Virus record (IMG/VR): IMGVR_UViG_3300033146_001808
Span: 1-54,617 of that record
Direction: 5' to 3' (one strand)
Source: a virus
Taxonomy: Duplodnaviria; Caudoviricetes
Length of the DNA stretch: 54,617 nucleotides
In this document: positions 1 through 54,617 of the stretch, in pieces
Numbering within the stretch: the first letter of the stretch is position 1
Layout of the letters: every line of letters starts with the position of its first letter
The notes under the pieces: model-generated
What the model was told of the DNA's origin: nothing
Seen by the model: only the letters and a program-made list of their open reading frames with translations
Database searches by the model: none
Made by a program: the position numbers and the translations under genes

Positions 1-357
1 CCAGAGATTATTGGATATGAACCCATAGTTCAATCTAATCTTAACATCTGGTCAGCAAGTATAGGAGTGAATTTAATGACATCACAAGGGTATTCGTTAG
101 CTCCATTAAAAGTGTCTTTAAAATTCCAAATAGGCACATTCTACTATTATTGGCTAAATTTAACAGCGGTTGCACATCGCTATGGTATGGATATATTTAA
201 TCACTATATAGTGTTACCTATAACTTGGTTAGATGAAGTTTATGATACTAATGAGATAGAGGTAGTAGATGAAGATACAGGAGAAGTAACAAAAACAACA
301 GTTGCTATTCTTAACAAAGACCATTATCGAGTTCACCAAAATAAGGTGAAGAGATAA
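1..357 (+). CDS. Partial (5'-truncated) hypothetical phage protein; may continue by a -1 frameshift to 485
   Basis: Frame 1 is open from base 1 (PEIIGYEPIVQSNLNIWSASIGVNLMTSQG...) to TAA at 355-357; the tracked GTG start at 67 is probably internal. Confidence 0.6.
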   Translation, partial: PEIIGYEPIVQSNLNIWSASIGVNLMTSQGYSLAPLKVSLKFQIGTFYYYWLNLTAVAHRYGMDIFNHYIVLPITWLDEVYDTNEIEVVDEDTGEVTKTTVAILNKDHYRVHQNKVKR

Positions 358-484
358 TTTATGGATATAGCGAGAAATATAAGCTCGACAATTATCCAAT
401 GAATGTATTAGATAATGAGAGTTTTGCTGAGTCGATTGCTGTTGGTGGAGAATTTTATGTTGAACCAATTGAAATTGAGGACTA

Positions 485-1084
485 ATGGACAATAACACTT
501 TAATCGACAAAAAGACAACTAGGTTGTCACAGAACCAAACATTTACGTTGTTTTTAATGGCTATGTTATTTTTTGTTGGCTATTCTTCATACAATGGTTA
601 TGTTGAGGGGAAGGTCACTAAAAATCACCAAATAATATCTATCAAGAAATCTGACCAAATTATTAGTTTATTAAAAATCATGGTAGAAGGAAGAGTTGAT
701 GTATTAAGTGAAGATGCTGCTTTGGAAAAATATCATGATAAATTTAATTGTAGCGCTTATGCCATATTAGACATGGCAATGCATACATTAACAATAAATA
801 ATGTTCATGATAGTATTCGTCAGATACAAATAAGAACCTATTACGATGTTGCTATCACTAATATGTATATGGACGACACTAGAATATTATCGAAGTTTAG
901 GTGTGGTGATAAAAGGCTTGATGGAGTAATGGCGTACATTCACCCAAATGAAATATTAGATCCCGTTTTAAAAATTATGTTTAGTGATAGAAAAACCTTG
1001 CAGAAGCGTAAAGATATAAGACAATTTCTTTATGGAAGTTTTGAAAGGTATTATCAAAAAGGTACAACTTATATTAAAGAATAA
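485..1084 (+). CDS. Membrane-anchored protein next to the endolysin (possible holin/antiholin-type lysis protein)
   Basis: 199 aa; one hydrophobic segment FTLFLMAMLFFVGY near the N-terminus then a soluble domain; directly upstream of the endolysin. Confidence 0.45.
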   Translation: MDNNTLIDKKTTRLSQNQTFTLFLMAMLFFVGYSSYNGYVEGKVTKNHQIISIKKSDQIISLLKIMVEGRVDVLSEDAALEKYHDKFNCSAYAILDMAMHTLTINNVHDSIRQIQIRTYYDVAITNMYMDDTRILSKFRCGDKRLDGVMAYIHPNEILDPVLKIMFSDRKTLQKRKDIRQFLYGSFERYYQKGTTYIKE

Positions 1085-1088
1085 TATT

Positions 1089-1424
1089 ATGAGTTTAAGA
1101 AAAGAACAATCGGAGTTTGCTAAAGATATAGTTCAACTATTAATCTTTATCCATCAACAAGGCTTTGAGATAAGCTTTGGTGAAACTTTTAGGACTAAGT
1201 ATCAACAAGCGGAATACATTCGTACAGGGCGCTCAAAAACGATGCGCTCTAAACACTTAAAGAAGTTAGCAATGGATTTGAATTTCTTTAAAGATGGTAA
1301 GATTGTTTACTCAAAGGAAAGGCTTCAAGTGATCGGTGACTATTGGGAGAGTTTAGATACTTTAAATAAATGGGGAGGTAATTGGAAGTTTAAAGATGTA
1401 CCTCATTTTCAAAGAACAGCATAG
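1089..1424 (+). CDS. Endolysin, peptidase M15 family (L-Ala-D-Glu peptidase-like)
   Basis: Motifs ETFRT..QQ, SKH..KLAMDL and WGGNW.FKDVPHFQ match the Zn-binding H/D/H pattern of M15 peptidases. ATG at 1089 avoids overlap with the upstream gene. Confidence 0.9.
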   Translation: MSLRKEQSEFAKDIVQLLIFIHQQGFEISFGETFRTKYQQAEYIRTGRSKTMRSKHLKKLAMDLNFFKDGKIVYSKERLQVIGDYWESLDTLNKWGGNWKFKDVPHFQRTA

Positions 1425-1426
1425 TT

Positions 1427-1603
1427 ATGAAAAACGAAATAACATATAAATTCCATTTTACTATTAGTAAGATTATGGGAATATTTATAATTTTAGGAGG
1501 AATATCTTTAGGTTTTTATACTAAGGATAATTCAGTAGCGGTTACATTAACAACGGTAGGAGCCGGATTGTTAGCAACAAAGAATTTGTTTCAGAAAAAA
1601 TAA
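1427..1603 (+). CDS. Small two-TM protein, candidate holin (absent from ORF track)
   Basis: Translated by hand: MKNEITYKFHFTISKIMGIFIILGGISLGFYTKDNSVAVTLTTVGAGLLATKNLFQKK (58 aa); two hydrophobic segments, basic C-terminus, fills the gap after the endolysin exactly. Confidence 0.65.
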   Translation: MKNEITYKFHFTISKIMGIFIILGGISLGFYTKDNSVAVTLTTVGAGLLATKNLFQKK

Positions 1604-1611
1604 TATTTATA

Positions 1612-2727
1612 ATGGCAAAAGATTGTATAGAATGGAGTGAGTATGCTAAGATAGAGATTATAATAAAAAAATATCTTGAAGAGCATAATATTGTCGGTGA
1701 TGTTAAATTTATTGATTTAATAGATACTCCAGATGAATATGTTAATGAAAATTTATTTGTAAGAATAAATGATGATGGAGATGGTTTAATTTTTCATTCT
1801 ATTCCTTCTGGTACATATAAAACTACTTTGCCAGGAGATCCTAGAGTACCGGAAGATATAGGAGGTATTGATAAAGACACTTTAGCTTCAGAATTAGATG
1901 GTAAAACTAATAGTGAAATGTGGGATGAAATATTATTTAAAACAATGTTTGCTACTAAAACGGATGATAAAGATGTAACTTTAAATAGTATAATGAGTGG
2001 ATATGTTGAAGTAGGAACTAGTATTAGCGGAACATTAACTGCAACATATAATCATGGAGAAATTACAGATGGAGATGGAGTAACGACAAGTGAAATTGGA
2101 GATTCTAGTACTAAATTTGTATTTATAGATTATGATGACAATACTATAACTAAAAACGTTACTGATATAGACGTACAGAGCACCCCTATTACAACGAAAG
2201 TATTATCTGGAAGTCATAGATGTAAAGTAATATTAACTCATTTACCTGGCACTAAATCGTATTTAGATAGCAAAGGACATGTTTATACTGATACAAATTT
2301 AGATGATTTAATTGCAGAAACAGAAGAAATTGGTTATTCAAATTATTATTATGGAAGATATAAAATTCTTCAAGGATTTTTTAATAATGCTTCTGATCCT
2401 ATTACAACAGGAACAGGAAGTGCTGAAAGATTAGATGTAAATTTATTTCATAATAAAGTTTGGGGATTAAATGGAAGTGTATTAAGTTCATTATCATTTC
2501 TTGATACACAATATAAATTCGTTGTAGCTTTTCCTAAATCATTTGGAGATGTAACTAAGATAGTTCTTACACAAGGAGGAACACCAATAGAGATACAGAA
2601 CAATCCAAGTATGAGTAAGTTTGAGAAAGAATATGATATGCCAGATGGTAAAGTAACTTATAATGTATATTCTTATACAGTAGCAAATCCATTAGTAACA
2701 GGAACACCAATTAAAGTATTTTTATAA
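1612..2727 (+). CDS. Virion structural / fibre-associated protein
   Basis: 371 aa, Thr/Gly/Asp-rich, beta-strand-like; segments FIDLIDTPDEY..FVRINDDGDGLIF and IGGIDKDT..GKTNSEMWDEILF resemble phage fibre motifs; adjacent to the fibre gene. Confidence 0.55.
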   Translation: MAKDCIEWSEYAKIEIIIKKYLEEHNIVGDVKFIDLIDTPDEYVNENLFVRINDDGDGLIFHSIPSGTYKTTLPGDPRVPEDIGGIDKDTLASELDGKTNSEMWDEILFKTMFATKTDDKDVTLNSIMSGYVEVGTSISGTLTATYNHGEITDGDGVTTSEIGDSSTKFVFIDYDDNTITKNVTDIDVQSTPITTKVLSGSHRCKVILTHLPGTKSYLDSKGHVYTDTNLDDLIAETEEIGYSNYYYGRYKILQGFFNNASDPITTGTGSAERLDVNLFHNKVWGLNGSVLSSLSFLDTQYKFVVAFPKSFGDVTKIVLTQGGTPIEIQNNPSMSKFEKEYDMPDGKVTYNVYSYTVANPLVTGTPIKVFL

Positions 2728-2729
2728 TT

Positions 2730-5636
2730 ATGGGACAAGACTTAAACTTAGCAGTACCTTTAGGAAAGGCTAATAAATTTACTCAATTTGCTAATGTAGT
2801 ATTTGATTCTGTAGCTATATTACTTATTTATTTAAATGGTAATGGAACTACAATATCGCCTTCTGTTGTAAAAAAAGCTGGAGATTTTTATTTTGTAAAA
2901 GATGGAACTAAATTTATTTTATACACTCTTAATACAGATGAAATATCAGTTACTAGATTAGGAGAAAAAGGAGATGCTTTAAATTGGTTAGGAGAATTAA
3001 ATACTGCTCCTAGTAGTCCTAATGAATTAGATGCTTATTTTAATACAGTAGATGGTCAATCTTATATTTATAATGGAACTTCATGGGATAAATTATCACA
3101 AAAAGGTATTCAAGGAGTGCCTGGATCTGGAGTAATAATTATAGATACACTTCTTATTGCTGATATATTAGCATTAACTCCAGCAGTAGGTTCAATGTAT
3201 ATAGCAGAGAATACTGATAGTGGAGCTTCTGTTCCCGGAGAAGCAGGAGATGGATATGTTTATAATGCTAGTAGTTGGACTAATGTAGGTCCGATACGTG
3301 GACCAAAAGGAGAGGATGGAGATGATGCTCCAATGGTAAAAATAGAATATGCTATAAATACAAATGGAGATAATTCTCAAACAACACCTGCTGCAACACA
3401 TGAGTATATAAGTTTTAGTACTGATGACGGTGTAACATGGTCAGATTGGGCTAAATATATTGGAGATAAAGGTCAGCCTGGAGATCCTGGTATAGATGCT
3501 AAGAATGTTAAAATAAAATATTGTACAGATACTAGTGGTAACACTTGTCAAACTACTCCTAGTATAACATATAAATATATAAGTTTTAGTACCGATGATG
3601 GTTCTAATTGGAGTACTCCAACAAAATATTTAGGTGATGATGGAAATCCGGGTAGTCCTGGTTCTAATGCTCCTATGGTAAAAATAAAATACGCAGAAGA
3701 TACTAATGGTACAAATGTTAGTTTTACTCCTAGTGCTTCTAGAAAGTATATTAATTTTAGTGTTGATAATGGAGTGATTTGGTCTGGGTGGTATAAATAT
3801 TTAGGAGATAAAGGAGATCAAGGAATTCCTGGACCAACTGTAGTTTCTGTTAAAGGTACGAATGTTGCTAAAATAAATACTACTGTTGGTGATGAGTTTA
3901 TTTTAGTAGAAACAGAAGATACTCCTACGGTTAATTCTATTCAACCTATAAGTTCTAAATGGGCTTATAGTTTTATATCAAAATTAATAAGTTCTTTTCA
4001 ATCAATTCCTGATAATAATCATTTTGTTACAGAAAAATTAGTTAAAAACTCTCTTGATAATAAAGTTACTGCAAATAATAACATAACAGCTTTAACAACT
4101 TCTGCAATAAGAAAGATAAAGCATGATGTTAAAGGCCTTATTACCGCTAGTACTGCTGCTACAACTGATGATTTAGCAGAAGCTTCTTCTAATCCTGCTA
4201 ATTTATATTTTACAATGGCAAGAGTAAGAACTACTACATTAAGTGGATTATCTATTCCAACTTCTTCTATTGTTGATATTACTGCTGCTAATACAGTTCT
4301 TGAAGCATTTGGTAAATTGCAAGCATTAATAAACGAAATAGATAGTGTAATATCTGATTTAACAACTGATGATATTCCTGAAAAAACAACAAGTCCTAGT
4401 AATCTTTATTTTACAACAGCAAGAGTTAAAGATGTCAAATTAGATGATATGGCTACTCCTGATGATAATACTGACTTAAATGCTAGTAATTCTCGTCATG
4501 GATTATTAAAAAAATTAATAGATGATGCAACTAAGTTTCTTAATTCAAAAGGAGAATGGGTTGTTCCTAATTATATTAATAATACTCATTTATTACATAC
4601 TGGAGATGTTGAGGGTGCTTTTAATTCTACAGCATTAACCATAAAAAACAAAGTTGTTACTTATGCTAAAATTCAAGATGTACCCACATTAACTGTATTA
4701 GGAAGAGTAGCTTCAAGTAGTGGTTCTGTAAAAGCTTTAACTAAAACAGAATTATTAACTTTAATAGATTCATTTAACACAACTAAAAGAGGATTAGTTG
4801 GTCATCCTACAACAGCAGAAGTAACAGCTAATAAAATATTGCGTGCTGATAATACATGGGTGTCTCAAATAAATACGCAACTTAGTAACACACAGGTAAT
4901 AGCAATGGAACTTGCTGGTTATAGTATAGCAACAGCTCCAGATACTATTGCAACTGATGATACTATTCTTCATGCTTTTGAAATACTTGAATACAGAGTA
5001 AGTATAAACGATAATAAAGTATCTGATCAAAATCATAATGTAGTTGGTAACTTAACTAATACTCCTACTGCTGCTAACGTAAAAATATTAACATCAAATG
5101 GTAATGATACTATAATACCTCCAGCAACAATATCAAAAGCAGGTGTTATGACAGCGGCTGATAGGATTAAGCTTAACGAATTAAAGATACAACATTACAT
5201 CACAGCTTCAAATGATGCTCCATGTGGTACTCTAGGTCTGACTACTAATGTAATTAATGATGAATGTGCTTCATTTGAAACAATTCGTCTAAATGTCTCG
5301 GTTAATACACCTTCCTTAAACGAGTTATTTGTATTAGACTCTAATGCTATTACGGTAATTAAGGCTTGTACGTTAAAAATACAATATGATATAGATTGTA
5401 ATGTAGATACTGACGTGGCTATTATTTATGTTTATAATAAGAGAACAGGTTATTCTGTACATAATACATTTTCCAGAGTTTATAATAAATCAGTACCACA
5501 ATCTTATTCTAAAACTATAACGGGTATAGTTGCTAATGATGGTGATGTATTTGAATTACGAGTTAGAAATCTTAAATATGTTAATGGAATGCGATTAACG
5601 TATTTTCAAGTAAATTTAACATTAGAAACAATATAA
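2730..5636 (+). CDS. Tail/head fibre protein with collagen-like and Asp-box repeats and a C1q-like C-terminal head
   Basis: 968 aa; G-X-Y tracts, three 57-aa repeats, two TTDD..NLYFT.ARV repeats, VTYAKIQDV..LGR fibre motif, beta-rich C-terminus (GDVFELRVRN). Confidence 0.8.
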   Translation: MGQDLNLAVPLGKANKFTQFANVVFDSVAILLIYLNGNGTTISPSVVKKAGDFYFVKDGTKFILYTLNTDEISVTRLGEKGDALNWLGELNTAPSSPNELDAYFNTVDGQSYIYNGTSWDKLSQKGIQGVPGSGVIIIDTLLIADILALTPAVGSMYIAENTDSGASVPGEAGDGYVYNASSWTNVGPIRGPKGEDGDDAPMVKIEYAINTNGDNSQTTPAATHEYISFSTDDGVTWSDWAKYIGDKGQPGDPGIDAKNVKIKYCTDTSGNTCQTTPSITYKYISFSTDDGSNWSTPTKYLGDDGNPGSPGSNAPMVKIKYAEDTNGTNVSFTPSASRKYINFSVDNGVIWSGWYKYLGDKGDQGIPGPTVVSVKGTNVAKINTTVGDEFILVETEDTPTVNSIQPISSKWAYSFISKLISSFQSIPDNNHFVTEKLVKNSLDNKVTANNNITALTTSAIRKIKHDVKGLITASTAATTDDLAEASSNPANLYFTMARVRTTTLSGLSIPTSSIVDITAANTVLEAFGKLQALINEIDSVISDLTTDDIPEKTTSPSNLYFTTARVKDVKLDDMATPDDNTDLNASNSRHGLLKKLIDDATKFLNSKGEWVVPNYINNTHLLHTGDVEGAFNSTALTIKNKVVTYAKIQDVPTLTVLGRVASSSGSVKALTKTELLTLIDSFNTTKRGLVGHPTTAEVTANKILRADNTWVSQINTQLSNTQVIAMELAGYSIATAPDTIATDDTILHAFEILEYRVSINDNKVSDQNHNVVGNLTNTPTAANVKILTSNGNDTIIPPATISKAGVMTAADRIKLNELKIQHYITASNDAPCGTLGLTTNVINDECASFETIRLNVSVNTPSLNELFVLDSNAITVIKACTLKIQYDIDCNVDTDVAIIYVYNKRTGYSVHNTFSRVYNKSVPQSYSKTITGIVANDGDVFELRVRNLKYVNGMRLTYFQVNLTLETI
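3300..3836 (+). repeat. Three degenerate tandem 171-bp (57-aa) coding repeats
   Basis: Equivalent blocks ataagttttagtactgatgacgg (3408), ataagttttagtaccgatgatgg (3579) and attaattttagtgttgataatgg (3750) are spaced exactly 171 bp apart. Confidence 0.92.
4161..4427 (+). repeat. Two-copy fibre repeat TTDD(L/I)xE...NLYFTxARV, 201 bp apart
   Basis: acaactgatgat... at 4161 and 4362, both followed by tattttaca...gcaagagt. Confidence 0.85.
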
Positions 5637-5637
5637 T

Positions 5638-6210
5638 ATGATTAATAAGATACAAGTTTACGGAATAGTACTTATAATTTTTATAGTGATGCTTATTGCT
5701 ATAATTTATGGAGGGAAAGTTATCATTAAATTAAATGATAAAATAGATAGTTTAGAAACAACAGTTATTCAAAGTGACTCGACAAACAAAGTTATCTTAT
5801 TGAGTAATGAGATGTTTAATCGTGTTTTAGAGAATAAATTAGATTCAATAGAGAAACATACTAAAATTAAGCCAAAGTATATTACTAATGTAACGGAGAT
5901 TCATAATCATTATCAAAGTAATGATACAACGATTTATGTAGCTCCTGAGCTATCATCTAATCTTTTTGATATAAGTTATGGTAATAAGTGTTGGGGATTC
6001 ACAGGAAGCTTTAATACGGTAAATAAAAAAGTAAAAATAAGTGATAAATGGGCTGAGAATGATATTACAATTTATGGATACTTTCAGAGAGATAGATTAT
6101 GGGGAGTTAAATGGTTTCCTAAATGGGGAACAAGAAGAGATTTTTTAGGTAGTTATTCTGATTGTGGAATTAAGACAGAAGTTACTGAATATAAATTAAA
6201 GAAGAAATAA
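5638..6210 (+). CDS. Membrane-anchored coiled-coil protein, spanin-like (Rz/i-spanin candidate)
   Basis: 190 aa; strong N-terminal TM (VYGIVLIIFIVMLIAIIYGG), coiled-coil-like stretch, beta-rich aromatic C-terminus. Confidence 0.5.
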   Translation: MINKIQVYGIVLIIFIVMLIAIIYGGKVIIKLNDKIDSLETTVIQSDSTNKVILLSNEMFNRVLENKLDSIEKHTKIKPKYITNVTEIHNHYQSNDTTIYVAPELSSNLFDISYGNKCWGFTGSFNTVNKKVKISDKWAENDITIYGYFQRDRLWGVKWFPKWGTRRDFLGSYSDCGIKTEVTEYKLKKK

Positions 6211-6818
6211 TGAGCGATAATATATTTGATAAAAGGAATGATTTAATTTATTTCGATAAAGATATTGATAAGCCAGCTTTAACTAAGCAGGCTTTGCCGT
6301 TTAAGCCAGTTAAAGATTTATATAGTAGAGATAGAAGCCAAGGTAAGAAGTTTATAAATAAGTGTGTAAAAATGGTTTATTATTTACACCATAAAGATTC
6401 TCCAATAGCTCATTTATCTACAGAGATGAAAAGAAATGAGATTGGTAATATGAGTGATGATCTAAATACTTTTGATTTTGGCAATGAATATTATAAAGCT
6501 TTTGAGAAGTTTTTCATAGAAACTCATCATTCAAGGATAGAGCAAAGATATTTAAGGTTTATTAGCGACTTAGATGACATTAGAGATAGTCTTATTGAAA
6601 TGCCTACGAAAGTCCGACAAAGAGTCTCTAAACTAATTGGAGAAGGAGAAAACCAACATAAACTTGAAGGAGTAGTTGAATATGATAATCAGATTGACAA
6701 AGTTCGTTCTATTCGTTCTTTATTAGATTTGGATAAATTAGAAAGCGTATTGAAAGCTAAAGTAGAAGAAGAGTACAAAGCTAAGAAAAGTAACAATAGA
6801 AGATTATTCGACCAATAA
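6210..6818 (+). CDS. Hypothetical protein, possible terminase small subunit
   Basis: 202 aa, helical and charged; ends 1 bp before TerL; positional inference only. Confidence 0.45.
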   Translation: MSDNIFDKRNDLIYFDKDIDKPALTKQALPFKPVKDLYSRDRSQGKKFINKCVKMVYYLHHKDSPIAHLSTEMKRNEIGNMSDDLNTFDFGNEYYKAFEKFFIETHHSRIEQRYLRFISDLDDIRDSLIEMPTKVRQRVSKLIGEGENQHKLEGVVEYDNQIDKVRSIRSLLDLDKLESVLKAKVEEEYKAKKSNNRRLFDQ

Positions 6819-6819
6819 T

Positions 6820-8934
6820 ATGAGATTTAAGAACACATATAAATTTAGCCCTATTTCGAATGGTGAAGAAGCGCCTTTTGAATTCGACCTATTTCATCAT
6901 AGTAATAATGAGGTTCCAGAATCAGAAGTTAATTATAATAAATACATTGAAAAGCACAATGTAATGACTGATGATTTTTGGTGGATAGAACAAAGGCGAA
7001 GGTGTATTGATGGTGTTACTTATAGTAATGTATTAGAAAAAGGTGGTGATGCTATTGTAGATGGTATTGATGCTATCTGGAATGATGCTAAAGAACCAAT
7101 GGAATATTTCAATAGGAATGTTGAAAGGCAAGTTATTATCCCTCCAACATCTGTTTATATTGTTGATGCTGATTTAATTTGTAAAGATTATAAGCTACAT
7201 ATCCCGGGAAGATTATATTTTTATCTTAATTTCTGGAAGATCATGAGAAAGGTCAAAGGTCAGAAGAGGAAAAAATATGGCAATCCTAAGTTTACGGATA
7301 TGGATTTCTTTAAAGCATATAGAGTAGTAAATCAAATTAAGGAAGGTGTTGATAATTCAGAAGCTAAAGCAAGACAGAAAGGATTTAGTGAGTGGGTAGG
7401 TGGAGGAATTCTTGCTTATAATTATTTATTCGTACATGATAGTGAGAATATTATAATTGCAGGTACAGAAGGCGATGCAACAAACTTGTTTGCTAAAACA
7501 ATGAATGGAATTGATAATCTTAAGAACACTCAATTTTATAGATTTTATAGTAAGAAAGTTCAGAGTAAAGATGATATGAAACTCATTGCTGAAAGAGGTG
7601 GTAGTATTCAATCTTTTTATACATCTACAGATCCTCAGAAACTTTCTCGTTTATCTCCTTATTGGGTAGTATATGAAGAGGTAGGAAAGTGGCAGAAAGG
7701 ACTTGTTAAGCAAGTTGATACGTTTGTTACTCCTTCAATTATTGCAGAGAATGAGCGTACAGGATTTAGAACATATATCGGTACTGGTGGAGAAATGGAT
7801 AAAGGAGCTGATGATTTACGTAAAATACATTATTCTACAAGCAATCAATATTTAAGGTTTGTAAATAAATTCGAGAGAGTTGATGCTACAAATACTAAAT
7901 CAGGTTGGTTTACTTCTGACTGGTGGTTTAAAGTTATTGATGAAGATGGAAATAGTTTAAAGGCTGAATCTATAGTTGCCAACGCTAAAGAAATTTCTGA
8001 CGAGAAAGATGCAGTAGAAAGATATATTCTTACTACTCAAAAAGCTTTATTTGCTGGAGATGCATTTATGATTTCAAATGCAGGTTTCTTTGGAGAGGTA
8101 ACTATAAATAGATTAAATGCTAGACTGGCTAAGATAAGATTGAACAAGGAGCTACAAATAGAGCGACATGGTATATTAGAATGGATTGATAAAAGTAAAC
8201 CTTATAATGGTGTTAGATTTATCGAAACTGATAAAGAAGAAGCTTTTGTTACAATAGTAGAAGAGCCAATGCTTGATAAAGATGGCAAAGCTTATTTTAA
8301 TTTATACGAAGGTGGTATTGATAGTTATGACCAAGATGAATCAAACACTTCAACTTCATTAGGAGCTGCGGTTATTAGAAAGAAATTATTAGATTTGAAT
8401 ACAACATATAATACTGATTGTGCAATGTTATTAGAACGCCCAGATACAGCTCATGGAGGAAGGGTGAAGTTTTATGAACATTGTGCTATGTTGGGTATTT
8501 ATTACGGTAAATTAGAGTTTACTATTGAGCATACAAGAAAGCTTGTAATAGATTGGATGTTATGGAATGGATTTGAGAGCTTAATTGCTGAAAGACCAAG
8601 TTTTGCTTTTGCTGATAAGATAGATAAAAGTAAGGCTGCGAATAGATATGGAGTTGATGGTAGTATGAAGCCGCAAGTAATGGCATTGATGTCAGAAACT
8701 TTAACAGAAGAGTTTATTGATAATATGTTCCTTACAGAACAGATTGAAGCTTTAGCTAAGTATCAGTATTCAAGAAGTTATAACTGTGATGTTACTGTTG
8801 CTACAGCTCATGCTAATATTGGAGCCAAGGAGCATAGTAATAGGATAATAATGACAGAGGATAGGAGAAATAACGAAAGAGCTTTTAAACCAAGAGTGTT
8901 CAAGAGAGTTAGTAATAATATAATAGCTATATAA
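6820..8934 (+). CDS. terL: Terminase large subunit (crAss-like type)
   Basis: EQRRRCIDG, YFYLNF, Walker A-like KARQKGFS, Walker B VVYEEVG, coupling motif GTGG, RNase H-like GGIDSYD and late YNCDVTV; precedes portal. Confidence 0.93.
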   Translation: MRFKNTYKFSPISNGEEAPFEFDLFHHSNNEVPESEVNYNKYIEKHNVMTDDFWWIEQRRRCIDGVTYSNVLEKGGDAIVDGIDAIWNDAKEPMEYFNRNVERQVIIPPTSVYIVDADLICKDYKLHIPGRLYFYLNFWKIMRKVKGQKRKKYGNPKFTDMDFFKAYRVVNQIKEGVDNSEAKARQKGFSEWVGGGILAYNYLFVHDSENIIIAGTEGDATNLFAKTMNGIDNLKNTQFYRFYSKKVQSKDDMKLIAERGGSIQSFYTSTDPQKLSRLSPYWVVYEEVGKWQKGLVKQVDTFVTPSIIAENERTGFRTYIGTGGEMDKGADDLRKIHYSTSNQYLRFVNKFERVDATNTKSGWFTSDWWFKVIDEDGNSLKAESIVANAKEISDEKDAVERYILTTQKALFAGDAFMISNAGFFGEVTINRLNARLAKIRLNKELQIERHGILEWIDKSKPYNGVRFIETDKEEAFVTIVEEPMLDKDGKAYFNLYEGGIDSYDQDESNTSTSLGAAVIRKKLLDLNTTYNTDCAMLLERPDTAHGGRVKFYEHCAMLGIYYGKLEFTIEHTRKLVIDWMLWNGFESLIAERPSFAFADKIDKSKAANRYGVDGSMKPQVMALMSETLTEEFIDNMFLTEQIEALAKYQYSRSYNCDVTVATAHANIGAKEHSNRIIMTEDRRNNERAFKPRVFKRVSNNIIAI

Positions 8935-8935
8935 A

Positions 8936-11572
8936 ATGAAAAAGAAAAATACGAAAATTAGCGTTGATGTAATAGAAAAGACCGCTTTAAATATTATATC
9001 TACTAATCCAGAGAAGAATAATAATCCTGATGATAAATTATGGGAAAGATATAATTCTACCTATAGAGAGCGTTTTGATTATTTGACAAAAATCGGAGAG
9101 TTTGACTTACCAATGCAAGAGAGAAATATTCCTTTACAAAGAAGACTTATTGATTTACTTGTGGCGAAAAAATCTGTTCGACCATTCCAATACACTATTT
9201 ATTTAGATAGTGAGGACACTCGTATTAAGAAATTTCAAGATAAAATCCGTTCTTTTGTTCAATATGGTATAGAAAAATCAGAAGAGGTAGCTATGACTTT
9301 AACTTCTCAGATAGGAAATATTGAAGGTAACATCCAACAGATTCGTGGGATAATGCAGCAGTCAACAGAACAAGGTAAACCACCTTCTCCGGAAGAACAA
9401 GCTCAATACATGAAGGTTGTTCAAGAAATGGAAATAGCTAAACAAGATTTACAGCGCCAAACTGTAATGAATGAAGATTATATTAAAGAGTTTAATTCTA
9501 AGCAGAAGAACTCTCCTAATGAAATAATTGAGCGTATAGCTACTAAGTATATGAAACATTTAGAACGTGTAGTTAATTTCAACTATATGTCTACAATGCA
9601 ATTTAAGAATAGATGTGTTACAGGAAAGCATCATTATATGGTTGCTAAATTCAATGATAATAAACCAGTAATAAGAGGACTTGATTCTGGTAACATTGTT
9701 TATCAAACAGGAGGTAATGAAACTACTATTCAGAAAAAGGATTGGGCTTACTATAGCGAGAAGATGTCATTTGTACAAATACTTGAATTATTTGGCGAAG
9801 AATTAATTTCTAAGCATGGCGAAGGAGTATTGAGAGAACTTAGAGATACTTATTCACCAATGACTAATAATTCTGATATGTGGGCTATGCCTGATGGTGG
9901 TGTTATTTTTGGTGACGAATTAGAAGGTAGTAGTAATTCTAATTTCAGTAATTCTAAAGAAATTAAAATAAAGTGGGTATGGTTTAGAGCAGGAGAACCA
10001 GTATATCGTAAAACAAGTCTTGATAAGTATGGTAACGAGCATAAGCATGTCTTACCTTCAAAAACATTAATCAATAAAGACGAGTATAATTATAATCATG
10101 GATTTTATGTTCACAAAACTGATAAGAAATTAAAGTACAATAAGAAAGATGTATCTGTTTATTCTAAGAAAAAGGGAGATAAAATTGAAACTCGTAGCTA
10201 TAAGAAATTATATCATGCCGTAGTAATAGCTGATGAATATGTTATTGCTGCTGATGAATGGAAGAATGTTATTAGAGATACTGATTCTTACAGTAGATTT
10301 AATATTCCAATTTTTGGAGAGTCTTTTGATGGCTTAATTAGAAAGCCTTATTCGTTAATTGCTGCTACAAATGATATACAAGATTTAATAGATATCATAT
10401 GGACTTCAAGAGAATATATGATAGCTGCTGCAGGAACTAAAGGTAATGTACTTGATGTTTCTCAAAAGCCTGATCATATGACTACAGATGAGTGGGAATA
10501 TCATATTAAACTAGGTCGTATCTATATTCAAACTATAGATGCTAATGGTTCGGCTAAAAGAATATCTTATAATCAATGGACTAGTTTTGATAATACTGTA
10601 AGTCAAGGTATTCAATATTTTGATGGGATGATAGAGAATCTTACAAGAATGATGGGAAGTATCATTGGTATTCCTTATCAAGCTATGGGAGAAACTACCA
10701 GAACCGACCAAGTAGGTGTTAATAAAATGGCTATTAAAGAGTCTGGAATGGTAACCGAGCTTATGTTTTATGAACACTTCATGGTTGACAAAGAAGCTTT
10801 AGAAGAGTATATTTCATTAAGTATAGCTGATGCAGATGGAAAGGATATAATATTTTCTGATCCAAACTTGAAAGGAACTACTGAATATTTATTGAGCACT
10901 AAAAAGCTTATTGGAGATAATATAAGAATGTATCTATACTCTATGTTTGAGGACAAAGAGAAGATGATGCACTTACAACAATTAGCTTCTGGAATGATTG
11001 ATAAATTAGGATTGTCTTTTGGTAGTTTAATTAAGATATTCAATTCAGAGACTCTAAAGGAAATGGAAGGTAAAGTGATATACTTAGAGGAGCAATCAAA
11101 GAAAGCCGCTTCTGAGTCACGTCAGGCAGCAATGCAACAAGAAATAGCTGCCAAAAAGGATATGGAGAAATACACTAATGATTTAGCTGTGTATTTAGAA
11201 AAGATGAAAGCCCAATTCCAACAAGGAGATTTAATGATTAGGCAAGCTACTTTAGAATTTGATAGAGAAAAATTTGCTGTAGAGCAGAAAGCTACTATGA
11301 TGGATTTACAAATCAAGTCTGACAAAAATCAGATTGATATGATGAAAGTCAAAGAAGACACCGCTGTTGAAAAAGCTATGTTGATTTCTGATGATAAGCA
11401 TAGAACATTTGATGATCAATTAAGAGCATTAGAACTTCAAGTTAATTTTATGCTTGAAAAAGCTGGACTTGCATTAGAGGGTAAAAAGGTAAGTAATGAC
11501 TTAAAAAAGATAAGTGTTTCTGGAGCTAATAGAATGAAAACATCATCTAATGAAAGAATTAATGATAAATAG
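8936..11572 (+). CDS. Portal protein
   Basis: 878 aa directly after TerL; PYSLI..TNDIQDL, GTKGNVLD, IGIPYQAMG motifs and a long Gln/Glu-rich C-terminal coiled coil typical of crAss/P22-like portals. Confidence 0.88.
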   Translation: MKKKNTKISVDVIEKTALNIISTNPEKNNNPDDKLWERYNSTYRERFDYLTKIGEFDLPMQERNIPLQRRLIDLLVAKKSVRPFQYTIYLDSEDTRIKKFQDKIRSFVQYGIEKSEEVAMTLTSQIGNIEGNIQQIRGIMQQSTEQGKPPSPEEQAQYMKVVQEMEIAKQDLQRQTVMNEDYIKEFNSKQKNSPNEIIERIATKYMKHLERVVNFNYMSTMQFKNRCVTGKHHYMVAKFNDNKPVIRGLDSGNIVYQTGGNETTIQKKDWAYYSEKMSFVQILELFGEELISKHGEGVLRELRDTYSPMTNNSDMWAMPDGGVIFGDELEGSSNSNFSNSKEIKIKWVWFRAGEPVYRKTSLDKYGNEHKHVLPSKTLINKDEYNYNHGFYVHKTDKKLKYNKKDVSVYSKKKGDKIETRSYKKLYHAVVIADEYVIAADEWKNVIRDTDSYSRFNIPIFGESFDGLIRKPYSLIAATNDIQDLIDIIWTSREYMIAAAGTKGNVLDVSQKPDHMTTDEWEYHIKLGRIYIQTIDANGSAKRISYNQWTSFDNTVSQGIQYFDGMIENLTRMMGSIIGIPYQAMGETTRTDQVGVNKMAIKESGMVTELMFYEHFMVDKEALEEYISLSIADADGKDIIFSDPNLKGTTEYLLSTKKLIGDNIRMYLYSMFEDKEKMMHLQQLASGMIDKLGLSFGSLIKIFNSETLKEMEGKVIYLEEQSKKAASESRQAAMQQEIAAKKDMEKYTNDLAVYLEKMKAQFQQGDLMIRQATLEFDREKFAVEQKATMMDLQIKSDKNQIDMMKVKEDTAVEKAMLISDDKHRTFDDQLRALELQVNFMLEKAGLALEGKKVSNDLKKISVSGANRMKTSSNERINDK

Positions 11573-11584
11573 TAATATTTTATA

Positions 11585-11592
11585 TATATTTG
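11585..11592 (+). promoter_or_regulatory. Candidate Bacteroidota sigma-A -7 element (TAnnTTTG) upstream of scaffold/MCP genes
   Basis: TATATTTG lies in one of the longest intergenic gaps (11573-11623); no clear -33 TTTG element. Confidence 0.45.
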
Positions 11593-11623
11593 TAATCTAA
11601 TTTTTAACCAAACTAAGTATAAG

Positions 11624-12673
11624 ATGGAAATAGAAAGAAAAGATGGGAGCCAAGTAGAGGTAACCCAAGAGATGTTAGCTGCTCAATTCAATAAAGGATA
11701 TGAGGACAAGGTTAGCGACAAGGCTGCTACTGTTGAGAAGATAGGAGATTTAGGAATAGATTTCGGAAAAAATGAAGGCGATAATGAGGGTGGTGCTGGA
11801 GGAGATGAAGGCAATGGAGAGTTAGTTAATTTGTCAACTGATGAAATTGATGCTTATAAAGATTTTTTAGGTGGAGATATACCTGATACGGTTTATAAGG
11901 ATGAAAGTGGTAAAGCTTTCTCTAAAAAAGAAGTTATATATAACCTTAATAAGATAGTTGCTGATAAGTCAGTTTCTAATTATCAAGCTGATCCTTTCAT
12001 AGCAAGTTATGTAAAAGCAAAAGCAACTGATGGTTTTAATCATGATGATTATGTAAAATCATTAAATGCTAATCAGAAGTATTATGATATGAAAGATGAT
12101 GATCTACTTAGATTAATACAGAAGAATCAAGGTAAAGATGATAAGGTTATCGATGATTGGTTAAATAGTACAAATGTAATTACAAAAGAGCAAATGGCTA
12201 AAAATGCTAGAGCTCAGATTAAAGAAAATGAACAAGCGCAAAGAAATGAGACTTTTAAACAAAACGCTGATAGCAGAAAGCAAAAAATTAGTGTTTTAAA
12301 TGAAAGGTCGAAATCAACTATAGATAAATATGCTCAGGAAGCGTTTATTAATGAATTTCCAATTAGACTAGATGATAGTACTAAGGATAGAGTCATTAAT
12401 ACGATGAAATCATTAATGCAACATGAGATAGTAGAGAGAGATGGAAACTATGAAGAGAGACTTGGACTTGATGAATTTCTTCGTAATGACGACTTATTGC
12501 TTAAAGCGTTACCGTACATTGCGATGATTAAAGAAGGTATTGACAAGGATCAAATTAATGGATACATCAATAAGGTAAAGAATAAAGAATTTGAGAAGAT
12601 AGAAGGTGGAGATAATGGTTTAGGTTCTGGAGGCAACTCTAAGGGCATAGATTTTAAAGCTCTATACAAATAA
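11624..12673 (+). CDS. Probable capsid scaffolding/assembly protein
   Basis: 349 aa, acidic disordered N-terminus, coiled coil, Gly-rich C-terminal linker; between portal and MCP. Confidence 0.65.
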   Translation: MEIERKDGSQVEVTQEMLAAQFNKGYEDKVSDKAATVEKIGDLGIDFGKNEGDNEGGAGGDEGNGELVNLSTDEIDAYKDFLGGDIPDTVYKDESGKAFSKKEVIYNLNKIVADKSVSNYQADPFIASYVKAKATDGFNHDDYVKSLNANQKYYDMKDDDLLRLIQKNQGKDDKVIDDWLNSTNVITKEQMAKNARAQIKENEQAQRNETFKQNADSRKQKISVLNERSKSTIDKYAQEAFINEFPIRLDDSTKDRVINTMKSLMQHEIVERDGNYEERLGLDEFLRNDDLLLKALPYIAMIKEGIDKDQINGYINKVKNKEFEKIEGGDNGLGSGGNSKGIDFKALYK

Positions 12674-12691
12674 CTTTATTATAATTTTATT

Positions 12692-14140
12692 ATGAAATTT
12701 ATAAAAGGCGGGATACAAGAAGTAGCCCAAGAGAGTATAACCTCTCAACTATTGATTGAAGCAGGTGTTAACAATCCTGATTTTGTACCAACAATGATGC
12801 GTTTATATAAGGACAACTTTATGTTGAACCACATTTTGGATGTTAAGAAAATGAAAACTGATGGTTTATCGATGAATACTAATGATGGTAATTATCGTAC
12901 AGTAAGTTCAAACCATATTAAATATCGTATTGCTGAAACTGATTTTAGAGTAGAGAAATTCCGTTCTAATGATGCTGGCGTTACGTTTATTGACGAATTA
13001 GGTAGCACAGATAAGCCTGGTCAATTCCAGTCTATAGTAACAGTATATTCAAACACAAATTGGATGGGTTACAAAGAGATTGCTGAATTAGGTGATAATG
13101 AAACTCAAATTTGGGCTATTAGTGATCCAATAGAGCATGCTGATGGAATCTTCGAAACAAAGATTAAATTAGTTACCAATAATCATAATGATTATATCCT
13201 TCCTGAATTATTGGAAGATGGCGCAGAATTTTATGTTGCAACTAATGCACACGAGCAAGATTTCTCTGAGAGAGGTGTTGAGAAGTATAGCTTCAAATCA
13301 TGGGGTGATACTTATTTGTCATTAATGCGATTCAAGTATTCTTGGTCAGGAACTGCTGCAGCTATGATGAAGAATAAAGCTTCTGTAAAAGGTCGTTTTG
13401 TTGAGCATAATGGTCAAACGTTATTCTTACGTAAAGCTGAAATGGAAATGTTTCAAAGAGCATCTAAGCAAATTAACTTTGCTCACATGTTCGGTAAAGG
13501 AACTGTATCTGTTGATGGAAAGATTATTACTAAAGACCTTGGTGGTCGTGAAGTGATGATGGGTGATGGTATTTATAATTCTAATGGTGGACCAATAAGA
13601 ATTCCTTATAATGGTTGGACTAAAGAATTTATTGAGTACTTCATTTCTGAGATTGATAACTATGTAAATGGTGATATTGATTCTCATAGAGAAGTTTATC
13701 TTGCAATGGCTCCAATGGCATATATGTCATTTCAGCATTTAATGAGTGAGTTTGGAAAAACTGCTAATAACAATGTTGTTGGTGATGGTAGTTCAAAAGG
13801 TATTAACGATACTTATGCTTATTATGAGATAGGTGGTATTCGTTTAATTGCTCATAAAGAGCCTTCAATGACTCGTAGAGCACGTACAGTATCTCCTGAT
13901 GGTACATTCATTAACGATTGGGATTGTGTTGTTCTTCCTTTAGGATTGACTGATGCAGGAACGAATGGTGTTGAATTAGTTCAGTTACGACCTATGACTG
14001 GTGGTACAGTAGCAGGTGTTGATGAAGGTGGAAATATCGCTTCTTCTGTAGATGGTAGCTCTAAGCACATCTTATTCCAGAATGGAGTAATCAATCAAAA
14101 TAAGGTATTCATTATCAGAAAACCTAGATTAGTAAAGTAA
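12692..14140 (+). CDS. Major capsid protein (HK97 fold, crAss-like)
   Basis: 482 aa; position after scaffold; LSLMRFKYSWSGTA, GREVMMGDGI and C-terminal ASSVDGSSKHILFQNGV resemble crAss-like MCPs. Confidence 0.87.
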   Translation: MKFIKGGIQEVAQESITSQLLIEAGVNNPDFVPTMMRLYKDNFMLNHILDVKKMKTDGLSMNTNDGNYRTVSSNHIKYRIAETDFRVEKFRSNDAGVTFIDELGSTDKPGQFQSIVTVYSNTNWMGYKEIAELGDNETQIWAISDPIEHADGIFETKIKLVTNNHNDYILPELLEDGAEFYVATNAHEQDFSERGVEKYSFKSWGDTYLSLMRFKYSWSGTAAAMMKNKASVKGRFVEHNGQTLFLRKAEMEMFQRASKQINFAHMFGKGTVSVDGKIITKDLGGREVMMGDGIYNSNGGPIRIPYNGWTKEFIEYFISEIDNYVNGDIDSHREVYLAMAPMAYMSFQHLMSEFGKTANNNVVGDGSSKGINDTYAYYEIGGIRLIAHKEPSMTRRARTVSPDGTFINDWDCVVLPLGLTDAGTNGVELVQLRPMTGGTVAGVDEGGNIASSVDGSSKHILFQNGVINQNKVFIIRKPRLVK

Positions 14141-14163
14141 TAGAAATTTAAAAGTATAAAGAC

Positions 14164-15294
14164 ATGAAAGTTAAATTAAGAGGTGTAACGAAAGTTGCCA
14201 AAGAACATGGATTGAGAGTAATTCCTGTAAAAGTAAATGATAACACCTATGCTACGGGTCAAGGTATATTACCTAATGATCCTGACACCGTGGATAACCT
14301 AACATTGAAAGAGATGCTTGGAGAGAAACAACTAACAGCAGATAAAATGAAAAGGTTTCCTTTCATTATAAATCCTTATGCTAGAAAAACTTTTCAAGAT
14401 GGCCATTTGTTTGATTTAGATAACCCAGAAGAGAATGCTTTATTGAATCTAATATTAATTAGTGCTGATAGAGTTGCCCCAAGTAAAGGTGAGTTCAATA
14501 GAATGAAGCACGATTTTTATATTGAGAACAGAACTAAGGAAAGCGAAAAGAAAACAAAGTCATTCAGAAAAACTATCAAGGCTGGTATAGCTGTAGAGAA
14601 GTTGTCTCCAAATGAAATGTTGGAATTAGCTGATTACTTATTTGTAAATCATAATGAAGCAAATTGTTCTCGTGATAGAGAAGTTTCTGTTATTACTAAT
14701 ACCATTTATGAATACTCTGCTACTAAGCCGGATTTCATACTTGATGCATTGAAGAAAGACAATAAGACAAACTTATATGTATCTTCATTAGTGATTGCAG
14801 GTATTCTTACTAAAAAAGGTGCTGACTTCTATGAGGGCAAAACATTTATTGCAACAACTTTTGAAAAGGTAGTTTCTATCTATAATACTGATTTAACTAA
14901 AGCTGCTCGTTGGGATGGCAAATTACGTGAGAAGTCTAAAAACGCTCATATAACATTTGACGAACCAATACTTGATATTACTGGTATCAAAAATGAATTC
15001 TTAATGGCTATCTTTGATGAAGATGTAGCTAAGATAGATGAGTTGACTATTACCATAAAAAAGAGTGCTAGCAACGAGCTTATGGCTTTACTTGTAAAGT
15101 TTAATGATAAGGTTAAAGTAATTAAGAATCCTCCTAAATCGGAAGAGCCTAAAAAACTTACTTTATTAGAGAGCGCAGATCAAGAGCCATTCATGGTATT
15201 CAAAAGCAAGTTTCAGAAGTTCTATCAAGATTATGATGGAGAATTGAAGAAGCAGCCAATGAAGGACTTTTTACAATCTTTAAAATCTGAATAA
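14164..15294 (+). CDS. Conserved crAss-like protein downstream of MCP, function unknown
   Basis: 376 aa; synteny; DGHLFDLDNPEE and GILTKKGADFYEGKTFIA segments resemble the gene that follows MCP in this phage group. Confidence 0.6.
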   Translation: MKVKLRGVTKVAKEHGLRVIPVKVNDNTYATGQGILPNDPDTVDNLTLKEMLGEKQLTADKMKRFPFIINPYARKTFQDGHLFDLDNPEENALLNLILISADRVAPSKGEFNRMKHDFYIENRTKESEKKTKSFRKTIKAGIAVEKLSPNEMLELADYLFVNHNEANCSRDREVSVITNTIYEYSATKPDFILDALKKDNKTNLYVSSLVIAGILTKKGADFYEGKTFIATTFEKVVSIYNTDLTKAARWDGKLREKSKNAHITFDEPILDITGIKNEFLMAIFDEDVAKIDELTITIKKSASNELMALLVKFNDKVKVIKNPPKSEEPKKLTLLESADQEPFMVFKSKFQKFYQDYDGELKKQPMKDFLQSLKSE

Positions 15295-16163
15295 TGATAC
15301 TAGAGACAACATATCAAATGTATTTATCCTTTCTTGATGGTATCAAGAAGTATGGAACAGGAGTAGTAGATCCTAAAGCCTTTAACCGAATCATTAATGA
15401 TTGGGGCCAAGACGAGTGGATAAAGAACAATATTGCAAAAGGTATTGAACTTACACAAGATTTACAAGATAGGTTGTCAGTACTAAAGGTTATCACAGAT
15501 GATGTATATTCTTATAGTAAGAGAATTGATGGAGCAAGTAAAGTTGTTATCGGTTCAATTCCCCCAAATAAGGATATACAAGCATTTGTTTCTCCAACTG
15601 GAGTTACAGGTAACCCACTTCCTGCTGTTGATTATTACTTTCCTTATTCTTTAAAAGGAAGTATGGAAATAGGTGCAAATTACTATCCGGAGTATATGAC
15701 GTTATTAAGTGTTCAATTTAAAATTGAATATGTAGATAATGAGTGCGAAAAAGGTATTAGTGACTGGTTAGATGCTAATATATTAAGAACAGATAATAAA
15801 TCTGTAATTAAGAAAAACCCATTCAGAAAGCCTAAAGATAATCGTTTGTATTACGAGATAGTTAATGATTCATTTATATTAACAACTGGAACCGCTTCTA
15901 AAGGTCATAAGATGAAATTAGACTATTTACGTTATCCAAGAAGAATATTCTTCAGTACAGATAATGGTGGTGATTTATACATGGAACAAGATGGGATACC
16001 TAATTACAGTTTAAGTAATAATACTCCTATTGGAAGTGTAAACTGTGAATTACCAAATAGTTTAAGACAAGAGATAGTGAGTACTGCTGTTCGCGTATTC
16101 ATTGAAAGAATTCAAGATCCTAGATATAAGTCATTTCTAAACGAATTAAATATTAGAATATAA
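15294..16163 (+). CDS. Tail ring / head-tail connector protein
   Basis: 289 aa; LDYLRYP and NCELP..LRQEIV..AV motifs typical of crAss-like ring proteins; TAATG coupling on both sides. Confidence 0.7.
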   Translation: MILETTYQMYLSFLDGIKKYGTGVVDPKAFNRIINDWGQDEWIKNNIAKGIELTQDLQDRLSVLKVITDDVYSYSKRIDGASKVVIGSIPPNKDIQAFVSPTGVTGNPLPAVDYYFPYSLKGSMEIGANYYPEYMTLLSVQFKIEYVDNECEKGISDWLDANILRTDNKSVIKKNPFRKPKDNRLYYEIVNDSFILTTGTASKGHKMKLDYLRYPRRIFFSTDNGGDLYMEQDGIPNYSLSNNTPIGSVNCELPNSLRQEIVSTAVRVFIERIQDPRYKSFLNELNIRI

Positions 16164-17401
16164 TGGAAAATTTAAAATATCCAAAAAAATCCTACTTCAT
16201 TGAAGATTTAGGTACTGATAATTTCGAAAAAATAGGTACTAACCTAGTTTTCAAAAAAGAAGGTGTTATAATTGACAGTACAACTGCTGCTAATAACATT
16301 AAGCATTTTACTAAAGATGGAGCTTCTGGAGCGCGTTTTTTAGAGTTCAAATCTGATGCTACTTGCTACACTGAGTGTAAGTATGGTTTCGGTTTTGCTA
16401 TCAAGCGTGAGTATGAGAACCCGGGTAAGCTTAATGAGTATCCTCGCAATCACATGCGTAGTCGTCCTTATTATGGAACAATTGCTCCTGTAACTATTAC
16501 TAATGGTGTAATTGAGGATTCTAACATCAGAAAGATGGAGAAAGCTACTTTAGCTGACATTAAAGCTGATCATTATTCGAATAAAGAAGGAGATTTCTTT
16601 AAAGCATTTAAGTTTGCTGTAGCCAGCATTAAGACTGCTACTGCTACTATTACACTTGATGGCGTTGCTCATACAGGAGTAGTATTAGATGAAACTCATG
16701 TTAATCAAATTGATGGTTTGGTAGCTATTGAGCGACATGATGGTTCTGTTCTTATTATGGCTACTGAGGATGGTTCTTACTTTGAATTTAGTAGTGTTGC
16801 TGATGGTACTATTGATAGAGAAGGAATTATGGTTGTAGGTACTGATCCTTCAATTAATATCTTTATTCACCATGCAGATACTATGAAGGTATCATTTGCT
16901 GAATTATTTGTATTAACTCTACCTGCAGTTACATCTAAGAGCTATAATTTACGTTTCTTAGGAGATGAAAATTTAAATGTACTTAAGACATTTGCTTCTG
17001 CTTCTTCATTTTCTTTATCTGATGTAGATTATTCTAATAAAGGTGATTTACTTTATATTACATCAGGAGTTAAAACTCTTAATGAAATTGTAGTATTACC
17101 AGGAGTAGCTGCTACAGCTTTATATCCAGGCGCTATGTTATTAGCATCTGGTAATGGTTCATGGCCAACAATGCAGAAGGATAAACTTCGCAGACGTTTC
17201 ATTGGTTATTACAAAGGTCGTTTTGGTGAAGAGCAATTTCTTCCTTCGGCTAAACGTCATGTTGAAATGACTTTTACTAAGATCATTGAGAAGCCTTCTT
17301 TATCTAGTGGTGCATCTGAATATGCGAAACAAGGTGTTCGTATTAGTATTGTTCTTCCTTATGATGTTTATAATACATCAGATGAATTGATAGCATTGTA
17401 A
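16163..17401 (+). CDS. Probable auxiliary capsid (abundant structural) protein
   Basis: 412 aa, beta-rich; synteny within the capsid module; followed by an intrinsic terminator, consistent with high expression. Confidence 0.5.
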   Translation: MENLKYPKKSYFIEDLGTDNFEKIGTNLVFKKEGVIIDSTTAANNIKHFTKDGASGARFLEFKSDATCYTECKYGFGFAIKREYENPGKLNEYPRNHMRSRPYYGTIAPVTITNGVIEDSNIRKMEKATLADIKADHYSNKEGDFFKAFKFAVASIKTATATITLDGVAHTGVVLDETHVNQIDGLVAIERHDGSVLIMATEDGSYFEFSSVADGTIDREGIMVVGTDPSINIFIHHADTMKVSFAELFVLTLPAVTSKSYNLRFLGDENLNVLKTFASASSFSLSDVDYSNKGDLLYITSGVKTLNEIVVLPGVAATALYPGAMLLASGNGSWPTMQKDKLRRRFIGYYKGRFGEEQFLPSAKRHVEMTFTKIIEKPSLSSGASEYAKQGVRISIVLPYDVYNTSDELIAL

Positions 17402-17412
17402 TAATAAATTAT

Positions 17413-17446
17413 AGTTCGGCATTCTTAATTGAGTGTCGAGCTTTTT
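17413..17446 (+). terminator. Rho-independent terminator
   Basis: 12-bp stem agttcggcattc / gagtgtcgagct (3 G-U pairs), loop ttaatt, followed by a T-run. Confidence 0.8.
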
Positions 17447-17458
17447 AACTTCCAACCT

Positions 17459-18181
17459 ATGGCGACTACAGTAGAGATTATATATAAGATTAAGGAAAGG
17501 GATTCTTCTTTCAATGTTACTGATGATTATAAGATTAGTGATGAGTTAATATTATCAATGATGAATGATAATAGAGCTTCATTAATTCGTGAAGAATACA
17601 ATAAGAATAGAATTTTAGATCCTATGTTCTTTCAATTTAATTGCTGCTATAAGATAGAGTGTGTAGAGGGAGGTTGTACTATTGATGGAGAATATATTCC
17701 TGATGGAGAAAATGTATATCAAGTGAATTTAAAGCCCCATGTAACAGGAATCGGTGGCAATGGGATATCTTACATAGGAAACAAAACTGGTACTATTAGG
17801 TTTGACTTATTATCGTTTGACGACTATTCTACAATGGAAGGTAGAGTTTGGACTAAGGAAGCTTTATCGAGTACATTATTAGGAGATAAGTTACTATTAA
17901 AGAATTTACCTACAAAGGGGTTTTCTTTTATTTGTTTAAGAGAGATTTTATTGGATCCAACTACAGCTTGTACGTGGGATGATAATATTACAGAATATCC
18001 CGTACCAAGTGTAAAGAAGTTAATCAACATGGTTGTATATGAGATAATGACAGGAAGTAGATTACCTTCTGACAAAATCAATAATGCTACTGATGATACT
18101 ACAGCACCAAAAATACAAGACCAAGCTATAGCCCAACAACAGAGGTTACAAACAAGTGGAGAGCAAAATAGAAGACGCTAA
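17459..18181 (+). CDS. Tail ring (tubular) protein
   Basis: ATG at 17459 (the tracked TTG at 17429 is inside the terminator). ISDELIL.MMNDNRASLIREEY, ILLDPT, EYPVP and PSDKINNATD match crAss-like ring proteins. Confidence 0.72.
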   Translation: MATTVEIIYKIKERDSSFNVTDDYKISDELILSMMNDNRASLIREEYNKNRILDPMFFQFNCCYKIECVEGGCTIDGEYIPDGENVYQVNLKPHVTGIGGNGISYIGNKTGTIRFDLLSFDDYSTMEGRVWTKEALSSTLLGDKLLLKNLPTKGFSFICLREILLDPTTACTWDDNITEYPVPSVKKLINMVVYEIMTGSRLPSDKINNATDDTTAPKIQDQAIAQQQRLQTSGEQNRRR

Positions 18182-18615
18182 TGGAAGATAAATGTAAAAT
18201 TACAATAATATACCCATTGACAGTAACGAGGGCAGATGGCTTAGAAATAAAGCTACTTGCTAATTCTCAATATTGTTTTGAGGAAGAGGGCTATTTTGAT
18301 GCTCCTTTTAAAGAAATAACTGACCATAAAAATAAAGCGTATGGTTATAAAGTTATTAGTGGGGCTTCTTATTTCATAGTATTTGATAGAGCTGCTGTTC
18401 AAGAGAATTTTGATAGAGAAGGGCTTGATGAATTATCATTAGCAGAGAGAGCTAGAGAGGACCAAATGAACAAGGTTGCAGATCACAAGAAAGAGACATT
18501 AAAGATATTAGGACATGACATCAAAGCATTCGAGAGAGTTGATTATAATGGAAGATGGCTTCAGAAAACACTTGAAAAAAGATATAAGCCCGGCAATGCT
18601 GGGAAAGTGGATTGA
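18181..18615 (+). CDS. Hypothetical protein
   Basis: 144 aa, TAATG-coupled to the upstream gene; 3' end overlaps the next ORF. Confidence 0.6.
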   Translation: MEDKCKITIIYPLTVTRADGLEIKLLANSQYCFEEEGYFDAPFKEITDHKNKAYGYKVISGASYFIVFDRAAVQENFDREGLDELSLAERAREDQMNKVADHKKETLKILGHDIKAFERVDYNGRWLQKTLEKRYKPGNAGKVD

Positions 18616-19093
18616 TGAACATGATAAGCAAATAACATATAGTTATAAGGCTTTTAGGAATAGTGAAGATTTCGAGGGAACATTAGATTCCATAGTATTA
18701 GAAGTAAAAGATATTCGGAAAGAAACCGAATTAAACACTAATTATTCTAAACTTACTGGAGGTGATAGTAAATTAAATAGGAGATTTGTAAGAAGCTATG
18801 TATTGCGGTTTTTACAGGTCTTTTTGTATGAATTAGCCAAGGGTAATACTGTAATAATAGGAAATAAAGAGATAGGGTTTTCTTTCAATAGTCAAATTAA
18901 GAAGAGACTAATGAAAGGTAAAATTATCGAATACAGTACTCTTAGAGTTTATGTTCACATATCAAAGAAGTTATTTAGCAAGACAATGGTATTTTACTAT
19001 TCTCATGTTGATAAGAGATTCCAGAAAGCATTTAAAGAAGTAAGAAAGAATATTAAGTATATACGTTACCCATCAAATTTTTTAGAAGAATGA
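18548..19093 (+). CDS. Basic IHF/HU-like DNA-binding protein of the tail module (start uncertain: 18515, 18548 or 18596)
   Basis: FLQVFLYELAKGNTVIIGNKEIGFSF resembles the HU/IHF helix-2/beta motif; K/R-rich; crAss-like phages carry IHF-like genes just before the tubular and stabilization genes. Confidence 0.55.
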   Translation: MEDGFRKHLKKDISPAMLGKWIDEHDKQITYSYKAFRNSEDFEGTLDSIVLEVKDIRKETELNTNYSKLTGGDSKLNRRFVRSYVLRFLQVFLYELAKGNTVIIGNKEIGFSFNSQIKKRLMKGKIIEYSTLRVYVHISKKLFSKTMVFYYSHVDKRFQKAFKEVRKNIKYIRYPSNFLEE

Positions 19094-19698
19094 GCTTAAA
19101 ATATTATACAAGTCCGATAGAAGTTTATAATAAACTTACAAAAGCATGGAAGAGAACACCTGTAAACAAAGGAGAAGTTTTCGAGAATTGCATTGATGCA
19201 GAAATAAATTACATTAAAGATGGTGATTTGTTTTCTAAATTCACAGAGTTTCCAATAGAGATTGATAAGACAGTCGGCCTTGGTTCTATGCCATGTAATG
19301 TTATTAGAATAATAGAGGTTTATGACGAGTCTGGAAATGACGTTGATTATGTTGTAACGGGGTCTAATCATATTAAAGTTGTTGGATATGATAAAGTATA
19401 TATGCACTTCTTAGGAGCTATTGTAGATGAAGATGGAATACCAGTTATACATCAAGGTCATGTAAACGCTTTAGTGACTTTTAATTTAATGAAGTTTGTA
19501 GAACAAGAAGTGTTATTACAGCGTATGCCACTTGGTTTTTTACAAAAGTACGAGCAGCAATTTTCAAATCAAGTTGTAGCATTAAAGCAATCTGCTCAAT
19601 ATAAAGACAAATCGCATTATGATAAAGTTAATATTATAAGATTTAATATGCTTAAGAAAGTTGGTCATAAAAGATTAATTAAAACAATGTTCGAATAA
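19090..19698 (+). CDS. Tail tubular / ring protein (P22 gp4-like)
   Basis: 202 aa; MPCNVIRIIEV and AIVDEDGIPVI motifs; immediately before the stabilization protein. Confidence 0.75.
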   Translation: MSLKYYTSPIEVYNKLTKAWKRTPVNKGEVFENCIDAEINYIKDGDLFSKFTEFPIEIDKTVGLGSMPCNVIRIIEVYDESGNDVDYVVTGSNHIKVVGYDKVYMHFLGAIVDEDGIPVIHQGHVNALVTFNLMKFVEQEVLLQRMPLGFLQKYEQQFSNQVVALKQSAQYKDKSHYDKVNIIRFNMLKKVGHKRLIKTMFE

Positions 19699-22600
19699 TG
19701 AAAGCAATAAATAGATTTTTAGCAGGCATAAAGGAGTTTAAAAGCCCCGACCTATACAAAGGCAACGAATGGTGTTTTCCTTCTTCTGGTGTAAGAATAA
19801 TGGACTATAAAAACAAAGGATTGTCTGTTGTGTTTCATAAAGGTAATACTGGAGAAATTACAGCAGAGTTATCAAATGGAGAAGCTTTTAAATTACCTTA
19901 TGGATTTACTCCAATAGGTAATGTTACATACAATGGAGTAATTTATATATCAAGTGTTGCTGATAATGGATTATGTTCAATAGGTTCATATCCTTCTCCA
20001 AATTGGGATTCTCCTATAACTGGTTTTGAAAGGAATTATAAAGTTCTAAAGAATTTTACTACCAATGGTGCAACAAGGATTGATTTAACTACAAAGAAAT
20101 TTAATTTTTCTGATATAAATCAAGTTGATATGATTGCTAAGAAAAAATTTGATGGTACTGTAGATTTATATTTAGCTGATTTTCATAATCCTAATAGGGT
20201 TATTAATACAGGCTTCACACAAATAGGATATATTCTTAATACATTGATACACGAAAATGAATTCAATGGCTCTAATAGTCTTATACCAACTACTCTTAAA
20301 TATATAAATCCAGAGTTAGGTAGTGTAATTAATGGTGGTACTTTGGAATTTGGAATGTATCATATTTATTTCAGATATAAAACTGGTTCTAAAACAACAA
20401 CTAAATTTGTCGGTAAAGTATTTCCTATTCAAATAGGTAAAGGTGATACTAGCAAAACAGTAATGGGTAGCTATGAATTAACTTATGATGATGTTATTGC
20501 CTTGTCAAATAAGATGATTAAGATTGATATTTCTGGAATTGATTTTGATAGTGGATTTGAATCAATAGAAATAGCAGTTGTAAGATATTCTTCTGATACA
20601 GGTAACGCCTTAATTAGAGATACGTATTTGATAGATAAAGAGTATTTGATATCTACATTAGGTAATGAGATTATAATTGATGGTAGAGAGCCTAGGATGA
20701 CTTTTGCTTTTGAAGAAGTAATTATGTCAAGTAATACTTTTTCTACATGTAAAGATCAGACCATTGTTGATTCACGATATTATGGAAGTAGATGGAAAGG
20801 TATTGAATATGATAGAAGAATAATATCTGAATTTTGTTCTAAAATACAAGTAGGATATACATTATCAAATGAAATCCCAGACACTCCTAAATATGAAAGT
20901 TCTAATGAAGATATATATCAGCATCAAAACGAAATGATAACATATAGTAATACAGGTTTCTTTAGAGGTGAAACATATCCATTTACGGCAAAGTTATTAT
21001 TAACAAATGGTTCATTTACAGAACCGTTTCCACTTGAAGGTTGTTATGAATACATACCCGGAACAAGAAGTGCTATAAATCAAAAAGGTGTTTATACATT
21101 TCCTTCTCATGGAGAAAATGCTGTTCATAATCAAGTAAATAATAGACACAAATCATTAGGAGTTAAATTTACAATGAACGATGCTATTACTTTTATGAAT
21201 AGTAATCTTGGATATTTCAATAATATCAAAGGCATTGTATTTATGCGCGGAGATAGAATAGAAAATTTGTTGTATCAAGGAATAGGTTCTGATGTAATTA
21301 AAGGAGTTGTTTCTAAAGTAGGTAAGTATGGAGATAATAATAATGGCTCTAGTGAAGTTGATTTTGAGTTCGAAGAAAACAAAAAAATACCTTGGCCATT
21401 TAATAAATTAGGTTTTTATACTGGTGGTGGAAGAATAGATAGCTCTGATGTAGGAAGGAAGTATGAGGAATATAATGTTATTGGTGAAATATTAAGTGAT
21501 GGAGTGATTATTGCGCCAAAACATAAAGCTGTTTTTTCTCCTGATTATTTATTTGAAGCAAATAGCAAACTTTCAATAGGAGAAGATGTTGTTACTAAAA
21601 GAATAATAAAATATACACAATGGAATAATCAAGGAAAATATAATTGGGATTCTTCAAATAATGAAGAGAGAATAAACGATAGGCTATTTACTGAGTATGG
21701 TCATTCACTGAACAGTAATGAAGTGTCTATTCATTTTGACCCTTCAAATTCATTATCAGGTAAAGGTTATTTAATAGATGATGCTGTACATAATGGATTA
21801 GAAAATATGTGTTCTATAGTTGACCAATTTAATTCAGCTCAACAATTATTTGAATATAATCTATATTTATTTAATAGTGGAAATCCTTATCAAGATACTA
21901 GTTCTGCAGTTTGTAGTAAAGATAATCCTGAAAATTGTACAAGTAGAGTCGCTGGTAATGCTTCTATGAGATTGGCTAGATTTATAGCTATTAGTTTTAA
22001 TAATGATATTACAGAAAGTTTCAATGATCATATAATTAATGTTTATAAGAATGAGCCTTCAATAGCATTATATAATTCAATAATCGATACATTCAATCCT
22101 GGTAGTACTTTGTATTATGATATTAGTGATATAAAAGAATTAACTAATTCGATATTCACTACATTCAAAGGAGATTGTTTCTTGCAACGAATAGCATTTA
22201 GATTATATAATACATATAATTTGAAAGATGGATGGGAAGAAGAGGACGTTTGGTCAACTGTAAGAAATCATTTTTATCCAAACGGTTCAACGAAAAAGGG
22301 GCTAAAGAATGCAGGTTCTATAATGTCAGCAATCGTAGAGAGTCGTATTAATGGAGCTATGCGTAATGTGGTTGAAGGAAAAACATCAACAGGTACTCTT
22401 GTTAATTATAGGTTTTATCCTGATGTATTAGCGGGATATGACGTTAAACATTGGATAGGTTCTTTTGACCTTGATGAAAATAAATATGAAGGCTGTTATG
22501 TAAATAGTGGATATAATAAAGTATCATCAGATAGTAAGGCTGTAGGTTTTAGTGTTGGAGCAAAATATGGTTCTAATGAAAGACCAACAAGGATTTACTT

Positions 22601-24143
22601 TTCGCCAAAAGCTAAGGCCGGAGAGATTGCTGATAAATTCAGAATGATTAGTCCAATAGCATTTCAAGACTATCCTTTAGAGAATGGAGCGATTACAGCG
22701 ATTGCAAATGTAAATGATACTCTTATATCAATACAAGAGAATGCTATCAATCAGCATCAGCTAGGGCAGCAGAAACTAACTAATACGGCTTCTGATATAG
22801 TTCTTAATAATACAGGAATGTACCTTAGTGATAAAGTTAGGCAACTTGCTCAATATGGTTCTCAACATCAATGGAGTGTTTTGAGTATAGGAAATAATAT
22901 ATTTGGAGTAGATTTATACAAGAGAGTTATATGGGTAGTAGGTACAGGTCAAACTGATTCTGGTCAAACTTCATATAATAGCACTAATCTTTCTGAAAAG
23001 AAGCAAGTATTCGGTTGGTTGAAGAAATTAGTTGATGATAATTCTTACGATACAGATGTATTAGATTTCGTTAAAGACAATCCTATAAACGGAGAAGGAG
23101 TTAATGTTGGTTTTGATAGACGATATAAAGAGGTTGTATTTGGATTTCATTTTAAACAAGTCGTAGAGAATGCCTTTCCATTAAGTTCTGTAACAACATG
23201 GATTAGTGATGCTATTGCTTTTTTTGGAGAGTTAAGAATACTTACAGATGGTGACAGTGAAATAACTTACTTATATTATTGGAACGATAATTATGTTGCT
23301 GCTACGAGTTCTGATATACCAGATCCAACAGGAGCTAGTCATAATAGTTGGATTAGATGTGGAGATATAAATGGTAACCTTACAATCTATAGTGAAGAGA
23401 ATATGCGCTATGCTAAAAGTGGAGATATTGTTAATATATACAATGGAAATAGTGGTCATGCTTATATCGTAACTTCTGATTATCCACAATCAAGAAGTGA
23501 TTTATATATTTATAAAAGTATTTGTTTTGAATGTGACCCTATTGTTACAAATAGAATTTCTATTACAAGAACGGTTACATTTGTTAGAGAGAGTTTAGTC
23601 TACGATGCTTTAAACATGGTATTCACTGGTACGGGTTTACATAATTCGGGTATGTATTTTGAACTTGGAGAAAATATGTTTAGTGCTAATGAATATAATA
23701 TTGATAATGATAAAAGAAATTCTGTATTTTTACACAACAATAAATCATCAAAAGTAGGTGAGTATTATGGAGAGATGCGAGAGAGTAAATTAAGTTTCAT
23801 TGTATCTGGTGACGAAAAAGTTCGTGAAATGATAAAGATGTTTTTGAATTACAGTATAGATACGGACAATATACCATTTAAGAGTATAGAGTTTTTTACT
23901 GATTATCAATCATCAAAACTTGATCCATTTATTCCTATAGATCCTAATTTATTTTATTTGAAGCCAGAGTATTTAGAAAATATGTGGAGAGGCCCAATAT
24001 CTGGTAATCAAGATTCAAATCCTCTTTATCAAATGTTATCAGAAATGAGAGGTGAGTATTTGAAAGTAACATTAACTTACAACCAAGAGCAAGAGAAGAG
24101 TATTAGAAAGTTTATAACGGATCATATAATTTCATATATATAA
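19698..24143 (+). CDS. Tail stabilization / muzzle protein (P22 gp10-like)
   Basis: 1481 aa, beta-propeller-like; LYLADFHNPNRVIN, GFFRGETYPF, FKGDCF, YGSQHQWS, MRGEYLKVTL motifs; synteny. Confidence 0.85.
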   Translation: MKAINRFLAGIKEFKSPDLYKGNEWCFPSSGVRIMDYKNKGLSVVFHKGNTGEITAELSNGEAFKLPYGFTPIGNVTYNGVIYISSVADNGLCSIGSYPSPNWDSPITGFERNYKVLKNFTTNGATRIDLTTKKFNFSDINQVDMIAKKKFDGTVDLYLADFHNPNRVINTGFTQIGYILNTLIHENEFNGSNSLIPTTLKYINPELGSVINGGTLEFGMYHIYFRYKTGSKTTTKFVGKVFPIQIGKGDTSKTVMGSYELTYDDVIALSNKMIKIDISGIDFDSGFESIEIAVVRYSSDTGNALIRDTYLIDKEYLISTLGNEIIIDGREPRMTFAFEEVIMSSNTFSTCKDQTIVDSRYYGSRWKGIEYDRRIISEFCSKIQVGYTLSNEIPDTPKYESSNEDIYQHQNEMITYSNTGFFRGETYPFTAKLLLTNGSFTEPFPLEGCYEYIPGTRSAINQKGVYTFPSHGENAVHNQVNNRHKSLGVKFTMNDAITFMNSNLGYFNNIKGIVFMRGDRIENLLYQGIGSDVIKGVVSKVGKYGDNNNGSSEVDFEFEENKKIPWPFNKLGFYTGGGRIDSSDVGRKYEEYNVIGEILSDGVIIAPKHKAVFSPDYLFEANSKLSIGEDVVTKRIIKYTQWNNQGKYNWDSSNNEERINDRLFTEYGHSLNSNEVSIHFDPSNSLSGKGYLIDDAVHNGLENMCSIVDQFNSAQQLFEYNLYLFNSGNPYQDTSSAVCSKDNPENCTSRVAGNASMRLARFIAISFNNDITESFNDHIINVYKNEPSIALYNSIIDTFNPGSTLYYDISDIKELTNSIFTTFKGDCFLQRIAFRLYNTYNLKDGWEEEDVWSTVRNHFYPNGSTKKGLKNAGSIMSAIVESRINGAMRNVVEGKTSTGTLVNYRFYPDVLAGYDVKHWIGSFDLDENKYEGCYVNSGYNKVSSDSKAVGFSVGAKYGSNERPTRIYFSPKAKAGEIADKFRMISPIAFQDYPLENGAITAIANVNDTLISIQENAINQHQLGQQKLTNTASDIVLNNTGMYLSDKVRQLAQYGSQHQWSVLSIGNNIFGVDLYKRVIWVVGTGQTDSGQTSYNSTNLSEKKQVFGWLKKLVDDNSYDTDVLDFVKDNPINGEGVNVGFDRRYKEVVFGFHFKQVVENAFPLSSVTTWISDAIAFFGELRILTDGDSEITYLYYWNDNYVAATSSDIPDPTGASHNSWIRCGDINGNLTIYSEENMRYAKSGDIVNIYNGNSGHAYIVTSDYPQSRSDLYIYKSICFECDPIVTNRISITRTVTFVRESLVYDALNMVFTGTGLHNSGMYFELGENMFSANEYNIDNDKRNSVFLHNNKSSKVGEYYGEMRESKLSFIVSGDEKVREMIKMFLNYSIDTDNIPFKSIEFFTDYQSSKLDPFIPIDPNLFYLKPEYLENMWRGPISGNQDSNPLYQMLSEMRGEYLKVTLTYNQEQEKSIRKFITDHIISYI

Positions 24144-25192
24144 TGCAAACATACAAACGAAATAAAAAGAAAACTCTATATAGTGGTAACTCACAAGGGT
24201 TACAGCAAGGTATAGATATGGGTGTTAATGTTGGTTTAGTTGGATTAGCTATGACTGGTGTTGGAGCTCCTGTTGCTGCAGGAATAGGCGCACTATATCA
24301 TGCGGGTAAAATGGGTAGTAAATTCATAACAGATGTAGGAACAGATGAGTATGGTAGAACTAATGTGGCAGCTAATGCTGCTGCTAAAATATTAGACCCA
24401 CTTTCAGGTGTTACAGATATGGCAAGAGGATTTGCAGAAGGAGATATTGTACAAGCTCTTGATCCATTTGGTATAAAAGCTCAACTTGATTTAAATAAAG
24501 AGATTACTGAGAACATGAATAAAGAACCAGAAGAAATAATTCATACTGATTCTAATAATTCATTAGGAGGTAGACAGAGAGGTGTTGTTAGTGAAAACGT
24601 AAAAGAAGTAATAGAAACTGATTTATCTGTAGAAAAAAGCACTGACAACACTTCTTACGCAGCAGAAGGTGCACAAGTTGTTAATAGCGTTATGTCAATG
24701 GATAAAGCTATGAACGCTGATAAAACGGCTTTAACAAAAGAAATGGCAAATACTGGTATAGAGATGATGGATCCAATTGCAGATGTTCAATTAGATGTAA
24801 ATAATCCAGATGTATTAGGAGGGATGGAAATGAAACCTATGCCTATTGAATCAGCTATACAACCTACTTTTAGTAATGAAACAGGAAAGGTATTACCGGG
24901 TCAGTTACCTATAAATGAAGAAATAAAACCTTTTGAATTACCTGAAAATAATTATGCAGAAGAATTTAAGTGGGGAGATGCAAGTGGGTTAGGTTTATTA
25001 TTAGGAGGTAAAGAGTTTAGTCCAACATTAGATGTTTCTTATACAGATAAAGAGTTTTCTATGGAAGCTTATGATTTATTTAAAAAAGAAGATGTTGATA
25101 AGAAAAAGAAAAAGGAGTTGTATAGTAATATAAATGATTTAGGAAATAAAAATAAATCAGGCATGATGTTCGATTTCATGCGTAACTATTAA
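24143..25192 (+). CDS. Putative ejected cargo protein with hydrophobic Gly/Ala-rich N-terminus
   Basis: 349 aa; MGVNVGLVGLAMTGVGAPVAAGIGAL; first gene after the muzzle. Confidence 0.6.
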   Translation: MQTYKRNKKKTLYSGNSQGLQQGIDMGVNVGLVGLAMTGVGAPVAAGIGALYHAGKMGSKFITDVGTDEYGRTNVAANAAAKILDPLSGVTDMARGFAEGDIVQALDPFGIKAQLDLNKEITENMNKEPEEIIHTDSNNSLGGRQRGVVSENVKEVIETDLSVEKSTDNTSYAAEGAQVVNSVMSMDKAMNADKTALTKEMANTGIEMMDPIADVQLDVNNPDVLGGMEMKPMPIESAIQPTFSNETGKVLPGQLPINEEIKPFELPENNYAEEFKWGDASGLGLLLGGKEFSPTLDVSYTDKEFSMEAYDLFKKEDVDKKKKKELYSNINDLGNKNKSGMMFDFMRNY

Positions 25193-25203
25193 AATTGATT
25201 ATT

Positions 25204-26604
25204 ATGAGAGAAGGTATTATAAAAAAAGAACCTATATATAATTATAGAGGTAGAACTTATGTTCATGTAGGACAAATGAGCGATTATGATAAAAGAGTTA
25301 GTCGTATAGCTGCTCAAATAAAAGATCAAGAGTTAAGGCTTATTCATGATAAACGAATGGGTAATACTGATAAAATAAAAGCAAGAGAAGCACATTTGGC
25401 AAAGCTTCAAGGTCAATCTACTAAACTTGAATCAGGAAAAGGAGATTTTATAAAAGAACTTAAACAAAAGAAAAGTGATTTAGAAACTCATTATTCAGAT
25501 GATGATGGTAATGTGAAAAGTCTTTATAAAGGTAATTACGACGAGATAGTTAATCGTTTAAATAAGACTGATGAATCTTATAATGAATTTCAAAGTGAAG
25601 GCCAAAATTCTTATCCTATAAGTAATGGTACTGAGAAGGATTCTAAATATGGTTTTATGAATCAGAAAGAGGAAAGCAAAAGTTTATATAGTACACTAAA
25701 AAACGTTCTTATAGAAGCTGATCAATCTACAACTAGAAAGATGAATACAGATGGAGGAGCTTCAAATAATCCTCAACAAAAAACTGAAAAAGATGTTGAT
25801 TTATCTAAAATAGATATTGATAATGAAGAAGAAGAATTAGGATATAATGATGGAGAATTAGAGGATTTAACTACTGAATCTAATGATAGTAAGTATGAGT
25901 ATGGATTGAATGAAGAGGGAATGAAAAAAGCCTCTAATCTTGGTACTGATAATTCTATGTATTCTAGTATAGGAGAGCGAATTAAAAAGGAAAAAGACTC
26001 TTATTTAAAAGCTTTAGATAATAATACTATGTTAGGTAATGCTATGGATATAGTAGCTATGGGAAGTAACATAGTTGATATGAAGCATAATCGTGATGAA
26101 GAGTTTGATTCTAATTTACATTTAGTAGGTAGGTCGAATAATAAAGTTCAAGCACCAAATATAACATCAGCACTTAATAATAAAGCTGATGCTAATTTAG
26201 TAAGAGGATTGTATCAATCAAGGGTAGGAGGTAATGGAATTGTTGAAAATGCTGCTAATGTTGCTAACGCTGATAGCATGGCTTTAAAGATAGGTGAAGC
26301 GCAAGGTAAAATGAATAGTCAAGCTGCTTCTCAAACATCAATAGCAGAGGCTAGAGATAAAGCTTTTGTTGAAGGAACTAATTCTCGTGCTATTATTGAA
26401 GATCAAAGAAGAAAAGATGCATTTGAAGATAAAAAATCTAAGTATGACCAAGTAGGTAAACAGTCATTATATAGTATGGCAAGTAATATAGGAACTAGAA
26501 AGATTAATAAGGATTATAATACATATAATTACCTTAGACAGAAATCAATGGATCAAGCATATAAAGATGCTTTAATGAAAGATGGTTTAGTACCAAACGC
26601 TTAA
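25204..26604 (+). CDS. Putative ejected cargo protein
   Basis: 466 aa from ATG 25204; acidic disordered middle, Ala/Asn/Gln-rich helical C-terminus. Confidence 0.6.
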   Translation: MREGIIKKEPIYNYRGRTYVHVGQMSDYDKRVSRIAAQIKDQELRLIHDKRMGNTDKIKAREAHLAKLQGQSTKLESGKGDFIKELKQKKSDLETHYSDDDGNVKSLYKGNYDEIVNRLNKTDESYNEFQSEGQNSYPISNGTEKDSKYGFMNQKEESKSLYSTLKNVLIEADQSTTRKMNTDGGASNNPQQKTEKDVDLSKIDIDNEEEELGYNDGELEDLTTESNDSKYEYGLNEEGMKKASNLGTDNSMYSSIGERIKKEKDSYLKALDNNTMLGNAMDIVAMGSNIVDMKHNRDEEFDSNLHLVGRSNNKVQAPNITSALNNKADANLVRGLYQSRVGGNGIVENAANVANADSMALKIGEAQGKMNSQAASQTSIAEARDKAFVEGTNSRAIIEDQRRKDAFEDKKSKYDQVGKQSLYSMASNIGTRKINKDYNTYNYLRQKSMDQAYKDALMKDGLVPNA

Positions 26605-26614
26605 ATATATAGAT

Positions 26615-28684
26615 ATGGGATTTAGAGGAATGATAATGCCCGGTAAACCAACGTTGTTTCCGGGAGTACCACAAGGAACAAGTATACGAGGTGGTGGAAA
26701 AAAAGGCTCGTCTACAAAGAAAGGAGAAACACTCGAATCTCCTAATGGGATGGTTAGGCAAACTACTGAATATAATATAGCAGAAGCTCAAATGAATCAG
26801 AGAAAAGTTTCACTGTCTAATAATTTATTTAAGATACTTAAAGAAAGGCATCATGGAGACATGAATGCTTATTCTAATGATCCAGAAGTGCAACAAGCAT
26901 TAGCTATATATCAAAATGAAAGAGCCAGTCTTGCTGCTTCAAGGAATCAAGTTGAATCTGAAAAGGAATATAAAGAAGCTGCTGTTTCCACTACTGATAA
27001 AAATAAAGGTACTGATAAGTATTATGTTGATGATAGAGGGCAAAGGCGATTTTTAGGTGTTGATGGTAGAGCATATACTAGTGGTCAGAAATATAAAACT
27101 AGAGATGGAAAAGTTCATACTGCTAAAAAAAGAAATGATCAAGATTATTTGACTTATGGAGAATGGTATAAAGTTAAAGAGAACAATGCCTCTATGGGTA
27201 AAAATAAATATGGTGTTTATACGGTAGAACAAAACGAGTGGACTACTTCTGTAGATTATAATAAAGATGAAATTTCAACTTATGTTACGGGCATTTTAAG
27301 TAAAGCAGGAAGTGATACTTATGCTGGTGGAACAAGTGCTCAAATGTTTGGTAATTCATTTATGAAAGTTAATGGTCACCATAAAACAGATTTGAAAAAA
27401 TTAACTCAAATGGCAGATGTTGTTAATGACACTTTACCTTCTAATACGAGAGTACAGATGAAACAAAAGTATTGGGAAGAGAAGCATGATGATGATGTTT
27501 TATTAAGAACTAAAACAGGTGGTCAATTTATTAATAAAAATCAGTATGCTATGATAAAGGATCAAATAAAGGAAGGAACTTCTGCTGCTGATTTAGGCAT
27601 TTCAAAAGAATTATATAGTCAAATTAAAAGTGGTAATAACACTTATGATAATGAGAATATTAAATTTGCTTTTTATACGCAAAATATAGTTGGAAAGACA
27701 GCTAATGCAATGGCTACTGATGAGAGAGGTGATTATAAATTCATAAAATTATCTGATTCAGAAGTAGGATTTAATATGGAGAGGAAGAAAGCCACAGAAG
27801 CTTCGGCTCACTCTGTTGCTGCTAATATTAATGCCGCTAATCCAGATAAGGCTATAAGGAAAACTATTTATCAAAAACAAGCTAATGGAAAGTACTTGGC
27901 AATAGATGTTGCTACAGGCATTTCTCATCCAGAAAGTATAGCTACTAAAAATGCTTATGATAAAGCTAATAAAGCTTTAGTGGCTGAACACTTTGATGAT
28001 GATGGAGAAGCTAAACTTGAAACATTTACAAGGAAAAATGCTGTATCTAATGAATCTAATATTATTGTATTACCAAATGGTCAATTATTAGAAGGTGATA
28101 TGCTTAATAAAATGTATGTAGTTCATTATAACGAAGCTACTGTTTCACATCCTTCATATAGAAAGAATAAAAAAACTGGTGAAGCTGAATACGATATACA
28201 TAGAGGAACTGATAAAGAAGGTAATGAATTATCTGATGGTAAGTTTACTACTGCTCATAATAAGACGGGTCACTATATGGATCTAGCAATGGATATTGAT
28301 GATTTCACTAAATTGCAGGAAACAATGGTTACATCTAAATCTGATTCAGGAAATAATTATGATGGAACAGGGAAGCCTCCTCCTGATGCTTATTATAAAG
28401 CAGGTCAAGATGAGCTTGTTGATGATGGTTTTATTTATAATTCTGTAAGTAAAGTTGGAGAAAACTTAAATATAGAACTTGGAGGTTCTGATGGTTCTCC
28501 TCAGAGTGGTGTTGTTTATTTTAGAGTTTATGTTCAAGATGATCAATTTGGTATTAATACAGAATATAAAGGTGGTGGAGCAACTGCTGCTAATAGGGAA
28601 TCACAAGATGCGGCTGCTCATGGTGGTCAATATATTAGAGCGAATGCTGATAATGCAATCATTAATGCAATTAGAACAAATTAA
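26615..28684 (+). CDS. Putative ejected cargo protein
   Basis: 689 aa; Pro/Gly/Lys-rich N-terminus, coiled coil; directly upstream of the giant RNAP gene. Confidence 0.6.
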   Translation: MGFRGMIMPGKPTLFPGVPQGTSIRGGGKKGSSTKKGETLESPNGMVRQTTEYNIAEAQMNQRKVSLSNNLFKILKERHHGDMNAYSNDPEVQQALAIYQNERASLAASRNQVESEKEYKEAAVSTTDKNKGTDKYYVDDRGQRRFLGVDGRAYTSGQKYKTRDGKVHTAKKRNDQDYLTYGEWYKVKENNASMGKNKYGVYTVEQNEWTTSVDYNKDEISTYVTGILSKAGSDTYAGGTSAQMFGNSFMKVNGHHKTDLKKLTQMADVVNDTLPSNTRVQMKQKYWEEKHDDDVLLRTKTGGQFINKNQYAMIKDQIKEGTSAADLGISKELYSQIKSGNNTYDNENIKFAFYTQNIVGKTANAMATDERGDYKFIKLSDSEVGFNMERKKATEASAHSVAANINAANPDKAIRKTIYQKQANGKYLAIDVATGISHPESIATKNAYDKANKALVAEHFDDDGEAKLETFTRKNAVSNESNIIVLPNGQLLEGDMLNKMYVVHYNEATVSHPSYRKNKKTGEAEYDIHRGTDKEGNELSDGKFTTAHNKTGHYMDLAMDIDDFTKLQETMVTSKSDSGNNYDGTGKPPPDAYYKAGQDELVDDGFIYNSVSKVGENLNIELGGSDGSPQSGVVYFRVYVQDDQFGINTEYKGGGATAANRESQDAAAHGGQYIRANADNAIINAIRTN

Positions 28685-28696
28685 AATATTTATAAG

Positions 28697-31600
28697 ATGA
28701 GTGATGAAATAAAGAATAGCGGTAATACTCCTGATGGAGGAGAAACTAAAAAACAAAAATCACCTGTACATGCTGGACCCCCTCAACAAGAAGGGGATCC
28801 AGATTTTGGGTTTATGGCATTGCAACAAAAAGGTGTTACTTCTGGAGATATGGGAAACTCTTCTTTTGTAGATAAGATTTATCTTGAAGATAGAGATAAG
28901 TTTGTTGGAAAATTAATAGAAGGTGGAGCTGATGAAGAGCAAGCTAATGTATTTTATGATGCAAAGCGTAATGAGTATGAGGGTTTAAAAAATGGATTTT
29001 ACACTAACGATGATGCTACAGACCTTAATGCAATGGAATACGGTCAGACATCAGTAGGAGCGTTTAAGAAGGACTTATACAATTCTTATTCTCAGAATAC
29101 GTCAATGGGTGCAAAAGGTTTTAAAGTAGCTAATTCTTATTCGTATTTAGATAGAAGTATTTTTAAATATAAAGATCAGAAAACTGGTAAGATGATAGAG
29201 AAGCCTTTATCGAGATATGATGCTTCTACAGATCCTAGTTTAGTAATAGATAAGGGTTCTGATGGAATGCCTTTTATTCGTCAATTACAAGCAGGAGAAA
29301 ATCATTATGAATTTGAAACTTATCATACTGGATTCCTTTGGAAAGATGAGCATAATGTTTATGGAGGAAATGCTTTAGAAGATGCTACATTAGGATTCAT
29401 ATCAGGTTTTACAACATTGCCAGGGAGAATAATTGCTGGAGGTGGTGCTGTTATTACAAGTGCTATATTTGGAGAGCCTACTGATAAAGATGGTACATTA
29501 CAAGATGTATATGATTTCTGGGATGATGCTACCAATATGGCTGACAGATTACAATACAGACCTTCTGATGAGGTTATGGAGGGTGGTTTTACAGGAAGCT
29601 TTGGAAGTTTTGCTTATGCTATGGGTAATGGTGTTGGAGAAATGGCAATGCAAATAGTGATGGCGACTGCAACAATGGGAGGTTCTTTAGAAGTTGGATT
29701 AGGTACAGGAGCATTAAGAGCTTTGGCTAAAAGAACTTTGATAAAAGAAGGAATGGAAGTTGGCGCAAAGAAAGCTATTGTTGAAGGATTAAAATATGTA
29801 GGAAAGAAAAATCTTGATGATGTAGGTAAAGCGGCTATTGCTGCAATGGACTCAGCATTAAAGAAAAGTGCTGGAACAGCAGTAGAGCAAGCGTTATCAA
29901 AAGCTGTAATGAATAAATCATTAATTGGTAAGGCTGGTAACTTCATGAATAATTATGGTGTTATAGGAGGCTTACAATCAAGTGGAGCTGTATTTGATGG
30001 AGCAATGCGTAATGGATTAGATAAGCGGTCTGCTGCAGGCTTAGCTATAGGAGCTGGAGCTATTACTTATGCTACAGAGAAAATGTTTTCTTCTGGGTAT
30101 TTAAACAGTATGATGGGAGCTGCAGATTTAGATAAAGCTGCAAGTAAATTTCTTATTAAAGAATTTGGAGCAACATCAAAAGAAGCTTTAGAAACTACTA
30201 TTACTAAAATGGGTAAAACAGCTCTTAAAGGTCCTAATGCAGTAGGTAGAATGACTACTAATTATACTGCAAAGATGATTAAGAAGTTTGCTGATAAAAA
30301 TGGAATAGGATATAAAGCTGCAAAAAAAATTCTTGGTAAAGCAAGAAAGGTACGTGATTTAGGAGATAAAACTATTGGTAAAGTAGCTACAACTATTGAT
30401 AAAATGACTACTGGCATTAATAAAGCAGAGCAAGATTGGGTAAAGAAAAATTATCTTGATGGACGAATGAATGTGCCTAATATTATTAAAGGTATGTTTG
30501 GTGAAGGTACACAAGAGGCTTCTGAAGAAGTTGGTAATATAGGACTTAATTGGGCTCATGATAATTTAAAGATGTCTTTTGGTGGTGGTACTATGGAAGA
30601 GTATCGAAAGAAAAAAGGATATATGGGTTACTTGTCTTTTAGAGATGAGGTTCTATCTTCTGCAACTGCTAATAATATATTTCAGAATTTTATTGGTGGT
30701 TTTGCTATTGGTGGATTTATGGCTGGTGTTAGTAAAACACAAGGTAATGGATATGCTGATGCTGATAATGCATTATTTGATATGGCTGCTCAAAGAGGTG
30801 AGTCAGAAAAATTAATGAAATCATTTTATGGTAAATGGAAAAATACAAATGCTAAAGCTTATGGTTCTACTGATCATGATTTAAGTATGAAAGTATTAAC
30901 TCATACAGATGATAATTCTCCTACAGTTAAAGTTGAAGAGGATTTTAGTTCTTATGGATTAGAGCAAGGCATGGAGCTTAAAACACAAGCTGATGTTAAT
31001 TATTATAATATACTTAAACAAATTAAATATTCTGAAAAGTTATATGAGGAAACTGGATTTACTCCAGGTTATCTTGATAAATTTAAAGGTCAAGAAAGTT
31101 TGTTTGAAAACGGAATGCAAATCTTTAGAGATTTAGATGAACTTAAAAAGAGTGCTGTTAAAACACAAGCTAAACTTAAAGATGAAAAGATCACTCCAGA
31201 ACAAAAGGAACAATTAGAGAAAGAATTGGCTCAATATGGAGAAGCTGAAAAGGTAATGCAAGAACGCTTTGATTATCTTATGAAGCCACAAGCTAATGGT
31301 TTTAGTAAAGCTTATGATGATACTTATAAGAATTCATTAGCATTAATGGAATTAGCCAATGATGAGGCTTTTTCTAATATGAAAGCTAATTATGAAAATG
31401 AAGGTAAGAAGTTTCCTGATAAATTAGGAAAGAAAGAACTTGAAGAGTTTCATAAATTAAGAGATAAATCATTAGGAGAGAATTTACAAAAGAGTTTTTA
31501 TCATGATATGATTAACTCTATTCGTTCTGTTAATGAATTTACTGATTCAAGAATTGAGAGAGCTAAAAAATTACTTGAAGATTCTAATATTAATGATGAA

Positions 31601-34600
31601 CAGAAATCAGAGCTTGATGGCATAATCGAAGATTTTGGAGCTACTTCTAATGACTATAAAAAGTCAATGGCTGATATTGATTCTAATTTAAAAATAGAAG
31701 CAGGAAAACTTAATAGCATGAAAGCAGAAGATGGTCCTTTTGATTCAAGTGCTATTACTGCATTATTAGATAGTCGTGTTAAACAACAGACTAACATGAC
31801 TACTAAATTAACCTCACAACTTTCTTCATTAGGAAAGTTTGCTGGTTTAGCATCATCAAATAAAGAGATTAGTTCTATAATGGATGATTTCACTAATGAA
31901 GCTGAAAACATTTTTTCTTCTATTAGAGATGATAATAAGTTCATGACTAAAGATGTAGTTAATGAAGAATTTGGAATCACTGAAAAAAAATCATTACCAA
32001 TAAAAAACACTTTTGCTAGAGTTGTAGGACTTAATGCACAGGATGAAAATGGTGAGATGGTTAATGTAGGTAATGCTTCAATAGAAGAGTTATCACAACA
32101 ATTAAGGATAAGTGGTACTAATGTAATAGATGTTTTTAATGCAGGTAGAATAGCTTCTGATGAAAATTTTAAAGAAGCAACTCGTATAGCTAAACAATCG
32201 GAGACAGAGGAGGGTCGTATTGCATTATTAAATGAAACTTATGAGTTAGTATATAAAAGTCATCTAGATTCCTTAGAAGCTTCTAAAGAGAATGATTATA
32301 ATGAAAATTTAATTAGTCTTATACAAGAAACAGAAGGAGTATTAAAGGATTTAGAATTAGCTAAGAAATCTTTGCTTGTTCGTAATAGAGTGTTTTATGA
32401 TATGACTCTTGATACTGATAAAGAAATTCATAGAGATCCTAAAGTAGATGTTCCATTAGATGATAAGTCTTATAATGAAATTTTAGAAAAAGTTAATCAA
32501 GCTGAAATTGATATTAAAGGGCATTTAGAAAACATGAAAAATGCTGCAGGAATTAGAGATTCTTATTTCGCTATAGAAAGACATACTACTACTATTCAAA
32601 ATAAGCATTCTTTATCTATCATAGTAGATGATGAATCGTTAAAGGATAAAGAGTGGGCTAAAGATATAGCTGAGAAGCTTGATAAGATTGAATTACCTCA
32701 TGTTGATATGGATGCTTATGGAACTGGATTAAGTAGTGAGGAACAAATTAAAATCGATAAGGCAGAGAAAGAGATAATGGGTTTAATGCAAATTATTCAT
32801 GATAATAGAAACGATATTAAATCGAAAGCTGTATTATCAAGTATATTGAAAAATTCTGTATTAGATGCAAATGCTATTACTAAATTTGGAGAACCTAGTG
32901 GAAAGAATTATTTAAAAGGAGCTGTTATTTTAGGCAAAAGAAAAATCGACATAATGAAACCATTAGTTTCGGAATCTAGTGATGTTAATTCTTTTACTTG
33001 TGTAACTAAAAACCCTTTTATAAATCAATTAAATTATGTTCATTTTGTTAACTTTTTAGTAACGAATTTATCAGATGTAAATCCTAAAGATATAGCTAGT
33101 ATTCGATACACAGTAAATGAAATGTTTTCTGATAATGATAAAATAGCTTTTTCTTCTACAGAACAATTAATGCAAGAAAATGCAGCTTTAGCTTTCCTTA
33201 ATGGAGGGGATGCTATCTTTAATGATATAATGAAGATAGAAGATGAAGCTCATAAAGATGTTGGTGTAGATATTAGACCTAGTTTTAACAATAAGCCCGG
33301 GTTTATGTTTTTAACTGGAGATGCTCAGACTGGTAAATCTGTTCAAATGACTCCTCAAATAGTTTTATTTAACTCTATATTAAATAAAGGTACTGATGGA
33401 GAACAACAAAATTATATGTTTGTAGGACTTAATGAAGAAGTTGTTTCTCATTTTAAAGATGAGATAGAGCAAATACATTTAGTTCAAGAGAAACTTGGTT
33501 TACAAAAAAGTGGAATGCAAGCAATGAAACATAATGATTTAATAACTAATGTTTCAAAAGATGATGTTAAGAATACTGTATTGATTGTTGATGAAGCAAC
33601 TATATTGTCTAATTCAGATATCAATAAGATTGCAAATATAACTGGAGATAGCAGAAAAGTTATGTTTGTGGGAGATGCTACACAAATGCCTGATTTTTTA
33701 AGTACTGATGCTACAGGTTTTTCTGATGCTTCTTCAATAGGTTTCCTAACAGTACCTACACAAAGAAAATTTGCTTCTAAAAATCCTGTATTAACTAATT
33801 TAATGGATTCTATTATTGGTAGTTTGAATGGTAATGGTTATAATAAATTTGCTCCAGCATGGAATGAAATTGATTCTAAGACAGGATTACGTTCTGGTAC
33901 TGAATATAAATCTACTACTGATGATATTTTCAAATCATTTAAAGAAAGAATAGATGCAGCTAAAGATGATATTGATCCTTCAGATGTTGGTTTATTATTT
34001 TTAAGTGAAAAGCATTATGAAGATTATAAGGCTTCTAATCCTGATGTGGAAAATTACGAAAAATATGTAGCTGTATTAGGTCACGATAAGACAGTAAAAG
34101 ATAAGAAATTTGAATCTATTCAAGGAGGTCGTAGGGGAGAAATTTATATAATGTTTGATGGTGATATGAGAAATTTTCAAGCTTACGCTAAGAAGAATAT
34201 TTTATATCCACAAAAATTAGCTAAATCAGCTTTATACACTATGGCTGGTAGAGCTTCTAGTTTTATTTCAATGGTTAGTGACGAATCTAATATAGCAGTT
34301 AAAAGGCCTGCTAATTTTAATTCTGATCCAGAAATACTAGAAGGTATTAAAAACAAAAATGAAATACAGCAGTATCTTAAAGATATAATGAATGCTGAAA
34401 AAGTTAAGGATTTAAAAGAACAAAAGATTAATGATGATGGAGAAGTTGATGATGATAGCGATAGCCCATTAAAAGAGACCGTTGAAAGGCGTGCTGTAAT
34501 AAATAAGATAGATGATATCAGAATTAAAACAAAGGATCTTAAATCTATTGATAAAGCTGATGGTAGTGGAGAAGAAAATTATTATGAAGGGAAGCTTAAT

Positions 34601-37600
34601 GGTAAAACTGTAAAAGTCCTTAGAACAACTTCTGTTGTTTCTAAATATGGAATAGATTTTCAATCTGTTATTGATTTTAATAATGGAAAAGACACATCAA
34701 AACCATCACTAGCTTTTTACAGTAAGCTTGGTCGTTCTGTTGACCTTATATTCAGAACAATAATGGATTCTAATAATAGGAATGTAGAATTTGAAGAAGT
34801 GGTTAAAGTTTTATCTGATGCTGATTTATATACTCATGATTTTGGTGGAAATAAAATTGATTTATATGGAAAGAATCCTGATCAAGTGATTCAAGATATA
34901 ATGAAGTATCTATTGGAAATTAAAACTGAGATAGAAGCTAAAGGCGAGTATCTTATTCCACTTGATACTAAATTAGCAACTACAGATATTGATATTAAAG
35001 ATTTTGATGGTGTTTCTGGAACTCCTGATTTAATGACAGTAGATGAGAAAGGTGTTGTTAGGATTTATGATTTAAAGAATAAGAAAGATGATAATGATTT
35101 ATCTAAAGGTTCTCAATATAATCATGAAGGAGCATCTGATATAATTCATTATACTAATCAAATTAGTGGTTATAAAGAGCTTTTGAAATCAATGGATGAT
35201 GAATTAAATATATCTAATGAAATGGGTTTAATTATTCATAGATATAAAGGTGATCCACCTAATAGTAAATCTAATAATGGAATGCGTAAATCAGTAAAGG
35301 TTGAGATTATACCTCTTACATATAAGCAAACTAATATAGGGCAAGCTATAGAAGATTTTAATAATAGAAAGATTAATAATCAATCGATATTATCATATCC
35401 AGATACGACTTCTATTAATGGTCAAGAAATAACTATTGGAGAAATTTATTCTGATAATAATAATATAGTTAAAGTTGATAAAATAATTGTTGATGAAGAT
35501 GGTAATGTTAGTATTTCAATTAGTGGAAAAGTTTTTGGTGGAGAAGAATTCTTAAATAAATACAGTTTATTTACACCTACTCACTCTCCAGTTATAGTAA
35601 GTAGTCACAAAGGTAAATCAATAACAGGAGAGCCTGCCGCGGTGTATTCTGCGAGCATATTTGCTGAACATAACGGAGCTTTATATTCAACTCCTGTTTC
35701 AATAGTTGTTGGAAAATCTGATTTCATTAAATTTAATGGACTTAAAATCTATGACTCTAAAAACAAAACAGAAAGTAAGGCTTTATCTATTGATGCTATT
35801 AAAGAAAAGATAATAAAAATCAAAGAAAAACTTGCTAATAGTGATGCTAAAAGAAAACTCGTTTATAAAGAAACTCAAAAATCTGCTGATAATAAAAATG
35901 ATTATAAGGGAGTGTTTGTGACAGAAGTTGAAGGAGATCTTAGTGATTATTTAGCTTCTAATTTAGAAAGAGCTGATACTGATTTTATAGATTCAATGAT
36001 AAAAATTGATAGAGACTTGACTAATGAAATCTTTACTCATATATCTACATTTGGATTACCAAATAGTTTTGATAAAAAACAAAATAAATGGGTTTCGTTT
36101 GATCCATTTCTAATGACAGACAAAGAGTTTAATGATTCTCTAACTGCTATTAAAGAAAGTGTTGATAATAGCGTTACAAGTGAGGATTTAGACAATTTAA
36201 TAGCTTATAACTTCGAGTTATGGAATATGCACAAGGTAGCTAGAGCAAGTAAAGCTAATGCTGTTAATGGAAGAATTGATTTCGGTACAATTAAATTAGC
36301 AACTAATTTAGATAGTCATATTATACAAAGGAAAGGCAACAGGCTTATTTCTATGAAAGAGTTTTCTGAAAATATTGATGATACTGATTTTAGTGTTGAT
36401 AGTAATACTCAATTAGAATTTAAGAAAGTGACCGGAACAGATGATGAACATGTTTTAGTATTAGAATTATTTAAGAATGGTGCTCCTTCTGGAGAGAGTA
36501 TTAGTGTTGTTACACCATTTGTTGGAGGAAAAAATCAAAGATTTAAAAGATTACTTGTTGATGAACTTGAAATGTATGAGAATGGAGATAATGAATCACA
36601 CCCATTTAAAACTTTTGCTCATAATTTAGTTTTAAATAATAGAACTAATTTTAAGGAACTTATTAAAAATGACAAGACAGCTCCTAAAGAGTTTAAGAAC
36701 ATCATATTTGATGATGAGAATAACAAGGTTGTTTATCATGGTAATGTAGCTTCTAAATTAAGAGAAGAAACAGAGAATAATACACTTATTGCTTTAATTA
36801 AATATTTGAAAGAAGATAAAGTAATTAGCAAGATGTATGTTCCTAAAAATTATGTTAATATTGATGATTTAAAAACAAACATTGTCGGTATTAATGCTAT
36901 TCCTTCTTATGTTAAGCCTACAAATTCTGAATTTATTCATGCTGATATTAAATCTACAATAGAAAGTTTAGATAATCCTAAGCCTCCTGTTAATAGTGGT
37001 AGCCAGAATGGAAGTAGAAGCGGTGGTCGAAGAAGTGCTATTAATAGATTTGGTAAGATAGAATCACAAACGGAAGCTGAGGCTAGAGTTGTAGTTTCTA
37101 AAATACTTGGTGAAGAATATGCTGATAAATGGTTAGGCTTTGAGAGAAGTTTGAAGTATGATGAAGTTGAAGTATTTGGATTAATGGCTAATGGTCGTAT
37201 AAAATTAAGTATTAATAAAGGTAAAGTTAATAAACTTACTGCAAGACATGAGATGTTTCACGTTGTTGATGATTATATTCTTAATGATAATACTAAAAAA
37301 CTTATTTATCAAGAAGTAAGAGATAATGTTCCAGCTTTAAAAAATTCATCTATAGATGATATTAAAGAGTTCTTGGCAGATTGGTATTCTGTACATGGAC
37401 AAGCTCAACAAGAGGGCTTAATTGATTCTGAATACATAGAGAAGTATGGTGCTTTATTAAATATGATTCAAGATAATTATAATATTTTTTCTGGAAAGAT
37501 CGCTCAATTATTTAATGACATTGAAGAAGGTAAATTCCAAAAGCCTGTTTCTGATTTATTAGGTAATGCTATTATTGATAATAATAATATTAGATTAAGT

Positions 37601-40600
37601 AAAAAAGGAACTCATAAAAAGAAAAGGCGAGAATGGAAGAATAATAAAAATCATAATCAGAACACTAATACAATAGGTAGTCAATTGTCTGATGAAGATA
37701 TTGCTAAATTAAAAGAGCGTCAAGAACGTAAAGTTAGAATAGAAGACCAAGTTAAGGTTCAAACTAGAGTTGAATTAGAAGAAGATGCCAAGGTTGTTTT
37801 GGATAGATTGTTTGGTAAAAACGCTAGATTATTACAAAAAGCAACGCAAGAAGTAATTGCTATATTTGGTTCTGAAACTAATCTTAATGGTAAAGATAGG
37901 ACCATTAATGATTTAATTCAAAATTTAACTAATGATACATTAGGTGTTGGATTTAATTCTAGATTTATTTTTAATGAATCATATAATAGAGAAATAGTTT
38001 TAGATAAAATTAATGATGCTGGTGAGAATATAGTTAAGCATACTTTAGATATTAAGAGTAGTGATTTCCCATTTATTAAGGATGATGATGATTTTGCTGC
38101 AGTATTAGTAATGCAAATATCTAATAGTATTCCATTAGCAAATGCTTTTTTACAAAGGGTTTTTCCTCATTATAATATGAAATCTAAAACGATAGCTGGA
38201 TTTACATCTTTACAATACACGAATAAAGAATCGGTACCAGGATCAGCAGTTCAAGATATGGCGAATTTTGCTTATGCTAATATTCCATTTGTAAATAGAG
38301 ATGAGAATGGGCCTTATTTATCAATTACTAATTTACCAGCTACGGAAGCTAAGAATATTCTTAGAGAGGCAGCAAAGATTGCAAGTGGTTTTTCTAATTC
38401 CAATACTACTTATTTCGAGGACATAGAAGAAGCGTTATATTCAATGAAACCTAATGATGGTTCTGCTAAAGATATTGCTTTAGATAGCATCTTACGTAAG
38501 CTTGTTGTGGGTTATGATAATTTAAGAGGTAATTCAGGTAATTTGAATACTTGGTTAGGTTCTTATAATGAAGTTTTAAATACAGATAATTTTGGAGAGA
38601 TAAAGCCAAGCCAACATGAATTTAATGCTTTAGCTGATGCTATGTTTTCTGATTTAGTAAGTTATGTTGATAGTCCTAAGATTAGAGCTAAATTTACTGA
38701 TAATGGAGAACATTATATTATGCTTGATAATTCTACTGCTTCAAACGATAAGCATATTTTAAAGGACAATATCGCTTCTAATCTTTATGCTAATGATAGT
38801 TTAAAAGAAGTTGTTATAAATACTACATCTAAAGAATCAGCATTAAATTCTGATAAGTTGAAATATAGATTTGAAACTGATGGCCTTTATCAAGAACAAA
38901 CTTTATTATTGAATGATATAGGTAATGGATATAGTTTTGCTAAAGTTGATAGTGGTGTTATAAGAACTCTTACTAAAATTGTTGGTCTTTCTAATTTAAG
39001 AACAGATGTATTTGAGAGATTAGCAAATAATAATGGAAAAGTGTCTAAAGTTAAAGGCTTTAAAAATGATGGTATTTCTATTGATCCTAATATGACTATT
39101 AGTGAATTGATAGCTACAACTTTTGGTAACTTTTATGAGGTTGTTCAATTGCAATCAAGAGTAGAGAGAGAATTATTGGCTTTTGCTGATGAGCAAACTA
39201 AAAATAATGAAGAACTTAGTGCTATACTAGCTGATTCAGATCCTTCAAAATTACCTACTCATCAATTAGCTCAATATGAGGCTTATTATGATGGTCGTAA
39301 TGAAATAATTAAAAATGTTTATGAATCGACATCTTCTAATCTTAAAGAATTTAATTCATCTATAAATCTTAAAGTTGGTAATCAGAATATAGATACAGTA
39401 GCTCAAATTGTTGATATTAATAATGGTGTTAATCCAAATGAAGCTAGATATCCTAAGATTACAGATTACTTTAATCATATAGATATGCTTGCTAAATTAA
39501 ATAATAATGATTTAGTAGCTTATTCTTCAAGAACTCAATATATAGCTAATAAAGCTTTTTATTCTTTAACAAAAAGTAATAGAATAGAAGCTGTATCTAT
39601 TAATGATACTAACACTATGGCTGGTATTGATAAAGTAGGTAAGCATGAGCTTGTAAATACTCATAGGTCTAAGATATTAAATAAGAAGTATAATGCTCTT
39701 AAAAAAGCTGAGAGAGTTAAATCATCAGTCTTTAATGAGAATGGTACAACGAATATCCCTTTTATTAGTACTAATAAGGATAAAGCTTTATTTGGATTTG
39801 AAGGAGTAGTACTTGTTCCTGGTATTGAGAATGAATATACTGCTGTTGATAGTATGAATCCTCATGATTACATGCAATTGACAATGGGTTTATTCTTAAA
39901 CAAATTGAATGATACTGGTGGTAAAGATATTTATTTACCATTAGGTCACTCTTCAAGAACTTATTTTGCTAAATCTAAATTTCATAAAGCTGATTCTCCT
40001 TTTACTGTAAAGATTGAAGGAGATAAGTTAGTAGATTTTCAAATTGATAAAAATAAGTTTGTTCCTATTCTTAAAAAGAATTTTAATTATAGTAATAAAT
40101 TAGCAGAGAATTCTAGGAATAGATGGAGGGAATATTTAAAAGATAGTCCTGTATTTGATAAGGAAGTTAATGATTTAATAAATAGTGATATTCCTGTTTC
40201 TTCTAGTAAGTATGATATTCTTAAAAAGAAATCTAGAATTATAACCACATTGGGCGAAAGTCATAGTGAGAATGAGCTTTTAGATATGCCAGGGATGAAA
40301 CGTATTCGTAATTCTGGATTAATAGAAAATAGTGATTATTATATAGCTAGTAAAACAAATGAAGATACTGGAGCTATTAGTTATTTCTTAGAATTTGGTA
40401 ATGAAATTAATTTCGAGACTTTTAAAAGTAATAAAGATGTTGAGGAAAGAGATGGCATTAATGAGAATAGTTTAATCTATACTAGATCTAATTATAGATT
40501 ATTATTTAAAAATAGAAATGGTAGAGTATCTGAAGAGACATTTGATTTAATTATGCAAGAAGAAATGAAGCATAATAAAGAATTAAGTAATCTATTAGAT

Positions 40601-43600
40601 AAAGATTCTTATGGTATTGATGACTTTTATAAAAACTGGTTAAAGAAAAATCATCCTAATTCTTCTCAAACAAGTAAGCTTAGTGCTAAGACAGTTAAGA
40701 AAGATAAAGATGGTAAAGTTGTAAGTACTAAATATCATTATAATCCAGTATATCAAGGATTAGCTTTAGCGAATTCAATTTTAATGCCATCAATTCATAG
40801 ATCTATTGCAGGAAATGAAACTGGATTTAAACATTTTGGAGATTTCACTAAGAGGTATGATCCTAATAAGACTCCTACAAGTGGAATTATGAAAACTAAA
40901 GATGGCCTTGGTAGTAAGTTTAATGTAATTATAATGAATGATACTACATTAGGAGTAATACAATATAATATGAGTGGTACTGTTGATAAAAATGATGGTG
41001 GTGCAATTATGTTTGTAGGTTTTGAACAATTAATGCGTAAATCTTATGGAGGAAAGTATTCTTCATTTGATAAAACTGCTTATAAGCCTCTTATTACTGG
41101 AGGAGATGCTATGACAGGTATTAATACACAAATGAAATTTAGTGCTGATGCTTATTCTCCAAGTATATTAAAAAATAATGAAAAATTAAGAGAACAACAA
41201 GAACAGTTATTCGAACAATGGATTAAAGCTTTTGAAAAAGAAATTGATTCTGATCGATTACAAGGTAAAGTTAAGGAATTATATAATGATTTAAAGACTC
41301 GATATCCTAATGATATTCATACTCGTTCTGAACGATTTATTGAAACTTTTACCAATAAAAAAAGAAGACATCTTAGATTTGGAGGTGAAGATTTGACTAC
41401 AACTCAAATTAGAGATATTAATGGATTATTAGATTTAATGAGAGAGAGTGTTATTATGGGTGCTGTACCTACTACTTCTGTTAAAACAGGAGCTTATAAT
41501 ATTACTGCTCATAAATTTGGCAAAGAAAGAGGTGAGGATTTTAATAACATTAAACCTATAGTAGTAGATTCTGATAGATTTGGATTAGTTAATAACTATG
41601 ATCAAGATGTTAGTGAAAATGCTACTGTAGCGGCTCCTAATCAAGCTTTGTCTCATATAGGTGTTGGTAATCCAGAAATCGCATTAGCTGTTAATCAGGC
41701 TATGTCTGGCTTATTGAATGAAGGTATCAATGATTTATATAATGAAATAGGTGTTGATAGAAATCCTAAAAATTGGAAATCTTCTGATATCGATAAATTC
41801 AAAAACTGGATTAGAAAAATTGGATTAGAAAATGCGGAAGCTAATCAAGGAGGTGCTGGTATTGTTGAAATCCTTTCTACTAATGGTAGCCTTGAAACAT
41901 TACAAATAGCACGTAAATTAGAGCAATATTTTGTTTCTAATCTTAATAAACATGTTCAACCAAGGTTTAAAGGTACTCGTTTAATTCAAGGAGATGGTTC
42001 TGAATTTACTATGTATGACGAAAAAGATGCTAATGGGAATGTTATTGGAACATTAACAGAGCAAGATTTAGAAAAACATCTAAAGAAAAACCCTGATTTA
42101 ATTTATGAAAAAAGATTAACTGACCCATTTGCTTTCATGCAACATGATGCAGATGGTAATTTTACACCAGCAGAAGTAGGTACGCAATTTTTATATGCTA
42201 AAACATTTGGTATTAAAGAGGGGGAACAACCTAGAGATGGTTATATATTAACTATGCATAATGGAGCAATGCTCGATTATCATAGCGTTACTTCTAAAGG
42301 CGATAATATAGAAGCTAATGTAAAAGATGGGTTTCAAGTTGGAATGAAAATTAAAATTAGTGATACTCCATTTTTAAGAGTATCGGATTTAGTGAAAGAA
42401 GGTTTTGGAGTTGATGATGGTTATGTTATTTTAACTGATGATAATATTGATGATTATGCAGAAGATTTTGCTGCTTATTTAGAGAATTATCATGAATCAT
42501 TAGAAATTGCATTAACTCGTGTACCTTATGATACAGTTGCTCTTGGTTTTGTTGCTCGTATTACTCAATTCACTTGGGGTAATGGTAGTACTATATATAT
42601 CAATCCTAAAGACAACTTACGTACTGGTGGTGACTTCGATATTGACCAATTAAGTTCTTATCATAATGAGTATGAGCATTACAGTATTAAACCTAAATTT
42701 AATAATAAAGTAGAAACTTCTCAAAGTGCTGCTCATAAGAATACTGTTGTAGATTCTATTAAGAATTATTATAAAAATCCAGAGAATGTAGGTGCTATTT
42801 ATCAAAGTACTGGTGTTGAAGATATCAGACAAGGCATTAAAAAAGGTAAAAAAATGTTTTATGAAAAATATCATAAGAAGCCTAAAAGTGCTGATAATTT
42901 AAGAATACATTCTATAGGTGGAGTTATAGGAATGGAAGAACTAGCTAATGAAGGAGCCAGTGCTGTTTCTATATTTGCTTTGTCGGCATCTTCATTTGGA
43001 GTAATTAATCAATTAGGAGATGTGGACTATATTAGTGATAGTTTCATTAATATGAATAAAGATGAAATGCTATTTAAATCTCAACTTATTGGTGGATTTT
43101 TACAAGCTTCTCTTGATAATAAGAAAGAACTTATTCTTGGAGAATTTAATGTTCCTGCTTCTGCTGATGGGTTATTATTAGGTTTAGCAACAATGGGGCA
43201 TGATTATGATGAGATATATACTATAGTTAATTCTTATGCAGCACAAGAAATGTTTAAGCAATTAAGAGATGCTACTAAGCTTGGTCAAAAGACTAAGAGT
43301 ATCCCTGAATTAATAGTTGAACTTTCTAATTATGTTAATTCTGTTAATCCAGAGAGTATTAAAGATATTGATAGATTTATGAGTGATTCTATTAATGGTC
43401 TTAAAATACCTGATGCTTATAAAAACAGTAAGCAACCAATAGAGGATGCTTATGATGTATTAAGTAATGAGAATTCTACTGTTGAAGAAAAAAGTAAAGC
43501 GGCTGATGCGTTAAGTCGTGTAGCTAGATCTATTTTTGGTCAAAAAATTAAAAATACTAAAAAGCTTGCTGCTTTAAATAAGAAGAAAGAATTGTTAAAT

Positions 43601-45922
43601 ACAGATGATTCTGAAGCTGTAGAGAAATTGCAAGATGAAATAAATACGGTTCAAGATTCTATTGATATTCTAGCTAAATATAGTGGAATAGTAAAAGTTG
43701 TCGAGAACTATAAAGACAATAAAGAAGTTGTTGAATTATTACGTAAAGCTCATATTAATTCAGAAGTATTAAGAAGGCTTGGTAAAATAATGAAACTTCG
43801 TGGAGGTATTGATTCTGATCATAATGATTCATTAATGAGAACTAAAGATATTGAATTATCATTAGGAATGAAAATTGATGAATTTTTAAGTAGAGAAATT
43901 TCTGATGAAGATGGTTCAGAGATTACTACTATAGATACAGAGGATTCACATATCGACTTCTTTATTAATAATAGTAATGCTTTTATTAAATCAACTGCTG
44001 ATAGTAAAGAAGGTCTTATAGAATTAGAAAAAGATATTTTCAATGCTGCTAATATTTCTGAGATACTTAATAATAATGATTATTTATTTGAATTACTTAG
44101 CGCGGCAAATAATAGAATTGAAGCTGTAGAGAATGTTTTCTTTATAAATAAGCCAATGAATAATATGGTTGATTTATTAAGTGGAGCTCAATTAAGGGCT
44201 TCTCTTGAATACAAGGAACAATACAAAGCCAAAGATGGTTTCATGCAAGAAGTGTTGTTAGATTTCTTCTTTAAGCAGAATAATAATGGAGTAGACAATA
44301 TTTCACTTAATGTTCCTAATTTAGATATTGATGGTAATTATGTAGCTACTGATTTTGCTAATTACACTAATCTTGATATGGGTAATGCTACTCATAGGAG
44401 TAAATTCAAAAAACATTTCCCTGCTGTAGTAATGGGAATGGTAGAAGCTGTAGAAAATAATCCTGAACAGATTAAAAAGTACATGGATGCTATTGGTATT
44501 AATGTATCATTACAGGAAGCTAGAAATATTAAGAAGAGTAAATTCTTTGCTTTATTAGAGCGTAATGGTAATGATGGTTTTAAAAAGCTTAGTGTTAATC
44601 CTAGTGTTAATTATGATGAAGCGGCTACTGCAGAAGCACATCAAGAGTTTGCTAAATTACCAGATAATGTTAAATTTTTATTCGAAATGTATCATGTATT
44701 AGAATCTAAGATGGTATATAAGGATAAAGGATTTAGTAATATTGTAAGTAATGATTTATCTATTAAGATGGAAAAGGTTTTTAAAGATAAACATGATAAT
44801 CTTAATGCTATGTTTGATAGATATAATTCAAATGATTCTAATGACCCTCATACTATTGATGCTGTTCATTATTTAGGTGTTAATGCTAAGATTAGAAGAT
44901 TTGCTAGCAAGAAGAGAGGTGATTATCCTAAGTTTGTTACAGAGAATATTAGTAACAGTAGATACAATAAGATAAATAAACCTTTTATTGATACTGGAAT
45001 TAAAAATAGTGATGGTACTCGTAAAAATTTAAGTCATAATGTATCTCATTATATGGGAATTTATGATACTAGTACTACTATGAATACTGTAAAAGGGATT
45101 CAGATTGTAAAAATTGATGAAGCAAATGATATTAAGCTTGATATTATTAGAAACAAAAAAGATAGAGAGCATAATGATCATATCGTTATCAAGACAGTAA
45201 ATCCTCATCATTATAAAGCTGGTGTTTATTTAGATGATAGTGGTAGAGCAGTAGTTGTAAAACCACAAGGAATATTTGCTATTACAGTAACTCCTGCAAT
45301 ATTAACTGATGAACTTACTACTGAATTTGAATATCTTAAAAATGCTGAAAATCTTAAAGTATCAATTGATCTAGAGCTTAAGCCTTTTAATTATGGAAGA
45401 TCTAGTGATAAGGGATTAATAGTAGAAGACTTTATCCAGAGTGATAGGAATACAATGTATATACCATTTGAAAGGTATAATCATTTTAAAAATTCTAATA
45501 GCTTTGGAGTGATGCACAATGCTAAAGATGGTGTTACAAAGGATGATGAAGAAGCTGATAAAGCTTTACGTCCAGAGTTTTCTTATAAAGATGATAATGA
45601 TGAATTTTATCATATTAAGTTAACATTATTTGCCAATAAATCTTTTGATAATTTAAAAGCAGAAGTAGATGAAATTAATAATGTTGAAGATTTAATTACT
45701 TATTCAGGTCTTGATATAGAAACAGAAGATGGAGTTCCTGTATTTGGCAAAAATAAAAATCAATCTTATATTAAAACTTATACTGATTCTGATAGAAAGT
45801 ATTTAGAACCTAAGCGTTGGACCTTTGTAAAGGTTGAAAAGATCAAAAAAATAGGTAAAAAGGAATCTGTAGGAAATATCATTGTTAAGAAAGTTATAGA
45901 GAATAACTTATCTAATTGTTAA
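28697..45922 (+). CDS. Giant virion polyprotein: membrane-interacting region + SF1 helicase + PD-(D/E)xK nuclease + zincin peptidase + DNA-dependent RNA polymerase
   Basis: 5741 aa. Walker A GDAQTGKS (aa 1541), LIVDEA, VGDATQ, SIQG, LYTMAGRA; nuclease GTPDL..IYDLK..QISGY (aa ~2110-2160); HEMFH (aa 2851); RNAP NDGG, TRVP, GGDFDID (aa 4646). Confidence 0.9.
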   Translation: MSDEIKNSGNTPDGGETKKQKSPVHAGPPQQEGDPDFGFMALQQKGVTSGDMGNSSFVDKIYLEDRDKFVGKLIEGGADEEQANVFYDAKRNEYEGLKNGFYTNDDATDLNAMEYGQTSVGAFKKDLYNSYSQNTSMGAKGFKVANSYSYLDRSIFKYKDQKTGKMIEKPLSRYDASTDPSLVIDKGSDGMPFIRQLQAGENHYEFETYHTGFLWKDEHNVYGGNALEDATLGFISGFTTLPGRIIAGGGAVITSAIFGEPTDKDGTLQDVYDFWDDATNMADRLQYRPSDEVMEGGFTGSFGSFAYAMGNGVGEMAMQIVMATATMGGSLEVGLGTGALRALAKRTLIKEGMEVGAKKAIVEGLKYVGKKNLDDVGKAAIAAMDSALKKSAGTAVEQALSKAVMNKSLIGKAGNFMNNYGVIGGLQSSGAVFDGAMRNGLDKRSAAGLAIGAGAITYATEKMFSSGYLNSMMGAADLDKAASKFLIKEFGATSKEALETTITKMGKTALKGPNAVGRMTTNYTAKMIKKFADKNGIGYKAAKKILGKARKVRDLGDKTIGKVATTIDKMTTGINKAEQDWVKKNYLDGRMNVPNIIKGMFGEGTQEASEEVGNIGLNWAHDNLKMSFGGGTMEEYRKKKGYMGYLSFRDEVLSSATANNIFQNFIGGFAIGGFMAGVSKTQGNGYADADNALFDMAAQRGESEKLMKSFYGKWKNTNAKAYGSTDHDLSMKVLTHTDDNSPTVKVEEDFSSYGLEQGMELKTQADVNYYNILKQIKYSEKLYEETGFTPGYLDKFKGQESLFENGMQIFRDLDELKKSAVKTQAKLKDEKITPEQKEQLEKELAQYGEAEKVMQERFDYLMKPQANGFSKAYDDTYKNSLALMELANDEAFSNMKANYENEGKKFPDKLGKKELEEFHKLRDKSLGENLQKSFYHDMINSIRSVNEFTDSRIERAKKLLEDSNINDEQKSELDGIIEDFGATSNDYKKSMADIDSNLKIEAGKLNSMKAEDGPFDSSAITALLDSRVKQQTNMTTKLTSQLSSLGKFAGLASSNKEISSIMDDFTNEAENIFSSIRDDNKFMTKDVVNEEFGITEKKSLPIKNTFARVVGLNAQDENGEMVNVGNASIEELSQQLRISGTNVIDVFNAGRIASDENFKEATRIAKQSETEEGRIALLNETYELVYKSHLDSLEASKENDYNENLISLIQETEGVLKDLELAKKSLLVRNRVFYDMTLDTDKEIHRDPKVDVPLDDKSYNEILEKVNQAEIDIKGHLENMKNAAGIRDSYFAIERHTTTIQNKHSLSIIVDDESLKDKEWAKDIAEKLDKIELPHVDMDAYGTGLSSEEQIKIDKAEKEIMGLMQIIHDNRNDIKSKAVLSSILKNSVLDANAITKFGEPSGKNYLKGAVILGKRKIDIMKPLVSESSDVNSFTCVTKNPFINQLNYVHFVNFLVTNLSDVNPKDIASIRYTVNEMFSDNDKIAFSSTEQLMQENAALAFLNGGDAIFNDIMKIEDEAHKDVGVDIRPSFNNKPGFMFLTGDAQTGKSVQMTPQIVLFNSILNKGTDGEQQNYMFVGLNEEVVSHFKDEIEQIHLVQEKLGLQKSGMQAMKHNDLITNVSKDDVKNTVLIVDEATILSNSDINKIANITGDSRKVMFVGDATQMPDFLSTDATGFSDASSIGFLTVPTQRKFASKNPVLTNLMDSIIGSLNGNGYNKFAPAWNEIDSKTGLRSGTEYKSTTDDIFKSFKERIDAAKDDIDPSDVGLLFLSEKHYEDYKASNPDVENYEKYVAVLGHDKTVKDKKFESIQGGRRGEIYIMFDGDMRNFQAYAKKNILYPQKLAKSALYTMAGRASSFISMVSDESNIAVKRPANFNSDPEILEGIKNKNEIQQYLKDIMNAEKVKDLKEQKINDDGEVDDDSDSPLKETVERRAVINKIDDIRIKTKDLKSIDKADGSGEENYYEGKLNGKTVKVLRTTSVVSKYGIDFQSVIDFNNGKDTSKPSLAFYSKLGRSVDLIFRTIMDSNNRNVEFEEVVKVLSDADLYTHDFGGNKIDLYGKNPDQVIQDIMKYLLEIKTEIEAKGEYLIPLDTKLATTDIDIKDFDGVSGTPDLMTVDEKGVVRIYDLKNKKDDNDLSKGSQYNHEGASDIIHYTNQISGYKELLKSMDDELNISNEMGLIIHRYKGDPPNSKSNNGMRKSVKVEIIPLTYKQTNIGQAIEDFNNRKINNQSILSYPDTTSINGQEITIGEIYSDNNNIVKVDKIIVDEDGNVSISISGKVFGGEEFLNKYSLFTPTHSPVIVSSHKGKSITGEPAAVYSASIFAEHNGALYSTPVSIVVGKSDFIKFNGLKIYDSKNKTESKALSIDAIKEKIIKIKEKLANSDAKRKLVYKETQKSADNKNDYKGVFVTEVEGDLSDYLASNLERADTDFIDSMIKIDRDLTNEIFTHISTFGLPNSFDKKQNKWVSFDPFLMTDKEFNDSLTAIKESVDNSVTSEDLDNLIAYNFELWNMHKVARASKANAVNGRIDFGTIKLATNLDSHIIQRKGNRLISMKEFSENIDDTDFSVDSNTQLEFKKVTGTDDEHVLVLELFKNGAPSGESISVVTPFVGGKNQRFKRLLVDELEMYENGDNESHPFKTFAHNLVLNNRTNFKELIKNDKTAPKEFKNIIFDDENNKVVYHGNVASKLREETENNTLIALIKYLKEDKVISKMYVPKNYVNIDDLKTNIVGINAIPSYVKPTNSEFIHADIKSTIESLDNPKPPVNSGSQNGSRSGGRRSAINRFGKIESQTEAEARVVVSKILGEEYADKWLGFERSLKYDEVEVFGLMANGRIKLSINKGKVNKLTARHEMFHVVDDYILNDNTKKLIYQEVRDNVPALKNSSIDDIKEFLADWYSVHGQAQQEGLIDSEYIEKYGALLNMIQDNYNIFSGKIAQLFNDIEEGKFQKPVSDLLGNAIIDNNNIRLSKKGTHKKKRREWKNNKNHNQNTNTIGSQLSDEDIAKLKERQERKVRIEDQVKVQTRVELEEDAKVVLDRLFGKNARLLQKATQEVIAIFGSETNLNGKDRTINDLIQNLTNDTLGVGFNSRFIFNESYNREIVLDKINDAGENIVKHTLDIKSSDFPFIKDDDDFAAVLVMQISNSIPLANAFLQRVFPHYNMKSKTIAGFTSLQYTNKESVPGSAVQDMANFAYANIPFVNRDENGPYLSITNLPATEAKNILREAAKIASGFSNSNTTYFEDIEEALYSMKPNDGSAKDIALDSILRKLVVGYDNLRGNSGNLNTWLGSYNEVLNTDNFGEIKPSQHEFNALADAMFSDLVSYVDSPKIRAKFTDNGEHYIMLDNSTASNDKHILKDNIASNLYANDSLKEVVINTTSKESALNSDKLKYRFETDGLYQEQTLLLNDIGNGYSFAKVDSGVIRTLTKIVGLSNLRTDVFERLANNNGKVSKVKGFKNDGISIDPNMTISELIATTFGNFYEVVQLQSRVERELLAFADEQTKNNEELSAILADSDPSKLPTHQLAQYEAYYDGRNEIIKNVYESTSSNLKEFNSSINLKVGNQNIDTVAQIVDINNGVNPNEARYPKITDYFNHIDMLAKLNNNDLVAYSSRTQYIANKAFYSLTKSNRIEAVSINDTNTMAGIDKVGKHELVNTHRSKILNKKYNALKKAERVKSSVFNENGTTNIPFISTNKDKALFGFEGVVLVPGIENEYTAVDSMNPHDYMQLTMGLFLNKLNDTGGKDIYLPLGHSSRTYFAKSKFHKADSPFTVKIEGDKLVDFQIDKNKFVPILKKNFNYSNKLAENSRNRWREYLKDSPVFDKEVNDLINSDIPVSSSKYDILKKKSRIITTLGESHSENELLDMPGMKRIRNSGLIENSDYYIASKTNEDTGAISYFLEFGNEINFETFKSNKDVEERDGINENSLIYTRSNYRLLFKNRNGRVSEETFDLIMQEEMKHNKELSNLLDKDSYGIDDFYKNWLKKNHPNSSQTSKLSAKTVKKDKDGKVVSTKYHYNPVYQGLALANSILMPSIHRSIAGNETGFKHFGDFTKRYDPNKTPTSGIMKTKDGLGSKFNVIIMNDTTLGVIQYNMSGTVDKNDGGAIMFVGFEQLMRKSYGGKYSSFDKTAYKPLITGGDAMTGINTQMKFSADAYSPSILKNNEKLREQQEQLFEQWIKAFEKEIDSDRLQGKVKELYNDLKTRYPNDIHTRSERFIETFTNKKRRHLRFGGEDLTTTQIRDINGLLDLMRESVIMGAVPTTSVKTGAYNITAHKFGKERGEDFNNIKPIVVDSDRFGLVNNYDQDVSENATVAAPNQALSHIGVGNPEIALAVNQAMSGLLNEGINDLYNEIGVDRNPKNWKSSDIDKFKNWIRKIGLENAEANQGGAGIVEILSTNGSLETLQIARKLEQYFVSNLNKHVQPRFKGTRLIQGDGSEFTMYDEKDANGNVIGTLTEQDLEKHLKKNPDLIYEKRLTDPFAFMQHDADGNFTPAEVGTQFLYAKTFGIKEGEQPRDGYILTMHNGAMLDYHSVTSKGDNIEANVKDGFQVGMKIKISDTPFLRVSDLVKEGFGVDDGYVILTDDNIDDYAEDFAAYLENYHESLEIALTRVPYDTVALGFVARITQFTWGNGSTIYINPKDNLRTGGDFDIDQLSSYHNEYEHYSIKPKFNNKVETSQSAAHKNTVVDSIKNYYKNPENVGAIYQSTGVEDIRQGIKKGKKMFYEKYHKKPKSADNLRIHSIGGVIGMEELANEGASAVSIFALSASSFGVINQLGDVDYISDSFINMNKDEMLFKSQLIGGFLQASLDNKKELILGEFNVPASADGLLLGLATMGHDYDEIYTIVNSYAAQEMFKQLRDATKLGQKTKSIPELIVELSNYVNSVNPESIKDIDRFMSDSINGLKIPDAYKNSKQPIEDAYDVLSNENSTVEEKSKAADALSRVARSIFGQKIKNTKKLAALNKKKELLNTDDSEAVEKLQDEINTVQDSIDILAKYSGIVKVVENYKDNKEVVELLRKAHINSEVLRRLGKIMKLRGGIDSDHNDSLMRTKDIELSLGMKIDEFLSREISDEDGSEITTIDTEDSHIDFFINNSNAFIKSTADSKEGLIELEKDIFNAANISEILNNNDYLFELLSAANNRIEAVENVFFINKPMNNMVDLLSGAQLRASLEYKEQYKAKDGFMQEVLLDFFFKQNNNGVDNISLNVPNLDIDGNYVATDFANYTNLDMGNATHRSKFKKHFPAVVMGMVEAVENNPEQIKKYMDAIGINVSLQEARNIKKSKFFALLERNGNDGFKKLSVNPSVNYDEAATAEAHQEFAKLPDNVKFLFEMYHVLESKMVYKDKGFSNIVSNDLSIKMEKVFKDKHDNLNAMFDRYNSNDSNDPHTIDAVHYLGVNAKIRRFASKKRGDYPKFVTENISNSRYNKINKPFIDTGIKNSDGTRKNLSHNVSHYMGIYDTSTTMNTVKGIQIVKIDEANDIKLDIIRNKKDREHNDHIVIKTVNPHHYKAGVYLDDSGRAVVVKPQGIFAITVTPAILTDELTTEFEYLKNAENLKVSIDLELKPFNYGRSSDKGLIVEDFIQSDRNTMYIPFERYNHFKNSNSFGVMHNAKDGVTKDDEEADKALRPEFSYKDDNDEFYHIKLTLFANKSFDNLKAEVDEINNVEDLITYSGLDIETEDGVPVFGKNKNQSYIKTYTDSDRKYLEPKRWTFVKVEKIKKIGKKESVGNIIVKKVIENNLSNC

Positions 45923-45927
45923 AATAG

Positions 45928-45935
45928 TATCTTTG
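45928..45935 (+). promoter_or_regulatory. Candidate Bacteroidota -7 promoter element (TATCTTTG)
   Basis: Exact TAnnTTTG match in the 17-bp gap, 4 nt before ATG 45940; no -33 element seen. Confidence 0.35.
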
Positions 45936-45939
45936 TGTT

Positions 45940-46515
45940 ATGGCTATATGTGTAAATTATAAACAACCAGAAGTGAGGGCAGCGTTAGAAGATGCTGTTC
46001 TCACTCTTGTTGAGCATGCTCCCTTAGAAATGGTAGAGCGTATTTCAAAAAACGTTATTGAGAAGAATAATGGTAATCATTTGAGTTTAAATCCAAATGG
46101 AAAGCCTTCAGAAGTTTTTGCTCAATTAATGAAAATGTATTCTAAAGCAGAAGCTTATGCTTATCGTTCTGCTATGTATAATGATTCATTCATTAATAAA
46201 ACTAATTGGGTAGAAACAGGTGTAGAGCCTAAAATAAAGCAAGTGTTAGGGAATAAGCATGTAAATAGAAATGGTAATCAATCCTTAATGTATAAAGATG
46301 GTGATATATCATCTATAGAGCTTGATAAAGGCATTTTAGCCAAGGAAGATGATGATATGAAGAAATGTATCGGAATGGCAAAGAATGGTGCTAGAAGCAA
46401 GGTTAAGCGTGGAGGTATGTGGAGTGTTCAGAAAGATTTAAAAGGTATGCCTAGTCATAAAGAAGGAGGTGTTCAGTTATCATTTAGTAATGGAGTAGTA
46501 ATTAATTCAAAATAA
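45940..46515 (+). CDS. Small cargo-module protein with PNGxxS motif
   Basis: 191 aa; LNPNGKPSEVF shared with the N-terminus of 48551..53356; C-terminal GMPSHKEGGV. Confidence 0.7.
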   Translation: MAICVNYKQPEVRAALEDAVLTLVEHAPLEMVERISKNVIEKNNGNHLSLNPNGKPSEVFAQLMKMYSKAEAYAYRSAMYNDSFINKTNWVETGVEPKIKQVLGNKHVNRNGNQSLMYKDGDISSIELDKGILAKEDDDMKKCIGMAKNGARSKVKRGGMWSVQKDLKGMPSHKEGGVQLSFSNGVVINSK

Positions 46516-46519
46516 CGTT

Positions 46520-48541
46520 ATGGTTAAAAATATAGAAGCAGAAGGAAATGAGTTAGTACTAACAAATAATAATGGTAGTACAGCTATAATTCCTAAGAAC
46601 AAAAGGGCTGAAGTTCTAAAGCATTTAAAAGCCAATGATCACTCTAAATTAGATGATTTAATAAGTAATTTACCTAGAATGATGGATTATGCAGAAGATG
46701 GAAGTTACTTTCCTTATAAGGGGCCTAAAGGAGAAGTGAAGGCTAAAAAGAATGATATGGGTGGTGGAGTTGTTACCAATCAAGAACAATTTGATAAAAC
46801 ATTTGCTAATATAGATTTACAAAGTAATAATAGTATTCAGTTGAATGATATTAAAATGAATTATACATTAGAAAAAGATAATACTAATGTTAAAAATACA
46901 ATAAATCCATTAGAGAAAGTTGATATTGGTGAAGAACAAAATATTTTACCTGAAATGCCTACTAGTATATTAAGTCAAGAAGATTTATATAAAAAACCTG
47001 ATATGAGTAATTTTGATTTAAGTGGATTGGAGGATGTTAAATCAGTTGATAAAAAATTTAATGAATTAAAAAGTCAATATAAAAAAGAGAACCTTAATTT
47101 TGTTAAATCTAAAGATTATAAATCAAAAATTGATATATCTACATTAAAAAGTAAAGCTGATATAATGAAAGTTCAAGAATTACTTAAAATAGATTATGAT
47201 TTAGGTAAGTATGGAAAGAATAAAGATGGTGTTGATGGCTATTTGGGTAAAATGACTAAACACGCGATTGAAGAATATAATAAAAGCTTATCCAACAAGG
47301 TAGAACGATTCACTATTATTAAGGGCAACAATGTCGAATGTAAAGAAGATCAATGTGCGGCTTTTGTTCAAGGCGAACTTCATAGAGCTATCAATAGTGA
47401 TGTTAGTATTGATGATTTTATAAACAAATTAGGGATTAAAGGAGATGCTTGGAATATTTCTAAGAATATTATAAAGAATGGTGGAGAACTTATTTTCAAT
47501 GCTAAAGACAATGTTGATAGAAGTGGAATAAAAAGACAAAAAGGAGATGTTGTCTCGATGTATACTGGAGGTAGAAGTAATTACCAAGACCAAGCGAATG
47601 AGAAAGGTGATGGTAATACTCATACTGGATTTATATCTAAAGTTTATGATGATGGTTCATATGATGTACAACATAATGTACATTCAGTTAAAGGGCTTGG
47701 TATTGATGGAGTAAAGTATACAGGTCATAAATATACAAATCATGTTACAGCTAAAGGTATAATGGAAGGTAAATATGCAGGATTTGTAATAAATAAAATC
47801 ACTAGACCTAAATATGAAAATATTGATATTAAAGATGTTTCTATAAATAAAGAAAATGTAATAGTTGATAATGGAAATAGAAAAGCTAGTAGCTCAGTAG
47901 TATCGTATTTTAATGATAATAAAGAACAACTTGCTAAATCATTAAAAACTACTGAAGAAGAAACAATGATGTTTGCTACTGCTGCATTAGGTATTATAGA
48001 GCAAGAAAGTAAATTTGGAGAATCAGATAAATTTATAGCTGGTAGAGAAACTTATGAAACCACTGTAACGATGGCTAAAGGTTTAAAAGCTGCTTTTACA
48101 GAAAAAGAATACGGTAAAGATATTGAAGCTTCTCAAAGTTTAGCAAGAGTTAAAATAGATATGAATTTTGATAAATTTAATAAACAAGATATAAAAAATT
48201 TAATTGGAGATGATATTGATAATGATAATGGAGCATTAGTAATGACAATGAAAATACTTCATACTAATTACAAAAAAGCTTTAAGAAAAGGCTATTCAGA
48301 AAAAGAAGCTTTATATAGAGCAATAGCAGCTCATAATAGTCCTAGAAAAGCTTTTGATAATAAGAAAGGTTCTTATGCTTCTAGATATGATATTGATTAT
48401 GCAAATAAAGTTTTATTAAATGCAACGAGCTTTAAAATTAAAAATAGAGAAAATGAAATGAATACTAAAATTGATGAAATTTTAAATGATGATAAAATTC
48501 TATCTAATATTTCGAAAATAAAATCTGTATATAACAATTAA
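46520..48541 (+). CDS. Putative virion-associated peptidoglycan hydrolase (PG-binding + CHAP/NlpC-P60 + lysozyme-like domains)
   Basis: VQELL..GVDGYLGKMTKHAI (PG-binding); QCAAFV..GDAW..GDVV..HTGFI (Cys/His); GIIEQESKFG..AIAAHN..YANKVL (SLT-like). Confidence 0.8.
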   Translation: MVKNIEAEGNELVLTNNNGSTAIIPKNKRAEVLKHLKANDHSKLDDLISNLPRMMDYAEDGSYFPYKGPKGEVKAKKNDMGGGVVTNQEQFDKTFANIDLQSNNSIQLNDIKMNYTLEKDNTNVKNTINPLEKVDIGEEQNILPEMPTSILSQEDLYKKPDMSNFDLSGLEDVKSVDKKFNELKSQYKKENLNFVKSKDYKSKIDISTLKSKADIMKVQELLKIDYDLGKYGKNKDGVDGYLGKMTKHAIEEYNKSLSNKVERFTIIKGNNVECKEDQCAAFVQGELHRAINSDVSIDDFINKLGIKGDAWNISKNIIKNGGELIFNAKDNVDRSGIKRQKGDVVSMYTGGRSNYQDQANEKGDGNTHTGFISKVYDDGSYDVQHNVHSVKGLGIDGVKYTGHKYTNHVTAKGIMEGKYAGFVINKITRPKYENIDIKDVSINKENVIVDNGNRKASSSVVSYFNDNKEQLAKSLKTTEEETMMFATAALGIIEQESKFGESDKFIAGRETYETTVTMAKGLKAAFTEKEYGKDIEASQSLARVKIDMNFDKFNKQDIKNLIGDDIDNDNGALVMTMKILHTNYKKALRKGYSEKEALYRAIAAHNSPRKAFDNKKGSYASRYDIDYANKVLLNATSFKIKNRENEMNTKIDEILNDDKILSNISKIKSVYNN

Positions 48542-48550
48542 ACAATAATT

Positions 48551-51500
48551 ATGAAATGTCCTAGTAGTAAACAATTTAATAAATCAAGAGAAGTGTTAGG
48601 AACTATACAGTCTTTTAATGCTTTTAAGCTTAATGGAGAGCAGGATTTACATTTAGCTCCTAATGGTAATCAATCTGAATTATTTAGTGAATTAGTCAAT
48701 CAAGGTGGTGAAGAAAATGCTTTGAGAATAAAGGCTAAATTATTAACTATTAAAGATAAATTAGAATTAGATAGTAATGATGAAGTTTTATTAAGACACG
48801 TTGTATCATCTGATTTTAATGATTCTAATGTAGTCCAGTTACATATTGATAAGACAAGGCAAAGTGATCCTGTCGTAGTTAAGAGAGGTGTTAATACAGA
48901 AGAATTTGCTGGAGTAGAAGTAAGTGATATTATTCCTATTTACAATAATGGTCTTTTTGATAGAAGAAAGCAAAAAGTAGTAAAGACTACTCCTGTTTTT
49001 GAAACTGAATTTGGAGATATTAATGTTGATGATAGTAATCATATTAAGAATACTAAACAGAGTAAACGTAATTCTTCTAATTTATTTAATGGAGACACTA
49101 ATCCGAAGTTAAAATCATTATTTGAAACTAATCAGAATAAAAAATTAGCGGGTTTATTAATTAGGTCAATAAAATATTCTTTTGGTAATGCTGTTAAAAT
49201 TGTTGAGGAAACTAATTCTTCAACTAAAAATGCTTTTGGAGAAGTAAAGAATGGTTGGGTAGATACAAGTGGTAATATTCATTTAAACATGGAAAGCATA
49301 ACTCCTGAGACAGTTTTACATGAATTAGGTCACATATTAGAGCCACTAATTAAAAAGGCTAATAAGGAAGGCTATGAGCTTGTGATGGCAGATATAAATA
49401 AGGGTATTGAATCGGGTACTGGATTATATCATGAAATATATAGAAGAGTTAATCTTAATGATAAATTAAGTAAGGATCAGAAGTTATCAGAAGTATTTGC
49501 TGAGTCATTAGCTATTGATACTTTAAATAAGATGCAAGAGAAAGTTTCTGATTTAGGTATGGTAAATGAAAGTCCTGAAACTATATTTGAAGCAATAAAA
49601 AGGAAATGGAATAATATTAGAGAATCTGTAGAAGGAATGTTTGGCAGTATTTTCGGAGATAAGAAAATAAAGACCGTAGGAGATATAGGTTCTTTTTTAG
49701 CTGTATCAATGAAAGGAGATACAGTTTTCAAATTCACCCAAGAGGAAAGACTTTATATGGATGAATTCTTTAATGAGAGAGGTAATCAATTTAGAGATGA
49801 ATCTAATGGAACTAATTCTCAGGTTGTAATTGGTGGTAATAAGGATTTGATGGATTTTCTTAATGATAGAACTAATATTAAAGATGTTCGATTAGCTGTA
49901 GCAGAAAGTATGGCTAATAAAGCTATTATTGGTAATATAAAGAATAATGATGATAAATTAATTATTGATCATGCAGGAGAAACTTATTTCTTTGAATATC
50001 ATGATAAAAAAGATTTTGATAGAGTTGTATCAGAAATAAAAGATAAAATTGTAGATCCAATGTATGATCTTAAAGAAGCTATGTTTGATAATATAGTTAC
50101 TGGATTTAGTAAAGATTTAGTTGGTAAGCAGAATGATATTTATAAAACTATTGCTGGAGAACATACTACTGCTGAATCAGTAGATAGATTTTTAAATTTC
50201 ACAGGACTTAATCGTAAAGCTGATGCTGTATTAAGATATTCTCAATTAAAAGATCATAAGAACCCTAAGCTCGCTGCATTATATGACGAGAGTATGGCCG
50301 CTAATGATGATTATTTAATGATTATTCATAATGATGGCACTGATAGTAAATTAAAAGTAGGAATTATAAGTGGCAGTGTTAATTCATTAGTAGAAGGAAG
50401 TAATTTAGAAACTGATTCTAATAATATTTTCGCTAATTTAATGACAGATAAAGATTATTATTCTGCTACACCTCTTGGTGCTCATAATAAAATGACAATG
50501 AATAATATTGCTGTTGATAGAAGTAATTTAGGTATAGGGTTATTGATGCTTCATATTAATAACAAGACTAATGGTGATGTTACTTTTGGTAAGACTGGAA
50601 CAATCCACGTTACAGCACAAAAGACTACCGCTAAGATGATTTCTAATGTAGAGGGAATAAGAAGCAATGTGGCTATATTAAGAGGCATACCGGGCTTCTC
50701 TGAAACTTTAAAGCCAAGTGGATTAAAATCCTTATTGGATAATGATGATACATTTAAGAAGAAAATTGATACATCTGTATTTACAGAAGTTAAATCTTAT
50801 TTAGATACTATTGCTTCTGAAGATGAAAGTGATTCAATATTTGCGTACCAGGCTAAAAAATTACTTGAAGAATTAGAGAAAGACACTATTGCTGCAAGAA
50901 TTAAAGTATTAGATGTGATGTCTTCAATGCTTATTAATAAATACAGTAATAAGGCTAAATCTAATGCTTTATTCCAATTAGTAGCTAAGGCATCAAGAGA
51001 GCTTAAGGCTGGTAAAATAGGTACTATAAATGATTTAAATGACATTAGTGCTTTGGCTGTGAAAGTTCAATCTGCATTACATGCTAATCATGATTATATT
51101 CAAGATGTAGTTAATGTTAATCAAAAAGCTTCAATGAAAATCAACAAACATCTTATTGATGATATTCATGACTTAGCAGGAACAACAAAACATAGAGGAT
51201 TAATGAGAGATGTTCTTGATCAAGTGATGAAGGACAAACCTTTCTTAAAAAGTAAAGGATTCATTGTTGATATAGGTTCTCAAATTTATGAGCATTTTTA
51301 TAAAACTAAAAAAGTAAAAGTTGTTGATAAAAATGGGGAGTTTACTGGAGCTGAAACTATTGTTAAATTATCGGAATTACATTTTACTTTAGATGATGCT
51401 GATACAAAAGCTTTATATGATAAAGGGAAAATTACTGATGCTGATTTGAAAGCTACCAATAAAATGCTTGATATCATGAAAGAGCGTTGGATAGATTTAT

Positions 51501-53356
51501 TACATCATGAAGGATTACAAAAACAATTAGTTCGTGGACTTGCAGATGAGGAATATAGAAGAGAGGATGCAGAGATAGAATATAATGGCTTATTTCCTGA
51601 TAAGGGAATGATTCCTATTATAGAGAAATCTACAAGTGAATTATTAGTTGATAAAAAAGTTAAGAAAGCTGCTAAAAAAGGTTTAAGACAAAGTTCTCTT
51701 AGTGAGAATTTATTTGAAGATAGCGTTAGGCTTGATGATGGTACTATTGACCAAATGGGAACAGTAAGTAATTCATTTAGTATGCAGAAGAGAGCTGATC
51801 ATAGATTGGCATTAGGTGGTTTAAAAATGCTTAATGGAGAAATGGTTTCTTTTAATCCAGATTTAAATACAGAGATGTCAACTGATGCTTGGAAGACTTT
51901 CACTTATTTTGATATGGCTATATTAAGAAAAATAGAACATGAAAGAAATGTTATTCCTGTAGCTCGTGGAGCAATAGCTTTAATGACACAATTACATGAT
52001 GAGGGTAAATCTCAAACTAATAGTATTGCATTTGTTAAAGAATATATTAATCGTAATACTTATCGTCAGAATGAGGATGATAAAAATGATATTGATATAG
52101 GAGTTACACCTGTAGATGTTCCTGGTTTAACTAGAACATTAAAGAGTATGATGAACTTGGCTGTATTACCTTTTAAATTAAGTATAGGTATTATGTCAAG
52201 TGCTTTTAATATGAAGAATGTAGCTTTAGAATCATTAGCTGCTACAATAGCTAAATCTGATAGTACTGTTCCTAGAGCAGAGTATTTTATGAAAGCTTTT
52301 AAAGAGTCATTTGCTAATGCTAAAAAGCTTCAACAAGTAGCATTAACACATCAAGTATTTGGTAGAAGTGAATCTGAAATACTTACCAATCCATTTGTTA
52401 ATGTAACAGATTTTTCAGCTTTTAATCAGTTATTCACTAATATTTTTAATTGGGGAACTGATACATGGGCTAGAAGTGTAACCATGGCAGCTATAATGGA
52501 ACAAGATGGAAGTTATGATGCTTATGGTTATGATAAGAAGACAGGTGAAGTAACTTATGATGAGACTAAAGATAAAAGATTTTATGAGAATGGTAAGAGG
52601 AAGGAAGATGCTCAAAGTAAAGCTTTATATGAAGGAGTAATGCTTGATGTAATGGAATTATTGGATCTTGATAAAAGGCCTGATAAATTACCTTTAGGTT
52701 ATGGTCTTGAAGATTCTGTAGCGATGAAAAACATGGCTGATACAAGAGTTGTAGGAGCATTTAGTGATGATGTTGCAGCGATGGGTAGTAATACTTGGGT
52801 AGGTAACTTATTTACTTCATTTAGACAATATGCTTCTGTAAGGCTATTTAACTTTGGAGTATTTGGCAATAGAAGAAAGACTACTGTAGGAGGAAGAATA
52901 GTTGCTGTAGAGAATCCAGATAAACCAGGAGAGTATATTTCAACTAAAGAAACTAAAGAGATGGCAGGAGCATTACAATCTTGGTCAGAAGCTTATAAAA
53001 TTTTAAAAGATAGTGATATTGATAGTCAAGATAAATGGGATGCTCTTGGTGATACTGATAAACATAATTTAGTTAAAGCTGCATTATCAATTATAATGTT
53101 TATGCTTGTTGCTGGTTTTGTTATGGCTGGAGATGATGATGATGAGAAATATGATAAAACAACTATGGGTTATTGGGCTACTAAAATGTTATCAGATTTA
53201 ACAATAATGAGTTTAATAATGGATGTGAATGAAACGCCATTCCCTCCAATAGATTTTATTATCAGGTCAATGGAAAGAGGTAGATTTGATAAATTGCTTC
53301 CTTATTCAGGTTCTCTTACAGAAGTTAATCAGGTTATTAATAGTGATGATGAATAA
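48551..53356 (+). CDS. Large polyvalent cargo protein with zincin-like peptidase and C-terminal hydrophobic helix
   Basis: 1601 aa; LAPNGNQSELF, NGWV..GNIHLN..ETVLHELGH..EVFAESL; C-terminal AALSIIMFMLVAGFVMAG-DDDDE. Confidence 0.8.
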   Translation: MKCPSSKQFNKSREVLGTIQSFNAFKLNGEQDLHLAPNGNQSELFSELVNQGGEENALRIKAKLLTIKDKLELDSNDEVLLRHVVSSDFNDSNVVQLHIDKTRQSDPVVVKRGVNTEEFAGVEVSDIIPIYNNGLFDRRKQKVVKTTPVFETEFGDINVDDSNHIKNTKQSKRNSSNLFNGDTNPKLKSLFETNQNKKLAGLLIRSIKYSFGNAVKIVEETNSSTKNAFGEVKNGWVDTSGNIHLNMESITPETVLHELGHILEPLIKKANKEGYELVMADINKGIESGTGLYHEIYRRVNLNDKLSKDQKLSEVFAESLAIDTLNKMQEKVSDLGMVNESPETIFEAIKRKWNNIRESVEGMFGSIFGDKKIKTVGDIGSFLAVSMKGDTVFKFTQEERLYMDEFFNERGNQFRDESNGTNSQVVIGGNKDLMDFLNDRTNIKDVRLAVAESMANKAIIGNIKNNDDKLIIDHAGETYFFEYHDKKDFDRVVSEIKDKIVDPMYDLKEAMFDNIVTGFSKDLVGKQNDIYKTIAGEHTTAESVDRFLNFTGLNRKADAVLRYSQLKDHKNPKLAALYDESMAANDDYLMIIHNDGTDSKLKVGIISGSVNSLVEGSNLETDSNNIFANLMTDKDYYSATPLGAHNKMTMNNIAVDRSNLGIGLLMLHINNKTNGDVTFGKTGTIHVTAQKTTAKMISNVEGIRSNVAILRGIPGFSETLKPSGLKSLLDNDDTFKKKIDTSVFTEVKSYLDTIASEDESDSIFAYQAKKLLEELEKDTIAARIKVLDVMSSMLINKYSNKAKSNALFQLVAKASRELKAGKIGTINDLNDISALAVKVQSALHANHDYIQDVVNVNQKASMKINKHLIDDIHDLAGTTKHRGLMRDVLDQVMKDKPFLKSKGFIVDIGSQIYEHFYKTKKVKVVDKNGEFTGAETIVKLSELHFTLDDADTKALYDKGKITDADLKATNKMLDIMKERWIDLLHHEGLQKQLVRGLADEEYRREDAEIEYNGLFPDKGMIPIIEKSTSELLVDKKVKKAAKKGLRQSSLSENLFEDSVRLDDGTIDQMGTVSNSFSMQKRADHRLALGGLKMLNGEMVSFNPDLNTEMSTDAWKTFTYFDMAILRKIEHERNVIPVARGAIALMTQLHDEGKSQTNSIAFVKEYINRNTYRQNEDDKNDIDIGVTPVDVPGLTRTLKSMMNLAVLPFKLSIGIMSSAFNMKNVALESLAATIAKSDSTVPRAEYFMKAFKESFANAKKLQQVALTHQVFGRSESEILTNPFVNVTDFSAFNQLFTNIFNWGTDTWARSVTMAAIMEQDGSYDAYGYDKKTGEVTYDETKDKRFYENGKRKEDAQSKALYEGVMLDVMELLDLDKRPDKLPLGYGLEDSVAMKNMADTRVVGAFSDDVAAMGSNTWVGNLFTSFRQYASVRLFNFGVFGNRRKTTVGGRIVAVENPDKPGEYISTKETKEMAGALQSWSEAYKILKDSDIDSQDKWDALGDTDKHNLVKAALSIIMFMLVAGFVMAGDDDDEKYDKTTMGYWATKMLSDLTIMSLIMDVNETPFPPIDFIIRSMERGRFDKLLPYSGSLTEVNQVINSDDE

Positions 53357-53377
53357 TAATTTAAAAAACAGAATATT

Positions 53378-53974
53378 ATGAGTATATGTACAGAAGTTTA
53401 TGTTGAGCATTTCGTTAAAATCGATTGCCACGAGTATTCAATAAGATACTCCGGAACAGGAAAAGTTGCTGTTAGATTATATGACAGTAGAGGTGAAATG
53501 ATTAACGAAATGTTATACGATTCAAGTATTTCAGATGTAACTAATAGAATAAAAACTAATAAAGATGGTGTTTATAGTATTAAAATTTATGCAGAAGTAA
53601 ATGGGGCGATTGATTATAATGTAGTAATTGCTGAATTTCCTATTTATGATATTTGTGAAGCTAATGCTTGCTATTTAAAATTAGTAAATAGTCTTCAATG
53701 TTGTGATGTTGCTGATTGTGATGATGCGGGTAAGAAGAAAGCTGCTGATGTTAGAGAAGCTTTAAATCGCATCGGAGGATTGATGTATTTTATCAATATG
53801 TATATTCGTATTGAAACAGATAAGTATTTGGGATTAACTAATATTGATGCTACAAGAGCTGATTATGTTGCTCAGGTAGATAGCCTATTTGAGAAGATGG
53901 CTATTACACTTGAAAGGTGTAGTACTTGTTTTGATGATTCTAAGAGTGATAGTGAATGTAAATCTTGTAACTAA
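53378..53974 (+). CDS. Cys-rich probable structural protein (possible tail hub/fibre attachment)
   Basis: 198 aa; Ig-like beta N-terminus with DGVYSIKI, helical C-terminus, 11 Cys including CxxC pairs. Confidence 0.55.
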   Translation: MSICTEVYVEHFVKIDCHEYSIRYSGTGKVAVRLYDSRGEMINEMLYDSSISDVTNRIKTNKDGVYSIKIYAEVNGAIDYNVVIAEFPIYDICEANACYLKLVNSLQCCDVADCDDAGKKKAADVREALNRIGGLMYFINMYIRIETDKYLGLTNIDATRADYVAQVDSLFEKMAITLERCSTCFDDSKSDSECKSCN

Positions 53975-53980
53975 TGTATT

Positions 53981-54292
53981 ATGATATATTATAAAACTTG
54001 TGAGTGTAGAGAGCTTTATTATGCGTTTTTTGATAAAATAAAAGCTATATTGAAAAGTATTCAAAGGAATGTTTTTGTAAAGGAAATATATGGAGATAAT
54101 ACTGTATCATGTGACTATGATAAAATCAATGATTTAATGTATTTGAAAAAGAAAACAGATATCATTGAAAGGATTGAGAGTAATCAAAAAGTATGTGATG
54201 ATAACGGATTTGATTGTAAAATTGAATTACCAGATAAATGTGAAGATAATACTATAAAGTATTTCTTTAAAAGAATGAAATTATCGTTGTAA
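53981..54292 (+). CDS. Small Cys-rich hypothetical protein
   Basis: 103 aa, 6 Cys; last gene before the terminator. Confidence 0.6.
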   Translation: MIYYKTCECRELYYAFFDKIKAILKSIQRNVFVKEIYGDNTVSCDYDKINDLMYLKKKTDIIERIESNQKVCDDNGFDCKIELPDKCEDNTIKYFFKRMKLSL

Positions 54293-54328
54293 AAATAAAG
54301 CCTCTCTAAATTAATAGAGGGGCTTTTT
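54291..54328. terminator. Likely bidirectional intrinsic terminator between convergent genes
   Basis: Stem aaagcctctcta (54297-54308) / tagaggggcttt (54315-54326), loop aattaa, A-run before and T-run after. Confidence 0.85.
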
Positions 54329-54329
54329 G

Positions 54330-54599
54330 TTATTTATAATTTAATGTTTCTATATGTTTAATTGCTCTATGTCTTAATGTACTCATACTATAAGCTACAC
54401 CATGATAATATATTCTATCTCGTTTTTTTACTAACTGCTTGAAAGGTACGGTTTTTTTATTAGGACAATGCTTCAATACAAAGAAATTCCCATACTTATC
54501 AGCTCTTAGAAATTCTAAGCCGTCAAACTTAAAACTGAACCTTATTAAGTATTTTGGTTCATTTCTCCATGCTGTCGGATTGTCAATAATATCAATCAT
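54330..54599 (-). CDS. Small basic hypothetical protein, last gene of a convergent transcription unit
   Basis: 89 aa ORF ending at the terminator; no competing + strand ORF. Confidence 0.7.
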   Translation of the reverse strand: MIDIIDNPTAWRNEPKYLIRFSFKFDGLEFLRADKYGNFFVLKHCPNKKTVPFKQLVKKRDRIYYHGVAYSMSTLRHRAIKHIETLNYK

Positions 54600-54617
54600 T
54601 TGTATAAGTTAGTTGCG

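Follow-up and report, generated by a model that had tools for sequence, protein, structure and literature searches.

The locus and its genes

The stretch of DNA analysed here, referred to as the window, is 54,617 nucleotides long. Its TerL, portal and MCP match PHROG families, and the best phage matches of TerL are crAss-like phages together with Flavobacterium/Cellulophaga phages, at 24-26% identity. The crAss-like context named in the first-pass annotation of this DNA is supported by these matches: the source is a distant crAss-like phage.

The genes for TerL, portal and MCP and the tail genes are followed, as in phi14:2, by a single reading frame (Table 1). The claim of one uninterrupted 17.2-kb ORF was correct, as all of its 5,741 codons are open under table 11, without stops. 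The encoded protein of 5,741 aa, here called the giant, contains only two Cys, namely residue 1435 and the last residue.

Downstream of the giant gene we find an ORF of 673 aa, for which the Pfam CHAP match (E 4.7e-4, 21 bits) is below the cut-off of 26 bits and which has Cys at residues 274 and 279, followed by the gene of a 1,601-aa protein. The layout of the latter is like that of phi14:2 gp65 (Cys3, HEIMH at 245), and phmmer relates it weakly to L012 orf2, over a stretch that includes HExxH. Over the ORFs between 24143 and 53356 we counted 7 Cys in 9,713 aa (0.072%), compared with 0.736% in the other ORFs, which is a depletion of about 10-fold. The proteins that N4-like phages eject are reported to be Cys-depleted as well (PMC11445570).

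Table 1. Features of the giant gene and of the two genes downstream of it (window coordinates; aa, residues of the giant).
Feature	Coordinates	Strand	Residues (aa)	Basis or remark
Giant ORF	28697..45922	+	1-5741	single ORF
N-terminal module	28697..31396	+	1-900	conserved among giants; moderately hydrophobic stretches rich in Gly/Ala at aa 230-338 and 652-679
Predicted SF1-type (RecD/TraI-like) helicase P-loop module	33134..34336	+	~1480-1880	Pfam and motifs
Predicted PD-(D/E)xK nuclease, RecB/Cas4 type	34502..35191	+	~1936-2165	motifs and hhalign
Predicted zincin-like metallopeptidase module	37058..37546	+	~2788-2950	R2850-HEMFH-V2857, E2891
crAss-type two-barrel RNAP module	38981..45289	+	~3429-5531	alignment with P0003, fold, hhalign
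Catalytic DFDID	42632..42646	+	4646-4650	aligned with gp66 1361-1365
C-terminal Cys codon of the giant	45917..45919	+	5741	last residue; also in relatives
673-aa ORF following the giant gene	46520..48541	+		weak CHAP (peptidoglycan hydrolase) match
1,601-aa protein, gp65/gp49-like third cargo protein	48551..53356	+		single Cys at residue 3 (MKC...), HELGH 257

Integrity of the reading frame

Since the window is a linear 54.6-kb metagenomic fragment with a CheckV completeness of about 64%, the long frame might be taken for an artefact of chimeric assembly, of reading through several genes, or of AT-rich DNA in which a frame happens to stay open; we regard this as extremely improbable, given that a second contig spans the ORF without a gap, that there are colinear homologues of 5,822, 6,117 and 5,472 aa and that the catalytic motifs are kept along the whole chain. 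The contig in question comes from Logan (public run X1), is 24,359 nt long and covers positions 28001-46313 of the window with 232 substitutions and 0 gaps. The first-pass annotation had named internal stops and a chimeric assembly as possible objections, and both this independent contig and the colinear homologues speak against a chimera. Judged on the assembled contigs of the runs, the ORF is real and is not an assembly chimera.

The contig comparison also returned 14 apparent joints; their sides are 20-24 letters long, and we treated them as chance matches.

Modules of the giant protein

The enzyme motifs occur in the order in which they had originally been listed: Walker A at residue 1541, DEAT at 1632, GTPDL...DLK at 2108-2127, HEMFH at 2851 and DFDID at 4646. 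The corresponding assignments as helicase, nuclease, zincin and RNAP are supported by conservation in the homologues and by profile or fold matches, as described below.

Residues ~40-860 of the giant are matched by the metagenomic proteins P0002, P0004 and P0005 (BLASTP). Using hhalign, in which here and below each target was one sequence and the profiles used as queries were shallow (6-25 sequences), we could align aa 181-861 with residues 164-837 of cr4_1 gp26 (90.6%, E 1.3e-6) and, weakly, the N-terminal module with residues 93-501 of crAss002 gp32 (22%). In the ESM Atlas, the N-terminal part matched viral hypothetical clusters only, with LPD22 (12%) and LPD14 (66%) as leads, and the middle part had no usable match. 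The N-terminus had been described as a hydrophobic or membrane region. Gly/Ala-rich segments (aa 230-259, 313-338 and 660-679) and uncharged runs (296-314, 413-433 and 652-679) are indeed there, and they are moderately hydrophobic, with Kyte-Doolittle maxima of 1.04-1.29. However, we were not able to find any clear transmembrane helix in aa 1-900 by hydropathy (the top 19-residue Kyte-Doolittle mean is 1.29), so that a moderate hydrophobicity stands and a membrane-spanning region is not supported.

The predicted helicase module carries a Walker A motif (GDAQTGKS, 1541-1548), DEAT (1632-1635), GD..Q (1659-1663), SIQGGRR and YTMAGRA, of which we take the last two to resemble helicase motifs V and VI. 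Its Pfam scores reach the cut-offs, but marginally (AAA_30 27.6 bits with a cut-off of 27; AAA_19 25.8 bits with a cut-off of 25.1); the relative P0008 scores 29.5 and 28.0 bits, respectively. In all six colinear giants Walker A, DEA[ST] (with one DES), GD..Q, SIQG.R and Y...GRA are kept. NCBIfam RecD2, TraI and RecD match the region weakly, far under their cut-offs, and a search of PDB sequences with the helicase region alone gave no match.

Ordered motifs D, (D/E)xK and QxxxY define the RecB/Cas4-type PD-(D/E)xK nucleases. In the giant they read D2111, D2125-x-K2127 and Q2155-xxx-Y2159, starting within the GTPDL...DLK region, and D...DxK...QxxxY is invariant in 4/4 aligned sequences. By hhalign, the module matches residues 1593-1850 of crAss001 gp47 (96.7%, E 3.4e-10), where it is aligned with VD...DVK...QLSAY, and residues 1870-2054 of DAC15 protein A (93.1%). 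Pfam PDDEXK_1 finds one of the four alignment members (E 3.9e-4) and does not match the giant's own sequence.

For the zincin module, RHExxH.V...E is invariant in 12/12 sequences, including the downstream glutamate. The module matches crAss001 gp47 2081-2293 (hhalign 95.1%), cr4_1 gp26 1930-2091 (93.0%) and cr56_1 gp39 (90.8%); note that crAss001 gp47 and cr4_1 gp26 are zincins by annotation. No match was obtained in Pfam, NCBIfam or PDB. An AF2 model of aa 1801-3000, made with cut homologues, had a pLDDT of 33, and both the nuclease and the zincin are predicted from motifs and profile comparisons; MAFFT alignments of the same region with full-length homologues had misplaced the first ~200 query residues.

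The Asp residues of DxDxD and the R..P motif of the RNAP module are invariant in all 25 aligned sequences. The AF2 model of its core (aa 4000-5100) has a pLDDT of 76.1, and with this model Foldseek returns 6vr4_A, the virion RNAP of phi14:2, as the top match (E 3e-13) and the only one at E<=0.001. In a structure comparison the highest Z was 16.7 (VIA, 659 residues, rmsd 4.5), followed by QDE-1 (15.1-15.7), RDR2 (13.3), P23-45 gp96 (9.5) and the multisubunit RNAPs (~9). In hhalign comparisons that included negative controls, the module was aligned with phi14:2 gp66 853-1664 (97.9%), with DFDID on DFDID, and with crAss001 gp50 (96.6%). No match to phi14:2 gp65, gp66 or gp67 was seen with HMMER (a 6-sequence profile) or phmmer. 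From the modelled fold and the controlled profile comparison, we identify the module as a crAss-type two-barrel polymerase.

Homologues of the giant

We found several colinear metagenomic proteins of 4,800-6,100 aa. P0004 (6,117 aa) is colinear with residues 30-5521 of the giant, and the homologues of 5,822, 6,117 and 5,472 aa share 23-29% identity with it (BLASTP), or 29-35% in the RNAP region (phmmer). In a library of 1.84 billion representative proteins, 13 of the 28 matches, self included, are at least 4,300 aa long. Of the 12 other giant relatives, 11 have a helicase ahead of the zincin (10 by regular expression, P0008 by alignment), and each of these 11 has the RNAP after the zincin.

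Three pieces of the giant had no tblastn match in 50,697 phage records. A search for near-length homologues with region 4100-5000 returned the giant itself alone among 950 scored candidates, and related loci in IMG/VR were obtained only with an alignment as query, none with single proteins. PHROGs gave a weak PhoH-like match and nothing else; PDB sequence searches (phmmer with both halves, and two alignment profiles) gave no match. When N-terminal, linker, helicase, middle and C-terminal segments were compared by hhalign with proteins of phi14:2, crAss001, LMMB, crAss002 and FpV4, none exceeded 22%. No domain is assigned to aa 900-1480, 2166-2760, 3000-3400 and 5550-5741, about 40% of the chain.

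Terminal cysteines of the cargo proteins

The Cys-poor cargo proteins keep a single Cys at their termini: the upstream protein has it at its C-terminal end, the next one among residues 3-6. Such paired terminal Cys are present at 15/15 junctions in 11 genomes and absent from fully fused forms. For example, the single Cys of FpV4 gp32 is its second-last residue and the next protein, gp33, begins with MAC; the fused proteins of cr4_1 and cr56_1 end with Cys, and the next large protein has a Cys at residue 3-6. The pairing suggests a head-to-tail disulfide linkage of the cargo proteins. The pattern is possibly new: a full-text literature search and term look-ups in related papers gave no mention of it.

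Possible role of the giant

We consider it likely that this distant crAss-like phage packs the giant into its virion and ejects it as a 'polyvalent' protein, and that two of the three large cargo proteins of the crAss transcription block are joined in it by a peptide bond. The position of the gene and the 10-fold Cys depletion are indirect signs of packaging and ejection. Its first ~3,000 residues would correspond to the RNAP-associated protein (of the type of crAss001 gp47 or the N-terminal part of cr4_1 gp26), comprising the N-terminal module, nuclease and zincin, with an SF1 helicase apparently inserted between N-terminal module and nuclease; the last ~2,300 residues would be the two-barrel virion RNAP (phi14:2 gp66/crAss001 gp50 type). 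The separate downstream gene of the 1,601-aa protein would then encode the third cargo protein (gp65/gp49 type). The earlier proposal that this chain unites functions which are otherwise divided among several genes is supported.

By analogy with phi14:2, crAss001 and N4, the chain would be packed in the capsid, leave it before the DNA in a partly unfolded state, and would refold in the cell and transcribe early genes. A preprint reports that phi14:2 gp66 transcribes ssDNA and denatured DNA well in vitro, and dsDNA hardly or not at all. Because the phi14:2 enzyme prefers ssDNA and is poor on dsDNA, the helicase would most plausibly open, or translocate along, the entering duplex for the RNAP. 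For the nuclease, the substrate would be DNA ends or host DNA, and the zincin would serve the maturation or release of the modules. The giant may also cross the envelope or pull in the genome, as the first-pass annotation had put forward.

A more tentative idea, which we would not expect to hold in full, is that head-to-tail links hold the large crAss cargo proteins together as one chain for ordered ejection, each link being either a disulfide between the C-terminal Cys and Cys3-6 or a peptide bond. Here the first link would be a peptide bond and the SF1 helicase would be built in, giving the ssDNA-preferring RNAP its template on entering duplex; release would follow from cytoplasmic reduction or from zincin cleavage of the fused links.

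On the other hand, the giant could be a true polyprotein, which its own zincin or that of the 1,601-aa protein cuts into helicase/nuclease, protease and RNAP before or during packaging, leaving no single-chain machine in the particle. The Drobysheva preprint calls fused forms 'likely cleaved into individual components', zincin-mediated processing of polyvalent proteins has been proposed (Iyer et al. 2017, PMC5512222), and the locus has two HExxH domains. Still, this seems unlikely to us: there is no known cleavage site, and the Cys pairs at all 15 junctions of separate proteins suggest that linkage may be wanted until delivery, so that cutting before ejection would defeat it.

Similarly doubtful is a reading in which helicase and nuclease form a counter-defence or host-takeover module that rides on the RNAP for delivery and does not help transcription. 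Its targets would be host or competitor DNA, to be degraded or unwound, or it would shield the ends of the entering genome. The end-processing machines RecBCD and AddAB are made up of an SF1B helicase and a RecB-type nuclease, the same pairing as here, and the nuclease occurs without the helicase in crAss001 gp47 and DAC15, meaning that the two are separable. Polyvalent proteins, too, combine unrelated activities against host systems (PMC5512222). However, no defence-related family was detected, and the order helicase-zincin-RNAP is kept in 11 of the 12 other giants, although colinearity alone does not tell the role.

Finally, a structural, tape-measure-like ruler that carries an RNAP has a precedent in Thermus phage P23-45, whose tape measure protein of 5,002 residues has a two-barrel RNAP in its N-terminal part and whose gp96 is among our fold matches, but it is very improbable here, where the RNAP is C-terminal, the closest fold and profile relatives are crAss enzymes and the gene order is that of podovirus-like crAss phages.

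Comparison with known systems

The ejected fusion protein that we favour can be compared with several described proteins. Phi14:2 gp66 (PDB 6VR4) and crAss001 gp50 share with it the two-barrel fold, DFDID residue for residue, the position after the structural genes and the C-terminal Cys. However, phi14:2 gp66 is a separate protein of 2,180 aa, whereas the RNAP here takes up ~2,300 aa at the C-terminus of a chain of 5,741 aa, and the similarity between the two is invisible to HMMER.

The Suoliviridae proteins cr4_1 gp26 (4,491 aa) and cr56_1 gp39 (4,461 aa) have the same order of N-terminal module, zincin, RNAP and C-terminal Cys, and are followed by genes of 1,568-1,803 aa (1,803 aa in cr4_1). 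They are ~1,250 aa shorter, and neither helicase nor nuclease was detected in them by hhalign; their phages read TAG as sense, with in-frame stops under table 11. Two regions of crAss001 gp47 (1593-1850 and 2081-2293) are homologous to the nuclease and the zincin of the giant, and DAC15 A 1870-2054 to the nuclease. Like phi14:2 gp67, these are separate proteins ending in Cys, and in none of the three did we detect a P-loop helicase. No segment of the giant showed hhalign similarity to phi14:2 gp67 or gp65. Note that crAss001 gp47 has been found in virions by mass spectrometry (Bayfield 2023, PMC10172136).

The polyvalent proteins of phages and conjugative elements (Iyer et al. 2017, PMC5512222), among them the virion RNAP of N4, which has a zincin, are likewise large, delivered multi-enzyme proteins with a zincin hub and an RNAP. 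The N4 enzyme, however, is T7-like and not of the two-barrel type, and the helicases described for polyvalent proteins are mainly SF2 with methylases, with UvrD-like SF1 helicases given only for actinomycete plasmids (PMC5512222). In the cultured phage FpV4, gp32 (4,287 aa, next to gp33 with 1,596 aa) is also a giant RNAP-bearing virion structural protein, but its zincin motif comes after the RNAP (HEVIH 4065), it has no helicase or nuclease match and phmmer sees no similarity to our giant.

Fused forms "up to ~6000 aa" are already in print, and GenBank/RefSeq holds LMMB (4,070 aa, 'fusion protein'), crAss002 gp33 (4,245 aa) and FpV4 gp32, along with the cr4_1 and cr56_1 proteins, so the suggestion that this architecture might be undescribed was overstated. 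In the cargo proteins of nine described phages we detected no helicase, although published figures may already show a helicase or a nuclease in such giants, and we could not find a counterpart in described phages of the SF1 helicase predicted within this chain. Having a helicase and a nuclease in the same chain as the RNAP points to a testable answer for how the template is opened at the start of a crAss-like infection. Size and fusion as such are not new; it is the addition of a helicase within the chain that differs.

An uninterrupted frame of 5,741 codons

The first-pass annotation had described one uninterrupted ORF carrying enzyme motifs in a fixed order, and this description holds: under translation table 11 the frame is open throughout, with five motifs at the residues listed in the feature table. 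A 10-kb piece of the window had 74-75% of its sampled words present in two public runs of one study. A 24,359-nt Logan contig from a public sequencing run (X1) spans window positions 28001-46313 without a gap and departs from the window at 232 letters; with 40 of 231 differing places covered, a stop in the contig's frame is still possible. Because the contig has these other letters and no gaps, a slightly different strain has been assembled independently into the same frame length.

An exhaustive HMMER search of residues 3801-5000 against 1.84 billion representative proteins returned 28 proteins at E<=0.001 (the giant itself included), 13 of them with at least 4,300 aa. P0004 (6,117 aa) is colinear with giant residues 30-5521, and P0002, P0005, P0006 and P0008 align with the giant in order. 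The gap-free contig and the colinear homologues exclude, for practical purposes, a chance frame as well as the chimeric assembly considered at first pass.

Features of the cargo region (motif and Cys numbers are amino acid residues)
Feature	Position	Strand	Length	Remarks
Three successive ORFs directly 5' of the giant	24143-28684		349, 469, 689 aa	zero Cys, no family match
Giant	28697..45922	+	5,741 aa	GDAQTGKS 1541, DEAT 1632, GTPDL...DLK 2108-2127, HEMFH 2851, DFDID 4646
Last codon of giant	45917-45919			Cys, one of 2
Small ORF	45940-46515			Cys 4 (MAIC...)
673-aa ORF	46520-48541		673 aa	Pfam CHAP E 4.7e-4, 21 bits, under cut-off 26; Cys 274 and 279, near start of CHAP-matched stretch 277-384
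C protein, separate gene	48551..53356	+	1,601 aa	HELGH 257; single Cys at residue 3
Codon of that Cys	48557-48559			
Small ORF	53378-53974		198 aa	Cys 4 (MSIC...); 11 Cys; C-terminal ...ECKSCN

Genome setting

CheckV gives a completeness of about 64% for the window, a linear virus record of 54.6 kb in which just the late/structural and cargo half of the genome is present. All 24 ORFs of at least 150 aa lie on the plus strand and G+C is even (0.28-0.35); GC skew is positive throughout (1-54617), its cumulative curve climbing steadily. Upstream of the giant we find PHROG families for terminase large subunit, portal, major head protein and tail fibre. The terminase has its best phage matches in crAss-like and Flavobacterium/Cellulophaga phages (24-26% identity), and the gene order (TerL, portal, MCP, tail genes, then giant proteins) is like that of phi14:2. 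Both bear out the crAss-like context proposed earlier: the phage is a distant crAss-like one.

ORFs from 24143 to 53356 contain 0.072% Cys, compared with 0.736% elsewhere in the window; low cysteine is reported to mark the proteins that N4-like phages eject (PMC11445570). The three ORFs 5' of the giant, placed like crAss001 gp45/gp46, may encode additional ejected proteins. Two small ORFs separate the giant from the 1,601-aa gene, and the one with the sub-threshold CHAP match may encode an ejected cell-wall hydrolase between the two large cargo genes. The small ORFs that flank the cargo genes both carry a Cys at residue 4; the second is rich in cysteine among cysteine-poor neighbours.

Modules of the giant

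The RNA polymerase named at first pass is supported by both profile and fold. A profile of residues 4000-5100 (25 sequences) matched phi14:2 gp66 853-1664 with a probability of 97.9% (E 3.5e-13, 649 columns), placing the giant's DFDID onto DFDID 1361-1365; the controls gp65 and gp67 gave 0.1%. It also matched crAss001 gp50 (96.6%), the DAC15 RNAP (94.9%), FpV4 gp32 (79.5%) and crAss002 gp33 (70.6%). Sequence searches against the PDB gave no match for this module. An AlphaFold2 model of the same residues (pLDDT 76.1, pTM 0.76) had one Foldseek match at E<=0.001, namely 6vr4_A (E 3e-13), which VIA-align placed first (Z 16.7, 659 residues, rmsd 4.5), followed by QDE-1 (15.1-15.7), plant RDR2 (13.3) and, lower still, small phage two-barrel RNAPs (9.4-10.7) and multisubunit enzymes (about 9). 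This is the order of structural relatives published for phi14:2 gp66 (Drobysheva preprint).

The helicase claim stands as well: Pfam AAA_30 and AAA_19 score slightly above gathering in the giant and likewise in P0008, and Walker A, DEx, GD..Q, SIQG.R and Y...GRA are kept in six of six colinear giants; NCBIfam gave only faint RecD2, TraI and RecD similarities. A regular expression found a P-loop 5' of the zincin in 10 of 12 other giant relatives, and alignment adds P0008, whose RNAP motif the expression missed and the alignment shows. In all 11 relatives with this P-loop, zincin is followed by RNAP; of the 12, P0009 is the exception. The IMG/VR loci L008, L009 and L010 also have the P-loop before the RNAP, with the zincin 3' of the RNAP in L008 and L009. 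The ORFs of these two (L008 1-17776, L009 1-18568) are open at the locus 5' end, which is not the contig end, and join P-loop, RNAP (GGDYDID) and zincin in single chains of at least 5,925 and 6,189 aa, longer than the window's giant. Shallow profiles run against single sequences matched no helicase in the cargo proteins of phi14:2, crAss001, crAss002, LMMB, FpV4, DAC15, cr4_1 or cr56_1.

For the nuclease predicted at first pass, all four sequences with the module, which is deleted in P0006 and P0008, keep D2111, D2125, K2127, Q2155 and Y2159. Its profile matched crAss001 gp47 1593-1850 (96.7%, E 3.4e-10), where the catalytic residues of the two line up, and DAC15 protein A (93.1%); Pfam PDDEXK_1 matched one of four alignment members (E 3.9e-4). 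Of the proposed protease, the HExxH motif and its homology to crAss001 gp47 stood: all 12 aligned giants share R2850, H2851, E2852, H2855, V2857 and E2891, and the profile matched gp47 2081-2293 (HEAFH at 2157) at 95.1%, against no more than 1.1% for twelve controls, as well as cr4_1 gp26 at 93.0% and cr56_1 gp39 at 90.8%. This segment had no match among curated zincin profiles or solved structures. Nuclease and zincin are without fold support, because the model of residues 1801-3000 failed (pLDDT 33).

The N-terminal part is conserved among giants and matches cr4_1 gp26 164-837 (90.6%) and, weakly, crAss002 gp32 (22%). It contains the Gly/Ala-rich, moderately hydrophobic stretches behind the earlier membrane region, comparable to a cluster near the N-terminus of phi14:2 gp67, but a hydropathy scan found no convincing transmembrane helix; a membrane role is possible.

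Taken together, the giant is a crAss A protein (gp47/gp67/cr4_1 N-part type) joined to a B protein (RNAP, gp66/gp50 type) and to an additional helicase. The C protein (gp65/gp49 type) is separate, and the second zincin-like motif of the locus therefore sits outside the giant gene. This C protein resembles phi14:2 gp65 (HEIMH 245, Cys 3) and weakly matches L012 orf2 over the HELGH region; gp65, crAss001 gp49 and FpV4 gp33 are related to each other. A weak Pfam HEAT-repeat match of the 1,601-aa protein is under cut-off.

Terminal cysteines

The large cargo proteins have hardly any cysteine. Yet all 15 junctions, from 11 genomes (the window and loci L002-L007 and L011-L015, crAss002 counted with a moved start), show one Cys within the last 1-9 residues of the upstream protein and one within residues 3-6 of the next.

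Cysteines of cargo proteins A, B and C (negative numbers from the C-terminal end)
Genome	A	B	C
phi14:2	gp67, only Cys last	gp66, 3 and second-last	gp65, 3
crAss001	gp47, -3	gp50, 5 and -9	gp49, 5
DAC15	-3	5 and last	4
LMMB	-2	3	
crAss002	-2	MSC at 33-35 of annotated start	
FpV4	fused with B	-2	3
cr4_1	fused with B	-4	3
cr56_1	fused with B	-4	6
L011	last	3 and -2	3
L012		last	3

In crAss002 gp33 (L007 11088-23825) the MSC matches Met-x-Cys starts of the equivalent proteins in other phages, and the true start probably lies 32 codons downstream of the annotated one. Thirteen of the 28 library matches have a Cys within the last four residues. Fully fused chains contain zero Cys anywhere: L008 and L009, over at least 5,925 and 6,189 aa, and likewise P0022 and P0027. 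The simplest reading of these sequences is a putative head-to-tail disulfide between cargo proteins, replaceable by a peptide bond. Disulfides are reported in the crAss001 tail; term look-ups and a full-text search gave no mention of cysteine or disulfide for the cargo proteins.

Proposed working and comparison with known systems

The proteins gp47, gp49 and gp50 of crAss001 are virion cargo and have to be partly unfolded for exit through the tail (PMC10172136), and phi14:2 gp66 transcribes early genes, using in vitro ssDNA or denatured DNA and not duplex (preprint). The giant would be packed, ejected before the DNA and then refolded; its helicase could open or track the entering duplex for the polymerase, and nuclease and zincin may help to process DNA ends or host DNA and to release the modules. 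The first-pass observation is confirmed and its interpretation partly supported. Helicase-assisted virion transcription is one lead open to testing, and cysteine-linked cargo chains are the other.

Functions split elsewhere are indeed joined here, but this kind of architecture is already in print and in GenBank/RefSeq. Some phages are described as having the three proteins in the form of 'a single huge polyprotein', and the zincin as possibly activating the RNAP or digesting peptidoglycan (Drobysheva preprint). The RNAP gene is said to reach 'up to ~6000 aa' (Crassvirales review), and the general frame is that of delivered 'polyvalent proteins', in which a zincin is the hub (Iyer et al. 2017, PMC5512222). 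GenBank/RefSeq holds a 4,070-aa 'RNAP catalytic subunit/RNAP subunit fusion protein' and a 1,957-aa 'RNAP associated protein/zincin protease fusion protein' of LMMB, crAss002 gp33 (4,245 aa), FpV4 gp32 (4,287 aa), cr4_1 gp26 (4,491 aa) and cr56_1 gp39 (4,461 aa). Read with table 11, each giant gene of the last two (L014, L015) contains 38 in-frame stops, which fits the stop-codon reassignment known from earlier descriptions of that crAss-like group. Since preprint, review and database records show such proteins, fused cargo is already known; the form in the window is longer and has an SF1 helicase in the chain.
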